From assembly GCF_963921235.1 (NCBI RefSeq), contig NC_086108.1, positions 91,762,001 to 91,826,000 of the forward strand: a DNA stretch of 64,000 bases, in the 5' to 3' direction. The position numbers and the translations under genes are program-made. A model generated the notes under the pieces. The model saw nothing but the letters and a program-made list of their open reading frames with translations, was not told the origin of the DNA and did no database searches. Of the stretch, positions 1-64,000 are shown piece after piece (position 1 is the first letter of the stretch; every line of letters starts with the position of its first letter). The stretch comes from Mobula hypostoma. Taxonomy: Eukaryota.

Positions 1-284
1 ACTCAAGACCATCACCAATTTCCAGTATCTGGAAAAATCAAAAACATTCCACAAAAATTAAAGACCAAAAGGCAGATCTCCTATTGCTTTGGTCAAATTT
101 TTCTGCAAATCAAATTGTACATGAATATTTGTCCAATTTTGTTTTGGTTCTGGGGCCTGTTGTTTAAAAATTGTCTTCTGTTAATGCCTACATAGAAACA
201 GTGAAAACAAATTGACATTAACTTTGATGTCAGATCAAGACATAATTGAAGAGTAGCTTCCCTACTTATTCTATCTATTATGTT

Positions 285-660
285 TGGGTGACAGCGTGGA
301 GATAGGTCTCTACCGGAGAAGGTGTAAGGCACCTCTTCCCTCTGCTAGCCTGAAGTTCACCTTTGAGCAAGGTGTGGTACCTGCTTAGCACCCCCTCCCC
401 ACCCTGATCAAGGTCACTGAGCCATCTGAGCAGGTGGTGGATGGTCATACAAGCAGCTGGTGCGTATCACAGGTCCTGGTTACGCGACCACTGACGCCAG
501 GGTATTGATAATAGCTGGGATCACCCATCTTGAAAAAGACACTGCCCAGAAGAAGGCAATAGCAGACCTCTTCTGTAAAAAATTTGCCAAGAAAATCATG
601 GACGTGACAGATAGAAGGCCATGATCACCCATATCATACAACACAGCACATAATGATAGT
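285..660 (+). mobile_element. Degenerate non-autonomous RTE/BovB-related element
   Basis: Contains AGAAGAAGGCAATAGCAGACCTCTTCTGTAAAAAATTTGCCAAGAAAA, resembling the 3' end motif of RTE-BovB/Sauria-type elements; no ORF. Family assignment is from recall. Confidence 0.45.
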
Positions 661-939
661 GATCTATTGGATATATTCATTGAGGATACTATAGATATGT
701 TAATTTTACAGAAAGCTAAGTATAATAGATAAATTAAGTTCAGTCACTCTAGATCCAGATATGAGAGTTTTCTGCAAAATCTCATTTGCATTTGCTAACT
801 GCTTGATCTTCCTTGAATCAACCTATGTGGTTGGAATTTATAATGTATTTTATCATTAAAATATTAGTTGACAAAGATTTATGATGTTGGTTTTATAGTT
901 GAAAATGGGATTAACACAAAACTATTTTTGGTAGCTTAA

Positions 940-1515
940 GTAGAAACTGCTAGAAGCATCCAATAAAGTTAACTTTCCAGGTCCAGAAGCTGAAAAAGAG
1001 AGAAAATAAGTTAGTTTTCAATAACGGAGAAGGTGCGGAAGGGTCAATTAGAACTAAAGGAATATCTCTTCTGGGTAAATTGAAATGGATTAATGAAGGC
1101 ACTTACCAACACTTCCTCTGTGCAATGTATTGTAAAGTTTGAGGGACTTGGTTAGCACATTAGTCTATGTGAATCAAATAAAGAAAACTCAGCAAAAATA
1201 ATGGCAGGCAGGATTAGCCAATTCCAATACAGGTGAAAGAAAAGATAAGGTTCCTAAAGGTGCAGAATTCAGTATTGAACCTGGAAGACTTCAGTGCATC
1301 CAACAGGAAATAAGGGGTTTACACTGGAACTTGTTGTAACAGGTTAAGAGGCCACAGACAGAAATGTCAGAGTGGGAGTGGGGTGGTGAATCAGACTTGC
1401 TGATAATTGGATGTTCAGGGTCCTTCCGGCAGACTGAACATGGAAAACAATCATCTAGTCTCTGTTTGGAATCTCTAATGTTGAAGCCACCACATTTGCG
1501 AGCACCAGATGCAAA
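940..1515 (-). mobile_element. Old Penelope-like element 3' fragment with GIY-YIG endonuclease remnant
   Basis: Minus-strand translation across frameshifts gives CIWCS.CGGFNIRDSKQRLDDCF...SVCRKDPEHPI..SDSPPHSHSDISVCGLL...FLLDALKSSRFNTEF. This matches the PLE GIY-YIG pattern C-x2-CG-x2-YIGET-x2-RL-x2-RF-x-EH...L-x-T-x2-P-x-GLN. Confidence 0.65.
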
Positions 1516-1577
1516 TCTCTAGATTGGAAAAAGTGTAAATGAATTACTACTTCACTATTTGAGAAAAAGTGGTGGAT

Positions 1578-2312
1578 GTTAGTACAGTCCATAAGATATA
1601 GGAGCAGAATTAGGCCATTCAGCCGATCGAATCTGCTCCACCATTCCAACATGGTTAATCCCAGATCCCATGCAACCCCATACACCTGTATATCCTTTGA
1701 TGCCCTGACTGATCAGGAACTATCAACCTCTGTCTTAAATATACCCATGGACTTGGCCTCCACTGCAGTCTGTGGCAGAGCCTTTCCACATATTCACCAC
1801 TCTGTGGCTAAAAAAATTCCTCCTTACCTCCGTTCTAAAGGGTTGCCCCTCAATTTTGAGGCTGTGCCCTCTAGTTCTGGATACCCCCACCACAGGAAGC
1901 ATCCTCCCCACATCTATCTAGTTCTTTCAATATTTGGTAGGTTTCAATGAGATCCCTGGCATTCCTCTAAATTCCAGTGAATATAGGCCCAAAGCTGCCA
2001 AACATTCCTCATATATTAACCCCTTCATTCTTGGAATCATCCTTGTGAACCTCTTCTAGACTCTATCCAATGACAACACATCCTTTCTGAGATATAGGGC
2101 CCAAAACTGTTGACAATACTCCAAGTGCGACCTCACTAGTGCCTTATAAAACCTCAGCTTCCCTTGAAGTAAATGTCAACATTGCATTTGCCATCTTTAC
2201 AGCAAACTCAACCTGTAAATTAACCTTCTGGGAGTCTTGCATGAGGACTCTCAAATCCCTCTGCACCTCTGATGTTTGAACCTTCTCTCCATTTAGATAA
2301 TAGTCCGCCATA
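1578..2312 (-). mobile_element. CR1 LINE 3' fragment (degenerate)
   Basis: Reverse complement shows the RT C-terminal region (HLEYCQQFWA-like), CR1 3' UTR and CTCCTATATCTTATGG tail. Confidence 0.85.
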
Positions 2313-4910
2313 TTGAGGAGGACTTCATGGAATGCATCTGTGATGGCTTTCTTGAAAAAAAAATGTCACTGAACCTGCAAGGGAACGTGTTATCTTCGAT
2401 CTGGTCCTGTGCAATGAGACACGTATAATTAGTGATCTTGTAGTTAGGGATCCTCTTGCAAAGTGTGATCACAGGATGACTGAGTTTCTCATACAAGTGG
2501 AGGGTGCAGTAGTTCAATCTGAAGCCAGTGCATTATGCCTAAGCAATGGAGACTACAATGGAATGAGGGAGGATTTGGCTAGTGTAGACTAGGACAATAG
2601 AGGTGGGGAGAGCCAGCCTTGGATGACTAAGGAAATAAAAGAAGGTATCAAAATAAAAGCTTGTCCCTGCAAGGTCACCAAGAGTAGTGGGAAACTGGAA
2701 GACTGGAAAAACTTTAAAAACCAACAAAGAACCACTAAGTGAGCAATAAAGAAAGGAACGATGGACTGTGACAATAAACTAGCACAAAATATAAAAATGG
2801 ATAGTAAAAGTTTTTTTAATTATGTAATTCCCTGGCTCATTTTTTACTGTTATGCTGTACCTATTTCATTTTGTGCTCCTCTGTGTGAGCTGCTTGTTAT
2901 CAGCTTAACTTTGGGTTACCGTTGAAGATAAGAGATAGGTGAAATGTGCGCCATCCAAAGTTAGGACGGTCGGATAAAGGGGAGGTTTCTCTGGTGAGGG
3001 ACACTAAGGTTGGGCTTGGGGCCTTTTGTTCGAGAGTAGATGAAGAGAGAAGACGCTGGGGAGAACCGGTCATAGCATACGATCCAGTGGGAGACCTGTT
3101 TGTTCGAGATGGATTGCGAGCGATGTTCGGAAGGCGATGTGTACTTTCACGTTAACCGAGAGGCCAGCACGTGAGTGACAGAGAAGTTTAAGATGAGCTC
3201 CAACTTGTGTGCACTTGACTGTTTAATTAGAATGGGCCCTTTTCTTTTTGTTATTCTTTACTAACCCTTTAGTTATGATTCATAAATATAATTCCTTTAA
3301 TCATATGTGGTGTTTTGTCTGTTATTTTGTGGCATTAATTTGTAACAGGGTAGCGAATTACACAGCATCCACACAAACAGGTGGTTTTGGGGTGGGCTTG
3401 CACCTCAATCTTACACAATCGGCGGGGTCAGAGATTGTCTTCCCTAGACTTAGGCAGCCGAGGAAACCAGGGTGTTTCAGTCTTATAAACCAGAAAAGGG
3501 AGGCTAAAGTGAACGTAGGTCTCTTGGAGGACGAAAAGGGGGAATTGACTTTGGGTAATGAGGAAATGACAGAGGCTTTGAATGATTATTTTGTGTCTGT
3601 CTTCACAGTGGAGGACACTTCTAACATGCCAAAGAGAGATGTTATGGATGCAGTGGGAGGTGAGGACCTCAATACAATAGCTATCACTTAAGAGGTAGTA
3701 CTGTAGTTGGGGAAAATAGTTGGAGCTATCATTAAAGATGAAATAGCGAGGCAACTGGAAAAGAAATAGATCCATCAGGCAGACGCAGCATGCATTCAGA
3801 AAAGGCAGATCCTGGTTGACAAACTTGCTGGAGCTCTTTGATGATATAATGAGCACAGTGGATAGAGGGGAACAGATGGATGTTATTTACAAACATACTT
3901 GGATTTCTAGAAGGTATTCGATAAGGTACAGCACAAAAGACTCATCCATAAGATAAGAATGCATAGAGTTGGGGGTGATATATGCAGAGAGATATAGATA
4001 GATTGAGTCAATATGCAAGGTTCTGGCAGATAGAGTACGATGTTAGTAAACGCGAGGTCATCCACTTTGGAAGGAGAAACGGAAGATCAGATTATTATTT
4101 AAAAGATTAAAAAAATGGCAGCATGCTGCTGTGCAGAGGGACTTGGGAGTGCTTGTGCATGAATCACAAAAGGTCGGTTTGCAGGCCATCAAGAAGGCAA
4201 ATGGAATGTTAGAACCATAGAAAACCTACAGCACAGTACAGGCCCTTTGGCCCACAGTGCTGTGCCGAACATGTACTTATGTTAATCTTCATTGCTAGAG
4301 GGATTGAATTTAAGAGCAGGGAGATTATGCTGCAACTGTACAGGGTACCGGTGAGGCCGCTCCTGGAGTACTGCGTGCAGTTCTGGTCTCCATACTTGAG
4401 GAAGGATATACTGGCTTTGGAGGTGGTGCAGGGGAGGCTCACCAGGTTGATTCCAGAGATGAGGGGGTTAGACTATGAGGAGAGATTGAGTCTCCTGAGA
4501 CTGTACTCGCTGGAAATCAGAAGAATAAGAGGAGATCTTTTAGAAACATATAAAATTATGAAAGGGATAGATAGGATAGAGGCAGGAAAGTTGTTTTCAC
4601 TGGTAGGTGAGACTAGAACTAGAGGACATAGCCTCAAGATTCGGGGGAGTAGATTTAGAATGGAAATGAGGAGGAAATGCTTGTCCCAAAGAGCAGTGAA
4701 TCTGTGGAATTTTTTGCCTCATGAAGCAATGGAAGCTACCCTCAGTAAGACAAGGTTGGATAGATTTTTGCATAGTAGGGGAATGAAGGGTTATGGGGAA
4801 AAGGCAGGTAGGTGGAGATGAGACCATGGCCAGATCAGCCATGATCTTATTGAATGGCAGAGCAGGCTCGACAGGCCAGATGTCCTACTCCTGCTCCTAT
4901 TTCTTATGCT
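2313..4910 (+). mobile_element. CR1 LINE ORF2 fragment(s), interrupted by a solo LTR (2823-3479) and a short inverted repeat tail (~4211-4278)
   Basis: ORFs 3248-3691 (ALNDYFVSVFTVED) and 4279-4821 (VRPLLEYCVQFWSPYLRKDI...TRGHSLK) are CR1 ORF2 motifs; 3' UTR ends TTCTTATG. Confidence 0.85.
2823..3479. mobile_element. Probable solo LTR
   Basis: Starts TGTAAT, ends GTTTCA, interrupts CR1 sequence. Shares ordered blocks with 6455-7028 (AATGTGCGCCATCCAA, GAGCTCCAA, TCTTTACTAACCCTTTAGT, CACAGCATCCACACAAACA). No clear TSD. Confidence 0.6.
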
Positions 4911-5275
4911 CTTATTGTTCCTTTTACCAAAATGCATTATCTTACATTTCCCAGCATTATATTCCACCCAATTCTTTTTTGCCCATTCTTCCAATTTGTC
5001 TAAGTCCTGCTACAATCACATCGCTGGCTCAGCACTACCTACCCCTCCATCTATCTTCGTATCATCTGCAAACTTTGCCACAAAACCATCAATTCCATTA
5101 TCAGTGTGAAAAAATGCAGCCACTATACTGATCCCTGAGGAACACCACTAGTCGCTGGCAGTCAGCCAGAAAAGGCTACCTTTATTCCCACTTACTGCCT
5201 GCGGCCTGTCAGCTATTCCTCGATCTATGCCAGTATCTTTTGTGGAACATCATAGGATTTTATCTTGCTAAGCAG
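4911..5275 (-). mobile_element. CR1 LINE RT fragment
   Basis: Reverse complement encodes SGVPQGSV...VAKFADDTKIDGG...EEWAKK (CR1 RT core). Confidence 0.8.
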
Positions 5276-6454
5276 TAATACGTATCTCTCGGCAAAACTA
5301 TGTTATCTATACCCGTCCATGTCAGTCTTTCGAACACAATAATTATACCTAGGAAAAAGAGAGCATAGGTCTCTCCTCCCTTCAGAAAAGTAGGCTGAGG
5401 ATGGTCAAATGGAGGTGATTAAATCAGCTAAAGGTGTGAGTCAATACAAAGTGATTATGAGGATCAGCATAAAATATATAACAGGCACTATGAAATCCTC
5501 TGGAATTTAGAAGAAACTACTTCACCAAAGAATGGTGAGAATGTATTACTTGCTACCGAAGAGACTGGAGGAAATGAATAAAATAAGCAATAATAATATT
5601 TCAGGAGAGGCTTGATGACAAGCATATAGATGAGAATAGAGGGCTCGGATGAAAGGTTTAGTGAGGAAATATGGGAGGAGACTGAAATGGAGCATAAATG
5701 ACAGTCTGGATTTATTGGGCCAACAGGCCTTTTTCTGTCATGTACATCCCATGTAATCCTAGTAAGTTGACAGGGAGATTGAAGCAGCATGAGCTGAATA
5801 AATCTTCCTCTTACTGTCTTCCATGTAATTTTCACCAAACTAGAGGTTCCTTGAAACCAGAATGTTGCTTTCCAAAACAGTCAGGCCGGTTGATTAGGAG
5901 TTCATCACTCAATGTCGAGCTTCTTATGGATATGAATTAAATTTTATATGAAGTATTCAATTTTCTTCATTTTCACTATATTGTCAGTTTTGCTGGTAAT
6001 ATCATGAAAATAACACAAGATTAGATTATTAATGCCATTTACAGAACTGCAGTATTTCACAGAAAGGATAAATCAGACTCAGTATATTTTTTTTAAAAAT
6101 CACAAAAACTGCCAAACATAAAGGAACATTAAGATTAAGAGCAGGGGTAGATCTATTGATCCTGCTCCACCAGTAATGAAGATAATGGCTGATCATGGGC
6201 ACTTTTATCCTGCATGATCCTATCTCCTTTGATTCTCTTAATCTCCAGAAATCTATTCATTTCTGTTTTTAATAAATTCAATGACTGAGTCTTTTCAGCC
6301 GTCCGAGACACTGAATTCCAAAGGCTCATCACCACACTTTGAAAAACAAAATGTGTTGTCACCTCCATGCTAAATAGTCTACTCCTTCTGAGACTGTGAC
6401 TCCTGGTTTCAGATTCCCTAGCCAGAAGAAATATCCTCTCTGAATCCATCCCAT

Positions 6455-7028
6455 TGTAATGCCTTGGGAAAGGTTTCACTGCTAATGCAATGGTTTTTCT
6501 GTCGCAGCAGTGTTTGGGTTATGGCTAGAGATGACGGGGGCTTTGGAATGTGCGCCATCCAATGAAGGATGTGTTTTTTTCTCGTTGTGTGCCTAAGAAC
6601 GAGGTGATCTGGGTCTTTTGCTCAGCGAGAGATGGAGAGAAGACGCCAGAAAGGAGAGGTCATAGACAGCGGGATGGAGTGGACTAGGAGTGGGGCCGGG
6701 AGTCGATGAAGCCGGGGAAATCGATGGAGGTGCAGCAGAAGGGAAACCGTGAGCTCCAATGTGCACATTAGACTGTTTCATTAAAATGGACGCTTTTCTT
6801 TTCGTTTTTCTTTACTAACCCTTTAGTCAAGTTAAGAATTAACGAGCTAAATCGTTTAGTTGCATATGGAGTACTGTCTGTTATTTCATGGTACTGATTT
6901 GTAACGGGGGAACAGATCACACAGCATCCACACAAACAAGAGGTTTTACACCTCAGAATTCACATGCTTGGCGGGGCCAGAGGCTGCCTTCCTGAGACTA
7001 ACGCCGCCTGCCGAACTTGAGGGTTACA
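6455..7028. mobile_element. Solo LTR (possibly Gypsy-type)
   Basis: TGTAAT...GTTACA termini (TGTAA/TTACA inverted ends). Flanks CCAT / CTGT could be a decayed 4-bp TSD. Homologous to 2823-3479. Confidence 0.65.
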
Positions 7029-7074
7029 CTGTCAAATTCTATTTTAATGATATATCATCCCATTCTTCTAAACC

Positions 7075-9628
7075 ATTTGCAAAGGGAGCTGGAAAAGGCA
7101 AGTAATAAAGGTCATGACACAATAGTAATGGGGGACTTCAATATTCAAGGGGATTTGAAAAATCAGGATGGTGCCAGATCTCAAGAGAAGAAACTTGATG
7201 AATCCTGATGAGATGGCTTTTTAGAGCAGCTTGTGCTTGAGCCTACTCGGGAAAAGCCTATCTTGGATTGGGTGAAATGTAATAACCCAGATCTTATTAG
7301 GGAGCTCAACGTAAGGAAACCTTTAGGAGACAGTCATCATAATATGATTAAATTCAATTTGAGAGGAAGAAGCATAACTCACAAGTATCAGAATAAAGGG
7401 AATTACAGAGGAATGAGGGAGGAGCTAGCCCAGGTGGATTGGAGGAGAATACTGGCAGAGATGATGGCAGAGCAGAGATGTGTTGAAGTTTCTGGATATA
7501 GTTTACAAGGCACTGGATAGATATGTCCCACAGAGGAAGAAGTTTTCAAATGGCAAGGGTAGACAACCGTGGCTGCCAAAGGAAGCTAAGAACTGCATAG
7601 GAGCCAAGGAAAGGGCATATAAAGTAGCAAAAGTGATTGGGAAGCTTTTAAAATCCAACAAAAGGCAACTAAAAAGTAATAAGAAAGAAAAAGATGAAAT
7701 ATGAAGACAAACTAACCAATATTATAATGCAGGATACCAAAAGTTTTTTCAGTTATATAAAGAGTAAAAGGGAGGTGAGAGTGAGATTCACGGACAGTAT
7801 GTCGCCTCCTGAAAAATAATGTTGCTGAGGTAGTAATGGGGGACAAAGAAATGGCAGATGAACTTAATAGGTACTTTGCATCTATCTTCACTGTGGAAGA
7901 CATTAGCAATGTGCCAGAGGTCCATGGGTGTCAGGGAGCAGGAGTGAGTGCCATTGCTACTGCAAAGGAAAAAGGGGTGGCCAACTCAAAGGGCTTAAGA
8001 TGGATAAGACACCTGGGCCAGACGGACTACATCCCAGAGTCCTGAGAGAGGTAGCTGAAGAGATAATGGATGCATTGGTCATGATCTTTCAGAATCACTT
8101 GATTCTAGCATGGTCCCAGAGAACTGGAAGATTGCAAATGTCACACCACTCTTTAAAAAGGGAGGAAGACAAAAGGAGGGAAATTATGGGCCAGTTAGCC
8201 TAGCCGCAGTGGTTGGAGAAATGTTGAAGTCTATTATTAAGGATGAGGTTTTGAGGTACTTGGAGACTAATGATAAAATAAATCAAAGTCAGCATGGTTT
8301 CTGTAAAGGGAAATCTTGCTTGACAAATCTGTTAGGGTTCTTTAAGAAAGTAACAAGCAGGGTGGACAGAGTGAGGCAGCGGATGCCATTTACCTGGATT
8401 TTCAGATGGCATTTGATAAGGTGCCACTCATGAGGCTGCTTAACAAGATAAAATTCTATGGCATTACAGGAAAGATACTGACATGGATAGTGGAATGGCT
8501 GATAGGCAGGAGGCAGCAGATGGGAATAAAGGGGACCTTTTCTAGTTGGCTGCCGATGACTAGTGGTATTCCTCAGGGGTCAGTATTGGAACTGTTTCTT
8601 TTCACATTGCTTGTTAATGAATCAGATAATTGAATTGATACCCTTGTGGCAAAATTTGCGGCTGATACGAAGATAGGTGGAGGGGTACGTAGTGCTGAGG
8701 ATGCAATGCGATTGCAGCAGGATTTAGACAAAGTGGAAGGATGGGCAAACAAGTGACAGATGGAATAACAGTGTTAGGAAGCATATGATAATACATTTTG
8801 GTAAAAGGAACAATAGCACGGACTAATTTCTAAATGAGGAGAAGTTTCAAACAAGGTTCAAAACTTTGTGGGCCGAAGGGCCTGTATTGTGCTGTAGGTT
8901 TTTTCTATGAGAGGTACAAAAGGACTTAGGAGTTCTCGTGCAAGACTCCCAGAAGGTTAATTCACAGGTTGAGTCTGAGGTAAAGAAGGCAAGTGCAATG
9001 TTGGCATTTATTTCAAGCGGAATAGAATATAAAAGCAAGGAGATAATGCAGAGCCTCTGTAAGACACTAGTCAGGCTGCACTTGGAGTATTGTCAACTGT
9101 TTTGGGCCCCATATCTCAGAAAGGATGCATTGTCATTGGAGAGAGTTCAGAGGATATTCCCAAAGATGATTCCAGGAATGAAGGAGTTAACATATGTGAA
9201 GCACTTGGCAGCTTTGGGGCTGTACTCATTGGAATATAGAATATAGGGGAATTTCATTGGAACCTACCGAATGTTGAAAGGATGTGGAAAGGATGTTTCC
9301 TATGGTGAGGTATCCAGAACTAGAAGACACAACCTCAAAATTGAGGTGTGACCCTTTAGAACAGAGGTAAGGAGGAATTTTTTAGCTAGACAGTAGTAAA
9401 TCTGTGAAATACTCTGCCAGAAACTGTGGTGGAGGCCAAGTCTATGGGTTTTTTTAAGGCGGAAGTTGATAATTTCCTGATCAGTCAGGGCATCAAAGGA
9501 TATGGCGAGACGGCAGGTGTACGGGGTTGCATGGGATCCGGGATCAGCCATGATGGAATGGCGGAGCAGACTCAATGGGCTGAATGGCCTCATTCTGCTC
9601 CAATGTCTTATGGTCTTATGATCTTATG
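7075..9628 (+). mobile_element. 5'-truncated degenerate CR1 LINE (APE end to 3' UTR)
   Basis: Successive ORF fragments: IVMGDFN, EPTREKPILD, SHHNMI, PGPDGLHPRVL, WKIANVTPLFKKG, QHGFCKGKSCLTNL, AFDKVP, GIPQGSVL, VRLHLEYC; tail TCTTATG repeats. Confidence 0.92.
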
Positions 9629-10204
9629 AACCAATCCACTCAGTCCTTTCTCATGCAACAAACCAGTCATCCCTGGAATCAGTCTGGTGAACCTTCATTC
9701 CATTCCTTCTATGGCAAAGGTGTTCTCTAGTTTGGGTAAGGAAGTCAGCTTTGTACACAAAATCTGAGGTCTCTTGTTTGACATAATTTTAGTAAGACAT
9801 CTTTACTTCTGTACTCAATGCCTCCCATAAGAAAGGCTAACAATAACAGACATCCCAATGAAACAACAGTCAATATTTTTCAATTCCCATTTTTTTAAAA
9901 ATCCTTTAGCCTCATTGGGAAAGATAACTTCAAAATTTTACAATTACGAGTGATACAATGTGGTCAGGGTATTAGCTCAGTTGTTCTCACAGGTCCAAGT
10001 GCAACTGAATTTAGTGTCCTGTGACAATTCTTAACATCTTCACAAAGAAAATTTATGTTACTTGTCTCTAAAAGGCTTATCTGTTTTACAGGATTCCATA
10101 TCAATATTGATCATAGATCATGCAATTTATTGGAGTACTTAGTTTTACTGTAGTGGCTATAAATTGCTTTAATTTTTCTAAACTAAGAGAGCAGAGTGCT
10201 TAAT

Positions 10205-10660
10205 CGCCCCATATATAATGGACATGGCATCCTCAAAATCAGTCTGGTATACACTCGCTTACTTACTCACTGCCCATTACGCTGCTGATGTTTTGCGCAG
10301 CAAAGAAGGTCCTCCTTCTCTGGTGGTGTCCAGAGGTTTTCTCATCATGTCAGTTTTCACTACTGTCAGTCATGCAAGTCCCAGGTGGAGACTCAGGAAA
10401 ACCATTGCACACAGATATGGAGGGATTCTTTATTGCCGTTCCTGCAATAATTTAGTTTTACCAGTCATGGTGTTAGCCCTGAGCTGAACCTCTGAACCTG
10501 GAGGACCGGTGGACCACTCTTAGTCTGGCCTCTACCCTTTGACCTGTTTGGCATGGCCAAGCCTACCAAGAGCCAGTGCTAAAGCCCTGACTCCAGCCAA
10601 CATAGCTCTCCGAGTCAAACAAAAGTCTCCAAACCATAACAAGATTGAGGTCTTCTTGGA
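10205..10660 (-). mobile_element. Degenerate RTE-related non-autonomous element
   Basis: GC-richer block with GTTAGCCCTGAGCTGAACCTCTGAACCTGGAGGACCGG resembling antisense RTE 5' UTR sequence; recall only. Confidence 0.35.
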
Positions 10661-10667
10661 GCAAGAA

Positions 10668-11180
10668 TACACTCAGTTGCCACTTTATTAGGTACACCTG
10701 TACACCTACATCAGCTTGTTAACGCAAATATCTAATCAGCCAATCATGTGACAGCAACTCAAGGCACAAAAGCATGCAAGCATGGTTGAGGGGTTCAGTT
10801 GTTGTTCAGACCAAACATCAAAATGTGGAAGAAATATGATCTAAGTGACCTTGACCATGAAGTGATTGTTGGTGCCAGCCTGGAAGGTTTGAGTATCTCA
10901 GAAAATGCTGATCCCTGGGGATTTTTACACACAACATTAAATGACTGTATGTAATGAGACAGGTCAGAGGAGATTGGCCAGACTGGTTCTAGCTGACAGG
11001 AAGGCAAAAGTAACTCAAATAACTAGACATTACAAGAGTGGTGTGTAGAAAAGTATCTCTGAAGGCACAAAATGTCAAACCTTGAATTTGATGGGTTAAA
11101 GCAGCAGAAGATCATGAATGTACACTTAGAGCCCTCCTTATTAATTACAGGAGGTGCAGATTAAAGGGTCAATTAGTGTA
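10668..11180 (+). mobile_element. Non-autonomous Tc1/mariner DNA transposon derivative
   Basis: TA-flanked termini TACACTCAGTTGCCACTTTATTAGG ... degenerate AAAGGGTCAATTAGTGTA. Internal MWKKYDLSDLDHEVIVGASLEGLSISENAD (from 10823) resembles the Tc1 transposase N-terminal HTH. Confidence 0.7.
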
Positions 11181-11227
11181 TCATCATATGAGTAAAGACC
11201 ACTATTGCAGACAATACTCTAGGTGTA

Positions 11228-12369
11228 ATATAGAAACATAGCAACATAGAAAATAGGTGCAGGAGTAGGCCATTCGGCCCTTCAAGCCTGCACCACCATT
11301 CAGTATGATCATGGCTGATCATCCAACTCAGAACCCTGTACCAGCCTTCCCTCCATACCCCCTGATCCCTAAATATAGCCAATGAACTGGCCTCAACTGT
11401 TTCCTGTGGCAGAGGGTTCCACAGATTCACCACTCTCTGTGTGAAGAAGTTTTTCCTAATCTTGGTCCTAAAAGGCTTCCCCTCTATCTTCAAGCTGTGA
11501 CCCCTCGTTCTGGACTTCCCCAACATCGGGAACAATCTTCCTGCATCTAGCCTGTCCAATCACTTTAGGATTTTATACGTTTCAATAAGGTCCCCCCTCA
11601 ATCTTCTAAATTCCAACGGGTATAAACCTAGTTGATCCAGTCTTTCATCATATGGAAGTCCTGCCATCCCAGGAATCAATCTGGTGAACCTTCTTTGTAC
11701 CCCCTCTATGGCAAGGATGTCTTTCCTCAGATTAGGGGACCAAAACTGCACACAATACTCCAGGTGTGGTCTCACCAAGGCCTTGTACATCTGCAGTAGT
11801 ACCTCCCTGCTCCTGTACTCAAATCCTTTTGCTATGAATGCCAGCATACCATTCGCCTTTTTCACCGCCTGCTGTTCCTGCATGCCCACTTTCAATGACT
11901 GGTGTATAATGACACCCAGGTCTCGTTGCACCTCCCCTTTTCCTAATTGGCCACCATTCAGATAATAATCTGTTTTCTTGTTTTTGCCACCAAAGTGGAT
12001 AACCTCACATTTATCCACATTAATTTGCATCTGCCATGAATTTGCCCACTCACCTAACCTATCCAAGTCACCCTGCATCCTCTTAGCATCCTCCTCACAG
12101 CTAACACTGCCGCCCAGCTTCGTGTCATCCGCAAACTTGGAGATGCTGCATTTAATTCCCTCACCCAAGTCATTAATATATATTGTAAACAACTGGGGTT
12201 CCAGCACTGAGCCTTGCGGTACCCCACTAGTCACTGCCTGCTATTCTGAAAAGGTCCCGTTTATTCCCACTCTTTGCTTCCTGTCTGCCAACCAATTCTC
12301 TATCCACATCAATACCTTACCCCAATACCGTGTGCTTTAAGTTTGCACACTAATCTCCTGTGTGGGACC
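11228..12369 (-). mobile_element. Young 5'-truncated CR1 LINE (same family as 14714-15583 and 39580-43706)
   Basis: ORF 11560-12234 (SGVPQGSVLEP..FADDTKLGG..VRPHLEYCVQFWSP) is nearly identical to 42026-43513; premature stop at 11560-11562; TTTCTATG tail. Confidence 0.95.
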
Positions 12370-13269
12370 AACATTCAATGTAATTATAGTGAGACATTTT
12401 CACTCTTCCACTCATGTCATCCAGCAATGAAGGTCAACATCACACTTGTTTTTCTGATCATTTGCTGCGCCTGCATTTTAGTTCTCAGTGACTTGTATAC
12501 ATGAACACTCAGATTCCTTTGCACATCAATACTTACTGATCACTCAGCATTTAAAGCACTCAGAATTTCTGCTATTGGAATGGACAATCGCAAAGTGTAC
12601 AATGGTGGTAGTCAATACTGGAATGTGCCTCTCTTAGCATGGCACAATGATACAGCTCGCAGAGCCGTTGCCTCACACACTCAATGATCCGCAAAGACAA
12701 CAAAAATACTTTGAGAGATAACAAGGCAAAAGGAATTTAAGAAAGTAGGGTGTGAAGAAAAAGACAGCCATCAGCAGTGTAACTGAATGAAAGCCAGGAT
12801 TATTTCTATTATGTGTGTGCAGGGGTGTTGAGAGAGCAATTTAGGATATATTGCTTGAGAAAGATAAAGAAGATTGAGGCAAAAAGGAAAAGGAATTGAA
12901 ACTAGGCATGAAAACTTTGAACTTAGTACATCAACTAACAGAGAGTTTGGTAAAGAGCGAACTAAACTTACCTGATACATCATCAACATTTAAGTTTTGA
13001 CAGATTGAATTAAAAGAAGTTTGTTAAAATAAAAATATGGAAGCCTCATACATGAATCCTATGAAAATATCTTCAGCAGATATCATCTTAATAAGCTTTT
13101 GGTCTATTCATTTACAGTTTGTTATTCTGCAGATTGCATTTCATTGTCTTTGAGTGTCTGGGAGAGATTTCATAACCCCGTCTTGGAACCTAAGGCAGGG
13201 AAAATTGGTTGAATAAATTCCATGATAGAGAAGGATTGAAACCAATCGGCCAGTAGTTCCTTTCACATG

Positions 13270-13480
13270 GAGACACGAGATCTCAGAGACTGGAATCTGG
13301 AGCAAAATAAAACAAACTGTAAGAAGAACTCAGAAGGTCAAGGAGCATTTGTGGAGTCAAAATGATAGTCAATGTTTTCAGTCAATGTTTGGAATCAGGT
13401 CTGATTTAGGGTCTTGGCCCAAAACAGCAGTTTATATTTTGGTCTTTTCACATACTACATTAATACCAAGAGTTATCCTC
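13270..13480. mobile_element. Degraded Penelope-derived hairpin repeat
   Basis: GAAGAACTCAGAAGGTCAAGGAGCATTTGTGG...CTGATTTAGGGTCTTGGCCCAAAAC is a decayed version of the 34094-34292 element. Confidence 0.5.
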
Positions 13481-14713
13481 CAAAAGTTCACTTAAGACCA
13501 GTCAATCTGTCCACTCATGATTCCAAGCTCTAGAACTATGTGAGACAAATTTTATTAGTGAATACTCCCAGGCCAGAACAGCACGTAGAAGGAATGCATA
13601 TTAGGAAGTTGCACACAAAAGTCAATATATCGTGTGATTTTATAACCATGAAAACTAGTTGACGTTCAAGGATGGTAAATCCTGCAAGACCTGCTGAGTT
13701 GCAGATTTGAACCTGCACTCATACCAAGCACCACTTGCACCAAACTAATTCATAAAGTCTTCTCCAATATGTGTGGTTCTGTGCATTCATGTTGAATGGT
13801 TTCTTTATGTAATAAAATACATGGCTGATTTAATAATATTTAAGAAAAAGCAAAAGAGTCAAGACTCATTAATTACCAAAGAATGTATAAATTATACAAC
13901 CTTGAGATTTGCTTGCTCACGGGTAGCTACAAAACAAGAAGCCCAAAAGAACCCAAAGAAAAAAAAAGAATAAAAATAAAAATAAAAGACCAACACTCAA
14001 TGAGCAAGAGAAAGAAAAAAAAATCATGTAAACAATTAAAGCAAAGAGCAACAGTGTTCCGAACCAAAATTGAGTCCTCAGTTCTGAACCTCAGAGCAGC
14101 CCGGAGTAGGCCCAAAGCCTTGCTTATCAGTTCATCATATGAGCAGGTCGGAGCACAGCAGCCGGGATAGTCGTCATAGCTTCAGTGCCATGGAGACGAA
14201 AGCGAGTGAAGTCAGCTCTCATCTGGACCGACACCCTGTCTTTTCAGTCTGTCTGGGCAGGCAGAACAGTGAAAGTCAATGGCACCCTGCAGAAACGAGT
14301 GAAGATTATGCAGAGCAAGCGAAATTGGCTCTCACCTCCAATTTGGTCTGGCGTTTAAACTCTCTAAACAGCATATTGTACCTTGCACTAGGACCCAGGC
14401 ACCACAGCTGTGAAAGGCTCCTCACACTAGGACCCAGGCTCCGGTGCTGTGAAAGGCTCTGGGCCTAGACCACGCTGTCCAGCAACTCGTTCTGGGCCCA
14501 GATTCCATCGCCTGACTCACTTTCAAGGACTCTATAATTCATGATCTTAGTATTATTTAATCTATCTATTTATGTATGTATGTATGTATTGATTTATTAT
14601 TTGTGCTTTTTTTGTAATTGCACAATTTGTTTTCTTTTGGTTGGTTCTCAGTCTTTGTGTGTAAATTTTCAGTTATTCCATTGCATTTCTTTGTTTTACT
14701 GTGAAGTTCTGCA

Positions 14714-15583
14714 GAGTGGGCAAACTCATGGCAGATGCAATTTGAGTGGGCAAACTCATGGCAGATGCAATTTAATGTGGATAAATGTGAAGTTATCCAC
14801 TTTGGTGGCAAAAATAGGAAAACAGATTATTATCTGAATGGTGGCCGATTAGGAAAAGGGGAGGTGCAACGAGACCTGGGTGTCATTATACACCAGTCAT
14901 TGAAAGTGGGCATGCAGGTACAGCAGGCAGTGAAAAAGGCGAACGGTATGCTGGCATTTATAGCGAGAGGATTCGAGTACAGGAGCAGGGAGGTACTACT
15001 GCAGTTGTACAAGGCCTTGGTGAGACCACACCTGGAGTATTGTGTGCAGTTTTGGTCCCCTAATCTGAGGAAAGACATCTTTGCCATAGAGGGAGTACAA
15101 AGAAGGTTCACCAGATTGATTCCTGGGATGGCAGGTCTTTCATATGAAGAAAGACTGGATGAACTGGGCTTGTACTCGTTGGAATTTAGAAGATTGAGGG
15201 GGGATCTGATTGAAACGTATAAGATCCTAAAGGGATTGGACAGGCTAGATGCGGGAAGATTGTTCCCGATGTTGGGGAGGTCCAGAACGAGGGGTCACAG
15301 TTTGAGGATAGAGGGGAAGCCTTTTAGGACCGAGATTAGGAAAAACTTCTTCACACAGAGAGTGGTGAATCTGTGGAATTCTCTGCCACAGCAAACTGTT
15401 GAGGCCAGTTCATTAGCTATGTTTAAAAGGAAGTTAGATATGGCCCTTGTGGCTACAGGGGTCAGGGGGTATGGAGGGAAGGCTGGGTTCTGAGTTGGAT
15501 GATCAGCCATGATCATAATAAATGGCGGTGCAGGCTCGAAGGGCCGAATGGCCTACTCCTGCACCTATTTTCTATGTTTCTAT
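14714..15583 (+). mobile_element. Young 5'-truncated CR1 LINE, uninterrupted RT C-terminal ORF (14735-15493)
   Basis: 252-aa ORF nearly identical to the C-terminus of 42026-43513; 3' UTR and (TTTCTATG)n tail; 30-bp tandem duplication at the 5' junction. Confidence 0.95.
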
Positions 15584-16234
15584 GATAATGAACCTCAGAG
15601 TTGTATATGGTAATGTATACGTGCTTTGATAATAAATTTACTTTGAACTTTGATGCCTGCCCTGGTGTGGGACCAATTCTTTGGCTACATAGTGGAACCT
15701 GAGGTGAAACTTAGTTACTGTGGATACAGGAACTCAGAAATAAAAACAGAAAGTGCGGGAAACCCTCAGCAGCTCAGACAGCACTGCCATTTGCTGAAAG
15801 GTCCATAATCACACAGATTAGCTTCACTTCTGTCTCGACATCAGCTATCGGATCCACTGAGCATTTTCTGGTTTTGTATCTATGGTAACTTAGATTCACA
15901 GCACTGATTTTATTGGACATAGGACGGCAGTAACAGAAAATCACAACTCTGTTTTAAACTGGTTGTTGGTAGGGTCATAACTTCTTTGAACATCTGTTAG
16001 TCTAGTCTTTCTTGTACTAGCTTTTAATCCCTCTGAATGATACCAGTTACCTCCTGGACTTGTTTACTTATCAGGCGCTTTATCCTGCTTTGTCTGCTGT
16101 AAATTACAAGATGACCATTGTTCAAAAGCACTTGATTGGCACAAGCAGGTGATAATAGCAAATAATAAATGCAGACTTTGTGTGAAAGATAATGACTGAG
16201 CCAGAAATTATTACTGCGGTTCTATGACGAGCTG

Positions 16235-16845
16235 TTATTAATGAGGCCCGCCATTGGTCAGAGTCAACCATGGATGTTGCTTCCCAGCTGTCTACATGAC
16301 ATGGAAAGCCAGTATGTAAGCCAGGGCATTATGATATGGAGAGCAAGCTGTTGCCCATGCAGCAAGCTCCCCCTCTCCACACAGCTGATGAATGCAAAGG
16401 AACGGCAGAGACCGATACAGATTGATACAGACTGGCAGGAGTTGCCAGTCAGCATTGAACTCAATGTAAGACTGCCTTAAGGATTCCTGTTCCGGAATTT
16501 TTCCTTGGGGCTTACTCTGGAAGCCTCCCCGAAGAGTGAGTATGGTTGCAAGGCAGTGGATGTTTAAAATCGACATTTACCTTCTCCAAGATGAGCTGCC
16601 CTCCACGGCTGATGTGTCCCGTCTGCCAACAACTGTTTTTAAAGGCACTAGTAGCCCACCTTTGCCCCTTCTCCTGTCGGTAGAAATGGTTCCGTTGGGC
16701 TTAGCAGTTAATCCACACACGAAGGCCAAGAGGTGGAGTTGGTTGTCAGAAGCTATTTGAGATGGATGCCATTGGGAGCATTTAATAGCTCGTAGAAGCT
16801 TATCCCTGCTACCACCCCAGCAATAACAACCTTAAGGAGCCAAGC
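16235..16845 (-). mobile_element. Degenerate RTE (BovB-like) 5'-region-derived element
   Basis: Blocks such as GTTGCCAGTCAGCATTGAACTCAATGTAAGACTGCCTTAAGG resemble antisense RTE 5' sequence; recall only. Confidence 0.4.
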
Positions 16846-17589
16846 TGCTGCTAAATACTGACTATTTTTCTCTTTATGTTGTTCATTTCAACCTTGGCAA
16901 CATTTTGGAAGAAAACTAGCAAAACCCTCTAAGGAATCTTGGATATGTATATAAATTATAGTAAATCTATTTGTTCAGAGCCCTATAGTCAGCATGTAGC
17001 ACTAATGGCAAAGGACTCAGTCACAAAGTAAGCTCACATGAATTTATAGATTCTTTGTGTTCTCAGCTAAGAAAGAAAGCAGATCTATCCATGTTCCCGA
17101 CAAACTATCATTATTTTCTAGCGCCCAAGTAAAACTCGCTGCTTTACAGGGGGCACTCTAATTTATGTCCCCAGTTCAGCAACACACTAATTAAACCAAT
17201 AATTAACACAAGTAAAACCTGGTCCTGAAATCCATAAGCGTGCAATTAATGGCTTACTGAATTTCAGAGGAAGAGTTTGTTATTGGAGTATTTGTATATA
17301 CTAAATGTTGAGCAATTATTTCCAAGATATTGATTAGGGAGGACATGTTTGAAGTGTACCGGCTTGTGAGGACATTGGGTCCAGAATCTACATTCCACAA
17401 CCTACAAACACTTTCAAGGATATTTCACATTATCACTATTATTTACTTATTTTTCATTTGCACAATTCATTTTCTTTTGCCTATTGTTTGTTTGTCTTTG
17501 TTTGTGTATAGTTTCTTTAATAAATTCTGTTGTATATTTTTAATTCCCTGCAAGAAAATGAATCTCAAGGTAGTATATCGTTACATATA

Positions 17590-18005
17590 TAGGACATCTT
17601 TAGGGAGCAGTGTCTCAAAAAGGCAGCGTCCATTATTAAGGACCTCCAGCACCCAGGGCATGCCCTTTTCTCATTGTTACCATCAAGTAGGAGATACAGA
17701 AGCCTGAAGGCACACACTCAGTGATTCAGGAACAGTTCCTTCCCCTTTGTCATCCGATTCCTAAATGGACTTTGAAGCTTTGGACACTACCTCACTTTTT
17801 TAATATACAGTAATTCTGTTTTTGCACATTTTTAAATAATCTATTCAATATACATAATTGATTTATTTGTTTATTTATTTTTTATTTTATTTATTATCAT
17901 TTTTCTCTCTCTCTGCTAGATTATTTATTGCATTGAACTACTGTTGCTAAGTCAACAAATTTCACATCACATGCTGGTGATAATGAACCTGATTCTGATT
18001 CTGAC
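17590..18005 (+). mobile_element. Rex1/Babar-type LINE 3' fragment (older family; related pieces near 38815-39130, 46920-47160, 50455-50950, 56200-56610)
   Basis: Translates as KKAASIIKDLQHPGHALFSLLPSSRRYRSLKAHTQ..RNSSFP, a typical Rex1 ORF C-terminus; tail CCTGATTCTGATTCTGA. Confidence 0.7.
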
Positions 18006-21000
18006 ATATATTGATAATAAATTTACTTTGACTTTGGAAGGGCCACCAAGATTTTCTGGACCACTTTCAGAGCCAGAGTAACAATTATTTCATTCTCCTT
18101 TACACTTGTGTACTGGAAATGACATTATAAACAATTATGGATCTAGTTTTTGAATCTTTCTACCAGTCAATTAAATCAGCAGAGATTTCTTGTTTAATTG
18201 GCTATTGAATAAAATGGTACTGGATAGTGATTCAGACATTGTGCAACGAAAGCCTTGTGAGACATGTTGGATAAGCCAGTGGGATTTCAGTGGTCAAGGA
18301 TTTTCATGCCTGTTTACGTGTGCCACACAGATTTCCACTAGTTGTGTTGAACAGCTTGCAGAGATCAGTCCCTCTGTTGTGAGCAGTTTGAATGCCTTCC
18401 TAGCTTTGATGATCCGAAAGTACTGTGTAAGGTGTGATAAATACATCAGACTGAACCTGTACTTTCAATACATAACAATATAAGGCGCACTCCACTGAAA
18501 ACAGCAGTCGTAATCAATACAAGACATAAGGTTGTTCTTTATAAATGTTATAGTTTGTCATCAGTGTAATTATCTTTGTAAGTAATCCGCAGTTGACGGA
18601 TTCTTGAATGGTCAAGGCATAAAGGGATATGGAGAGAAGGCAGCTGAATCAGCCATGATGAAATGGCAGAACAGACTCAATGGGACAAATGGACTAATTC
18701 TGCTCCTATATCTTATGGTCATAATAGGATACTAAAAACTATGCAGATAACATTTTAGATTTGATGTTTGCTATTGGGTGAAAGTACCAGATAACCTTGG
18801 AAGAAGCATTAACTGGATGTAATAATTCTTTCTATCTATTTTGAATGCAGGAAAATTGTCCTTCATGATAATAACTCATTTATGTTTGATTTCTCTGATT
18901 CCATAAATATAGGTTTGATAAATATTATTGATTTTCATATCCTGATAGGTACCTCTGTTGTGTGAAAACAGTGTTGGACAGACTCATATTAGTGCTAACC
19001 TGTCTATGTTGCTCAATGTGCACCTGGACTGCTGATACATATAAGGGAGAAGAAAACCAAGGAGGGTTACATTACTGTGCCGTATGTATGAAAACTTTGC
19101 TGCCATTGGGTAATTAAGCCTACATGCATATTTTGAGCTTTGCTGAAAATGTATAAGCTTGGATGAATATTAGAACATAGAAATTTACAGTACATTACAG
19201 GCCCTTCGACCCACCATGCTGTGTCGACTATGTAACCTACTCTAGAGACTGTCTAGAATTTCCCTAGCACATAGCCCTCTATTTTTCTAAGCTCCAAGTA
19301 CCTAAGAGGCTCTTAACAGACCCTATCGTATCCAAACATTTTATTATAGAAATTAACCTATAATCTACTTGTAAATTTATTTGCTTAAAGACACTACCGT
19401 CAGTGTGGTAGCAACTTATTTTACACTTTCCAAAGAAAATACTGGGGCACTTTGTACCATGCTCTGTTGCTGTTTGCCTTGTGCTATCTCGGTGCACTGT
19501 GTGGTGGTATGGTCTGTGGGAATAATATGCAAGACAGACTTTTCACTGTACCTCAATATACGTGACAATACTTACACAATTCCAGTTGTTGAACCAATCA
19601 GCACATCCTTAATCACTACCTCATGATGACCACTTTAACTGTCAGGAAGGGCAGGAAGATGATAGGACAAAATTGCAGCCAGCAGGGTGAGTGTCAGTGC
19701 ACTAGAGATGCAGAAACAAAAGGGTAGCAAATACAGTACTCAGAATGTTATATCTCAATGCACGGAGCATAAGAAATAACATGGATGATCTTGTTGCACT
19801 TTTACAGATTGCTGGGTATGATGTTGTGGCCATCACTGAATCGTGGCTGAAGGATGGTTGTAGTTGGGAGCTGAATGTCCAAGGTTACGCATTGTATTGG
19901 AGGGATAGGAAGGTAGGCAGAGGAGGTGGTGTGGCTCTGCTGGTAAAGAATGGCATCAAATCAGTAGAAAGATGTGACATAGGATTGAAGATGTTGAATC
20001 CTTGTGGGTTGAGTTAAGAAACTGCAAGGGTAAAAGGACCATGATGGCAGTTATATATAGGCCTCCAAAAGTAGCTAGGGTGTGGACTACAGATTACAAT
20101 GGAAAATAAAATCAGCATGTCAAAAATGCATGATAGTCATGGGAGATTTTAACATGCAAGTAGATTGGGAAAATCAGGCTGGTAATGAATCTCAAGAGAC
20201 TGAATTTATTGAATGTCTATGAGATGGCTTTTTAGAGGAGATTGTCATTGAGCCTACAAGGAGATCAGCTATACTAGATTGGATGTTATGTAATGAACCG
20301 AAGGGAATTAGGGAGTTTAAGATAAAGGAATCCTTCGGAGGCAGTGATTACAATACAATTGAGTTCATCTTGGAATTTGATAGGGAGAAAGTACAGTCTG
20401 ACATCACAGTATTTCAGTGGAGGAATGGAAATTACAGTACTATGAGAGAGAAGTCGGCCAAAGTAAATTGGAAGGAGACCCTGGCAGGGATGACAGCAGG
20501 GCAGAAATGGTGAAAGTTTCTGGGAAAAATAGGGAAGGTGCAGGATAGATGTATTCCAAAATCAAAGAAACACTCAAATAGTTCAACTGTGGCTCCCAAG
20601 GGAAGTCATGAGTAATGTAAAAGCAAAAGAGAGGGCATACAACAAAGCTAAAATTATCGGGAAGATAGAGGGCTGGGATGCTTTTCTTTTAGAGGGAAAA
20701 GATAAAATATGAAAGCAAACTAGCAAACAATAGCAAAGCAGATAGAAAAAGCTTTTTAAGTATATAAAAATAAACCAAGTATATAAAAGATGAGAGTGAA
20801 CATTGTATCGCTAAAGAATGAGGCTGGAGAAATAATAATGCGAGACAAGGAGATGGCAGATAAACTAAATGAATATTTTGCATCAGTCTTCACTGTGGAG
20901 GAGACCAGCAGTGTGCTAGATGTTGAAGTAAGTGTGTGAGAGAAGAAAAGTGAGTGCAATTACTTTTACAAGGGAGAAAGTGCTCAAAAAGCTGAAAGGC

Positions 21001-21961
21001 CTAAAGGTATATAAGTCACCCAGACGAGATGAACTGCACCCTTGGGTACTGAAAGAGGTAGTGATAGAGATTGTAGAGGCATTAGAAATGATCTTTCAAA
21101 AATCATTGGACTCTGGCATGGTGCCAGAGGACTGAAGAGTTGCAAATGTCACACCACTCTTTAAGCAAAAATGAAGGCAGCAGAAAAGAACTTATAGACC
21201 AGTTAGCTCTACCTCAGTAGTTGGGAAGATGTTGGAGTCAATTGGTAAGGATGAGGTCATGGAGTATTTGGTGACACAGGACAAGATAGGACAAAGCTAG
21301 CATGGTTTCCTTAAGGGAAAATCTTGCCTGACAAACCTGTTGGGATTCTTTGAGGATATTACACATAGGATAGATAAAGGGGATGCAGTGAATATTGTAT
21401 ATTTGGATTTTCAGAAGGTCTTTGACAGGGTGCCACACATGAAGATGCTTACCAAGTTAAGAGCACATGGTATTATAGGAAAGTTACTAACATGGTTAGA
21501 GCATTGGCTGATTGGTAGGAGGCAGCGAGTGGGAATAAAGGGATCCTTGCTTGGTTGGCTGCCAGTGACTAGTAGTGTTCTGCAGGAGTTAGTGTTGGGA
21601 CCACTTCTTTTTATGCTGTATATAAATGATTTAGATGATGGAATAGATGGGTTTGTTGTAAAGTTTACAGATGATATGAAGATTGAAGTAGTACTGAGGA
21701 AACAAAAAGGACTTAGATGAAGAGAGTGGGCAAGAGAGTGGCAAATGAAATACAATATTGGAAAATAAATTATCATCCACTTTGGTAGAAGAAATAAATG
21801 TGCAGGGTATTTTATAAATGGAGAGAAAACCTAAAAATCTGAGAGGCAAAGGGACTTGGGAGTCCTTGTGCAGAACACCCTAAAGGTTAAATTGCAGGTT
21901 GAGTCGGCAGTGAGGAAGGCAAATACAATATTAGCATTCATTTCAAGAGGTCTAAGATATA

Positions 21962-24900
21962 ACCAGGACTAGCGTCATTCTTACACTCAGCCATTAGGTC
22001 CTATAATGAGTCAACCTGTAGGCCGGGAAATAATGACACCCTCCTTTCTTTTACTTTTTCAATTTTTTTATTAATTTCTTACACAAAAGAATACAGAGTA
22101 CAGTAGGGTATATAATATATCAATTACAATATATTGAAATCACAGATAAAGTGTAATTACCCCATAGCCATATAAAATGAAATTTAAACATAATATTGAA
22201 AAGAGATAATTTTATTATACAAAAAAATCTAAACCCACTTCCAGAAAAAAAACAGCTGTTAGGTTTTAAAAAAAAGGAAGAAATCCTTAGCATATAGTAA
22301 AACATATTATTAGCCAATATCTGTGCTTAATAGCAAATCAAAGATTTTGAAAATAATTCAAAAAAAGTCCCCACAATGTTAAAAAAATCTTCTGTAGGTT
22401 CAGAAATTGAACAGCGAATCTTCTCTAAGTTTAAGCATGACATAACATCCTGTAACCAATGAGTATGAGTAGGTGGAGAGGCATCCTTCCACTTAAGCAA
22501 CAATGCCCTCCTGGCTATAAGAGAAATAAAGGCCAAAATATGCAGATCATGTGTCTCCAAAATAATATCATTTCCTCCAACAATACCAAATAAGGCAGTC
22601 AAAGGATTAGGTTTAAAATTTTCTTAAAAAGGCACCGAAAGAGTTTGAAATACTTCCTTCCAATATTTCTCAAGACTCAGACAAGTCCAAAACATATGGA
22701 TTAGTGAAGTTTCTCCATTATTACGTCTATCACAAAAGAGAGATATATTCGAATAAAAATGAGACAGCGTATCTTTAGTCATATGGGCTCTGTAAACCAC
22801 TTTAAATTGTAGAAGGGAATGACGGGCACATAGCGATGAGGTATTAACCAATTTAAAAATTTCATTCCAAGTGTCCTCAAAAATTGAAATCTGAAAATCT
22901 TGTTCCCAAAGATTTTTAATATTATCTAAAGGAATATTTCTCATTCCCAACAACATACCATAAATATTAGATATAGCTGAATTATGGAAGGGTTTCAAAT
23001 TAAAAATTATATCAAGTAAATTTTTATCTGGATGCTTAGGAAATGTATGTACTTGAGAACGCAAAATGTCTCTAATCTGTAAATATCGAAAAAAGTGAGT
23101 TCTTGGTAGACTGTACTTAACTGACAGTTGTTCAAATGAAGAGAGACTATCTCCAACAAACAAATCATAAAAACATTTAATACCCAATCTATTCCACTCT
23201 TTAAAAACTACATCAGATATAGAAGGTATAAAAAATAGTTAGGAGAAATGGGACTGGAAAGTGAAAAACTCAATAAACCAAAATATTTTCTAAATTGTAC
23301 CCAAATCCTTAAAGTGCGTAAGATTCTGTATATTGACAGCCCAGTAATAAAACCTAAAATTGGGTAAGGCTAAACTTCCATTTTTTTTTAGCTTTTTGAA
23401 GATGAACTTTATTTAATTGAGAAATTTTATTTTTTCCATATATAAGAAGATATAATAGAATCCAAAGAACCAAAAAAGGATTTAGGAATAGAAACAGGTA
23501 TGGCCTGAAATAGTTATAAAAATTTAGGCAAAATATTCATTTTAATGGAATTGATTTGGCCAATCAACGACAAAGAGGGGGGTGACCAGTTTGAAAGTGC
23601 CTTCTTAACATAATTCAGAAGTGTAAAAAACATTTTCTTTAAAAAGGAATTTATAATTCCTAGTAATAGTTACGCCCAAATAAGTAAATTGATTTCTTAC
23701 AATTTTAAAAGGAAGGTTAGTATTAACTAATACCAAATTATTCAAAGGAAAGAGTTCACTGTTATGAAAGTTAAGCTTATATCCAGAAAACTGACTAAAG
23801 CAGGAAAGTAAAGGAAGTAGAGAAGGGAAAGAAGACACCACATTAGAAATGTAGAGCAAAATGTCACCAGCACACCAGCACAAAGCGAAACTTTGTGGGT
23901 AATACTCCTCCTTAAAATACCAGTGATATCATTAGATTCCCGGAAAGCAATAGCTAAAGGTTTTAAGATCATATCAAAAAGCAAAGGACTCAAAGGGTAA
24001 CCTTGTCTAGTTCCACAATAAAGTTTAAATGGTTTAGGGTACTGAGAGTTAGAAAGAACCTGACCAGAGGGAGTTAAGTAAAGTAATTTAATCCATTGAA
24101 TAAAATTGGGCCAAAAGTTACATTTTTCTAAAGTTTTAAATAAATAATTCCATTCGACCCGGTCAAAGGCTTTCTCAGCATCTAAGGATATCATACATTC
24201 CAAAATCTCTTTAGAAGGAGAATAAATAACAGTCAATAAATGACGAATATTAAAGTGGGAGTATCGATTTTTGATAAATCCAGTCTGATCATCAGAGATA
24301 ATAGATGGCAAAATATTTTCAATCCTACAAGCCAAAAGTTTAGATAAAATTTTAGTACCAACATTAAGTAAGGAAATAGGTCTATAAGAAGAGCATTCAA
24401 TTGGCCTTATTCTTTTTAAGAATAAATGAAATAGAGGCTTCATAAAAAGATTGTGGCAACTTACCTAATTTAAAAGAGTCGGAAAGGACTGAATATAAAT
24501 GAGGTATAAGCAAGAAGGAAAAAGCCTTATAAAACTCTCCAGAAAATCCATCAGAACCCGAAGCCTTCCCCGAGTGCAAAGAGTGAACAACCTCGGCAAT
24601 TTCCTCATAGGAAATAGGTTGATCCAACGATTTTCAAATATCATCAGAAAGTGTAGGAATGTTTAATCAAAGGGCAGTCAACAGCTAAACCTTCCATTCC
24701 CTCCCAAAACAATCTACTGGATGAGCTCCAAAAAAAAAAAAATTCAAGGCAAAACTGCATTCCAACAAGACACAACAAAAAAAAGAGCAAAATTAAACAT
24801 ATTTTTAAAAACCTCATAAAAATTATAGTATAAAAATATTAGAAAGAAATATGAAAGTTCAAAACAAATTATCTTAGAAAGTATTAACTCAAAGAAAACT

Positions 24901-26143
24901 TATTAATATTAAATCTCTAATTTCCTAAACAAGGAAATAAAAGTACAAAAAAAATTAGATACGAAGGTGTACCAAAAGTGAAAAAGACAATTGTTCATAA
25001 AAGACAGTAATGAACTGTTAGACTACTGATTCTAAAAAAAGGATCCATCAGGCAGATGCAACATAAACTTGTGTAAAGAGTTATTGAACAGTTAAACTTC
25101 TGAAATTGATTCAGCACTCAAGAAATCCTGCACCTCTTCAGTCAAACGGAACCATCTCTGAGTCATTTTTCAAAATGATTCTAAGACGAGCGGGGTACCG
25201 AAGAGAGGGTTTAAGACCTTTATTATACAGCTCAGACATGACTTATTTAAACTTGAAGTGTTTGTTCAACACCTCTGGTGAAAAATCTTTCACAATTCTG
25301 AACTTCTGGTCTTCCAGAAAGGTCTACCTTTCTGACGAGATTCACGAATTAAAAGTTCCTTTGTTTGAAAGTCATGAAAACAAATTATCACTGAGCGGGG
25401 TCATCCTCCCAGAGGAGGCCTTGGTACAGGCAATCTGTGAGCTCGGTCTATTTTAGGTGGAGATTTTAAAGTATTCAGAAATAAATTAGCCAAAAGGTTT
25501 GCAAAAAATTCCGAAGACTGATTGCCTTCCAATGACTCTTTAAAACCCAGAATATGTAGATTATTTCTTCTGTTTCTATTTTCAAAGTCAATAATCTTCT
25601 GTCTTAATGTTTCATTAACATTTAACTGTTTATCACATCTGTTCCAGGTCATCAATCTTCACGTCGAACACCGTCAAAGTGTCTTCGTTCTCTTTTATCC
25701 GTTTATCGTGTTCACTTAAAGTTTTTTGAATACAATCCAATTTTCCATCCATCCGTTTAAATCCAATGCTGAGTAGCAGAGACTTCTCCAAAGGTTCATT
25801 TTTATGCTTCTGAATTTGGAATGATAATAGATTCCAAAGTTACCGGAGGGTCCTCTTCTTTTTTAGTAGCTTTAGCATGACTCATCATAAAGCAATATTG
25901 CGTTTAAAAGTAAGTTTTTGAAACAAGTTGGAAGCAGTAAATTAAAAAGAGTAGAAGCACCAATAAAAGTGCTGCGACTCCATCAACAGCCAGTTGTATC
26001 TGAGACTCCCTCCTGTTAGACTGTTTGAAGTAACTTATTTTTTATTCTTTCTTACTTCTTGTCTAATATTTGTATATCTGTGCACTTGTAATGCTTTTGT
26101 AACACCGTAGTTTCCTTTCGGATCAATAAAGTATCTATCTATC
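21962..26143 (+). mobile_element. Short Rex1/Babar 3' fragment split by L1 (21962-22045 and 26008-26143)
   Basis: Left part reads RTSVILTLSH-like decayed SFLP.AI..YN end; right part ends GGATCAATAAAGTATCTATCTATC, the same tail type as 35404-35431. Confidence 0.65.
22046..26007 (-). mobile_element. L1-clade LINE, 5' end present, ORF1 and RT pseudogenised, endonuclease region apparently deleted
   Basis: ORF1 remnant (DFENRNRRNNLHILG..KIDRAHR, ~25075-25888). ORF2 remnants GKASGSDGFSGEFYK, YRPISLLN, DQTGFIKNR, SLDAEKAFDRVEW, GTRQGYPLSPLLF, C-terminal CDRR..HMFWTC knuckle. A-rich tail with AATAAA on the minus strand at ~22046-22075. CCCTCCT at both flanks (22039-22045, 26008-26014). Confidence 0.9.
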
Positions 26144-27099
26144 GATATACCTATAAGAGCAGGGATGTGATGCTGAGGTTTTAAAAGGCTCTGGTGAGGC
26201 TTCAGATTGAGTACTGAGTTTTGAGCTCCTTATCTAAGGAACAATGTGCTTGCATTGGAGAGGGTTCAGAGGAGGTGTACAAGGTTGCTTCCAGGAATGA
26301 AAGGGTTATCATATGAGGAATGTTTAATGGCTCTAGCCTGTCCTTGCTGGAATCTAGAAGGATGAGGGGAATCTTTTTCAAACTTTTCGAATTCTGAAGG
26401 CCTAGACAGAGCAGACATGAAAAGGATATTTCCCATGGTGGGGGAGTCTAGATCAAGAGGGCACAGCCTCAGGATAAAGGGGCGTCCGTTTAAAACAGAG
26501 ATGCAGAGAATTTTCTTTCGCCAGATGGTGGTGAATTTGTGCAATTTGATACCATAGGCATCTTGGAGGCCAGGTCATTGGGTGTACTTAACGCGGAGAT
26601 TGATAGGTTCTTGATTGGCCATGGCGTCGAAGGTTGCTCGGAGAAGGCCGGGGAGTGGGGCTGAGGAGGGGCAAAAAGGATCAGCCGTGATTGAATGGAG
26701 GAGCAGATTCGATGGGTCAAATTGCCTAACCCGGCTCCTATGTCTTATGGTCTTATCGTCTTAATCATTTTGCACTAAAATGGATTTTTTTTTTGTTCTA
26801 ATTGTGTTCTTTCATAAAAAACTGTGCTTTGTTTATGTTTTTCTTGTATGATAAGTAGAGCAGATGGTGAGCCAAATGACCTAACTCTGTTCCTGTGTCC
26901 TTTGGTCTATAAACTTGAGTTACGTATTCCTTTGGCCATTCAGTGATTCTCCTTCGTGTGCTTCGGCATCTCTGATAGATAAACATAACATTTCCCCTGG
27001 AAAATCTAGCATTCAAACTATTGAATACCCCCCTAAATGTTTTGAGAATTCAAGTTTGTCTACACAGTTATTTGTTCCTTTTCCATTGTATATCTTCTA

Positions 27100-27295
27100 G
27101 TTTCATTATGATTCTCACCACTGTCCGTAAGGAGTTTGTACCTTCTCCCCGTGACTCCGGGTGCTCCGGTTTCCTCCCAGAGTCCCAAGAAGTACAGGTT
27201 GGTAGGTTAACTGGTCACTGGAAATTGTCCCGTGGTAAGGCTAGGGTTAAATCGGGAGATTGTTGAGCGGCACAGCTGTATCTAAATAAATTTTA
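27100..27295 (+). mobile_element. V-SINE (HE1-like) fragment
   Basis: V-domain-like GGAGTTTGTACCTTCTCCCCGTGACTCCGGGTGCTCCGGTTTCCTCCCA. Confidence 0.75.
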
Positions 27296-27659
27296 AAAGA
27301 ATGGTTATTTCTTTTTCTGTGCCTGAAAGGAAAAACGGAGGTTTGTGGCAATTCTAATTTAAGAATAGTCAGCTGTCCAATAGTCAGATTTTTAAAACAA
27401 TTATGAAAACAATTATTGAACAAGTTTGTTCACTGGTTGATATCAATCACCGCAGATAGTAAGTGAAGTTCAAACATCAAGTTGAACATCAGCATCATAT
27501 GAATATAACGTTTTGTTTTCATTTCCTGGAGTTCTCAAGTGCTTTACAAATCTTGTGGTTTGTAGAATGTGACCATGTGCCTCTTACATAATGGTTAGAT
27601 AAATAGAGGTTCATAGAAGGAGAACATGTTTAATAGTGTGGTGCTGCTACGCTACTGTG

Positions 27660-27930
27660 GAGCGCCATGGTAGTGTAGCGGTTTGCACGACACTGTTGCA
27701 GCTCGCGGCGTTGAAGTTCAGATTTCCAATTCCAGTGCTGCTTGAAAGGAGCTTGTATGTTCTCCCCATCACAGTGGTGCTCTGGTTTCCTCACACAGTC
27801 CAAAGATGTACTGGTTAGTAGGTTGACTGGTAATTGGTAAATTGTTCTGTGATCAGGCTAGTGTTAAATAGGTGACTTGCCTGCTCTGTGATGCATCTCT
27901 AAAGAAACAAATAATAAATAAATAAATAAA
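27660..27930 (+). mobile_element. V-SINE (HE1-like), degenerate
   Basis: tRNA-like head (TAGTGTAGCGG A-box), V-domain GTATGTTCTCCCC..CTCTGGTTTCCTCACACAGTCCAAAGA, (AAAT)n tail. Confidence 0.7.
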
Positions 27931-27979
27931 GCAAGGCTGACATTTTTAGGTTGCCTATTTGGCTGATATCTCAACGAAG

Positions 27980-29400
27980 TATTTCAGATGGATGTTGTTT
28001 ACTTGGATTTTCAGAAAGCTTTTGACAAGGTGCCACACCTGAGGCTGCTTCGCAAGATAAGAGCCTATGGTATTACAGGAAAGATACTGGCATAGGTAGA
28101 AGATTGGCGACAAGCAGGAGGCAAACAGTTGGAATAAAGGGGGCCTATTCTGGTTGGCTGCCAATGACTAGTGTTGTTCTGCAGGGGTTGGTATTGGGAT
28201 CGTTTCTTTTGATGTTATATGTCAATGATTTTCATGACGGAATTGATGGCTTTGTGGTCAAATTTGCAGACAATACAAAGATAGGTAGAGGGGCAGGTAG
28301 TGTCAAGGAAGCAGAGAAACTGCAGAAGGACTTGGACAGATTGGGAGAATGGGCAAAAAAGTGGCAGATGGAATATGGTGTAGGGAAATACATAGTGATG
28401 CACTTTAGAAGAAGGAATAAAGGTGTAGACTATTTTAAAGGTGTAGACTATTTTCTAAATAGACAATAGACAATAGGTGCAGGAGTAGGCCATTTGGCCC
28501 TTCCAGCCAGCACCACAATTCACTGTGATCATGGCTGATCATCCACAATCAGTATCGAGTTCCTGCCTTATCCCCATATCCTTTGATTCCGCTATCTTTA
28601 AGAGCTCTATCCATCTCTTTCTTGAAAGCATCCAGAGACTTGGCCTCCACAGCCTTCTGGGGCAGAGCATTCCATAAATGGGGAGAAAATTCAAAAATCA
28701 GAGATGCAAAGGTTCTTGGGAGTCCTTGTGCCAGATTCCCTAAAGGTTAACTTGAAGTTTGAGTCAGTGGTAAGGAAGGCAAATACAATGTTAGCATTCA
28801 TTTCAAGAGGACTAGAATATAAGAACAAGGATGTGATGCCAAGGCTTTATAAGGCATTGGTTAGATGGCACGTGGAGTATTGTGAGCATTTTTTTGGCCC
28901 TCTATCTGAGAAAATATGTGCTGGTATTGGAGAGGGTCCAGAGGAAGTTCACAAGAATAATTTTGGGAATGAAAGGGTTAACATATAAGAAGCAATTGAT
29001 GGCACTGGGCCTGTACTCATGAGAGTTTGGAAGAATGAGGGGGAATGTTATTGAAACCTATAAAATTTTGAAAGTCCTAGAGTTGATGTGGAAAGGTGAG
29101 TCTAGGACCGGAGGAAGCAGCCTCAGAAGAGAGGGACGTCCATTTAGAATGGAGATAAGAAGGAATTTCTTTAGCCAAAGAGTGGTGAATCTGTGGAGTT
29201 TGATTGCCATGGATGGCTGTGGAGGCCAAATCACTGAATATAATTGAAGCGGAGGGTGTCACGTTTTGGTTAGTTAGGGGTTCAAAGGTTACAGGGAGAA
29301 GGCATGAAAATGGGGTTGAGAGGGATAGTAAATCAGCCATGATGAAATGGCAGAGCAGACTTGATGGGCTGAAGGGCCTCATTCTACTCCCTATGTCTTA
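27980..29400 (+). mobile_element. Degenerate CR1 RT to 3' UTR, with an inverted CR1 tail inserted at ~28461-28675
   Basis: VVKFADNTKIGRG..LQKDLDRLGEWAKKWQM; LYKALVRWHVEYC; TAAAT repeated on both sides of the nested piece. Confidence 0.88.
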
Positions 29401-31033
29401 GGATTTGAACAAAAGAACAATATGTACAGTAATTAGTGATGCAAAACATCAAAGCACAATTGTCTAAAGATAAATCAGAGATCATGATTCCTACGTTGCA
29501 AATGACAAGTCTGTATTGTAATGCTAATATCACTTGGTGCTGGCAACTGCCTGCGTTTAAAATTGTTCATCTTAAGGTTCAGTTTTTTTTTATGAGTCAA
29601 TATCCCTTTATTTATTGAGACCCACTGCCTATTATATCTGAAGCAAAAATAAAGTCTAGTTGTACTTGAGAAGATATTTAGTGGAGCTTTTCCTCAGAGC
29701 TCACAGGAACAAGTCCAGAGGGAACTCACAAACACCTTTAGTGCCAGAGAACAGCTGTGAAGAGCTGAAGAAAGAAGGGTCAAAGGTGAAAGTAAAAAGC
29801 AAAGCAGAGTTTTGCCATTTTATTCTCTGTTGATCTAATCTTTAAAGGTTTGCTCATACTCTACAGGAAAACACCATTTGATATAACAATAATAACTTTT
29901 TTTTAAAACCTTAAATTGCATAGGAAAACCTTCCTGAAAGTAAATAGAAATGTCACAAAATGTGACTGTTAAAATTGGTTTCTTCATCTCAAGATGGCAA
30001 TGGAAGCTTTATAACCCAGGACTATTGTAGCAGGTTTCTTAACATTGTGAACTGTATTTTACAGATTGTTATATCTTACATCCACAGTGAACCAGTAATT
30101 GTGCTACATTAATTAAGCTGACACCTACAATATAGTGACTTAATAAATTGATAAATTTGTAGTCATTTTGTTACAACCCAGCATGGGGACAGATATCAAG
30201 TATCTCAGTTAAGGAGTGTTGATAAAACAGTAATGAGTTATTTTTAACCTATAAAGCTAGGCTAAGCTTTAAAAAGTCCTTGCTTCTTTTTAAACTATAA
30301 GAGGTTCTTTTATCGGTAAAAGTAACTTTTTCAGTGCAAACACCTTGCATCATCCTTTTGTTACCTCTAGAAAATTATTCTTAATTATTAAGTATTATCA
30401 ACAATGTTATTCTGATCTAACAAATTTAAATTTATAGAAATTTATGGTCTGAAAATAACCATATTTCTTTAATTTAAAGGTATATTGTCACAGATCAATG
30501 CCATTGAATTGACAGCATTTAAAATGATATTTAAAGACCATCTATGTTGATGAATTAAATTAAGGAAAAGATAATTATAGTTTTAATTAAAAACTGCAGG
30601 AAATTGCACTGCTTGCTATGTATTCTTTAATAGACACTGATAATCAGATTACAATTTGTTTATCTTGAAATTATTAACAGTAGAGTTTACCCCTACTGCA
30701 ACCTCAACACTATTTCTACTCTCCTTGCCAACCAACAATCACATAGAAGAACAAATCTTTGGACCTTGATTTGAACTCAAATATTCCAGCTCAGATCATT
30801 TGTAATTTACTTGTTTCTAAACTCTCTGTGGTTGTCCATCAAAGTAATTATACATTGGAAGGATAAGGCTACATGCTACAGATATCCTCTGAAATAACAA
30901 CAGGACTCCTCAGCCAAATACTCATTTTTCAACTTCTTTCATAAAGCAATACAAAGTGAGTGTTTCATATTATGGCCACAACTTAGAATGCCAAAATCAA
31001 GCATAGTAACTGACAGCTTATGACAGTACTCAC

Positions 31034-31099
31034 CCACGGTCTGCTCCAGGCAAATAAATTTACTACGAAGCCAGGGCTGCCTTTTTCTGACAGTTTCAC
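31034..31099 (-). other. Candidate 66-nt exon (coding or non-coding)
   Basis: Minus strand: ttgtcctatttgcag|GTGAAA...ACCGTGG|gtgagt. Strong acceptor and donor, length divisible by 3, in unique sequence. Peptide not recognised. Confidence 0.3.
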
Positions 31100-34093
31100 C
31101 TGCAAATAGGACAATGTACCTTCTCATTCAATGGCAGATAACTACAAGTTTTCTATATTAACAAGGTTATGATGGGCCATCAGATAGTCTCAAAATGCAT
31201 GCAACTTTGATTCTTATAGTGTTAACAGCTGATGTGATCAACAGAAAAATAAATCACACATAACCAAGTAAAAAGAACAAACAAAAAATAGAGCAACCTT
31301 TTTTCCCCCAAAGTCAGTAAAAGGAATTTTGTTTTTAAGAAAGTTAGCATTTCTTGTCCATAAAGACTAAAGAACCCCCAGATAATCAATTTATGTCCTC
31401 TGCTGCTTGCTGACCTTCCCTTCCCCAGTAAATGGATAGAATTATATAGAGTGATAGGATGCTTAAATCTATTGAAAATTGGCCTGCAAATGACTAATAG
31501 ATGGGAACACAGCATTTAGTAATAAGCACCAATCACAAGTCGTACCAAGAACAAAGCCAGCTTGTAAACTACAGTATCTGCTTTAAGAGCAATGTATCAC
31601 CAGTCTCATACTTGTCTTAATTTCAAAGACACATCAGCATCCATCAGTAAGTATCAAATTAAGTTTCAAATACACACCCATTTCTGTTTGTTCACTGGCA
31701 TGTTGGCTCTTGGAATTAATATCACAATGAACAGGAACTTCCCTTTTTATAGCTGCTGCCTCCCAGTCAGGCACCACAATGAAATACCTCACCCTTGATC
31801 AAGGGGTATAAAAACAGAGGCTCTTTTTCATGATATTTGCACAGTGGATCGTAATGGGTATCAAATAAATTTAAGCTGAGTGATACCCCTCCATTATAAG
31901 GAAGCTTTATGGTGTTATGGGGAAAAGACAGGTACTGTAGGTGGAGTCAAATCCGCAGCCAGATCAACCATGATCTTATTGACTGGAGGAGCAGAAGCAA
32001 CAGACCAGATGACCTGCTCCTGCTCCGAGTTCTTATGTAATTAATGCCAGAATCTTATATGTGAAATTGGTAACAGAAAGGTATTTATAAATCCTTTTAA
32101 AACACAAAACCTAAATAGTTAAAATTTTCTTTCCAAATTTTGCAACTTTCCATCTTTCATTAATTAATATCCAAATGTTGGTTAGCTGACATTGGCCTTA
32201 ATATTCAGAATTCTCTGTTTGTTACTTCGTGGCTTCCCAAACATCTGTATGCACAGAGCCCATCATTCATATAAATAGCCTGACATTGTCCAAACAATTC
32301 TGCTCTTCTTCTGCTGTGATCTTTATTATGTTTAATCTCAGCACCTTCACAACTACAGCAGAAAATTGACTGCTGATTAGCATAATTATTTCCAACCACA
32401 CGAAAGATGACATTCTGAGACCTCATTAATTTCAATCGTCTCATCTTTACTAGAAAATTAAATCGCAGTTTTAATTTTAAAAAGGGCAATATCTATCTTT
32501 CGTTATTCTGATTTTTAGAGTTTAACACATGCCAGTGGATAATTCACTGTAAACCTATCATGAGTTTATAAATATTCCAAATAATCTGCTGATCCTGGTT
32601 TTAAAATTAAATTTATAAATATATATGTAATATGTGTGTGTTATGAGTCACCAAGGCACGATTATTTCAGTAAGAACTGATATTAACTTTGAATCTTTCA
32701 AAGTTTATGTGTACCTTCCACCTGAAGTCACTTTCAAAATAATAATTTCTAAATGTCAAATACCTGATATAGAAAGGCAAATACACATAAATACAAGATC
32801 TATTTTCAAAACTGGTTGAGTGTACACACGGTTTCTAAAGCAAATGTTTTGCACCCCAAGCCTTTTTGCATTGAATGTGAATGGAAGACTCTTTTTGTGA
32901 TCCAGGTCTACGGGTCGCGGCAAACAATGGACAAGACGGACTTATTGTGGAACAGGGAGAAGGAAATACTTGAAATACAAAACAGATGAACAAGCAACTG
33001 TAAAGAGCAAAACCAGGCTAAAATTAAAAGCAGTGCTTACATCTTTGAATTGAATTAAACCAGAATTCCAAACATACTGAATGCGTTTATGGATTTGGAC
33101 TATGGACTATGGGCTTCTTCAGTTCTTATGCTTTTTATATTTTGTGTTTTTGTTTGCTCGTTCTTGTTGTTTTTAGTGTGGAGGGGTTTTGGGGGTTTGA
33201 GGTCCTTGCTGTGTTTTGTCTGGGGAAGGGGGGTTTAGTGGATTGATGCTTGTGTTGCCTTTTTTGTGCTTCTCCTCTTTGAGCTGACCTCCATTATCTC
33301 CTTTGTTTCATGGCTATCTGGAGAAGACAAAGTATGTACACTGCGTACATACTTTGATAATGAATCAACCTTTGAAACTTTTTTAATGTTCTTAAAACTG
33401 CATAAAGATGTCCACTGGCTTTTTAATAGATGCAGATCATGATAGCAGCTCCAGAGACTTCCTGCTAACTTTGGCTTTCTAACACAGTAGCACAGAGGGT
33501 CAGAGTTGTTGGTAAAAATATTAAACTTCATCAAATATTCTTTGCACTGGTTTTTGTTGTAAACAAGAACCAGTCTACAATTCTTAATGCAAATTGTAAG
33601 CAGTGATCAGTTTGAAGTTAAAAGCACAGCTTTACAAACAACTGTTATATATTACAGGCCCCTGATCAGCAATGTATGGGGAGTCTGGCTACTGAGAGAT
33701 GTGGCTTGCGAAGTGATGTGACAATGAGATTTGTCTACATTAGCCAAACACAGAATAATGGGATTATGTCACTTAGCACATAAAGCATGATTACAAAGTG
33801 GGATATTTGTGCACTCAGAGTCAGCCCTCACAGCATTAATTGTGGGTGCTTGGGATCTCTGTCACCAGAAGCTTTTAGATAGTCTGTATTAATTACTTTG
33901 TCCCAGCAAAGGCATCAGGAAAGTATCACATGCAGATGATGTCATCTAGTAAAAAAATTGTGCAGATATTAGAATGCATTGGGGGTTGTTGGGAAAGACA
34001 AGGAGACTGACAGAATGACAGGGTGACAGAAAGAAAAACTAGAATTCATTCCTCAACTTTCAGTTTTTGCGACAGACAACTCATTCATCTGCA

Positions 34094-34292
34094 CACAAAA
34101 TACTCTGCAGATGCTGGGGTCAAAGCAACATGTACAACACTCTGGAGGAACTCAGCAGGTCAGGCAGCATCCGTGGAAACAAACAGTCAACGTTTTGGGT
34201 CCTGACGAAGGGTCTCGGCCTGAAATGTTGACTGTTCATTTCCACGGATGCTGCCCGACCTGCTGAGTTCCTCCAGCATGTTGTGCATGTTG
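34094..34292. mobile_element. Miniature Penelope-derived hairpin insertion with 14-bp TSD
   Basis: ~75-bp inverted arms (~34124-34199 / ~34219-34294); CTCATTCATCTGCA at 34080-34093 and 34293-34306. Confidence 0.8.
34198..34235 (+). ncRNA. Minimal hammerhead ribozyme motif (CpG-decayed)
   Basis: GTC-CTGACGA-AGGGTCTCGGCCT-GAAA-TGTT-GAC; core CUGANGA/GAAA intact, GAAACGTC changed to GAAATGTT. Confidence 0.5.
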
Positions 34293-34587
34293 CTCATTCA
34301 TCTGCAACTCATTGATATGTTCTTTTAGTTCATAAGAATTGTACCCATTTGGAAATTGTTTGTAGCTTGTAAATATTTTGTAATTTATAAATAATTTATA
34401 AATCAGAGAATCATTTGACTATATTTAAATGTGAATAATTAAAAATAAAATAAACTGTGTTTAAACTACTTCATTAGCTGGTAGTATCTCGTTCTTGGTA
34501 GGGCAGGGAAACCCACCATTGACAGCTGACCTGTTACTTGTCCCATGAGTATCTCGTGAGCATGATGTAATTATCTCGTGATAATGG

Positions 34588-35431
34588 CACGATATAATTG
34601 ACATGCTGGTAGAGAGAGTTTTATTTGGGTTTTTAGCACTGGAAATAGTTACATTCCGTCACGTCTCATTAGCGGGACAGAAGCATGGTAGCATTGTGTA
34701 TTCCAGGGACCAGCTGATTGTGCTTATGCCGGCCGGTTTAGCGAGCAGAGCGGCGGACACCCCTGCTGAAATCTGGAGGAAAACACACAGAGGATACACA
34801 GGGGGATCACAAAGTCGAGGAAAGAGGACTGTGTCGAGACAACAGAGACTTATGCAGAAGAGGAGTTCAGTGGGTAATAAAATGGATGAGTTCATGGCGC
34901 TAGCCAGGCATCAGAGAACATTTCGGGAATGCAATGTTATGTGTTACACTGGAACGGGGCTGTACGAGGACATACCAGATCAAAACTTCTCCATGAACAA
35001 CTGCCAGACCGTTTGGGCTGAATGGAAGTGCACTGAGAGCAGTAACATAAAGGAGCTGGGGGCTTGTTGTTCTGGTTAACAACGGATGGTGCAATCCAGG
35101 TCATATTACGATCGAGGAACATGTTTGTAGACCGGATATTGAACTTTTTGCTGTTGGGCTCCGGCCATATTCCACCGAGATACAACACTGGGCGGCACGG
35201 GAGGTCGTTCCTGCCTGTGGCCATCGAACTTTGCAGCTCCTCCCATGGAGGGTCAGATACCCTGAGCCAATAGGCTGGTCCTGGACTTATTTTCCATCTG
35301 GCATAGTTTGCATTTTGTTGTTTGATTGTTTGTGGTTTTTGTATTGCTATATTTATGCTCTATTTTTGGTTGGTGCGGCTGTAACGAAACCCAATTTCCC
35401 TCAGGATCAATAAAGTATATCTATCTATCTA
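34588..35431 (+). mobile_element. Internally deleted (bipartite) Rex1/Babar element
   Basis: ORF 34603-35079 = Rex1 N-terminus/APE start (YSRDQL..GNKMDE..RECNVMCYT..DIPD), joined at ~35170 to the ORF C-terminus IPPRYNTGRHGRSFLPVAI..GGSDTLSQ, 3' UTR and (TATC)n tail. Flanks TGATAATGG (34579-34587) / TGATAGTGG (35432-35440). Confidence 0.8.
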
Positions 35432-36050
35432 TGATAGTGGGGTGATGTGATGTCACGTGATGGCATGTTCCAACCGGTATAAAAGGGGAGACCGCAGTTT
35501 GTTGCGTAGTTGTTTTGTTGGGGAGTCACAGTTGGTGGTTACGTAATCATGGAAGGAGGGGGAGAGAGGGAGGGGGAGAGAGACAGAGAGAGAGAATGAA
35601 GGATTACCAGCTTTGTATGAACCCAAGAAATCAATGGCGTTCTGTGATTGACATTTGGTATTGTCCATACGGGTATTGTGGCACACACTTTTGGTCAACC
35701 CCTGCATGGTCTCGGGTGTTTTGTGGTGACCACCTCCGGTGAAATGTCAGTTACTGTGAGAAAACTTATTCTCTGTGATCTCTCTGGACAAGGTATTTCT
35801 CAGCTGGGATCTGTGCCAGCAGATTCGTCTTTTCTTCATCACTGGTCTCTCCTTTCACTTACTTCATAAATCACTTGGACTCTTTAAACTACCACCTTAA
35901 GACTGTGTTTGAGTGAGATCTGTTAAGAATTGTCTTAAGTTCGACTGTTTGATAACTATAGACACATAACACTGTTAACTTCCGTTTCAGTGAGTCATTT
36001 GTTTACTTTGCATTGAAAGGTGTATCTAGTTGATTTAAGGCTTTCTCACA
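35432..36050 (+). mobile_element. Possible LTR-like repeat (continuing from ~34532, interrupted by the Rex1 derivative)
   Basis: TGTTAC at ~34532, CACGTG and TATAAAAGG promoter-like motifs at ~35454-35486; right end not defined. Confidence 0.3.
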
Positions 36051-37553
36051 ATGAGACACGGCTGATTAAATATACCATGCAGTGGCATTACACTTATTTA
36101 CAGATATATCAAAACTGCAGGACTAGAAAACTCCTTGGCATTTTGGATAAAGCAATGGGAGCCATTGATGTCCTTTGGCTATTAATCATCAACTACCGCA
36201 GATCTTGCACCAACAACTAACCAGAGTGAAGTTTTAAGCAAAATTAACAACCCCCTGTTGATGCCATTTAAAAGACACCAAGTCTGCTAATTCACCATCT
36301 CAGTCTAAATATCACTGCACAGCTATGAGTAATCCCTGTTATTTCAACATTCTTTAAATAACTTTGATGTTGGGCACATAGATTGGTTTTGTAATATTAT
36401 GTACCTGGATGGCCTGTTGAATATAAATTAAGAAAACAGCACTTGTCTGATTATCTTTTGAATAGAGAGTATTTCACAATATCATGGGGCATGGTTTGAT
36501 CAGGAACAGTGTAGAGAGATTTAGAGCAAAAATCTTTCTCCTCTGCCAAACAAATGCAGAGCACCAATTCCTTACTCCTCCAAAGGATGACAGAGTTAAG
36601 TTCTTCACAAAGAGAGTGGTGGTTGCATGGATCACCCTGCCAGGTATATTAGGGGCATTTAAGAAACTCTTAGATAGGCACATGGAGGGTTATGTAGGAG
36701 GAAGGTTTAGACTGATCTTAGAGACTAAAAAGCCAGCACAACACCACAGGCCAAAGGGTCTGTACTGTGCTGTAATATTCTATGTTCTATGTTAGTAATC
36801 AGTGGGTCATTGGATTTGAATACCCACTGAGAAATGGAATGGGACTACCCCAATCTATTACACATTAAATCCTTTATAACCACCAAATGAAGGAAACTTT
36901 CATCAAATTTTATCAAGAATAATGTTGAACCATGCTCCAGGATGGGAAAACAATATTCAACCCACACAGAAGAAGAGTTCTAGGGAAACCATTAAAAACT
37001 GCTCTAACAAGCCATAGTGACAAGCAATTCTACGGTCTGCATCTGCCTATTACTCACAAAAAGCAAAATATTTTGGGTCCTGACAAATAAGAAAATGTTA
37101 AACATGCTCAGAATTAGATTCAGCATCACAGACCAATTCGTTCCTACATTTTCTGCCGTTAACTCATTGTTGGAAGATCTTATTAACTTTATCAATAAGT
37201 TATCCTTTGCTTAACACCATGGACTGGTATGGTTTGAAATCCCTCACTGTTATTAGTGGTTTCTGGCTGTCTTTAGCTGCTCAGTCCAGGATCCTACAGA
37301 CAAATGAGGTAATTATTTTCCAAATTCCTTCTGAAGAACAAGAAGACTGACATGTAACTGCTTTTATTTGGTAATGCTTAGTAAAATATTAATATCCTGA
37401 TCACACAACATGGAATCAGCATACATATAGCCATAGAGATACACAACACCCAAATTGGGACCCTCAACCCACCATGCCTATGCCGAACTTTTAGCCTATC
37501 CACACTATTCTCAATTGAACAGAATTACATCAAAATCAAAATGGCACCTTCTA

Positions 37554-37936
37554 TGTTGAACCCTCATATGAATGGCAGCTCTCAACTTAACGATATTCTC
37601 CAGCGCCATTGCTATCACAACCATCTTAATTAAGTAGTAGCACATGAGACAAAATGCTTCTGCAATAACTGTTTTGCATAATACACAGTAAAAGTCATTT
37701 GTTTCTGTAGTGTATTCAATATTTCAGTAATATTGTAAATATATTGTTTAATTCAGCATTCTTTGGTCTTTACATAATTCATTACAGGTTATATGTAAAA
37801 GTATGTGAATGGCATACGTCATTACACCACCACATCATAAGTGCGTACCGCACTAAAGAGAAACTAAATGTACATGAGTTACTTCGGGCTCCCATGTTTT
37901 TCTTTCGACTAGTTTTTGAAGTTACAAAACATACCA
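37554..37936. mobile_element. Possible degenerate solo LTR
   Basis: Begins TGTTG, ends GTTACAAAACATACCA; LTR-like composition; TSD not seen. Confidence 0.25.
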
Positions 37937-39614
37937 GTTTCAAAATTGGATTATTTTGAATGATCAGAACACACCAAAGTATTACAATTGCACAAGTATT
38001 TTCAGTTCAGGAAATGTACTATCAATTTCAAAAGGTAATAAAAAAATTAAAGTTTGAAATTCACTTATTTTATACATATCCTTACGCATATATATTAAAA
38101 TCCAATATCATGTTTAAAGTACTTACAATGTTAGATTGTTCTCTTGCACTAAAGATCGCATTACCATTCTCTTTAAACTGCTACTGAAATAAGGCAATAC
38201 ATTCTTGTATTATTTGCAAGCAGAGATTAAAGGTGAATTTGTCTTTTGTAGTTTAATGTTGCAGCTTCAGCTTGTCTGGAAATGTGGATAAGTAACCCTG
38301 TGGCAGCAGTGTTGCAGTCTGATAAGTAGACAATTCGATTCCCTATTAAATGCATTTTGACCCTTTGTGTTTCTTCAATTCTAAATTATGAGCACTTAAT
38401 GGTAATCCCTTCTATTACATTTAATAGAAAATGCATTTTTAAAACTGCCATAAAGTGATCATTTTAACTATGAAATAAATGCAGCAATGCAAATTTATGT
38501 TAAATGTGCTGTAATAGACACCTTATTTCGCATCAGGTCTAAAATATTCTGGGTAATGCTTGCTTCAGCTCCAGCTGTGTCATTGCCTTGTGACTGTCTA
38601 GACATGACTCTTATGATTAATGCATATGATGTCAGCATATGACAACATCAGTATTAACCCTTATGTTACTATAACAGTTACAATAATTTCATTTACTGAA
38701 TATGTTAATTCCAGATAAAGAACATTCAAGTAATGTCATCATGCTGAACTCCGCTTTATGCTTTGTGAAAATGCAGTGTCTTTTAAAAATCTAATAATTC
38801 ACCTTTTGTCCCACAACATCAGGCTCAAGAACAGTTATTACTCTTCATCGGGGTCCTGATTGGATAATTTCAATCACCTCAATGTCGAACTGACTTCAAG
38901 GAATCTACAACTCATATTCTCAGTAATTATTTATTGTTTGATTGATTAATTTATGTATTTGCTCAGATTGTCTTTTTTGCAAATTTCTTGTTTGTCAGTC
39001 TTTGTTCATGTGTAGTTTTTCATTGATTCTATTGGATTTCTTTGTTCTACTGTGAATGCCTGCAAGAAAATCAATCTCAGGGTAGTATATGGGGACATAT
39101 ATGTATTTTGATAATAAATTTACTTTGAACTATTTGAATTTCTGGGTAATTTGAAGTAAGCATTTCTTTTGAGAAGTGTATTCTCTAAATTGCTGGTCCA
39201 TTACTGCCCAGTAAGTAATCTTACTTAAATGTTAATGAAATTAAGATGTTCGCAAATACAGAAATCACCCCTTTTAAGCAGAAGTGACAATTCAACTCAA
39301 ATCCAATTCAGGATTTTATTTTACTTTACATACCTCCACTGTCTCTGTTTTAACATCCCAAGAAGTCATATTTCATCGAACAAAAGTAAGAGCAAAGAAT
39401 CACAATCCAAGGCACGTTTCCAAGTGAACAGATACTGAGCCCCATAAAATGGCAGAAAGTGAGGAGCAAAGACATTAACTGAAAGATAAATGTACCATCA
39501 TCTCCCAAAGCAAGTCATAGGTAAAATCGGAGAATGAAATCAGTATCATAATTATTTAAAAACTACGGAAAAAACTTTTTGGTGTTGTGAAGTTGATTTG
39601 AGGAGAGGGGCAGT

Positions 39615-40550
39615 ATGAGTGTGAGGGCAGTTTGCTGTTCTCGGTGTCGGATATGGGAGGCCCTGGAGTCTCCAAGCCTCCCGGACGTCTACATCTGCGC
39701 CAAGTGCATCGAGATGCAGCTCCTAAGGGACCGCGTTACGGAACTGGAGCTGCAGCTCGATGACCTTCGTCTGGTCAGGGAGAGTAAGGAGGTGATAGAG
39801 AGGAGTGGAAGGCAGGTGGTCACGCCGGGGCCACGGGAGGCAGACAAGTGGGTCACGGTTAGGAGGGGGAAGGGGAAAAGTCAGGTGATGGGGAGTACCC
39901 CGGTGGCTGTGCCCCTTAACAACAGGTACTCCTGTTTGAGTACTGTTGGGGGGGCTAGCTTACCCGGGGGAAGCGACAGTGGCCGTGCCTCCGGCACAGA
40001 GTCTGGCCCTGTAGCTCAGAAGGGTAGGGCAAGGAAGAGGAGGGCAGTTGCGATAGGGGACTCGATAGTAAGGGGGTCAGATAGGCGATTCTGTGGACGC
40101 AGTCCAGAGACCCGGATGGTAGTTTGCCTCCCTGGTGCCAGGGTCCGGGATATTTCTGATCGTGTCCAAGATATCCTGAAGTGGGAGGGTGAGGAGCCAG
40201 AGGTCGGGGTACATATAGGTACCAATGACATAGGTAGGAAAAGGGATGAGGTCCTGAAAGGAGAATATAGGGAGCTAGGAAGGGAGTTGAGAAAAAGGAC
40301 CGCAAAGGTAGTAATCTCGGGTTTACTGCCTGTGCCATGCGACAGTGAGAGTAGGAATGCGATGAGGTGGAGGATAAATGCGTGGCTGAGGGATTGGAGC
40401 GGGGGGCAGGGATTCAAGTTTTTGGATCATTGGGACCTCTTTTGGCGCAGGCGTGACCTGTACAAAAAGGACGGGTTACACTTGAATCGTAGAGGGACCA
40501 ATATCCTGGCAGGGAGATTAGCGGGGGCTACTGAGGTGACTTTAAACTAG
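39615..40550 (+). CDS. CR1 ORF1p: N-terminal Cys4 zinc-finger-like motif, coiled coil, SGNH/GDSL esterase domain
   Basis: Open 311-aa ORF: CSRC...CAKC; LRDRVTELELQLDDLR; SGNH blocks AIGDSIVR, CLPGARV, HIGTNDI, DGLHLN. Confidence 0.92.
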   Translation: MSVRAVCCSRCRIWEALESPSLPDVYICAKCIEMQLLRDRVTELELQLDDLRLVRESKEVIERSGRQVVTPGPREADKWVTVRRGKGKSQVMGSTPVAVPLNNRYSCLSTVGGASLPGGSDSGRASGTESGPVAQKGRARKRRAVAIGDSIVRGSDRRFCGRSPETRMVVCLPGARVRDISDRVQDILKWEGEEPEVGVHIGTNDIGRKRDEVLKGEYRELGRELRKRTAKVVISGLLPVPCDSESRNAMRWRINAWLRDWSGGQGFKFLDHWDLFWRRRDLYKKDGLHLNRRGTNILAGRLAGATEVTLN

Positions 40551-43513
40551 AATGGTTGCGGGGTGGGAATCAAATTAAAGAGGCTAGGCGTGAGGAGGTT
40601 AGTTCACAACAGAGGGATGGGAACCAGTGCAGAGAGACAGAGGGGTGTAAAATGAGGGTAGAAGCAAAAAGTACAAAGGAGAAAAGTAAAAGTGGCAGGC
40701 CGACAAATCCAGGGCAAGCATTAAAAAGGGCCACTTTTCAACATAATTGTATAAGGGCTAAGAGAGTTGTAAAAGAGCGCCTGAAGGCTTTATGTGTCAA
40801 TGCAAGGAGCATTCGTAATAAGGTGGATGAATTGAAAGTGCAGATTGTTATTAATGATTATGATATAGTTGGGATCACAGAGACATGGCTCCAGGGTGAC
40901 CAGGGATGGGAGCTCAACGTTCAGGGATATTCAATATTCAGGAGGGATAGACATGAAGGAAGGGGAGGTGGGGTGGCGTTGCTGGTTAAAGAAGAGATTA
41001 ACGCAATAGAAAGGAAAGACATAAGCCAGGAAGATGTGGAATTGATATGGGTAGAGCTGCGTAACACTAAGGGGCAGAAGACGCTGGTGGGAGTTGTGTA
41101 CAGGCCACCTAACAGTAGTAGTGAGGTCGGAGATGGTATTAAACAGGAAATTAGAAATGTGTGCAATAAAGGAACAGCAGTTATAATGGGTGACTTCAAT
41201 CTACATGTAGACTGGGTGAACCAAATTGGTAAAGGTGCTGAGGAAGAGGATTTCTTGGAATGTATGCGGGATGGTTTTTTGAACCAACATGTTGAGGAAC
41301 CAACTAGAGAGCAGGCTATTCTGGACTGGGTTTTGAGCAATGAGGAAGGGTTAATTAGCAATCTTGTCGTGAGAGGCCCCTTGGGTAAGAGTGACCATAA
41401 TATGGTGGAATTTTTCATTAAGATGGAGAGTGACATAGTTAATTCAGAAACAAAGGTTCTGAACTTAAAGAGGGGTAACTTTGAAGGTATGAGACGTGAA
41501 TTAGCTAAGATAGACTGGCAAATGACACTTAAAGGATTGACGGTGGATATGCAATGGCAAGCATTTAAAGGTTGCATGGATGAACTACAACAATTGTTCA
41601 TCCCAGTTTGGCAAAAGAATAAATCAAGGAAGGTAGTGCACCCGTGGCTGACAAGAGAAATTAGGGATAGTATCAATTCCAAAGAAGAAGCATACAAATT
41701 AGCCAGAGAAAGTGGCTCACCTGAGGACTGGGAGAAATTCAGAGTTCAGCAGAGGAGGACAAAGGGCTTAATTAGGAAGGGGGAAAAAAGATTATGAGAG
41801 AAAACTGGCAGGGAACATAAAAACGGACTGTAAAAGCTTTTATAGATATGTAAAAAGGAAAAGACTGGTAAAGACAAATGTAGGTCCCCTGCAGACAGAA
41901 ACAGGTGAATTGATTATGGGGAGCAAGGACATGGCAGACCAATTGAATAATTACTTTGGTTCTGTCTTCACTAAGGAGGACATAAATAATCTCCCAGAAA
42001 TAGTAAGGGACAGAGGTCCAGTGAGATGGAGGAACTGAGCGAAATACATGTTAGTAGGGAAGTGGTGTTAGGTAAATTGAAGGGATTGAAGGCAGATAAA
42101 TCCCCAGGGCCAGATGGTCTGCATCCTAGAATGCTTAAGGAAGTAGCCCAAGAAATAGTGGATGCATTAGTGATAATTTTTCAAAACTCGTTAGATTCTG
42201 GAATAGTTCCTGAGGATTGGAGGGTGGCTAATGTAACCCCACTTTTTAAAAAAGGAGGGAGAGAGAAACCGGGGAATTATAGACCGGTTAGCCTAACGTC
42301 GGTGGTGGGGAAACTGCTGGAGTCAGTTATCAAGGATGTGATAACAGCACATTTGGAAAGTGGTGAAATGATTGGACAAAGTCAGCATGGATTTGTGAAA
42401 GGAAAATCATGTCTGACGAATCTCATAGAATTTTTTGAGGATGTAACTATTAGAGTGGATAGGGGAGAACCAGTGGATGTGGGATATTTGGATTTTCAAA
42501 AGGCTTTTGACAAGGTCCCACACAGGAGATTAGTGTGCAAACTTAAAGCACACAGTATTGGGGGTAAGGTATTGGTGTGGGTGGAGAATTGGTTAGCAGA
42601 CAGGAAGCAAAGAGTGGGAATAAACGGGACCTTTTCAGAATGGCAGGCGGTGACTAGTGGGGTACCGCAAGGCTCAGTGCTGGGACCCCAGTTGTTTACA
42701 GTATATATTAATGACTTGGATGAGGGAATTAAATGCAGCATCTCCAAGTTTGCGGATGACACGAAGCTGGGTGGCAGTGTTAGCAGTGAGGAGGATGCTA
42801 AGAGGATGCAGGGTGACTTGGATAGGTTGGGTGAGTGGGCAAATTCATGGCAGATGCAATTTAATGTGGATAAATGTGAAGTTATCCGCTTTGGTGGCAA
42901 AAATAGGAAAACAGATTATTATCTGAATCGTGGCCGATTAGGAAAAGGGGAGGTGCAACGAGACCTGGGTGTCATTATACACCAGTCATTGAAAGTGGGC
43001 ATGCAGGTACAGCAGGCAGTGAAAAAGGTGAATGGTATGCTGGCATTTATAGCGAGAGGATTCGAGTACAGGAGCAGGGAGGTACTACTGCAGTTGTACA
43101 AGGCCTTGGTGAGACCACACCTGGAGTATTGTGTGCAGTTTTGGTCCCCTAATCTGAGGAAAGACATCTTTGCCATAGAGGGAGTACAAAGAAGGTTCAC
43201 CAGATTGATTCCTGGGATGGCAGGACTTTCATATGAAGAAAGACTGGATGAACTGGGCTTGTACTCGTTGGAATTTAGAAGATTGAGGGGGGATCTGATT
43301 GAAACGTATAAGATCCTAAAGGGATTGGACAGGCTAGATGCAGGAAGATTGTTCCTGATGTTGGGGAAGTCCAGAACGAGGGGTCACAGTTTGAGGATAG
43401 AGGGGAAGTCTTTTAGGACCGAGATTAGGAAAAACTTCTTCACACAGAGAGTGGTGAATCTGTGGAATTCTCTGGAATTCTGTGGAATTCTGTGGATCTG
43501 TGGAAACAGTTGA
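40541..43513 (+). pseudogene. CR1 ORF2 (APE endonuclease + reverse transcriptase), broken by a +1 and a -1 indel and a C-terminal tandem expansion
   Basis: APE motifs VNARSIRNK, GITETWL, YRPP, MGDFN, SDHNMV (40556-41797); RT motifs YRPVSLTS, QHGF, LDFQKAFDKVPH, GVPQGSVLGP, FADD (42026-43513). Confidence 0.95.
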
Positions 43514-44099
43514 GGCCAGTTCATTGGCTATATTTAAGAGGGAGTTAGATATGGCCCTTGTGGCTACGGGGGTCAGGGGGTATGGAGGGAAGGCTGGGGC
43601 GGGGTTCTGAGTTGGATGATCAGCCATGATCATAATAAATGGCGGTGCAGGCTCGAAGGGCCGAATGGCCTACTCCTGCACCTATTTTCTATGTTTCTAT
43701 GTTTCTATTTCTTTTTATGCACTGCAGGAGATTCTATTAAGTGCCTTTACTACACTACATACTGAAGTGTGTGGTCTCTTAGGAGGTACATATTAATATT
43801 GGAGATTAGCCTGCTAATCATCCCTCCTAAATGCAACAAAATTATTTGTTCTTACTCAACACCTCATCTTAAAAATGCAGTGAAAGGATATTCTTTAGTT
43901 TAAAATTAGGAATCTTTTGGTTAGATTTATCAGTGAAAAATGAGCTGCAAAGCTCAGTTTTTATGTGATACGTACTGACATGACAGAGAGACCATCGAGG
44001 AATTGCCCACACATTCACTTTTACTTTGATGTAGTGTGTTACAAGCATTGTACCATACATAGGTATTACTGTCAAGAGGAGTAATTAGAAATATTTTCT

Positions 44100-44745
44100 G
44101 GAGCACATTACGGACAATACAAAGATAGGTGGAGGGATAGGTCATGTTGAGGAAGCAGGGAGTCTGCAAAGGGATTTAGGCAGGTTAGGAGAATTGGCAA
44201 AGAAGTGGCAGATGGAATATAGTGCAGGGAAGTGTATGGTTCTACCAAAGTTCTACCAGAGTTATGCACTCTGGTAGAACGGAATAAAGGCATAGACTGT
44301 TTTCTAAATCAGAATTAAATTCAGACATCAAAAATGCAAAGGGAGTTCAAAAGAATGATGCAGTATCTTATTGAAACCTACCAAATATTGAAAGCCCTAG
44401 ACAGAGTGGACATGGGGAGGAAGTTTTCAATAGTGGGAGACTAAGCCCAGAAGACACAGCCTCAAAATAGAAAGACATCCCTTCAGAACAGAGATGAGGT
44501 GGAATTTCTTTAGCCAGAGGGTAGTGAATCTGTAGAATTCATTGCTACAAAGGTCTGTGAGGCTAAGTCTTTGGGTATATTTAAAGCAGAGGTTGATAGG
44601 TTCTTGATTAGTAAGGGCATCAAAGATTATGGAGGAAAGGCAGGAGAATGGGATGGAGAGGAAAAATAACCCAGCCATGAACAAAGAGTGGAGCAGAAGC
44701 AATGGGCCAAATGGCCTAATTTTATTTCCTGTTTCTTATGGTCTT
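44100..44745 (+). mobile_element. Degenerate CR1 3' fragment with internal deletion
   Basis: DNTKIGG..LQRDLGRLGELAKKWQMEY then NFFSQRVVNL and 3' UTR ending TTCTTATGGTCTTA. Confidence 0.8.
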
Positions 44746-45329
44746 AGGATAATTGTGTTCTCTCTAGTTTGTAGAACTTTATTTTTCTTTCTTATATACT
44801 CTTTGTTCGAATGCATTCAAATCTGTTTGTCTATCATCTAATCTCAGAGCCCTAACCCATTAAACAATAAGGATTGAACTACAATGACACATGTTAAAAC
44901 GTGAACATCATAGGCAAGGGCTCTGTAATTGGCAATTTATTTGATATTGGCAGAGACATGACATGTTCAACTTTTATCTTATTTCAATCTAGATCTATAC
45001 CTTATAATGGATTCTATTAAATTAGCTTATGGGTAGGACTTCAGATTCTTTTTTGACTTCAAGGCCAATCTTTTGATCTTGTTCTAATCTTTTCTGATTA
45101 TCTTCCAAGCCGTATACTTTCTAACAAGGTATGCCTAGTCCAATTCTGAAATTATTGTTAACCTATTACAAACCATTCTAAGCAGATTGCAAACTAGATG
45201 AAGAGAAATCGCAAATGAGAAAGGCATGATGGGTAATGATGGCTGCCTGCAAATAGGAATCTTGAGACTGTGGCTACAGAAAAGGCAGAGCTATTATCGG
45301 GTTATATTGATTGGAAAGATAAGGATTAT

Positions 45330-45650
45330 GAAGATTAGCTTTATTTGTCACTTGTACATTGAAGCATTAAAACATATAGTGATACACATCATTTACGTCA
45401 ACAACCAACGTAGTTGCTGGAAGCAGCCCCAAGTTTCACCATGCTTCTGGCACCAACATAGCATGCACATAACTTATAAACCCTAACCCATATGTCTTTG
45501 GAATATGGCAGGAAGCTGTAGCACCTGGAGGGAACCCATGTAGATGAAGAGAGAATGTACAAACTCCTTACAGATGTAGGCGGGTATTGAACCCTAATCA
45601 CTGATCACTACCACTGTAATGGCATTACACTAACTGCTACAAGACTGTGT
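45330..45650 (-). mobile_element. V-SINE (HE1-like)
   Basis: Reverse-complement V-domain GTCTTTGGAATATGGCAGGAAGCTGTAGCACCTGGAGGGAACCCATG..GAGAATGTACAAACTCC. Confidence 0.75.
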
Positions 45651-47574
45651 TTCCTAAATAATTACGCAATATTACACTTAAGAATTGATATATCTTGGCA
45701 TAATACAGCCAAACAAAATGATCACTGTTTTGGTTTGCTATGTTCATGGGTATTCATGTATGGTTGAATGATAATTAAACTTAAACTTGATTGCTTGTCT
45801 AAAAGCCAATGACCTGATCTTCCTTTAAACTGAATTGTGTAAGAATTAACCTTGATATTGCTTTAAACGAAATCAAATGCAAGAGTTCTTACTATTTAAA
45901 TTTTGTTTGTCCTTTAATGAGACTGATCACTTGATTGCTTACTTTGGAGGGATTTCCCTATAAGATCTAATTATAGAAGAGAAGTTATATTCAAACAATG
46001 TCTCAGAAATCAAATGGACATTTATTAGCCCAGAATATTGCTCTCTGGAGAAGTCTGTGCATTGCAGTTTAGCACACGGAAAGAAAGAAATGGTCAAACA
46101 AGGATGCAATTCTGGTAGAAGGAATGAGCAAAGGAATCTGTTGGAGCTCGCTCCCTCTTGATCAGGGTATGGGGAACATCAGCATTTCTGCTGCCCAATT
46201 TATGATTTTCTTTCATTCAGGGGTATCTGGAATACACTCCTAGACAAACCCAGAAATGTTAACAGAGAACCTTTCAAAGCCCAATGATGTATTCATTTCC
46301 AACCATTCTTGGCCATAGAGGTTCACTATCAGTCATTCCTGAAGTTATCTTCTTACTTTTCTGAAGTTATCTTCTTACTTTTATGGAAGGCAAGGCACAA
46401 TATAAGCAGTATGAGTAGACCCACTGGCAAGGATCTGTTTGGGGACTTGAAGACTCTTTTCTATCTTCCACAAAGACCAGTCTCAAAGCAGTCAAGATAA
46501 TATTACTTCCCCTCAAGCCAGAAGACAAGGCATGCTTCAAAGCTCTTTGGCAAACACAACTCCCGTTTCACTTGATAAATTGGTGTTTGGACTAACATAA
46601 GCAATAACTTGCTTGGAGAAGTTGAAGGATTTAGAAAGGAGTCAGGAAATATATTCTGCTGTGACCAAAACAGACAGAAGTCAGGGACAGAGAAATATAT
46701 TTGACAGAGATTGAAAGAATAAGGATTTATTGCAAAGAAAGCAAAGGTATGGATTAAATGGAATAAAAGAAATGGGACAAAAAGAGAAAAAAGACAACAG
46801 CTATAATTACATATATTTTGAAATACTTCTTGCATATGGACATAAACAATTAAAGTTGCAATAATTTAATTGTTTTTATTTGGAGCACATATAAACATTT
46901 GTATTACAAAATAATTGCATGAACCCCTTCTCCTTGCTACCATCAAAGAGGAGGTACAGGAGCCTGAAGACACACACTCAACATTTCAGAAACAGCTGCT
47001 TCCCCTCCATCATCAGATTTCTGAATGGACAGTGAACCGTAAACACTACTTCAATAATTCAGTTTTTATTAATATATTTTGCAATGTATTGCTGCCACAT
47101 ACAGTATCAACAAATTTCACGACATATGCTGTTGATAGTAAACCTGACTCTGATACTGAAATATGATTTCACCACAGCCCAGTTTGAATTCATCACTGTT
47201 CAGACTTTATCCTCATTTCAATGTGTTTGTGATCCTCAGAGAATATTCTTAAATTTAGGCAGTTGTAGATGCAAGGAAATTAGCTTTTAAAAGATTTTAT
47301 CAGTTTTTATTCCTGATATATAATTACAGGATGATTTTTCCCTTTTGCTGTATATGATTTAATCCAAGTGTTAAATTGATCTGCAAATGCAATTGGCACT
47401 TAGAGCCAAGCGTAACAGTGAAAGGAAAATGTTATATAGCATAGTGTACTTACACATTGAGCAGGAATGATGTCAATGTGTTTTTGGTCACAATGCTGTA
47501 CTAATGAAAAATACAAATACAATAGAGAAATACCATGGGGTCAAGCAGAACAGGGAGGTCTGAACAACAGGAAG

Positions 47575-48089
47575 AAGCCTGTCGGAGGAGCCACTCCTCA
47601 TATTCTGTCTGGGTAGCCTCCAAACTGATGGCATGAACATTGATTTGTCCAACCAGTGATTTCTCCCCATCCCCCTTCTCTCTTTTTCTATTCTCCATTC
47701 TGGATCCCCCATAAACTCCTTCCCTTCTCCTCACCTGCCCATCATCTCCCTTCAGTGCCCCTCCTTCTTCCCTTTCTCCCATGGTCCATTCTCCTCTCCT
47801 CTCAGATTCCTTCTTCTTCAGCCCCTTTGCCTCTTCCGACTATCACTCCCCAGTTTCTTACATCATTCCTCCCACCCTCACCCACTCACCTTCCCCCCAT
47901 CTGTTTTTACCTGTCGGCTGCCAGCTTGTATGCCCCCACCACCCCACATCCCAACATCTTCTTATTCTGGCTTCTTTCTCTTCCTTTCCATTCCCAAAAA
48001 AATTGTCTCAGCCCGAAACGTCGACTGTTTATTCCTCTCTATAGAGCTGCCTGACCTGCTGATTTCCTCAAGTATTGTGTGTGTGTGTG

Positions 48090-48124
<35 letters not shown>

Positions 48125-48170
48125 GCGTGGTGCTCTAGATATTCAGCATCTGCAGGAACTCTTGTGTTTA
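47575..48170 (+). mobile_element. Penelope-like element 3' fragment (end of GIY-YIG ORF + pseudo-LTR)
   Basis: 47585-47659 translates EEPLLIFCLGSLQTDGMNIDLSNQ* (PLE ORF terminus). Followed by a pyrimidine-rich UTR, a decayed hammerhead half GTCTCAGCCCGAAACGTCGACTG and a CAGCATCTGCAG tail. Confidence 0.8.
48076..48122. repeat. Interrupted (TG)n microsatellite
   Basis: Directly visible, within the PLE 3' end. Confidence 0.95.
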
Positions 48171-49059
48171 TAATATATTCTTCTCCTTTGAACCAAAAGA
48201 CTAGAGACTTCACATTTAGTAAGGCTTTGTGCATTCCATGGGGGATTGGGGAGACCTTGTCCTGGCTGGTCATCCCTACCACCATAATGTCTATTCATGT
48301 ATCAGAGAAGCAGGGCATCCTCTTGAATGGTCAGTGTCAGTTAAGCCCAACCAATTTCTCACAAGAATAGTCTATAGAGAAAAAAATGGTATTTTTGCTT
48401 TTGCTAAAATATTATCTAGTTACCATGTGTAAATACACTAATGAATTGATGTTGATTCAGCAAACTAATGCCTTATTCCCCTATTAAGAAACTGCCCCAA
48501 GTGCTCCATGCAGCGACATTTTAACATGTTTATTGGTCAAAGGAATCTCTTTGAATATAACCTTATTTCTGATTTACTAAGTAACTGATTACTGTACATT
48601 AAACAACACTTTTCTTCATAGTTTTTCAAAGTCATTTACATTTACAGGAGTTAAAACCAGTTTAATTACAGATGATGAACTAAACAAGTTAATTCAATCT
48701 TTTTGATAAAAACCTTCTTCAACAAGTTTATTGAAACTGCACTGCCACCATTCTAAAATATATCAAGGAATTTTCTATATCACAGAGAGCTATCTATTTG
48801 CATAGTTTTAATGTGAAATGCAAATTAATTTAATTGCAAGCTTTTTAAAGTCTTTTGTAGTTTTGGATAGGGTTTGTACCTGGATCACCAACAGGTTCCA
48901 AGTATCAATCTAGAACATAGTTACCATGATGTTCCAATTAAAAACCAGGAAGAGGTGGTTTATATCTACACAAACAGATAGATAACTGGGACTTATAAGC
49001 AAAGATGCAAGTCCCAAACTTTTACTCAGCTATTGCTAACCTTGAGACAACTGTACTCC

Positions 49060-49490
49060 ATCATCAAAGGACCTATTTCCGAGGACCAGCACCTTGTCAA
49101 GGTGGAGAGGCTGTTGAGTTCCTGTGACTTTGTGAGCCTGAAAGCGAGGCCATCTTGAGTTTAGCCATCTGGCACTTAGTTACTAGTAGGGTCACCCATG
49201 GCAGTAAGGTTAAAAGAAAGGGTCCAGACAAAGAACAATCCAACTAAGACCTCAGTGGTAGACCTGACAGAAGATGATGACACGTCACAATGGCAGTGAA
49301 GGCGGAAGAAGGCTGCAGCGGTGAAAGGTCCCCAGAAGTCTTGCATTCCAGGGCAGTGTACCCTGACCCAGATCTGTCAAGGACCATGTGATGGCTGCCC
49401 ATTCATCGGTCTTCCTATGTTAAACAGGCATTCTCTATTAATGGATTTCACCCGGACATTGCAGATCAGACTCTACATCTACTTGAAGAC
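49060..49490 (+). mobile_element. Degenerate RTE (Rex3/Expander-like) 5' UTR-derived element
   Basis: CACCTTGTCAAGGTGGAGAGG...TAGTAGGGTCACCCATGGCAGTAAGGT...GGGTCCAGACAAAGAAC resembles the Rex3/Expander 5' UTR; recall only. Confidence 0.45.
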
Positions 49491-51275
49491 CCACCAATAG
49501 ACAACCCTTTACGAGAACATCATACTCAACTCGAGTGATCACACTACTATCACAGATACTTGCTGAAACTTCAACTCAACTGTCTCATGAATTTCAACTG
49601 CAAGAAATGACTACTAGGTAATTGCCTTTGTTGAACTTTAATTGAGCTAATGAACATGTATATTAATTGTTTTATAGTATTTTAAATTGATTTTAAACCA
49701 TTAATAAATAAAATTAATATTTTATGATAATGTGCAAATGTTTGTGAATTTCAAAGATGTTCAGAAGCTTTCAGTGATTTGTTTTGACAGCTGGTAGGTA
49801 GGGGTGGGGACTTGACTTGCAAAACAACCTTTGGGGTGGAGCCTGGTAACTTCCTTGTAAAGGATGCTGAACTTTTCTAGGCTTTTCCAATTAAGTTGCA
49901 GGCAGCTTCCCAGCAGAAGACTGTGCCTCCAGTTAACACTGAACTTCAAGACCTTGGCTTGCCTGCTGTTGTGCATAATACCAGGGCCCCCGTTCCTATT
50001 GCAGAGTTGACATCTGCCCAATTGTTCCAATGCTAATAATCTCCTCAAGATGAGGGCGGAGAGATACCTGACTCAATTGCAGGCAAATGTGTGCAAACCA
50101 GTGGCTTTGATGAGAAAACGTTTGATCTCAATCACGTTTGATGGACACAGGTGGCATGTGGGAACTCCTCAGATGTTAATTTGACCACCTTGCCTTGCTT
50201 GGAAACAAGGAAGTTTATTATAAATTACCTTCTGTACCATAGATTATGAGTGCCCCCTTCTGGTTAATAGCCTTAATAAATTGTTCATTCTACACCATTC
50301 AAAAAGTACACTTAACTTCAACTCATGTGAAGTAAATAAGTAGCAGGCAGTTTGTCCTAAGAAAAAATTATTTGAGGTTGGAAAAATGAATGCAATTATC
50401 TAACAATGTGCACTTTAAAAAGGCCTTCAGCTATAATTACAACTATATTATTTACAGCCCAACCCATCGCAGGAAAAGCCCACCTACCATTAAGTACTTC
50501 TAAACAGAGCACTGCCACAAGAAAGCAACATCCATCATCAAGGACCTCCACCATCCAGGCCATTTTCCCTTCTGCAACACACACACAAAATGCTGGAGGA
50601 ATTCAGCAGGCCAGGCAGCATCTACGGAAAAGAATAAACTATCAATGTTTCAGGCTCAGATGCTTTCTTCTTCCTGCTATCATCAGGCAGAAGGTACAGT
50701 ACATGAGCCTTAAATACCAGGCCACCAGTTTCAGGAACAGTTATTACCCTTCAACCATCAGGCTCCTGAACCAGCATACTCAACTCAACTCTGAACTGAT
50801 TCCACAACCTTCGGACTCATTTTCTAGAAACCTACTATTTAGTTTTATTTATTTATTATTAAAATGATTTGTTATTTTTGTATTTGTAGTTGCCTTCTTT
50901 TACACATTGGTTGTTCGACAATCTTTGTGCGTAGTTTTTCATTGCTTCTATTGATGGGTACCACGGTAGAGTGCCCAATGCTGGAAGTCCAGAGTCATCC
51001 ACACAAAATGGTGGAGGAACTCAACAGGTCAGGCTGCATTTATGGAAAGGAATAAAGAGTCAACATTTCAGGCCGAGACCCTTCATTCCTTTCAATAGTT
51101 CGCACAACCAGTGTTGCCATATTTATCTGATTTACTTCCATCAAAATAGTAAGCTGAGGTAAGTTTTTCACTTATTGTTCTTTAGTTCACTGCGCTATTA
51201 GTTAAATAACAATTTTATGTATTTTAAACCATTTGTTTCATTGATATATTTTTTGCAAATGTCTCTGATTATCAG

Positions 51276-51407
51276 ACAGGTTTGAAGTAATGAAGGGGTT
51301 AGAGGCTCAGACTGCAAAGCCTGTTGCTGACTCACTGCTCACACACCGCTGTGCTTTGCAGAATGAGTGTGCCCTTAAGGTTGTTGACAGCTGCACGAAA
51401 GACGAGT
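51276..51407 (+). CDS. Candidate internal coding exon of an unidentified host gene
   Basis: Unique sequence with higher GC than its flanks. Acceptor gattatcag| (alternative acag| at 51279), donor T|gtgagt; 132 nt, phase 1-1; peptide xRFEVMKGLEAQTAKPVADSLLTHRCALQNECALKVVDSCTKDE. Could extend to 51440 (..CEYSMDCDNCK, AAG|gcaagg). Confidence 0.5.
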
Positions 51408-51582
51408 GTGAGTACAGCATGGATTGCGACAATTGCAAGGCAAGGTCATGGTCAGACCTTGTCGCTGTCTCTTTAACTCCATCTTTAGATGCATTCGCAA
51501 ATGTTTCAAAAACATTTTTAGTTTTTATATTGCCCTTTATCTTTAATTGTCTATATTTTCCTGCAAAGATAAGACAACTAAA

Positions 51583-52228
51583 GGGCACCGCTGTAGCATA
51601 GTGGTTAGCCCACTGCTTTAGAATGCCAATACCCACTTATCTAGGTTCAATTCCCGCCACTGTCTATAAGGAGTTTTTATGTTCTCACTGTAAACAAGCA
51701 GGTTTCCTCCAGGTGCCCCGGTTTCCTCCCACATTCCAAAGGATGCATAGTTAGGGTTAGTGAGTTATGCACTGGAAGCGTGGCGACACTTGTGGGCTGT
51801 CCAGCAATCCTCCCTGATTTGATGCAAATTTTAAATTTTTTTTAGAAGTTTATTTTTTTGAGATACAGCGCAGAATAAGCCAATCGAGCCATGCGCCTAG
51901 CAATCCCCAAATTTAACCTAGCCTAAACACGGAGATTTACAATGACCAAATAACGTATCAAACTGTACATCTTTGGACCATGGGAGGAAACTGGAGCACC
52001 TGGAGGAAACCCCGGCAGTCACGGGGAGAATGTACAAACTCCTTAAAGGCAGCAGTGGGAATTGAACCCGAGTTGCCTGAACTGTAAAACATTATGCTAA
52101 TCACTACGTTACCATTCCTTCAGCATTTTGTGAGTATTACTCTGCATTTCCAGCATCTGCAATGCCAAGTACAATAATACATTTCACTGTACGTTTCGAT
52201 GTATTTGTGACAAATAATGCTAATCTTT
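51583..52228 (+). mobile_element. V-SINE with a second, inverted V-SINE (~51845-52115) and a PLE tail nested in it
   Basis: A-box TAGCATAGTGG (51594), B-box GGTTCAATTCC (51644), V-domain GGTTTCCTCCAGGTGCCCCGGTTTCCTCCCACATTCCAAAG; reverse-complement V-domain at ~51970-52045. Confidence 0.8.
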
Positions 52229-53026
52229 AAAAAAAATAATTTCAGGGCGACGAATGGCAATTTTCTACTCTCCCTCCTGCACCTCAAGAGATTTAAGGAT
52301 CAGTCGTAATACCATGCTGGACTTCTACTAATGCTGATAAAATTAAACTGATCCTGAAAGTTCTGGTAATCTCATCCTTCTTACAGTCAAATGGGATAAG
52401 GTCTTGTTGCCTCATGAAAATCAGTCCAGTGATGACAAAAGGACACACCTCAGCAATGTGAATCAATTATGATAGCATAACGCAATAAAGCCTTGTATTT
52501 ACATAAAGCCGTTTACAACCTCAGGACATCTTGAAGCTGTTTACAGACAAACGTTTGAGGCATAGTTACAGACAGAGTGTAACAAACAGATAGCAATTTG
52601 TACACAGCAGACATCCACCAAAACCAATATAATAATGACCAGATAATCTGTGTATTTAGTCAGGGGTAAATATTTGTCCTTCCCTGAGAATCATTAACTC
52701 AGAGGAATTCACGACACAGAAGTGAACCTTTCGGCCCAGTTTCTCAATGCCAGCCCAAAACAACCGGTTTATCCTGCTCTTGCTCTGCAGGTTACAGCTC
52801 TTCAAACTCTTTAGCTGTGGTGAAGGTTTCTGCCTGCACCACACTCTCAGGTTCTGAGTATCAGGACCCTACCTCTCATCGAGTGAATTAACTGTTTCAT
52901 TTCTTCCCTTTAATCCTTTTACCAATTAAAAATCCAATCTCTCTACTTAGGGAAAATGGTCCTTACTGTTTACATAAAAGTTGCTGGTGAACGCAACAGG
53001 CCGGGCAGCATCTCTAGGAAGAGGTG

Positions 53027-53064
53027 CAGTCGACGTTTCAGGCCGAGACCCTTCGTCAGGACTA
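53027..53064 (-). ncRNA. Minimal type I hammerhead ribozyme motif
   Basis: Minus strand: UAGUC-CUGACGA-A-GGGU(CUCG)GCCU-GAAA-CG-UC^GACUG. Stem I UAGUC/GACUG, palindromic ACGU helix III, GUC cleavage triplet. Confidence 0.75.
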
Positions 53065-53502
53065 ACTGAAGGAAGGGTGAGTAAGGGATTTGAAAGTTGG
53101 AGGGGGAGGGGGAGATCCAAAATGATAGGAGAAGACAGGAGGGGGAGGGATGGAGCCAAGAGCTGGACAGGTGATAGGCAAAAGGGGATACGAGAGGATC
53201 ATGGGACAGGAGGTCCGGGAAGAAAGATGGGGGGAGGGGTACCCAGAGGATGGGCAAGGGGTATATTCAGAGGGACAGACTTTTTCTCCCTCTGTCCCTC
53301 TGAATATACCCCTTGCCCATCCTCTGGGTACCCCCCTTGTCTTTCTTCCCAGACCTCCTGTCCCATGATCCTCTCGTATCCCTTTTGCCTATCACCTATC
53401 CAGCTCTTGGCTCCATCCCCCCCCCCCCCCGTCTTCTCCTATCATTTTGGATCTCCCCCTCCCCCTCCAACTTTCAAATCCCTTACTCACTCTTCCTTCA
53501 GT

Positions 53503-53540
53503 TCGTCCTGACGAAGGGTCTCGGCCTGAAACGTCGACTG
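53503..53540 (+). ncRNA. Minimal type I hammerhead ribozyme motif
   Basis: UCGUC-CUGACGA(53508-53514)-AGGGUCUCGGCCU-GAAA-CG-UC^GACUG; predicted cut after 53535; one mismatch in stem I. Confidence 0.7.
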
Positions 53541-54104
53541 CACCTCTTCCTAGAGATGCTGCCCGGTCTGCTGCGTTCACCAGCAACTTTTATGTGTGTT
53601 GCTTGAATTTCCAGCATCTGCAGAATTCCTGTTCCTTACTGTTTACACTGTCTTGGCCTCTGACTATTTTGAAAACTTCATTTAAATGTCTCTTCAATGT
53701 TCCTTTCTCCAGAGAAAAACAAATCCATTGCTTATAACTAACATTCCCCAACTTCAGTAATAAAATCTCTGCATGGTCTCTAGTCCAATTTAGATTGAAC
53801 TATTAGATCTTCTACATTAACCAAAGAGAAAAGATAGGCCTAACATCTAACCTAAAGGACAACTCCTCTGCTAATAAAGTATTGCTATTACATTGACAGA
53901 TCAACTTTGTTTTGTGCTCGTCTGAAGAATGGGGCATTGACACAAGTTTTCTGTCCTGTGGGTGAGATTCTAACCAATGGAGAACTGCCAACTAACGTCC
54001 AGGTCAATTCAACCCAAGGTCAGACCTTGGGTCGAATTGGCCTGGGTAGAATTGCAGCTGTCAGATATTCATCACGCAATTTGTTTCAGACTGTTGTACA
54101 CCCT

Positions 54105-55050
54105 CAAAGTTCAAAGTAAATTTATTATCCAAGTGCATATATTTCATCATATGCAACCCTGAGAATAATTTTCTTGTGAAAAGTCACAGCAAATACAGTA
54201 CAAGAAACACAATAGAATCGATGAAGGAAAGGCCAAACAACCTATGTGCAAAATATGACAAACTGTGCAAATATAAAAAGAAAGTAAATAAGAAATAATA
54301 ATAGTAAATAAATGCATATCAAGAACATGGGATGAAGAGTCCTTGAGAGAGAGAGTCGAGAGGTTCAGTGATGGGCAAGTGAATTTATCCCCTGTAGTTC
54401 AAGACCCTGATGGTTGAGGGGTAATAACCATTCCTGAACTAGGTGGTGTAGGTCTTGAGACTCCTGTGCCTTCTTCCTGATGGCAGCAGTGAAGAGAGAG
54501 CATGGTCTGTATGGTGGGGGCTCTTGATGATGGATGCTGCTTTCTTGTGACAGTGTTCCAAGTAGATGTGCTCTGTGGTGGGGAGTGCTTTACCTGTGAT
54601 AGACTGGGCCATATCCTTTACTTTTTGTAGCATCTTCTGTTCAAGGGCACTGGTGTTTCCATACTAGACTGCGATCCAACCCACCACACATCTACAGAAG
54701 GTTGTCAAAGTTTAGATGACATGCCAAATCTTCACAAACTTCAAGGAAAGTAGAGGCACTGCTGTGCTTTCTTTGTAATGGCATTTACTGCTGGACCCAG
54801 GACAGATCATAGCACTGAGGAATACAAATCTGCTGTCCCTCTCCACCTCTGATTCCCTGATGAGGATTGGCTCACAGACTTCCAGTTTCCTTCTCCTTGG
54901 TCTTGCTGACATTGAGTGAGAGTTTATTGCTGTGGCAACACTCTGACAGGTTTTCAGTCTCCTTCCTATTTGCTGATTTGTCACCACCTTTGGATTCGGC
55001 CAATGACAGTGACGCTGTCAGCAAACTTACATATGTCAAATGAATGCGGA
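54105..55050 (-). mobile_element. Old Rex1/Babar-type LINE 3' fragment
   Basis: Minus ORFs contain CKFADSVTVIGRI, LSLNVSKTKE, KKAASIIKSPHHTDHALSSLLPSGRRHRSLK. Confidence 0.75.
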
Positions 55051-57864
55051 AACCCAGAACAGTACCAAAGTCTGGTGGCACCATTGCTGATTTCATACTC
55101 TGCTCTCCAGTTCAGTGGTGGAGCACTAATGTATTTATTGATTGATCCTATCCTTACAGATTTAGTCCAGGACTGACTAATAAACAAATGGCTACCCCAT
55201 TGTGATGAATGGTGTCACCAACCCGATAGAAAAAGTAGGCAAATGTTAAGATCATTCATATTAGCTCAGATTTTCTCTTTTCATAGATGCTGATTTCCCT
55301 GCTGAGTATTTCCATTTCCAGCATCTGTACCTGAAAGTGTCAGTGTTTTTTCCTCTCTCATTCATCTCCCTTTACTTACACTCCTCCCGACTGTCTCAGA
55401 TTACACCTGGACATTTATAGTCCCCACCCAATCACTGGCATTCCCTCTGCTCTCTTTACGCCTCTCTGCAGTTTAACGTACACTGGTTTCCTCACTTCTT
55501 CAGAGTCGATGAAAATTTATTGACACAAAGTATCAATTGAAAATTGCCAAGTAAAAACTAAGTTCCTGAAAACCCTCATCTGTTGGGGCTGCATCTGTAA
55601 ATTATAAAACAGAATTAACCATTTAGTTCAATCTCCTTTTATTTCCACTCTTTCCCAATTCTCAAAAAGGAACTTTGATTTGAAGCATTAACTCTGTTTC
55701 TCTTTCCACAAATGCTGCCTGACCTGTTGAGTATTTCTGGCATTCTCTGTTTTTATTCCAGAATTTGCAGCTCTTTGATTTTAAAATGTAAGGATTGGAA
55801 TTATTTTGCTTTATTTCACTTCAACATTTTCCAGTGTTTTTAATACCTCATAAGTGTTTATGGGCCGGACCTGCCTCTCAGTTTTTTTACACTACCTTAC
55901 TTCCCATTTTTCTATTTTCTATTTATGATTTATAATTTAAATTTTTAATATTTACTAATTTTAACTATTTTTACTATCTTTAATATTTAATATTTGTAAG
56001 CCAGGGAGTGTGAAGCGCAGAATTAAATATCGCTGTGATGATTGTATGTTCTAGTACCAATTGTTTGGTGACAATAAAGTATAAAGTATAAAATAATTTC
56101 TGAAATTATTTAAATTGAACAATCTTTAATAGTCTCTAAGTATCAGTGATATTTTGAAATGTTTACAAAGTCTTCAACAGCAAAGAGTATTCTGAGATGT
56201 ATGGTGGATTACATTCTGACTGGTTGCATTACAGCCTGGTATGGAGCCTTTAATGAACAAAATCATAAGAGGCTGCAGAGGCTTATTGACTCGGCCAATT
56301 CCATCATAAGCACAACTTTCCCTACATGAGGTAATTTTCAAGAGGTGGTGGCTCAACAAAGTGACAGCCACCATTAAAGACCCTCAGTATCTGGGGAACA
56401 CCCTCAAATCATTACTACCATCGAGGAAGAGGTACAGGAGCCTGAAGACCCACCCTCAATGATTTAAGCACAGCCTCTTCCCCTCTGCCATCATATCATG
56501 ATCCACGAACCCATGAACAGTACCTCATTATTGGACTTTTAATTTTACTTATTGTTCTAAAACAAATTTCATGACATATGTCAGTGGTAATAAACCTGAT
56601 TCTGATAGTTACTTCTTGGAGCTCAGACCACCTTCTGGGTCCCCCTAGTGTGTAGGGGGTCAATCCACTGGGTCCTCTGCATTTGTAAAAGATAAACATG
56701 GACACACAGGCACTGTGAATAGCTAGTCCAGGGAGCATTGTCATTTGGCCGTAAACAATAGAGAAAAAAAGTAAACTAGCACTTTAGAACAAATTCACGT
56801 TAAAAAGATTAAAATTTGAAAAATTCTTAATATTTATTTCTTGGTTTAAATACAGATATTCTTCACCACATCAAAATAAGTGACTGCAGACCACATAATA
56901 GTTCAAGATCCATCTGCATTTCAGCCCAGTAACTCAGGCATCATATGGATAGCATCGTTAAAGTAGTCAGCATCTGTTCAGTCGACACAGCTCTGCAGGG
57001 TTAGAGCAGTCACAGTGTGATACCATGTCAGGGTCAGTAATATAAATCCACTCGGATTAGCCCACTGTCATTCTGTTCCTCATGCAGCAGGAAGGCTAGG
57101 ACTTGTGCCACAATCATGCTGAGAGGATAGTCTTCTTTGCTATGAGGGTGCACCAGTGACTGCTGTGAAACCTCAATTCTCATATGTGTAATTAGGATCT
57201 AGTTATGTTAATTTCAATTAAAAATGCAGATTTTATAAGGGTCTAATCAACATGGAACTAATGGGATTTAGATTCCTCAGGTTGTGGCATTTTGCATTCA
57301 GGCTGTTAGTAAGTATTCTGCATTGATACAATGTTTTCAATTTCATTTTCATGCCTGGCAGTCTCATCTCATCTTGAAGTCTTTATCCATTACATTAAAT
57401 CTTAACCAAAATTGACATATATTTATATGGAATGCACTAACATATCATAGTTATGGAGGAAGCAAACTGAAAGATGCATTCTGTGTTTTTACAGATGCAG
57501 AGCCATGTTATGACAGAATTGGTGACGATTATATTGATGTCAATCATATCTTTTCTGCTGGATGGCCAAACATCAAAAAACCCAGGATTTAGATGTTTGT
57601 GGGATAAATGATTATTTAAGGAGCAACGTTTTCGAATCCCTTGCTTTTGAAGAGTTATCAGTGTTTTGTTTGTTTGAAGTGGTCAGCAAATATAAACCCT
57701 TTCTGCTCTCAAAGCAGACTGAAGCAAGAGGCAGGCCTTTTACATCTGTCCAAGGCTTTAGGGGAATTTTGGAGGTGACTGGGGTTCCTTTGCACTCTCC
57801 TTGAGGCTCCGCCACATTCAGGCAATGCCAGAAGAGTCAGAATGCTCCAAGCAGCAAAATAGAG

Positions 57865-58480
57865 TCGGAATCTGGTCTAGTATCACTGACAGATGTCATG
57901 AAATATGTTGTTTTGCGGCAGTAGCACAGTACATTACATAAAAATTACTACAAGTTACAACATTAATGATAATAAATAAAGGCAGAATTAATAGGTTCAC
58001 GATGTTCATGGGCGGCTCAGAAATCGGATGGTGGAGGGGAAGAAATATTGAGTGTGGGTCTTCAGGCTCCTGTATCTCCTCCCCAGTGGCAGTAATGAGA
58101 AGAGGGCATGTCCCAGATGACGAGGGTCTTTGAAGGTAGCTGTCATCTTGTTAAGGCACCATCTCTTGATGATGGGGAGGGGTGTGACTGTGATGGGGCT
58201 GGCTGAGTTGATAAGCCTCTGCAGCCTCTTGCAAACCTGTGCATTGAAACCTCTATGGAGGCTGACCTCTAAATGAACACTGATGCATGTTCTCCTGACT
58301 TCCCCTTCCTGAAGTCCACAATCAATTCCTTAGTCTTGCTGAAGTTAAACGCAAGGTTGTGGTTGTGACACCACTTAACCAACCAATTGATCTCACTCTG
58401 TACAACTGCTCATCACCACCTAAGATTCTGCCAACAACAATGGTGTCATCGGTTAATTTATAGATGCCGTCGAGCTGCGC
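57865..58480 (-). mobile_element. Old Rex1/Babar-type LINE fragment
   Basis: YKLTDDTIVVGRILGGDEQLYR and decayed HALFSLLPLGRRYRSLKTH on the minus strand. Confidence 0.7.
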
Positions 58481-60887
58481 ACAATCACGAGCGTCCCTAA
58501 TGGGGCCAAGTATGGAGTGACTCTGGGTGATGTCTATCTCATTGACTTTGGCAATGTTATAATAGAGTATCCTGTACCTTGAACTCCAGAATTGGTACAA
58601 GGACGGGAAGCTTGGAACTATTGTTTGGATAGGTAAGGGGAGAGGAGTGAAACAGCTTGGATATGTTAACCAACATTTTCAGAAACCAACAGCAAGATTG
58701 GAAGCAGCAATGTAGTGAGTGGTAGGAGCTGAAAAGAGGAGCCAGTAAAGGAGTGAGTGAAGTATAGCAAGTTTAGTGTAGGGAAATAGATAAAGGATAA
58801 AGTGATAAAGTGAGGGGTGTAGTGTGGCAAAAGGACACAAAATGAGGGCAAGAAGAATCAAGGATTCAATGGTTCAGAGAATGTATACAGTATACAACCT
58901 GAAATTCTTACTTTTCACGGACATCCACAAAACAGAAGGAAAACTCCAAAGAATGAATGACGGAGAAATGTTTGAACCCTAAAGCCCTCCTTTCTTGCCT
59001 CCCACAGACAAGCAGCAGTAAAAGCATCAACGTGAGAAGAAGAGAATTAAACTTTCGCAGATGAACTGGAAGAAGTTGCTTTGATGCGGAAAAACCTCTG
59101 GCGCCGTCTTCAGTTCCTCCCGTTCCATTCTAGATTCTTTTCTAATGAAAGGCTAGTTGTCAGCCCCTATAGTTTCCATTAGTTATGAATGGAATTCAAG
59201 ATCCTCTCACCTCTGGTTTTTCCCATCATTCCTTTCTTTTACTTCAGTTAGCCAACCCCCAGATCTCAGTCTCTCTTCTTCACCTGACTGCCTCCTAAAT
59301 CAACTGACACCTGTCAGCCCAAAATCACAGGTAAAATCAGAATAGAGCAACTAATGGGACTTGTGAAAGATAAATCTTCAGGACTTGCCTGGTGTACAGT
59401 CAAGTATTAATAGAAGTGGGACTGGAAAATTGCAGAGGCATCAGCTATAATCTTCCAAGGCTCTCTTGTTCTGGGAATTGTGCTGTTAGAGGAGAAAATT
59501 ACGGATGCCAGCACATTTCTCCAGAAGGGTGGGAAAGAATAAAAGTAGGTAACTACAAGGCCGCCAGTTTAACAAGGAAGCTATGAAAATGCCACTGGAG
59601 ATAGAGTGACTGAGTACTTAAAACATGTTTAATCAGAAAAACCAGTGTAGCTTTCCTAAGAGTGAAGACTGAATTCCTCACTTCTAAGAATCTATTTTTC
59701 TGAGCATGTACTTCTTCTTAAGGTAAGATTCTGTATCCAGTTGACAACATCCACAATTTTGCACAGGGGCCATTCTCTGTTTATAGACCAACCAGTTATA
59801 TATCACACATGGCTGAGAATATTATTCAAAACAACCATCTGATCATTGATTTTTGCTTTACCAGAATTATTGTACCATACCAGTAAACTATCAGTAGTGA
59901 AACACGCATTGAGAAGTCACCAGGCGCTAGTGTCTGTTTACGATATGCTCATGTAGATTGAAGCAGACGCATGGCATTTTCACAGTGAATTCTCTGTCTG
60001 GCTCTGCTACTGCAGATCCTGTCAATACATGTTGGAAAACTCAGATGTGAATTGGACAAACATATGAATGTGCACAGCTCCATGCCTTTTTTCTCTGTCT
60101 GAAATTAGTTTGAGATGAAATGCCAGCTCCCTGCCCTATTGAAAGGTGCTGTATTTTCAAGGTCCTGTTTGTCTGCTCGGTTGAATGTTATAAGTCCTTC
60201 AGGAAGATAGTATTCTGAAGGCTCAGGTCAACAATGCCACATGCTTTGGTTTATCCAATCTGCCTCTGCAAAGATATCCCCAGCCTCTTTGTTTGGTGTC
60301 TAGTTAATTTCTGCTCGGGAAGAAAGCCTTTACAATTTGATTTTCCTGCTCTAGAAATGTATAATATATTATTCCTTTATATAATGATCTTGTGTTTTTT
60401 TAAATATGTGAAAGTTTCAAAAGAGAAGTTAATTATTCAGTCTTTGTCAACACGTACTCTCAACACAAGTAAATTCACCCACCCAGCTCCCTGATTCATT
60501 TGCCAAATAGTGTGGCGAAGGATACAAACGGTTCACAGGTTAAGGTCCTGAACTGGGACTAAGCAAATTTTGGAGCCATTAGTCAGGAGTAAATGGGGAG
60601 AGATTAGTTGCAAGGAAAGTAACATCTGCTAAGGGTCCAGGGTCTGCATGCTCCTGTTGGGGTAATGGCAGATTTCAGGGACCCTTGTTGATGAGAGATA
60701 TTGAGGCCCTTGTCAGATATTTGAGATAAAAAGAGGGAAACATGCACTGTGCATAAGCATTTGGGAACTAGAGAATCTCCGATTGACAAGAAATAAAGGA
60801 GTGCACTTAAGAGAGAAGTCAGGAAAGCAAAAGGAGGATATGACACTGATCTGGCAGGCAGGGTTGGTAAAATCCGAAGAGGTTCTA

Positions 60888-61866
60888 GTCATAGTCATAC
60901 TTTATTGATCCCGGGGGAAATTGGTTTTCGTTACAGTTGCACCATAAATAATAAATAGTAATAAAACCATAAATAGTTAAATAGTAATATGTAAATTATG
61001 CCAGTAAATTATGAAATAAGTCCAGGACCAGCCTATTGGCTCAGGGTATCTGACCCTCCAAGGGAGGAGTTATAAAGTTTGATGGCCACAGGCAGGAATG
61101 ACTTCTTATGACGCTCTGTGTTGCATCTCGGTGGAATAAGTCTCTGGCTGAATGTACTCCTGTGCCCAACCAGTACATTATGTAGTGGATGGGAGACATT
61201 GTCCAAGATAGCATGCAACTTGGACAGCATCCTCTTATCAGACACCACCGTCAGAGAGTCCAGTTCCATCCCCACAACATCACTGGCCTTACGAATGAGT
61301 TTGTTGATTCTGTTGGTGTCTGCTACCCTCAACCTGCTGCCCCAGCACACAACAGCAAACATGATAGCACTGGCCACCACAGACTCGTAGAACATCCTCA
61401 GCATCATCCGACAGATGTTAAAGGACTTCAGTCTCCTCAGGAAATAGAGATGGCTCTGACCCTTGTAGACGGCCTCAGTGTTCTTTGACCAGTCCAGTTT
61501 ATTGTCAACTCGTATCCCTAGGTATTTGTAATCCTCCACCATGTCCACACTGACCCCCTGGATAGAAACAGGGGTCACCGGTACCTTAGCTCTCCTCAGG
61601 TCTACCACCAGCTCCTTAGTCTTTTTCACATTAAGCTGCAGATAATTCTGCTCACACCATGTGACAAGGTTTCCTACCGTAGCCCTGTACTCAGCCTCAT
61701 CTCCCTTGCTGATGCATCCAACTATGGCAGAGTCATCCGAAAACTTCTGAAGATGACAAGGCTCTGTGCAGTAGTTGAAGTCCGAGGTGTAAATGATGAA
61801 GAGAAAGGGAGACAAGACAGTCCCCTGTGGAGCCCCAGTGCTGCTGATCACTCTGTCGAACACACA
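60888..61866 (-). mobile_element. Young 5'-truncated Rex1/Babar LINE with open RT C-terminal ORF (61033-61863)
   Basis: STGAPQGTVLSPFLF, QKFSDDSAIVG, LQLNVKKTKELVVD, YKYLG, SFLPVAIKLYN; AATAAA and (TATGAC)n tail; TTCTA at both flanks. Confidence 0.92.
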
Positions 61867-63128
61867 TTCTATATTCTATAGATAAATTAAGAGTCAAAGG
61901 AGGGATAAGGTGAGAATAGTCCTCTCAAAGACCAACATGGCCATCTGCATTTAGAACCAAAAGAAATGGGAGAGATTTTTCACGAAAATTTCTCTCCTGT
62001 GTGGAGAAAATGATGGAAACTGGGGAGAAAATGGGGGAAATGAAAGGTGAAGTCTTTCACCACATACGGACTAGCAAGGAGGAGGTTTTAGAAGCTGTAA
62101 AGTGGACAAATCCTTAGGGCCAGACCTAGTGCATTCTCAGACCTTGTTAAAAGCTAAATAAGAAATGGCAGAGGCCCTTACAGAGCTTTTTGCTCCATAG
62201 GTGAGGCTTTGGAAGACTGAAGAGTGGCTAATGTGCTGCCATTGCTTTAAAAGTGTTGCAAAACCAGGCTAGGAAATTACAAGCAGTGAATCTAACATCG
62301 ATGGCAGGTAATTTACAGGAGTGGATTCTGCAAGACAGGATTTACCATCAGTTGGAGAGAGAGAATCCAATTCATGACAGTCAGCTTGATATGCACGGGA
62401 AGTTGTCTCTGGCAAATCTCTTGGAGTTCTTTGAGGAAGTAACTAAGAAACTAGACAAGGGCAAGGCATTGGATATTGTCAATAAGTACTTTGGAAGGGC
62501 CTTTAATTAGGTCTCTCTTGTAGGCTAGAAGGTTAAATTGCATAAGATCCGGGGAGATAGCGGACTGGATTCGTAAGTAGCTTAATAGTGGGAAGCGGAG
62601 GATGATGGTTGAGGAGAGCCACTGTGGTCAGTGCTGGTACCTTTGATTCAAGGCATGGTTAGCACATTTGCGGATGTTACTAAAATAGGCGATGTTGTTG
62701 ACAGTGTAGAAGGTTATGAAAAATCACAGGGGGATATTGATCAGCTAAGTACGTACGCAGTGAACATACAAACTCCTTACAGACAGTAGTGGGAATTTAA
62801 CCTCGATCACTGACACTGTAAAGTGGTATGCTAACCACCACGCTACCATGCCACCTTAGGACCTAAGGTCTAGATCGAGGAATGCAAGTGCATAATTCAC
62901 TGAAAGCAGCATCACAAGTAGATGGGATGATGAAGAAGTCATTCCGTATGCTGGTCTTCATCAGTCAAGGTCATGAGTTTAGGCTTTCAGTTCAGATAAA
63001 TGTGAGGTTTGCATTTTGGGATATTAATCCAGGTTAGTACTTGTACAGTGAATGGTAGGGCACTGGGGAGAATTATGGAAACGATAAAATAGAGTAGCTT
63101 TATTTGTCACATCTTTTCGAAACATGCA

Positions 63129-63432
63129 GTCATAGTCATACTTTATTGATCCCAGGGGAAATTGGTTTTCATTACAGTTGCACCATAAATAATTAAATAG
63201 TAATAAAACCATAAATAGTTAAATAGTAATATGTAAATTATGCCAGGAAATAAGTCCAGGACCAGCCTATTGGCTCAGGGTGTCTGACCCTCCAAGGGAG
63301 GAGTTGTAAAGTTTGATGGCCACAGGCAGGAATAACTTCCTATGACACTCTGTGCTGCATCTCGGTGGAATGAGTCTCTGGCTGAATGTACTCCTGTGTC
63401 CATCCAGTACATTATGTAGTGGATGAGAGACA
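63129..63432 (-). mobile_element. Short Rex1/Babar 3' fragment (same family as 60888-61866) nested in a minus-strand V-SINE (~63090-63683)
   Basis: Near-identical to 60890-61200; V-SINE sequence flanks both sides. Confidence 0.9.
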
Positions 63433-64000
63433 TCATTTGTGATACATAGTGAGATACATCATTTTGGGTCAATGACCAACACAGTCCAAGGATGCGCCGG
63501 AGGCAGCCTACAAGTGTTGCCACGCTTCCAGCACCCACACAGCAAGCCCACAACTTACTAAACCATGTGAGCATCTGGAGGAAACCCATGTGATCAAGGG
63601 GAGAACATACGAACTCCTTACAGACAGTAGTGGGAATTTAACCTCGATCACTGACACTGTAAGTGTTATGCTAACCACTATGCAGGACCTAAGGTCTAGA
63701 TCTAGGAATGCAAGTGCATAATTCACTGAAAGCAGCATCACAAGTAGATGGGATGACGAAGAAGTCACTAGGTACGCTGGTCTTCATCAGTCAAGGTCCT
63801 GAGTTCAGGAGTTAAATTGGAGGTGAGGCCACACTTGACTTATCGTTTACAGTTTTAGTCACCCTGTTAAAAGAAAGATGTTTTTAAACTACAAAGAGTG
63901 CAGAAAAGATTTACCAGGATGTCACCTGAACTTGGTGGCCCGAATCGCAAGGAGAAGCAGCAGAGACCAAGAGTTTATTCCCTGGAATGTTAGAGACTGA

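Follow-up and report, generated by a model that had tools for sequence, protein, structure and literature searches.

A CR1 retrotransposon copy in ray DNA raises the question of how the second open reading frame (ORF2) of these elements is translated. The copy lies in the window, meaning the whole 64,000-nucleotide stretch of Mobula hypostoma DNA that was analyzed. CR1 is the dominant retrotransposon group in most vertebrates (PMC13343379; this and the other papers are cited here from parts of their text), and the translation of LINE ORF2 has been described as unclear (excerpted text of PMC3708506). A preliminary description of the window suggested a gag-pol-like fusion of ORF1 and ORF2. This reading is now supported by a frozen heptamer, a constant phase and a stop-free linker, from which we infer frameshifting itself. 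Programmed -1 frameshifting very probably yields an ORF1-ORF2 fusion in these elements.

The CR1 copy and its ORF1/ORF2 junction

The window element (39592..43709, + strand) belongs to a young CR1 family of rays, here called family A; the copy is 5'-truncated and dead. It is 97-98% identical to other copies over up to 4.1 kb, with the longest matches beginning at 39592-39596. The copy has an SGNH esterase ORF1, an ORF2 with APE endonuclease and reverse transcriptase (RT), and a 3' hairpin plus short tandem repeats in place of poly(A) (a hairpin in the 3' UTR and TTTCTATG repeats at the end, 43644..43709, +), all of which are CR1 traits; in addition, the junction and the ORF1 end match library entries labeled CR1. 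ORF1 (39615..40550, +; 311 aa, within a reading frame of 39597-40550) carries a Cys motif, a coiled-coil-like stretch and the esterase, which matches Pfam Lipase_GDSL_2 (E 2e-14) and the ORF1 esterase of PDB 4C1B (E 1.9e-26). The closest named protein is from Mobula hypostoma (94%). The first piece of ORF2 (40535..41797, +) consists of an 84-codon basic linker in the -1 frame followed by the APE endonuclease, with a Pfam Exo_endo_phos match and the motif C-V-N-A-R-S beginning at 40793; the RT piece follows at 41990..43513 (+; Pfam RVT_1, E 4.5e-32). Alignment to L115, an intact copy with an ORF2 open frame of 1015 codons, shows that the window ORF2 is broken near 41779 and near 42015 and carries about 20 extra bases at 43476-43501.

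ORF1 ends with the codons ACT TTA AAC TAG, so that the slippery heptamer U_UUA_AAC (40541..40547, +), recognized by sequence and conservation, lies in ORF1 phase with the TAG stop (40548..40550, +) immediately behind it. These coordinates of the preliminary description were confirmed. It was also correct that the -1 frame is the ORF2 frame, which opens at 40535 after a TGA (40532-40534), overlaps ORF1 by 16 nt and encodes the endonuclease, and that the ATG at 40552 is out of frame. A single copy is only suggestive, because the window ORF1 contains two in-phase X_XXY_YYZ heptamers in 317 codons; the second, at 40319, sits at a Leu column whose codon differs among lineages. The evidence that exceeds chance is conservation across families, not the single copy.

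Conservation of the heptamer and of the -1 frame

This genome provided 107 distinct junctions belonging to about 10 families, and in 95 of them U_UUA_AAC plus a stop closes ORF1 (the exact heptamer is absent from the other 12); the same junction occurs in bird-type and very distant contigs. The stop itself is TAG in the window copy, TAA in other families and TGA in a lizard consensus. Of 78 homologous proteins extending to the end of ORF1, 66 terminate in L-N, and by name they come from rays, sharks, a teleost, frogs and a hummingbird. These two tallies are unselected, although all of the sequences are related by descent and the counts are not independent events. Of the metagenome loci, 10 of 31 had no ORF1-end match and 6 more end before the stop; scans of viral contigs with query A1 and of genome contigs with query P0021 gave no match. 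Contigs of four outside runs, whose RNA origin is unproven and which have no bearing on expression, show no listed difference over 40538-40558, against 13 in the preceding stretch (40510-40537).

Codon usage was compared in 19 lineage representatives with pairwise amino acid identities of 18-85% (median 36%). The final codons are TTA and AAC in 19 of 19, and the third base of the preceding codon is T in 18 of 19 even though the residue itself differs between lineages (A, G, T, C, D or S); because the representatives were picked from intact-anchor copies, conservation is inflated at 6 of the 7 heptamer letters. The sole exception is L065 with G_UUA_AAC, which is listed as the equine arteritis virus form. 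Among the 74 degenerate columns, no other one uses a single codon, and this includes the invariant Asn and Leu upstream. Thus the free synonymous variation that would speak against a slippery site is not found across lineages, and at the sequence level the heptamer is conserved beyond the amino acid requirement.

Two other clades, both crustacean-type, end ORF1 differently. In the first, K-N occupies the L-N position in 103 of 113 proteins, with the stop 10-11 codons further on in 89 of the 103; in the second, 15 of 24 proteins terminate in G-N. The dipeptide is missing from the remaining 10 and 9 proteins, respectively. The residue before K-N can be encoded by an A-ending codon in 103 of 103 cases, whereas 20% of flanking residues have no such codon. 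The residue before G-N is Q in 12 proteins and otherwise K, A or V, and that before L-N allows a T-ending codon in 64 of 66. On this protein evidence, the swaps would fit A_AAA_AAC and G_GGA_AAC heptamers. DNA of the K-N and G-N clades was absent from viral contigs, phages and four host-contaminated genomes, the last of which yielded nothing beyond the elements L192-L194.

ORF2 keeps the same phase (-1) across lineages, and the frame from heptamer to endonuclease contains no stop in 15 of 15 representatives with a recognizable endonuclease motif, as compared to 1-12 stops in the other frames over the same stretch. The linkers are 37-108 aa long in these 15 lineages. L193, which was retrieved by the distant ORF1 query P0091 without its DNA having been viewed beforehand, has the same layout with a Met-free linker of 33 aa.

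The downstream -1 ORF is open from the heptamer without a conserved start codon. The ATG at 40652 (40652..40654, +) is indeed the first in-frame ATG of the window copy, as had been described, but it is not a family feature: the codon is GTG in 29 of 30 close copies and ATG only in the window's own, and in the four outside runs G is the majority or the sole alternative listed. Because this ATG is private, the first family-wide in-frame Met lies at codon 215, within the endonuclease (M-G-D-F-N; 41186..41188, +), and codon 215 of the 1015-codon frame is also the first Met of L115. The case for frameshifting is correspondingly stronger than first stated. Elsewhere, a Met upstream of the endonuclease is absent from 4 of the 15 lineages, and in the 11 that have one the first Met is scattered over codons 3-53.

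The history of family A bears on the same point. The window copy is 92-93.5% identical to another family, G, from 40610 onward and only about 75% identical in ORF1, and family A is a recombinant that acquired the family G ORF2 in phase; the recombination point (40610..40621, +) carries the donor's displaced G-tract. In family G, the ORF1 stop overlaps a start codon of the ORF2 frame (UAAUG), and an ATG also stands at the position of 40652. Both donor AUGs have been lost in family A, and a stop-start overlap with an in-frame AUG is found only in family G among the lineages compared. Yet family A still spread (1837 candidate matches, the best 40 of them at 97-100%), and this was counted in favor of frameshifting.

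The search for a stimulator

Frameshifting at a heptamer without a stimulator is usually low. A G-rich tract does begin after a 6-nt spacer, as claimed in the preliminary description, and the part of it that is conserved begins at +9 to +11 (spacer 8-10 nt). In the window copy this G-run is GCGGGGTGGG (40558..40567, +), usually G5-N1-2-G3, and it is a candidate unstructured stimulator. The motif occupies this position (+9 to +11) in 15 of 18 lineages, against a single match in about 33 kb from the remaining parts of 11 elements. Among 30 close copies, 13 have a C within the G5 core, and the window copy is one of these. The G4Hunter-type score is 1.4-2.3, which ranks within the top 2% of the windows of each element.

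The suggested RNA-structure stimulator is not supported, and the tract forms no stable fold (z -0.67). A local stem-loop was rejected: five folds around the site, computed for nested pairs only, were no better than shuffled sequence, and no stem-loop or pseudoknot appeared 5-9 nt downstream (z -0.67, -0.41 and +0.33 versus shuffles) in a segment poor in C for pairing. Long-range pairing, in which the pyrimidine arm of the 3' UTR hairpin would bind the G-run, was also rejected, since it shows no cognate preference across lineages. The tail is the best partner in family A, where none of about 300 windows does better, but 6 of 82 G-matched controls are as good, 1-62 windows outdo the tail in the other nine lineages, and in cofolds of the G-run with the 3' end the hairpin mostly remained closed. 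Pairing with the terminal repeats fared no better, with cognate versus non-cognate permutation p values of 0.22, 0.21 and 0.33 and a junction that is unremarkable among G-matched windows; family-specific pairing with the 3' end of the BYDV type thus found no cognate preference (p 0.21-0.33). The most likely stimulator, and the least certain part of the scheme, would be slow termination at the adjoining stop together with the G-run, either protein-bound or as a G-quadruplex.

Routes to ORF2 and related systems

Because the slippery heptamer is kept letter for letter in rays, birds and distant relatives, ORF2 is likely made by a slip-back fusion. A minority of ribosomes would slip back one base at the last two ORF1 codons, with tRNA-Leu and tRNA-Asn presumably re-pairing from UUA AAC to UUU AAA, so that CUA would be decoded rather than the UAG stop. 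ORF2 (endonuclease-reverse transcriptase) would become a C-terminal extension of ORF1p without a start codon of its own, through the trans-frame sequence ...E-V-T-L-N-L-E-W-L.... The predicted fusion is about 1,320 aa (311 + 1013 codons, with L115 as the intact copy) and would exist beside excess free ORF1p.

The best surviving alternative, although an unlikely one, is termination-reinitiation, in which ribosomes stop at the ORF1 end and restart nearby in the -1 frame at an AUG or non-AUG codon, the conserved letters positioning the post-termination ribosome. This is the accepted, AUG-independent route for L1 (PMC5009743, in part) and has been shown for SART1 via UAAUG (PMC3708506, in part), the overlap that family G has in its ORF2 frame; a Met is found at codon 4 in 3 of 6 bird-type lineages, and in the vertebrate clade the stop always adjoins the heptamer. 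Reinitiation would not account for the frozen letters being precisely those of a slippery heptamer, or for the switch to K-N and G-N. It is further opposed by the downstream stops of the K-N clade, by family A, which lacks both donor AUGs, and by two bird copies in which AAG replaces the stop while heptamer and G-run are kept.

Less probable still is a non-decoding RNA or DNA signal at the junction (a splice acceptor, a binding site for ORF1p or RT, or a recombination hot spot), with ORF2 made from processed RNA. The G-run does behave as a nucleotide-level motif, shifting 1-2 nt relative to the codon frame between families, and the family A recombination point lies close to it. However, such a signal needs neither ORF1 phase nor an open -1 linker, and no joints or indels are listed at the junction in the contigs of the four runs (RNA status unproven). 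A splice acceptor is ruled out by the TAA and TGA stop variants: five of the ten families of this genome have no AG acceptor because their stop is TAA. Least probable of all, and largely refuted, is protein constraint or common descent, in which L-N is required at the esterase C-terminus and its codons are simply inherited: the terminal Asn is invariant in a 40-sequence alignment, but synonymous positions of other invariant residues vary freely, the helix before L-N is variable in length (19-32 residues from the catalytic motif), and K-N and G-N stand in for L-N in other clades.

The proposed slip-back fusion has parallels in known systems. Retroviral gag-pol and coronavirus 1a/1b (PMC5009743, in part) likewise have an in-phase X_XXY_YYZ heptamer of the most shifty type, a -1-frame enzyme without a start codon and a 0-frame stop soon after; in contrast, CR1 lacks a stem-loop or pseudoknot 5-9 nt downstream and codes for no protease to cleave the fusion. 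Among APE-type LINEs, Dictyostelium TRE5-A and TRE3-A are stated to require a -1 frameshift for ORF2 (excerpted text of PMC5911963), but they belong to another clade with another ORF1 type, and the comparison is via this review statement. L1 and SART1 share with CR1 a bicistronic LINE RNA and low ORF2 output (and, in family G, the UAAUG overlap), whereas the ORFs of L1 are separate, with a spacer, and those of CR1 overlap in -1 phase across the frozen heptamer. A parallel for an unstructured motif at a narrow spacer is PRRSV nsp2 (9-11 nt, versus 8-10 nt in CR1), whose motif is C-rich and bound by nsp1beta and PCBP (PMC4937337, in part), while the putative CR1 stimulator is G-rich. The relevant part of PMC5009743 knows of no natural quadruplex frameshift stimulator.

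Canonical vertebrate CR1 (PMC13343379; PDB 4C1B, PMC3905857; both papers in part) is alike in its esterase ORF1, its APE-RT ORF2 and a 3' end with a hairpin and short repeats, but the junction is unannotated as a recoding site in both papers, and the word "frameshift" is absent from their main text. Consensus sequences in the supplement of PMC13343379 have the same junction in alligator, crocodile, coelacanth, frog, chimaera, sharks, rays and a lizard; these matches are motif-selected and without a denominator, and the junction is visible only in 5'-truncated consensus sequences. Of 20 motif matches there, 2 fall in 5' UTR-like shark CR1 sequence and 1 in an AT-rich L2. A literature search whose coverage left out older CR1 papers found no description of frameshifting at the CR1 junction.

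A broader reading, possible but doubtful, is that -1 frameshifting is ancestral for esterase-ORF1 CR1 from crustaceans to birds, with switches of heptamer type, an unstructured G-run as the vertebrate stimulator, and an ORF2p permanently tethered to ORF1p. The heptamer types in this reading are U_UUA_AAC, A_AAA_AAC and G_GGA_AAC, and its G-run is a protein-bound or quadruplex stimulator.

The seven-letter site makes the question of ORF2 translation testable by one reporter pair. If frameshifting is true, the ORF2p of these CR1 elements would be a fusion with ORF1p, and annotations and assay constructs that begin at the first ATG would be wrong. The conserved G-run would add a new type to the natural frameshift stimulators, and the ORF1:ORF2 stoichiometry of these elements would be set in the retroviral manner.

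The CR1 copy and its ORF1/ORF2 junction

The window carries a 5'-truncated CR1 LINE (39592-43709) with an ORF1 that includes an SGNH esterase (39615-40550; match to PDB 4C1B, E 1.9e-26), an ORF2 with APE endonuclease and RT, and a 3' end made of a hairpin and TTTCTATG repeats. The closest named protein to this ORF1 is from devil ray (94%). The window copy is dead: it is broken near 41779, near 42015 and at 43476-43501. Its family (family A) is young and abundant: a genome search gave 1837 candidate matches, with 97-100% among the 40 scored, and in the intact copy L115 the ORF2 frame is open over 1015 codons counted from the heptamer. Other LINE fragments are abundant in the window (11173-12240 and 22624-24464, minus strand; 14705-15493 and 4213-4821, plus strand; 61033-61875, minus strand); from their resemblance we take them to be family-A 3' pieces and other CR1s, together with one L1/Tx1-like fragment and an RT fragment of Rex1-like type.

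On re-reading the sequence, the positions in the preliminary description all proved correct, for the heptamer TTTAAAC (40541-40547) and the TAG stop (40548-40550) as well as for the ORFs and ATGs. The junction feature is real and conserved, and programmed -1 frameshifting at the heptamer, as that description proposed, is very probably the best explanation, judged by sequence comparison. Full-text literature searches found no description of frameshifting in CR1; the CR1 papers on chicken and turtle from 1997 and the Repbase reports, beyond their reach, may hold an earlier remark on the overlap. "CR1" occurs 0 times in the first 300,000 of the 449,034 characters of PMC5009743, and CR1 frameshifting is not described in passages of PMC11835228, PMC13343379, PMC7175516, PMC4120745, PMC10275272 and PMC3905857. 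Elsewhere, a -1 frameshift is stated for TRE5-A and TRE3-A (in a passage of PMC5911963), and a +1 shift or reinitiation is suggested for Paramecium LINEs (in a passage of PMC5405496).

Conservation and proposed switching of the heptamer

TTTAAAC TAG is kept in all 30 close family-A copies fetched, one being the window's own. Contigs of four outside sequencing runs list 13 differences within 40510-40537 and none within 40538-40558. When the genome was searched with four divergent ORF1 proteins and the stretches were fetched, about ten CR1 families emerged, and 95 of 107 distinct junctions have exact TTTAAAC followed by TAA or TAG; the 12 others show single changes or deletions, and 7 of these come from the old, decayed family C. 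The ORF1 end was matched in 21 of 31 metagenome loci: 9 are exact, 6 stop short of the ORF1 stop, 2 are mutated, L062 is exact but mis-anchored, L065 has G_TTA_AAC, and 2 have AAG after the heptamer. The last two (L076 and L090, bird-type, of one subfamily but from different metagenomes) carry AAG in the stop's place, either by chance or as a sub-lineage with a later stop.

Conservation at the nucleotide level, which the preliminary description proposed as a test, extends across lineages. In 19 representatives, one per lineage, the last ORF1 codons are invariably TTA and AAC (19/19 each); these were picked by the author among copies with an intact anchor, which inflates conservation at six letters of the heptamer and leaves only the first T unaffected. 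That T, the third base of the preceding codon, is present in 18 of 19, across six different amino acids. At upstream positions where the residue is invariant, codon choice is mixed (Asn: AAT in 15 and AAC in 4; Leu: four codons). An unselected protein set agrees, with L-N as the C-terminal end of 66 of 78 homologues reaching the ORF1 end; a T-ending codon is available for the residue before L-N in 64 of the 66.

Two homologues ending G-N and two with K-N prompted two further protein searches. In the K-N clade (P0092, P0097, P0123-P0240), whose only named animal member is the crab Portunus, K-N occupies the same place in 103 of 113 end-reaching proteins, and a variable tail of 10-11 residues follows in 89 of the 103. 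An A-ending codon is available for the residue before K-N in 103/103, whereas 20% of flanking residues lack one; Y, C, D, H or F precedes L-N in 22 proteins and never K-N. In a third clade (P0089, P0099, P0241-P0262; named member Chionoecetes), 15 of 24 proteins end G-N, preceded by Q in 12 and otherwise by K, A or V. Three proteins of this clade carry F-F near their end in its place, a pattern that would suit a U-run site. At the protein level, these related sequences would fit a heptamer of K-N or G-N type in crustacean-type ORF1 clades, in place of the L-N type of vertebrate CR1. Searches of viral contigs, phages and four host-contaminated genomes yielded no DNA of either clade.

Several side observations concern the junction region. 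One-base changes in the G-run just 5' of the heptamer fuse the ORF1 and ORF2 frames in six copies (L031, L032, L043, L045, L098, L099) and two proteins (P0037, P0053); the genomic read-through frames of those copies read ...G-F-K-L.... Two dogfish CR1 consensuses, SquAca_CR1-3 and CR1-18, contain a junction-like stretch, GGTTTAAACTAR then GCGGGAA, that looks like part of the 5' UTR (PMC13343379 supplement, rows covered up to 400 letters each; full-length consensuses could alter how widespread the junction is judged to be). CR1-type elements or their ORF1 also occur in records labelled as bacterial genomes (loci L192, L193, L194; proteins P0021, P0166, P0169, P0230), most likely through host contamination of the assemblies.

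Access to ORF2 and candidate stimulators

An endonuclease motif is recognisable in 15 of 18 representatives, and in all 15 the -1 frame from heptamer to motif has 0 stops, bearing out the proposed phase and stop-free linker; the linkers span 37-108 codons, across which the other two frames contain 1-12 stops. L193, fetched with the distant ORF1 query P0091 (helix six residues longer), reads TAT TTA AAC TAG, followed by a G6 run (+11) and a 33-codon linker that lacks Met; its sister L192 has an identical junction and one base lost downstream. In most families, reading upstream from the heptamer, the -1 frame closes within 1-8 codons, so that an ORF2 start before the heptamer is impossible at any shared codon. 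An in-frame Met before the endonuclease is absent in 4/15 lineages, and in the other 11 the first lies between codon 3 and 53. The first in-frame ATG assigned to 40652 holds for the window copy but not for the family: 29 of 30 close copies have GTG, and G is also the alternative listed in the four outside runs. Family A is thus without an AUG before codon 215, inside the endonuclease.

Termination-reinitiation as the source of ORF2 has precedent in L1 and SART1 (passages of PMC5009743 and PMC3708506) and a foothold in family G, another CR1 family of this genome, but it leaves the heptamer, its switching and the AUG-less families unexplained, and we consider it unlikely. Splicing or another RNA signal at the junction fits more poorly still and is quite improbable. 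A protein constraint on the L-N end, which likewise fits more poorly, is scarcely credible.

As for a stimulator, the preliminary description pointed to a G-rich tract at the usual spacing downstream; no local fold was found around the heptamer. A G5 run starts at +8 to +11 in 17/18 lineages; G5-N1-2-G3 stands at +9 to +11 in 15/18 and has one match in about 33 kb elsewhere in 11 elements. The position of the run moves relative to the codon frame between families, which marks it as a nucleotide motif. Its core is broken by C in 13/30 family-A copies, the window copy included. Pairing of the run with the 3' hairpin arm or with the terminal repeats showed no cognate preference; in family A alone, the tail is its best pairing partner within the element. 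What may remain is a protein-bound motif, a G-quadruplex or a nearby-stop effect. The first is modelled on PRRSV, with a spacer optimum of 9-11 nt (passages of PMC4937337); in passages of PMC5009743, G-quadruplex stimulation is described for synthetic constructs only and a nearby-stop effect for pea enation mosaic virus.

Recombination between CR1 families

Identity between families A and G is 92-93.5% from 40610 on, but falls to about 75% in ORF1. Family A carries a heptamer, stop and G-run of its own, after which come 18 extra codons in phase and then the ORF2 of family G; compared with L152, L172 and L173 it is a chimera in which one lineage's ORF1 and junction are joined in phase to family G's ORF2. 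The donor G-tract persists about 60 nt downstream (AGAGGG in 20/30 copies). At the family G junction (L152-L161), TAA TG makes a stop-start overlap (UAAUG) that lies in the ORF2 frame and is present in addition to the heptamer, and the same letters recur in three shark consensus sequences within the PMC13343379 supplement rows.

Family G has two early AUGs, one in the UAAUG overlap and one at the place equivalent to 40652. Family A lost the first through the swap and the second by an A-to-G change, and still amplified. We infer that neither early AUG is needed. In family G, frameshifting and reinitiation could coexist.

Follow-up and report, generated by a model that had tools for sequence, protein, structure and literature searches.

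A probable one-off Penelope-like insertion carrying opposed hammerhead motifs in a hairpin of the Mobula hypostoma genome

A palindromic insertion of 658 bp, bearing a minimal hammerhead motif on each arm in opposite orientation, lies between two copies of a target-site duplication (TSD) in the genome of Mobula hypostoma, and raises the question of whether such a hairpin is the by-product of one retroelement insertion or a unit that propagates as an intact palindrome, and of how its two arms came to be joined. We analyzed it within the 64-kb stretch of DNA in which it was found (hereafter the window, 64,000 nucleotides), starting from a preliminary description that had placed a hairpin insertion at 52960..53647; the TSD, the arms, the tail and the motif were all found there.

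The window has a GC content of 38-45% in most bins and is rich in retroelement remnants, RVT_1 being present in three of the four proteins scanned. A nearly complete LINE-like element occupies 39597-43513, with frames of 317 aa and 420 aa followed by a 507-aa frame containing RVT_1, and related copies occur at 11173-12369 and 14705-15584. Two direct repeats of ~310 bp, 93% identical, were also observed at 60887-61199 and 63128-63433, the former overlapping the low end of an RVT_1 frame on the minus strand (61033-61875), as well as a small palindrome at 53999-54045 (23-nt arms, 91% complementary, 1-nt centre). An exon-like, cysteine-rich open stretch on the plus strand at 51270-51443 (55 aa tested) gave four homologue candidates, none at E<=0.001, and no Pfam family.

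The two TSD copies form an exact direct repeat of 15 bp on the plus strand, at 52960..52974 and 53633..53647, as originally claimed. This pair is the sole match of at least 10 nt among the offsets tested, and its 15-mer occurs exactly twice in the 64-kb window, for which a rough estimate of chance is ~5e-6. On the left, a tail-less inverted copy of the end of a repeat, likely a pseudo-LTR (pLTR), extends over 52972..53279 on the minus strand with its 5' truncation at the counterpart of 53291; the continuation of this copy also matches the last 3 nt of the left TSD. On the right, a direct copy of 353 nt, likewise 5'-truncated, extends over 53280..53632 on the plus strand and alone bears a tail, whose length of 37 nt (53596..53632, ending at the family boundary) corresponds to the ~37 nt reported at first. 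Aligned with the reverse complement of 53291-53595, the arm 52972-53279 is identical at 292 of 304 aligned bases, with 12 mismatches and 3 indels that add 5 gap columns (17 differing columns in total) and longest perfect runs of 62, 60, 44 and 31 bp; several of the differences fall in G/C runs. The arms agree with the ~305 bp first described, the "handful" of differences being somewhat exceeded by the 12 mismatches and 3 indels. The insertion contains no reading frame for a telomerase-like reverse transcriptase plus GIY-YIG endonuclease, as expected of a 3' remnant of 350 nt.

The unpaired centre of the hairpin (53280..53290, plus strand, 11 nt) had been taken for a separate spacer, a view that the assembled contigs do not sustain. 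Loose, TC-rich letters precede 53280 in 101 contigs of run X4 and 9 of run X9, and one X15 contig aligns over 53280-53382 starting at its own fifth letter. Because the contigs match from 53280 yet differ before it, the 11 nt are part of the right copy, as its extra 5' length, other copies extending into different upstream letters, and the joint to the left copy is blunt.

Each arm carries the minimal type-I hammerhead motif that had been announced for it, at 53505..53538 on the plus strand in the right copy (core 53508-53535) and at 53027..53064 on the minus strand in the left copy (core 53059-53032). The cuts are predicted after 53535, which matches the end of the right core and the site first proposed, and after 53032. 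In both arms the core reads CUGACGA-A-GGGU(CUCG)GCCU-GAAA-CG-UC^, with helices I and II in type-I order, a helix II of 4 bp, an extra nucleotide after position 9 (the A following CUGACGA) and a palindromic ACGU (15.2-16.2) in place of helix III. The attribution of stems I and II to both arms holds for the left copy, whose stem I has 5 bp including one U.G, and less well for the right one, with only 3 bp following a private change at 53504 (A at this position in 85% of X4 depth). The conserved G10.1-C11.1 pair is absent from both copies and from a further copy near 34 kb, which have G10.1.U11.1, a C being found in an older relative near 48010. A literature search on the effect of a G.U at 10.1-11.1 gave no paper.

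A degenerate pattern of the core matched four times in the window against 0.68 expected, a number reached in none of 100 shuffles, and three of the four matches are members of the repeat family of the hairpin; core patterns had no match in metagenome contigs, viral contigs or prokaryote genomes. The search with hammerhead models suggested at the outset left the motif unmatched, Rfam giving no family at gathering score over the whole window; within 52900-53700 and within 53485-53600, hammerhead families were absent even at E<=10. Sub-threshold matches to miRNA precursors were rejected as reflecting the long hairpin only, and a match to PrrB_RsmZ was rejected at 19.7 bits vs 44. Folds of the motif monomers were unremarkable (z of 0.26 and -0.81), and the cofold of two motif copies was uninformative, returning no hammerhead dimer fold. 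In all four runs aligned, diverged relatives align over 53027-53063 with loose ends before 53027 and behind 53063; since they align here and differ on either side, the ribozyme core is the conserved part of the repeat.

The stretch or part of it was contained in 20 of 24 runs, and the contigs of four runs were aligned to the locus at 88% likeness. Depth in X4 amounted to 4.4e5-8.4e6 in the bins of the element vs mostly 16-35 in those of the flanks; summed contig depth, which is no copy number, was 10^4-10^5 times higher over the arms than over the flanks, with a similar contrast in two other organisms. Run X15, possibly an RNA run, covers the repeat, but most of the flanks have zero depth in it, so that it carries no information on this locus. 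At the end of the tail, X4 depth fell from 7.4e6 (53587-53633) to 8.5e3 (53634-53680) and then to 26, while 413 X4 contigs continued with loose ends behind 53630 and 221 behind 53633. The sharp drop in depth behind 53633, where contigs diverge by the hundred, marks the tail end as a family boundary. Searching with the repeat unit, nhmmer returned seven hits at five places in the window, with differing 5' ends, and none in the reversed-window control; together with the depth and the joints described below, these hits form the set of dispersed, variably 5'-truncated copies expected of a Penelope-like element (PLE). Two short minus-strand remnants of this repeat end, at 50573-50665 and 50977-51086, begin inside the hammerhead core.

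The contigs yielded 778 reported joints, and among the 15 listed, 14 are cross-arm, all at different coordinates; the hairpin's own joint, 53279|53280, is collinear with the reference and therefore falls outside this count. Among those listed, the deepest joint is 53061>53507 (depth 918, five X4 contigs, also in X7), and 53061>53602 is present in three organisms. In all 14 listed cross-arm joints, one arm or both start close to the first core base, at -12 to +13 nt from it. These arm starts (53496-53521 and mirror) are situated at the 5' edge of the hammerhead, away from the predicted cut site, and may correspond to a stop of the reverse transcriptase or, possibly, to an alignment or ascertainment effect, other subfamilies aligning only there. 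No contig or joint bridging an empty site appeared among those displayed (15 of the 778 joints; organisms B and C have parts of the flanks).

Judged by its anatomy, the insertion is very likely the remnant of a PLE, although the searches linked no Penelope protein to the repeat. The host, which we take to be a cartilaginous fish, is of a lineage unlike Schistosoma. Opposite-strand pairs of minimal hammerheads (min-HHR) are shared with the pLTRs of metazoan PLEs in the available passages of PMC4209133 (Cervera and De la Pena 2014). There, the dual minimal hammerheads of Schistosoma lie on opposite strands at a distance of ~100-700 bp, and hammerhead motifs are reported in the fish elements Xena, Poseidon and Neptune. 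Compared with the Schistosoma motifs of these passages, helix II has 4 bp instead of 7-8 bp, and a G.U replaces G10.1-C11.1, a pair there called highly conserved, as a recurring feature outside the descriptor of the study. The inverted-hammerhead-pair arrangement has therefore already been published, and supplements may hold closer examples from fish.

The overall organization of the insertion also has precedents. An inverted 5'-truncated copy and a 30-40-bp tail on one end are presented as typical in parts of PMC8557442, and parts of PMC3846280 describe inverted pLTR units flanked by TSDs of 8-10 bp. The present locus combines three features of an EN+ PLE insertion, namely an inverted 5'-truncated partner, a tail of this size class at one end (37 nt) and a TSD, and the one-end tail recurs in the 34-kb hairpin. 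Head-to-head copies, a TSD and heavy 5' truncation are thus shared with EN+ insertion units as described in passages of PMC8557442, PMC3846280 and PMC8969392, where the one-sided tail measures 31 bp in Pen2a_Av; relative to the rotifer units of these passages, both copies are too short here for an ORF, and the TSD has 15 bp instead of 8-10 bp. The preliminary reading of a protein-free, TSD-flanked single insertion with PLE anatomy is borne out by the hammerhead, the inverted 5'-truncated partner and the one-sided tail.

A further counterpart is PAc, the Poseidon of Anolis carolinensis, in which the hammerhead is located just upstream of two reverse transcription start sites bounding the tail, according to passages of PMC11167929; in the Mobula hairpin, the two copies end 60 and 97 nt downstream of the predicted cut. 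Unlike PAc, the hairpin is devoid of protein. Non-LTR retrozymes, which are non-coding, carry type-I hammerheads, have a proposed origin in PLE pLTRs and are reported in the one cartilaginous fish sampled (bioRxiv 10.64898/2026.07.22.740005, in part), consist of head-to-tail tandem arrays with at least two ribozymes on the same strand. We rejected this identity, since the two copies face each other head to head, so that each transcript has a single sense ribozyme, and same-strand tandem hammerheads are lacking. Neither this family in cartilaginous fishes nor a self-propagating Penelope hairpin family was found in the literature searched, whose scope left most subscription papers and Repbase outside. 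We consider with high confidence that the locus results from a one-off Penelope-type insertion.

A second hairpin, formed by an older relative, offers a comparison within the window. It covers 34080-34306 including its own 14-bp TSD, the insertion itself (34094-34292) having 199 bp, with 70-nt arms identical at 63 of 70 positions, a tail on the left arm, a turn at the 5' edge of the hammerhead and a core decayed to GAAA-UG-UU. The left arm corresponds to 53525-53626 of the sense copy and the right arm to 53505-53601; because each thus has sequence that the other lacks, neither simply duplicates the other. At 47564-48160, a short reading frame is followed by an old, tailed copy of a related pLTR in direct orientation. 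Alignment of the unit to 47600-48200 scored 175.5 vs a shuffle maximum of 149, only the 3' part being convincing (nhmmer E 3e-7). The 31-aa open stretch at 47564-47656, which in our view resembles the end of a GIY-YIG endonuclease, matched no Pfam family and had no atlas hit; its lone match among 1.84 billion proteins was spurious (P0001, a short-repeat protein).

As to the origin of the palindrome, we favour, with moderate confidence, a one-off and now dead Penelope-like insertion made by double priming of both nicked target strands. The element protein would nick the two strands 15 nt apart and each 3' end would prime reverse transcription on element RNA, one cDNA beginning at an outer start site and so acquiring the tail, the other ~37 nt further in and so lacking it. 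Both cDNAs would stop early, at ~350 and ~305 nt, their ends would be joined bluntly and repair would fill in the duplication. At the centre of the 53-kb hairpin the primer-template pairing is 0/5, and 3 nt are common to the left TSD end and the unit. Together, the two hairpins of the window point weakly to two independently primed cDNAs. In passages of PMC11167929, PAc cleaves and extends both target strands in vitro, starts reverse transcription at two sites bounding the tail and is predicted to be dimeric; the same passages contain no double-priming proposal for inverted copies.

The same one-off insertion might instead have been produced by fold-back, a possible though doubtful route in which a tail-primed cDNA stops at 53280, turns with an 11-nt loop and copies itself, an endonuclease then resolving the product at the inner tail boundary. 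Such an origin would agree with the fact that the loop belongs to the tail-bearing copy, which fully contains the tail-less arm, and with parts of the literature, as PMC3846280 reads junction palindromes as self-priming and PMC8557442 assigns the tail to endonuclease resolution, in the passages available. It is also compatible with the rare variant common to both arms (C at 53564 and at the mirror position, against T in 98% of X4 depth), although this variant points to one template lineage and fits either priming route. Fold-back is opposed by the 0/5 pairing at the supposed primer end and by the 34-kb hairpin, in which, barring subsequent changes at its centre, neither arm can have arisen by self-copying from the other. 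A later deletion at the centre of a palindrome could also give an asymmetric centre, which could blur this test.

Beyond these two routes, the hairpin could belong to a non-autonomous family in which the 658-nt palindrome is transcribed and re-inserted whole by Penelope proteins acting in trans. The unit is complete, flanked by a TSD and retains its tail, some other joints are tens of times deeper than the flanks and are found in two or three organisms, and pLTRs can mobilise passenger DNA in trans, non-autonomous Chlamys elements being known (passages of PMC3846280 and PMC8557442). Nevertheless, no joint dominates among the 15 listed of 778, against an element depth in the millions, 101 X4 contigs have different letters upstream of the centre, the two hairpins of the window differ in their junction and in the side of their tail, and a 300-bp duplex would presumably be a poor template for reverse transcriptase. 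Such a family is improbable, and of the two possibilities first raised, by-product or self-propagating family, the many different junctions and the unlike 34-kb hairpin favour the former, as a recurrent by-product. We hold it equally improbable in general that Penelope hairpins re-mobilise as intact palindromes, a retro-transposed counterpart of MITEs whose antisense arm shuts off the ribozyme; if they did, those joints whose depth is tens of times that of a single copy, and which occur in more than one species, would represent founder hairpins that have spread.

Co-option as a regulatory RNA of a neighbouring gene, either as dsRNA for Dicer or ADAR or as a switchable ribozyme, appears very improbable: read-through transcription would give an RNA with an almost perfect duplex of ~300 bp, and an exon-like stretch lies ~1.5 kb upstream on the plus strand, but the right stem I is degraded, 12 substitutions and 3 indels have accumulated between the arms, the candidate exon has no homologue or Pfam match and such hairpins are common in the genome. 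An assembly artefact from a fold-back read is hardly credible: although the element is not covered in full by any listed contig and its central joint does not appear in the pieces shown, the flanks are unique and different, the TSD is exact, the tail is one-sided, the arms differ at 17 columns, X4 contigs cross both the left (52600-53000) and the right (53611-54000) flank junctions with 0 differences, each reaching less than 31 letters beyond the TSD, and another hairpin, independent of this one, is bounded by a TSD of its own.

Whatever the priming route, the hairpin is predicted to mask its ribozymes, as supposed initially. On one strand the full hairpin would fold at ~-624 kcal/mol and on the other at ~-633 kcal/mol, every core base being paired with the opposite arm, and the computed pairing probability of stem II in this context rounds to 0 at six decimals. 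A read-through transcript in either direction would have its antisense arm made first, and would contain only one sense ribozyme, hence no dimer partner in cis. With its core paired to the other arm and no cis dimer, the sense hammerhead would be locked in duplex, and the locus is predicted to be non-cleaving and silent as a ribozyme. In passages of PMC4209133, single minimal hammerheads are inactive in vitro and dimers weakly active, and in those of PMC11167929 the PAc ribozyme cleaves only with the element protein, while insertion in vitro proceeds without the ribozyme.

By itself this hairpin locus matters little, being one of very many remnants of a kind already described. Its value is modest and lies in the data it adds on how Penelope-like elements form inverted copies and tails. 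A large population of TSD-flanked hairpins in this genome would allow double priming to be tested by counting, and intronic hairpins of this kind would constitute a putative standing source of long dsRNA.
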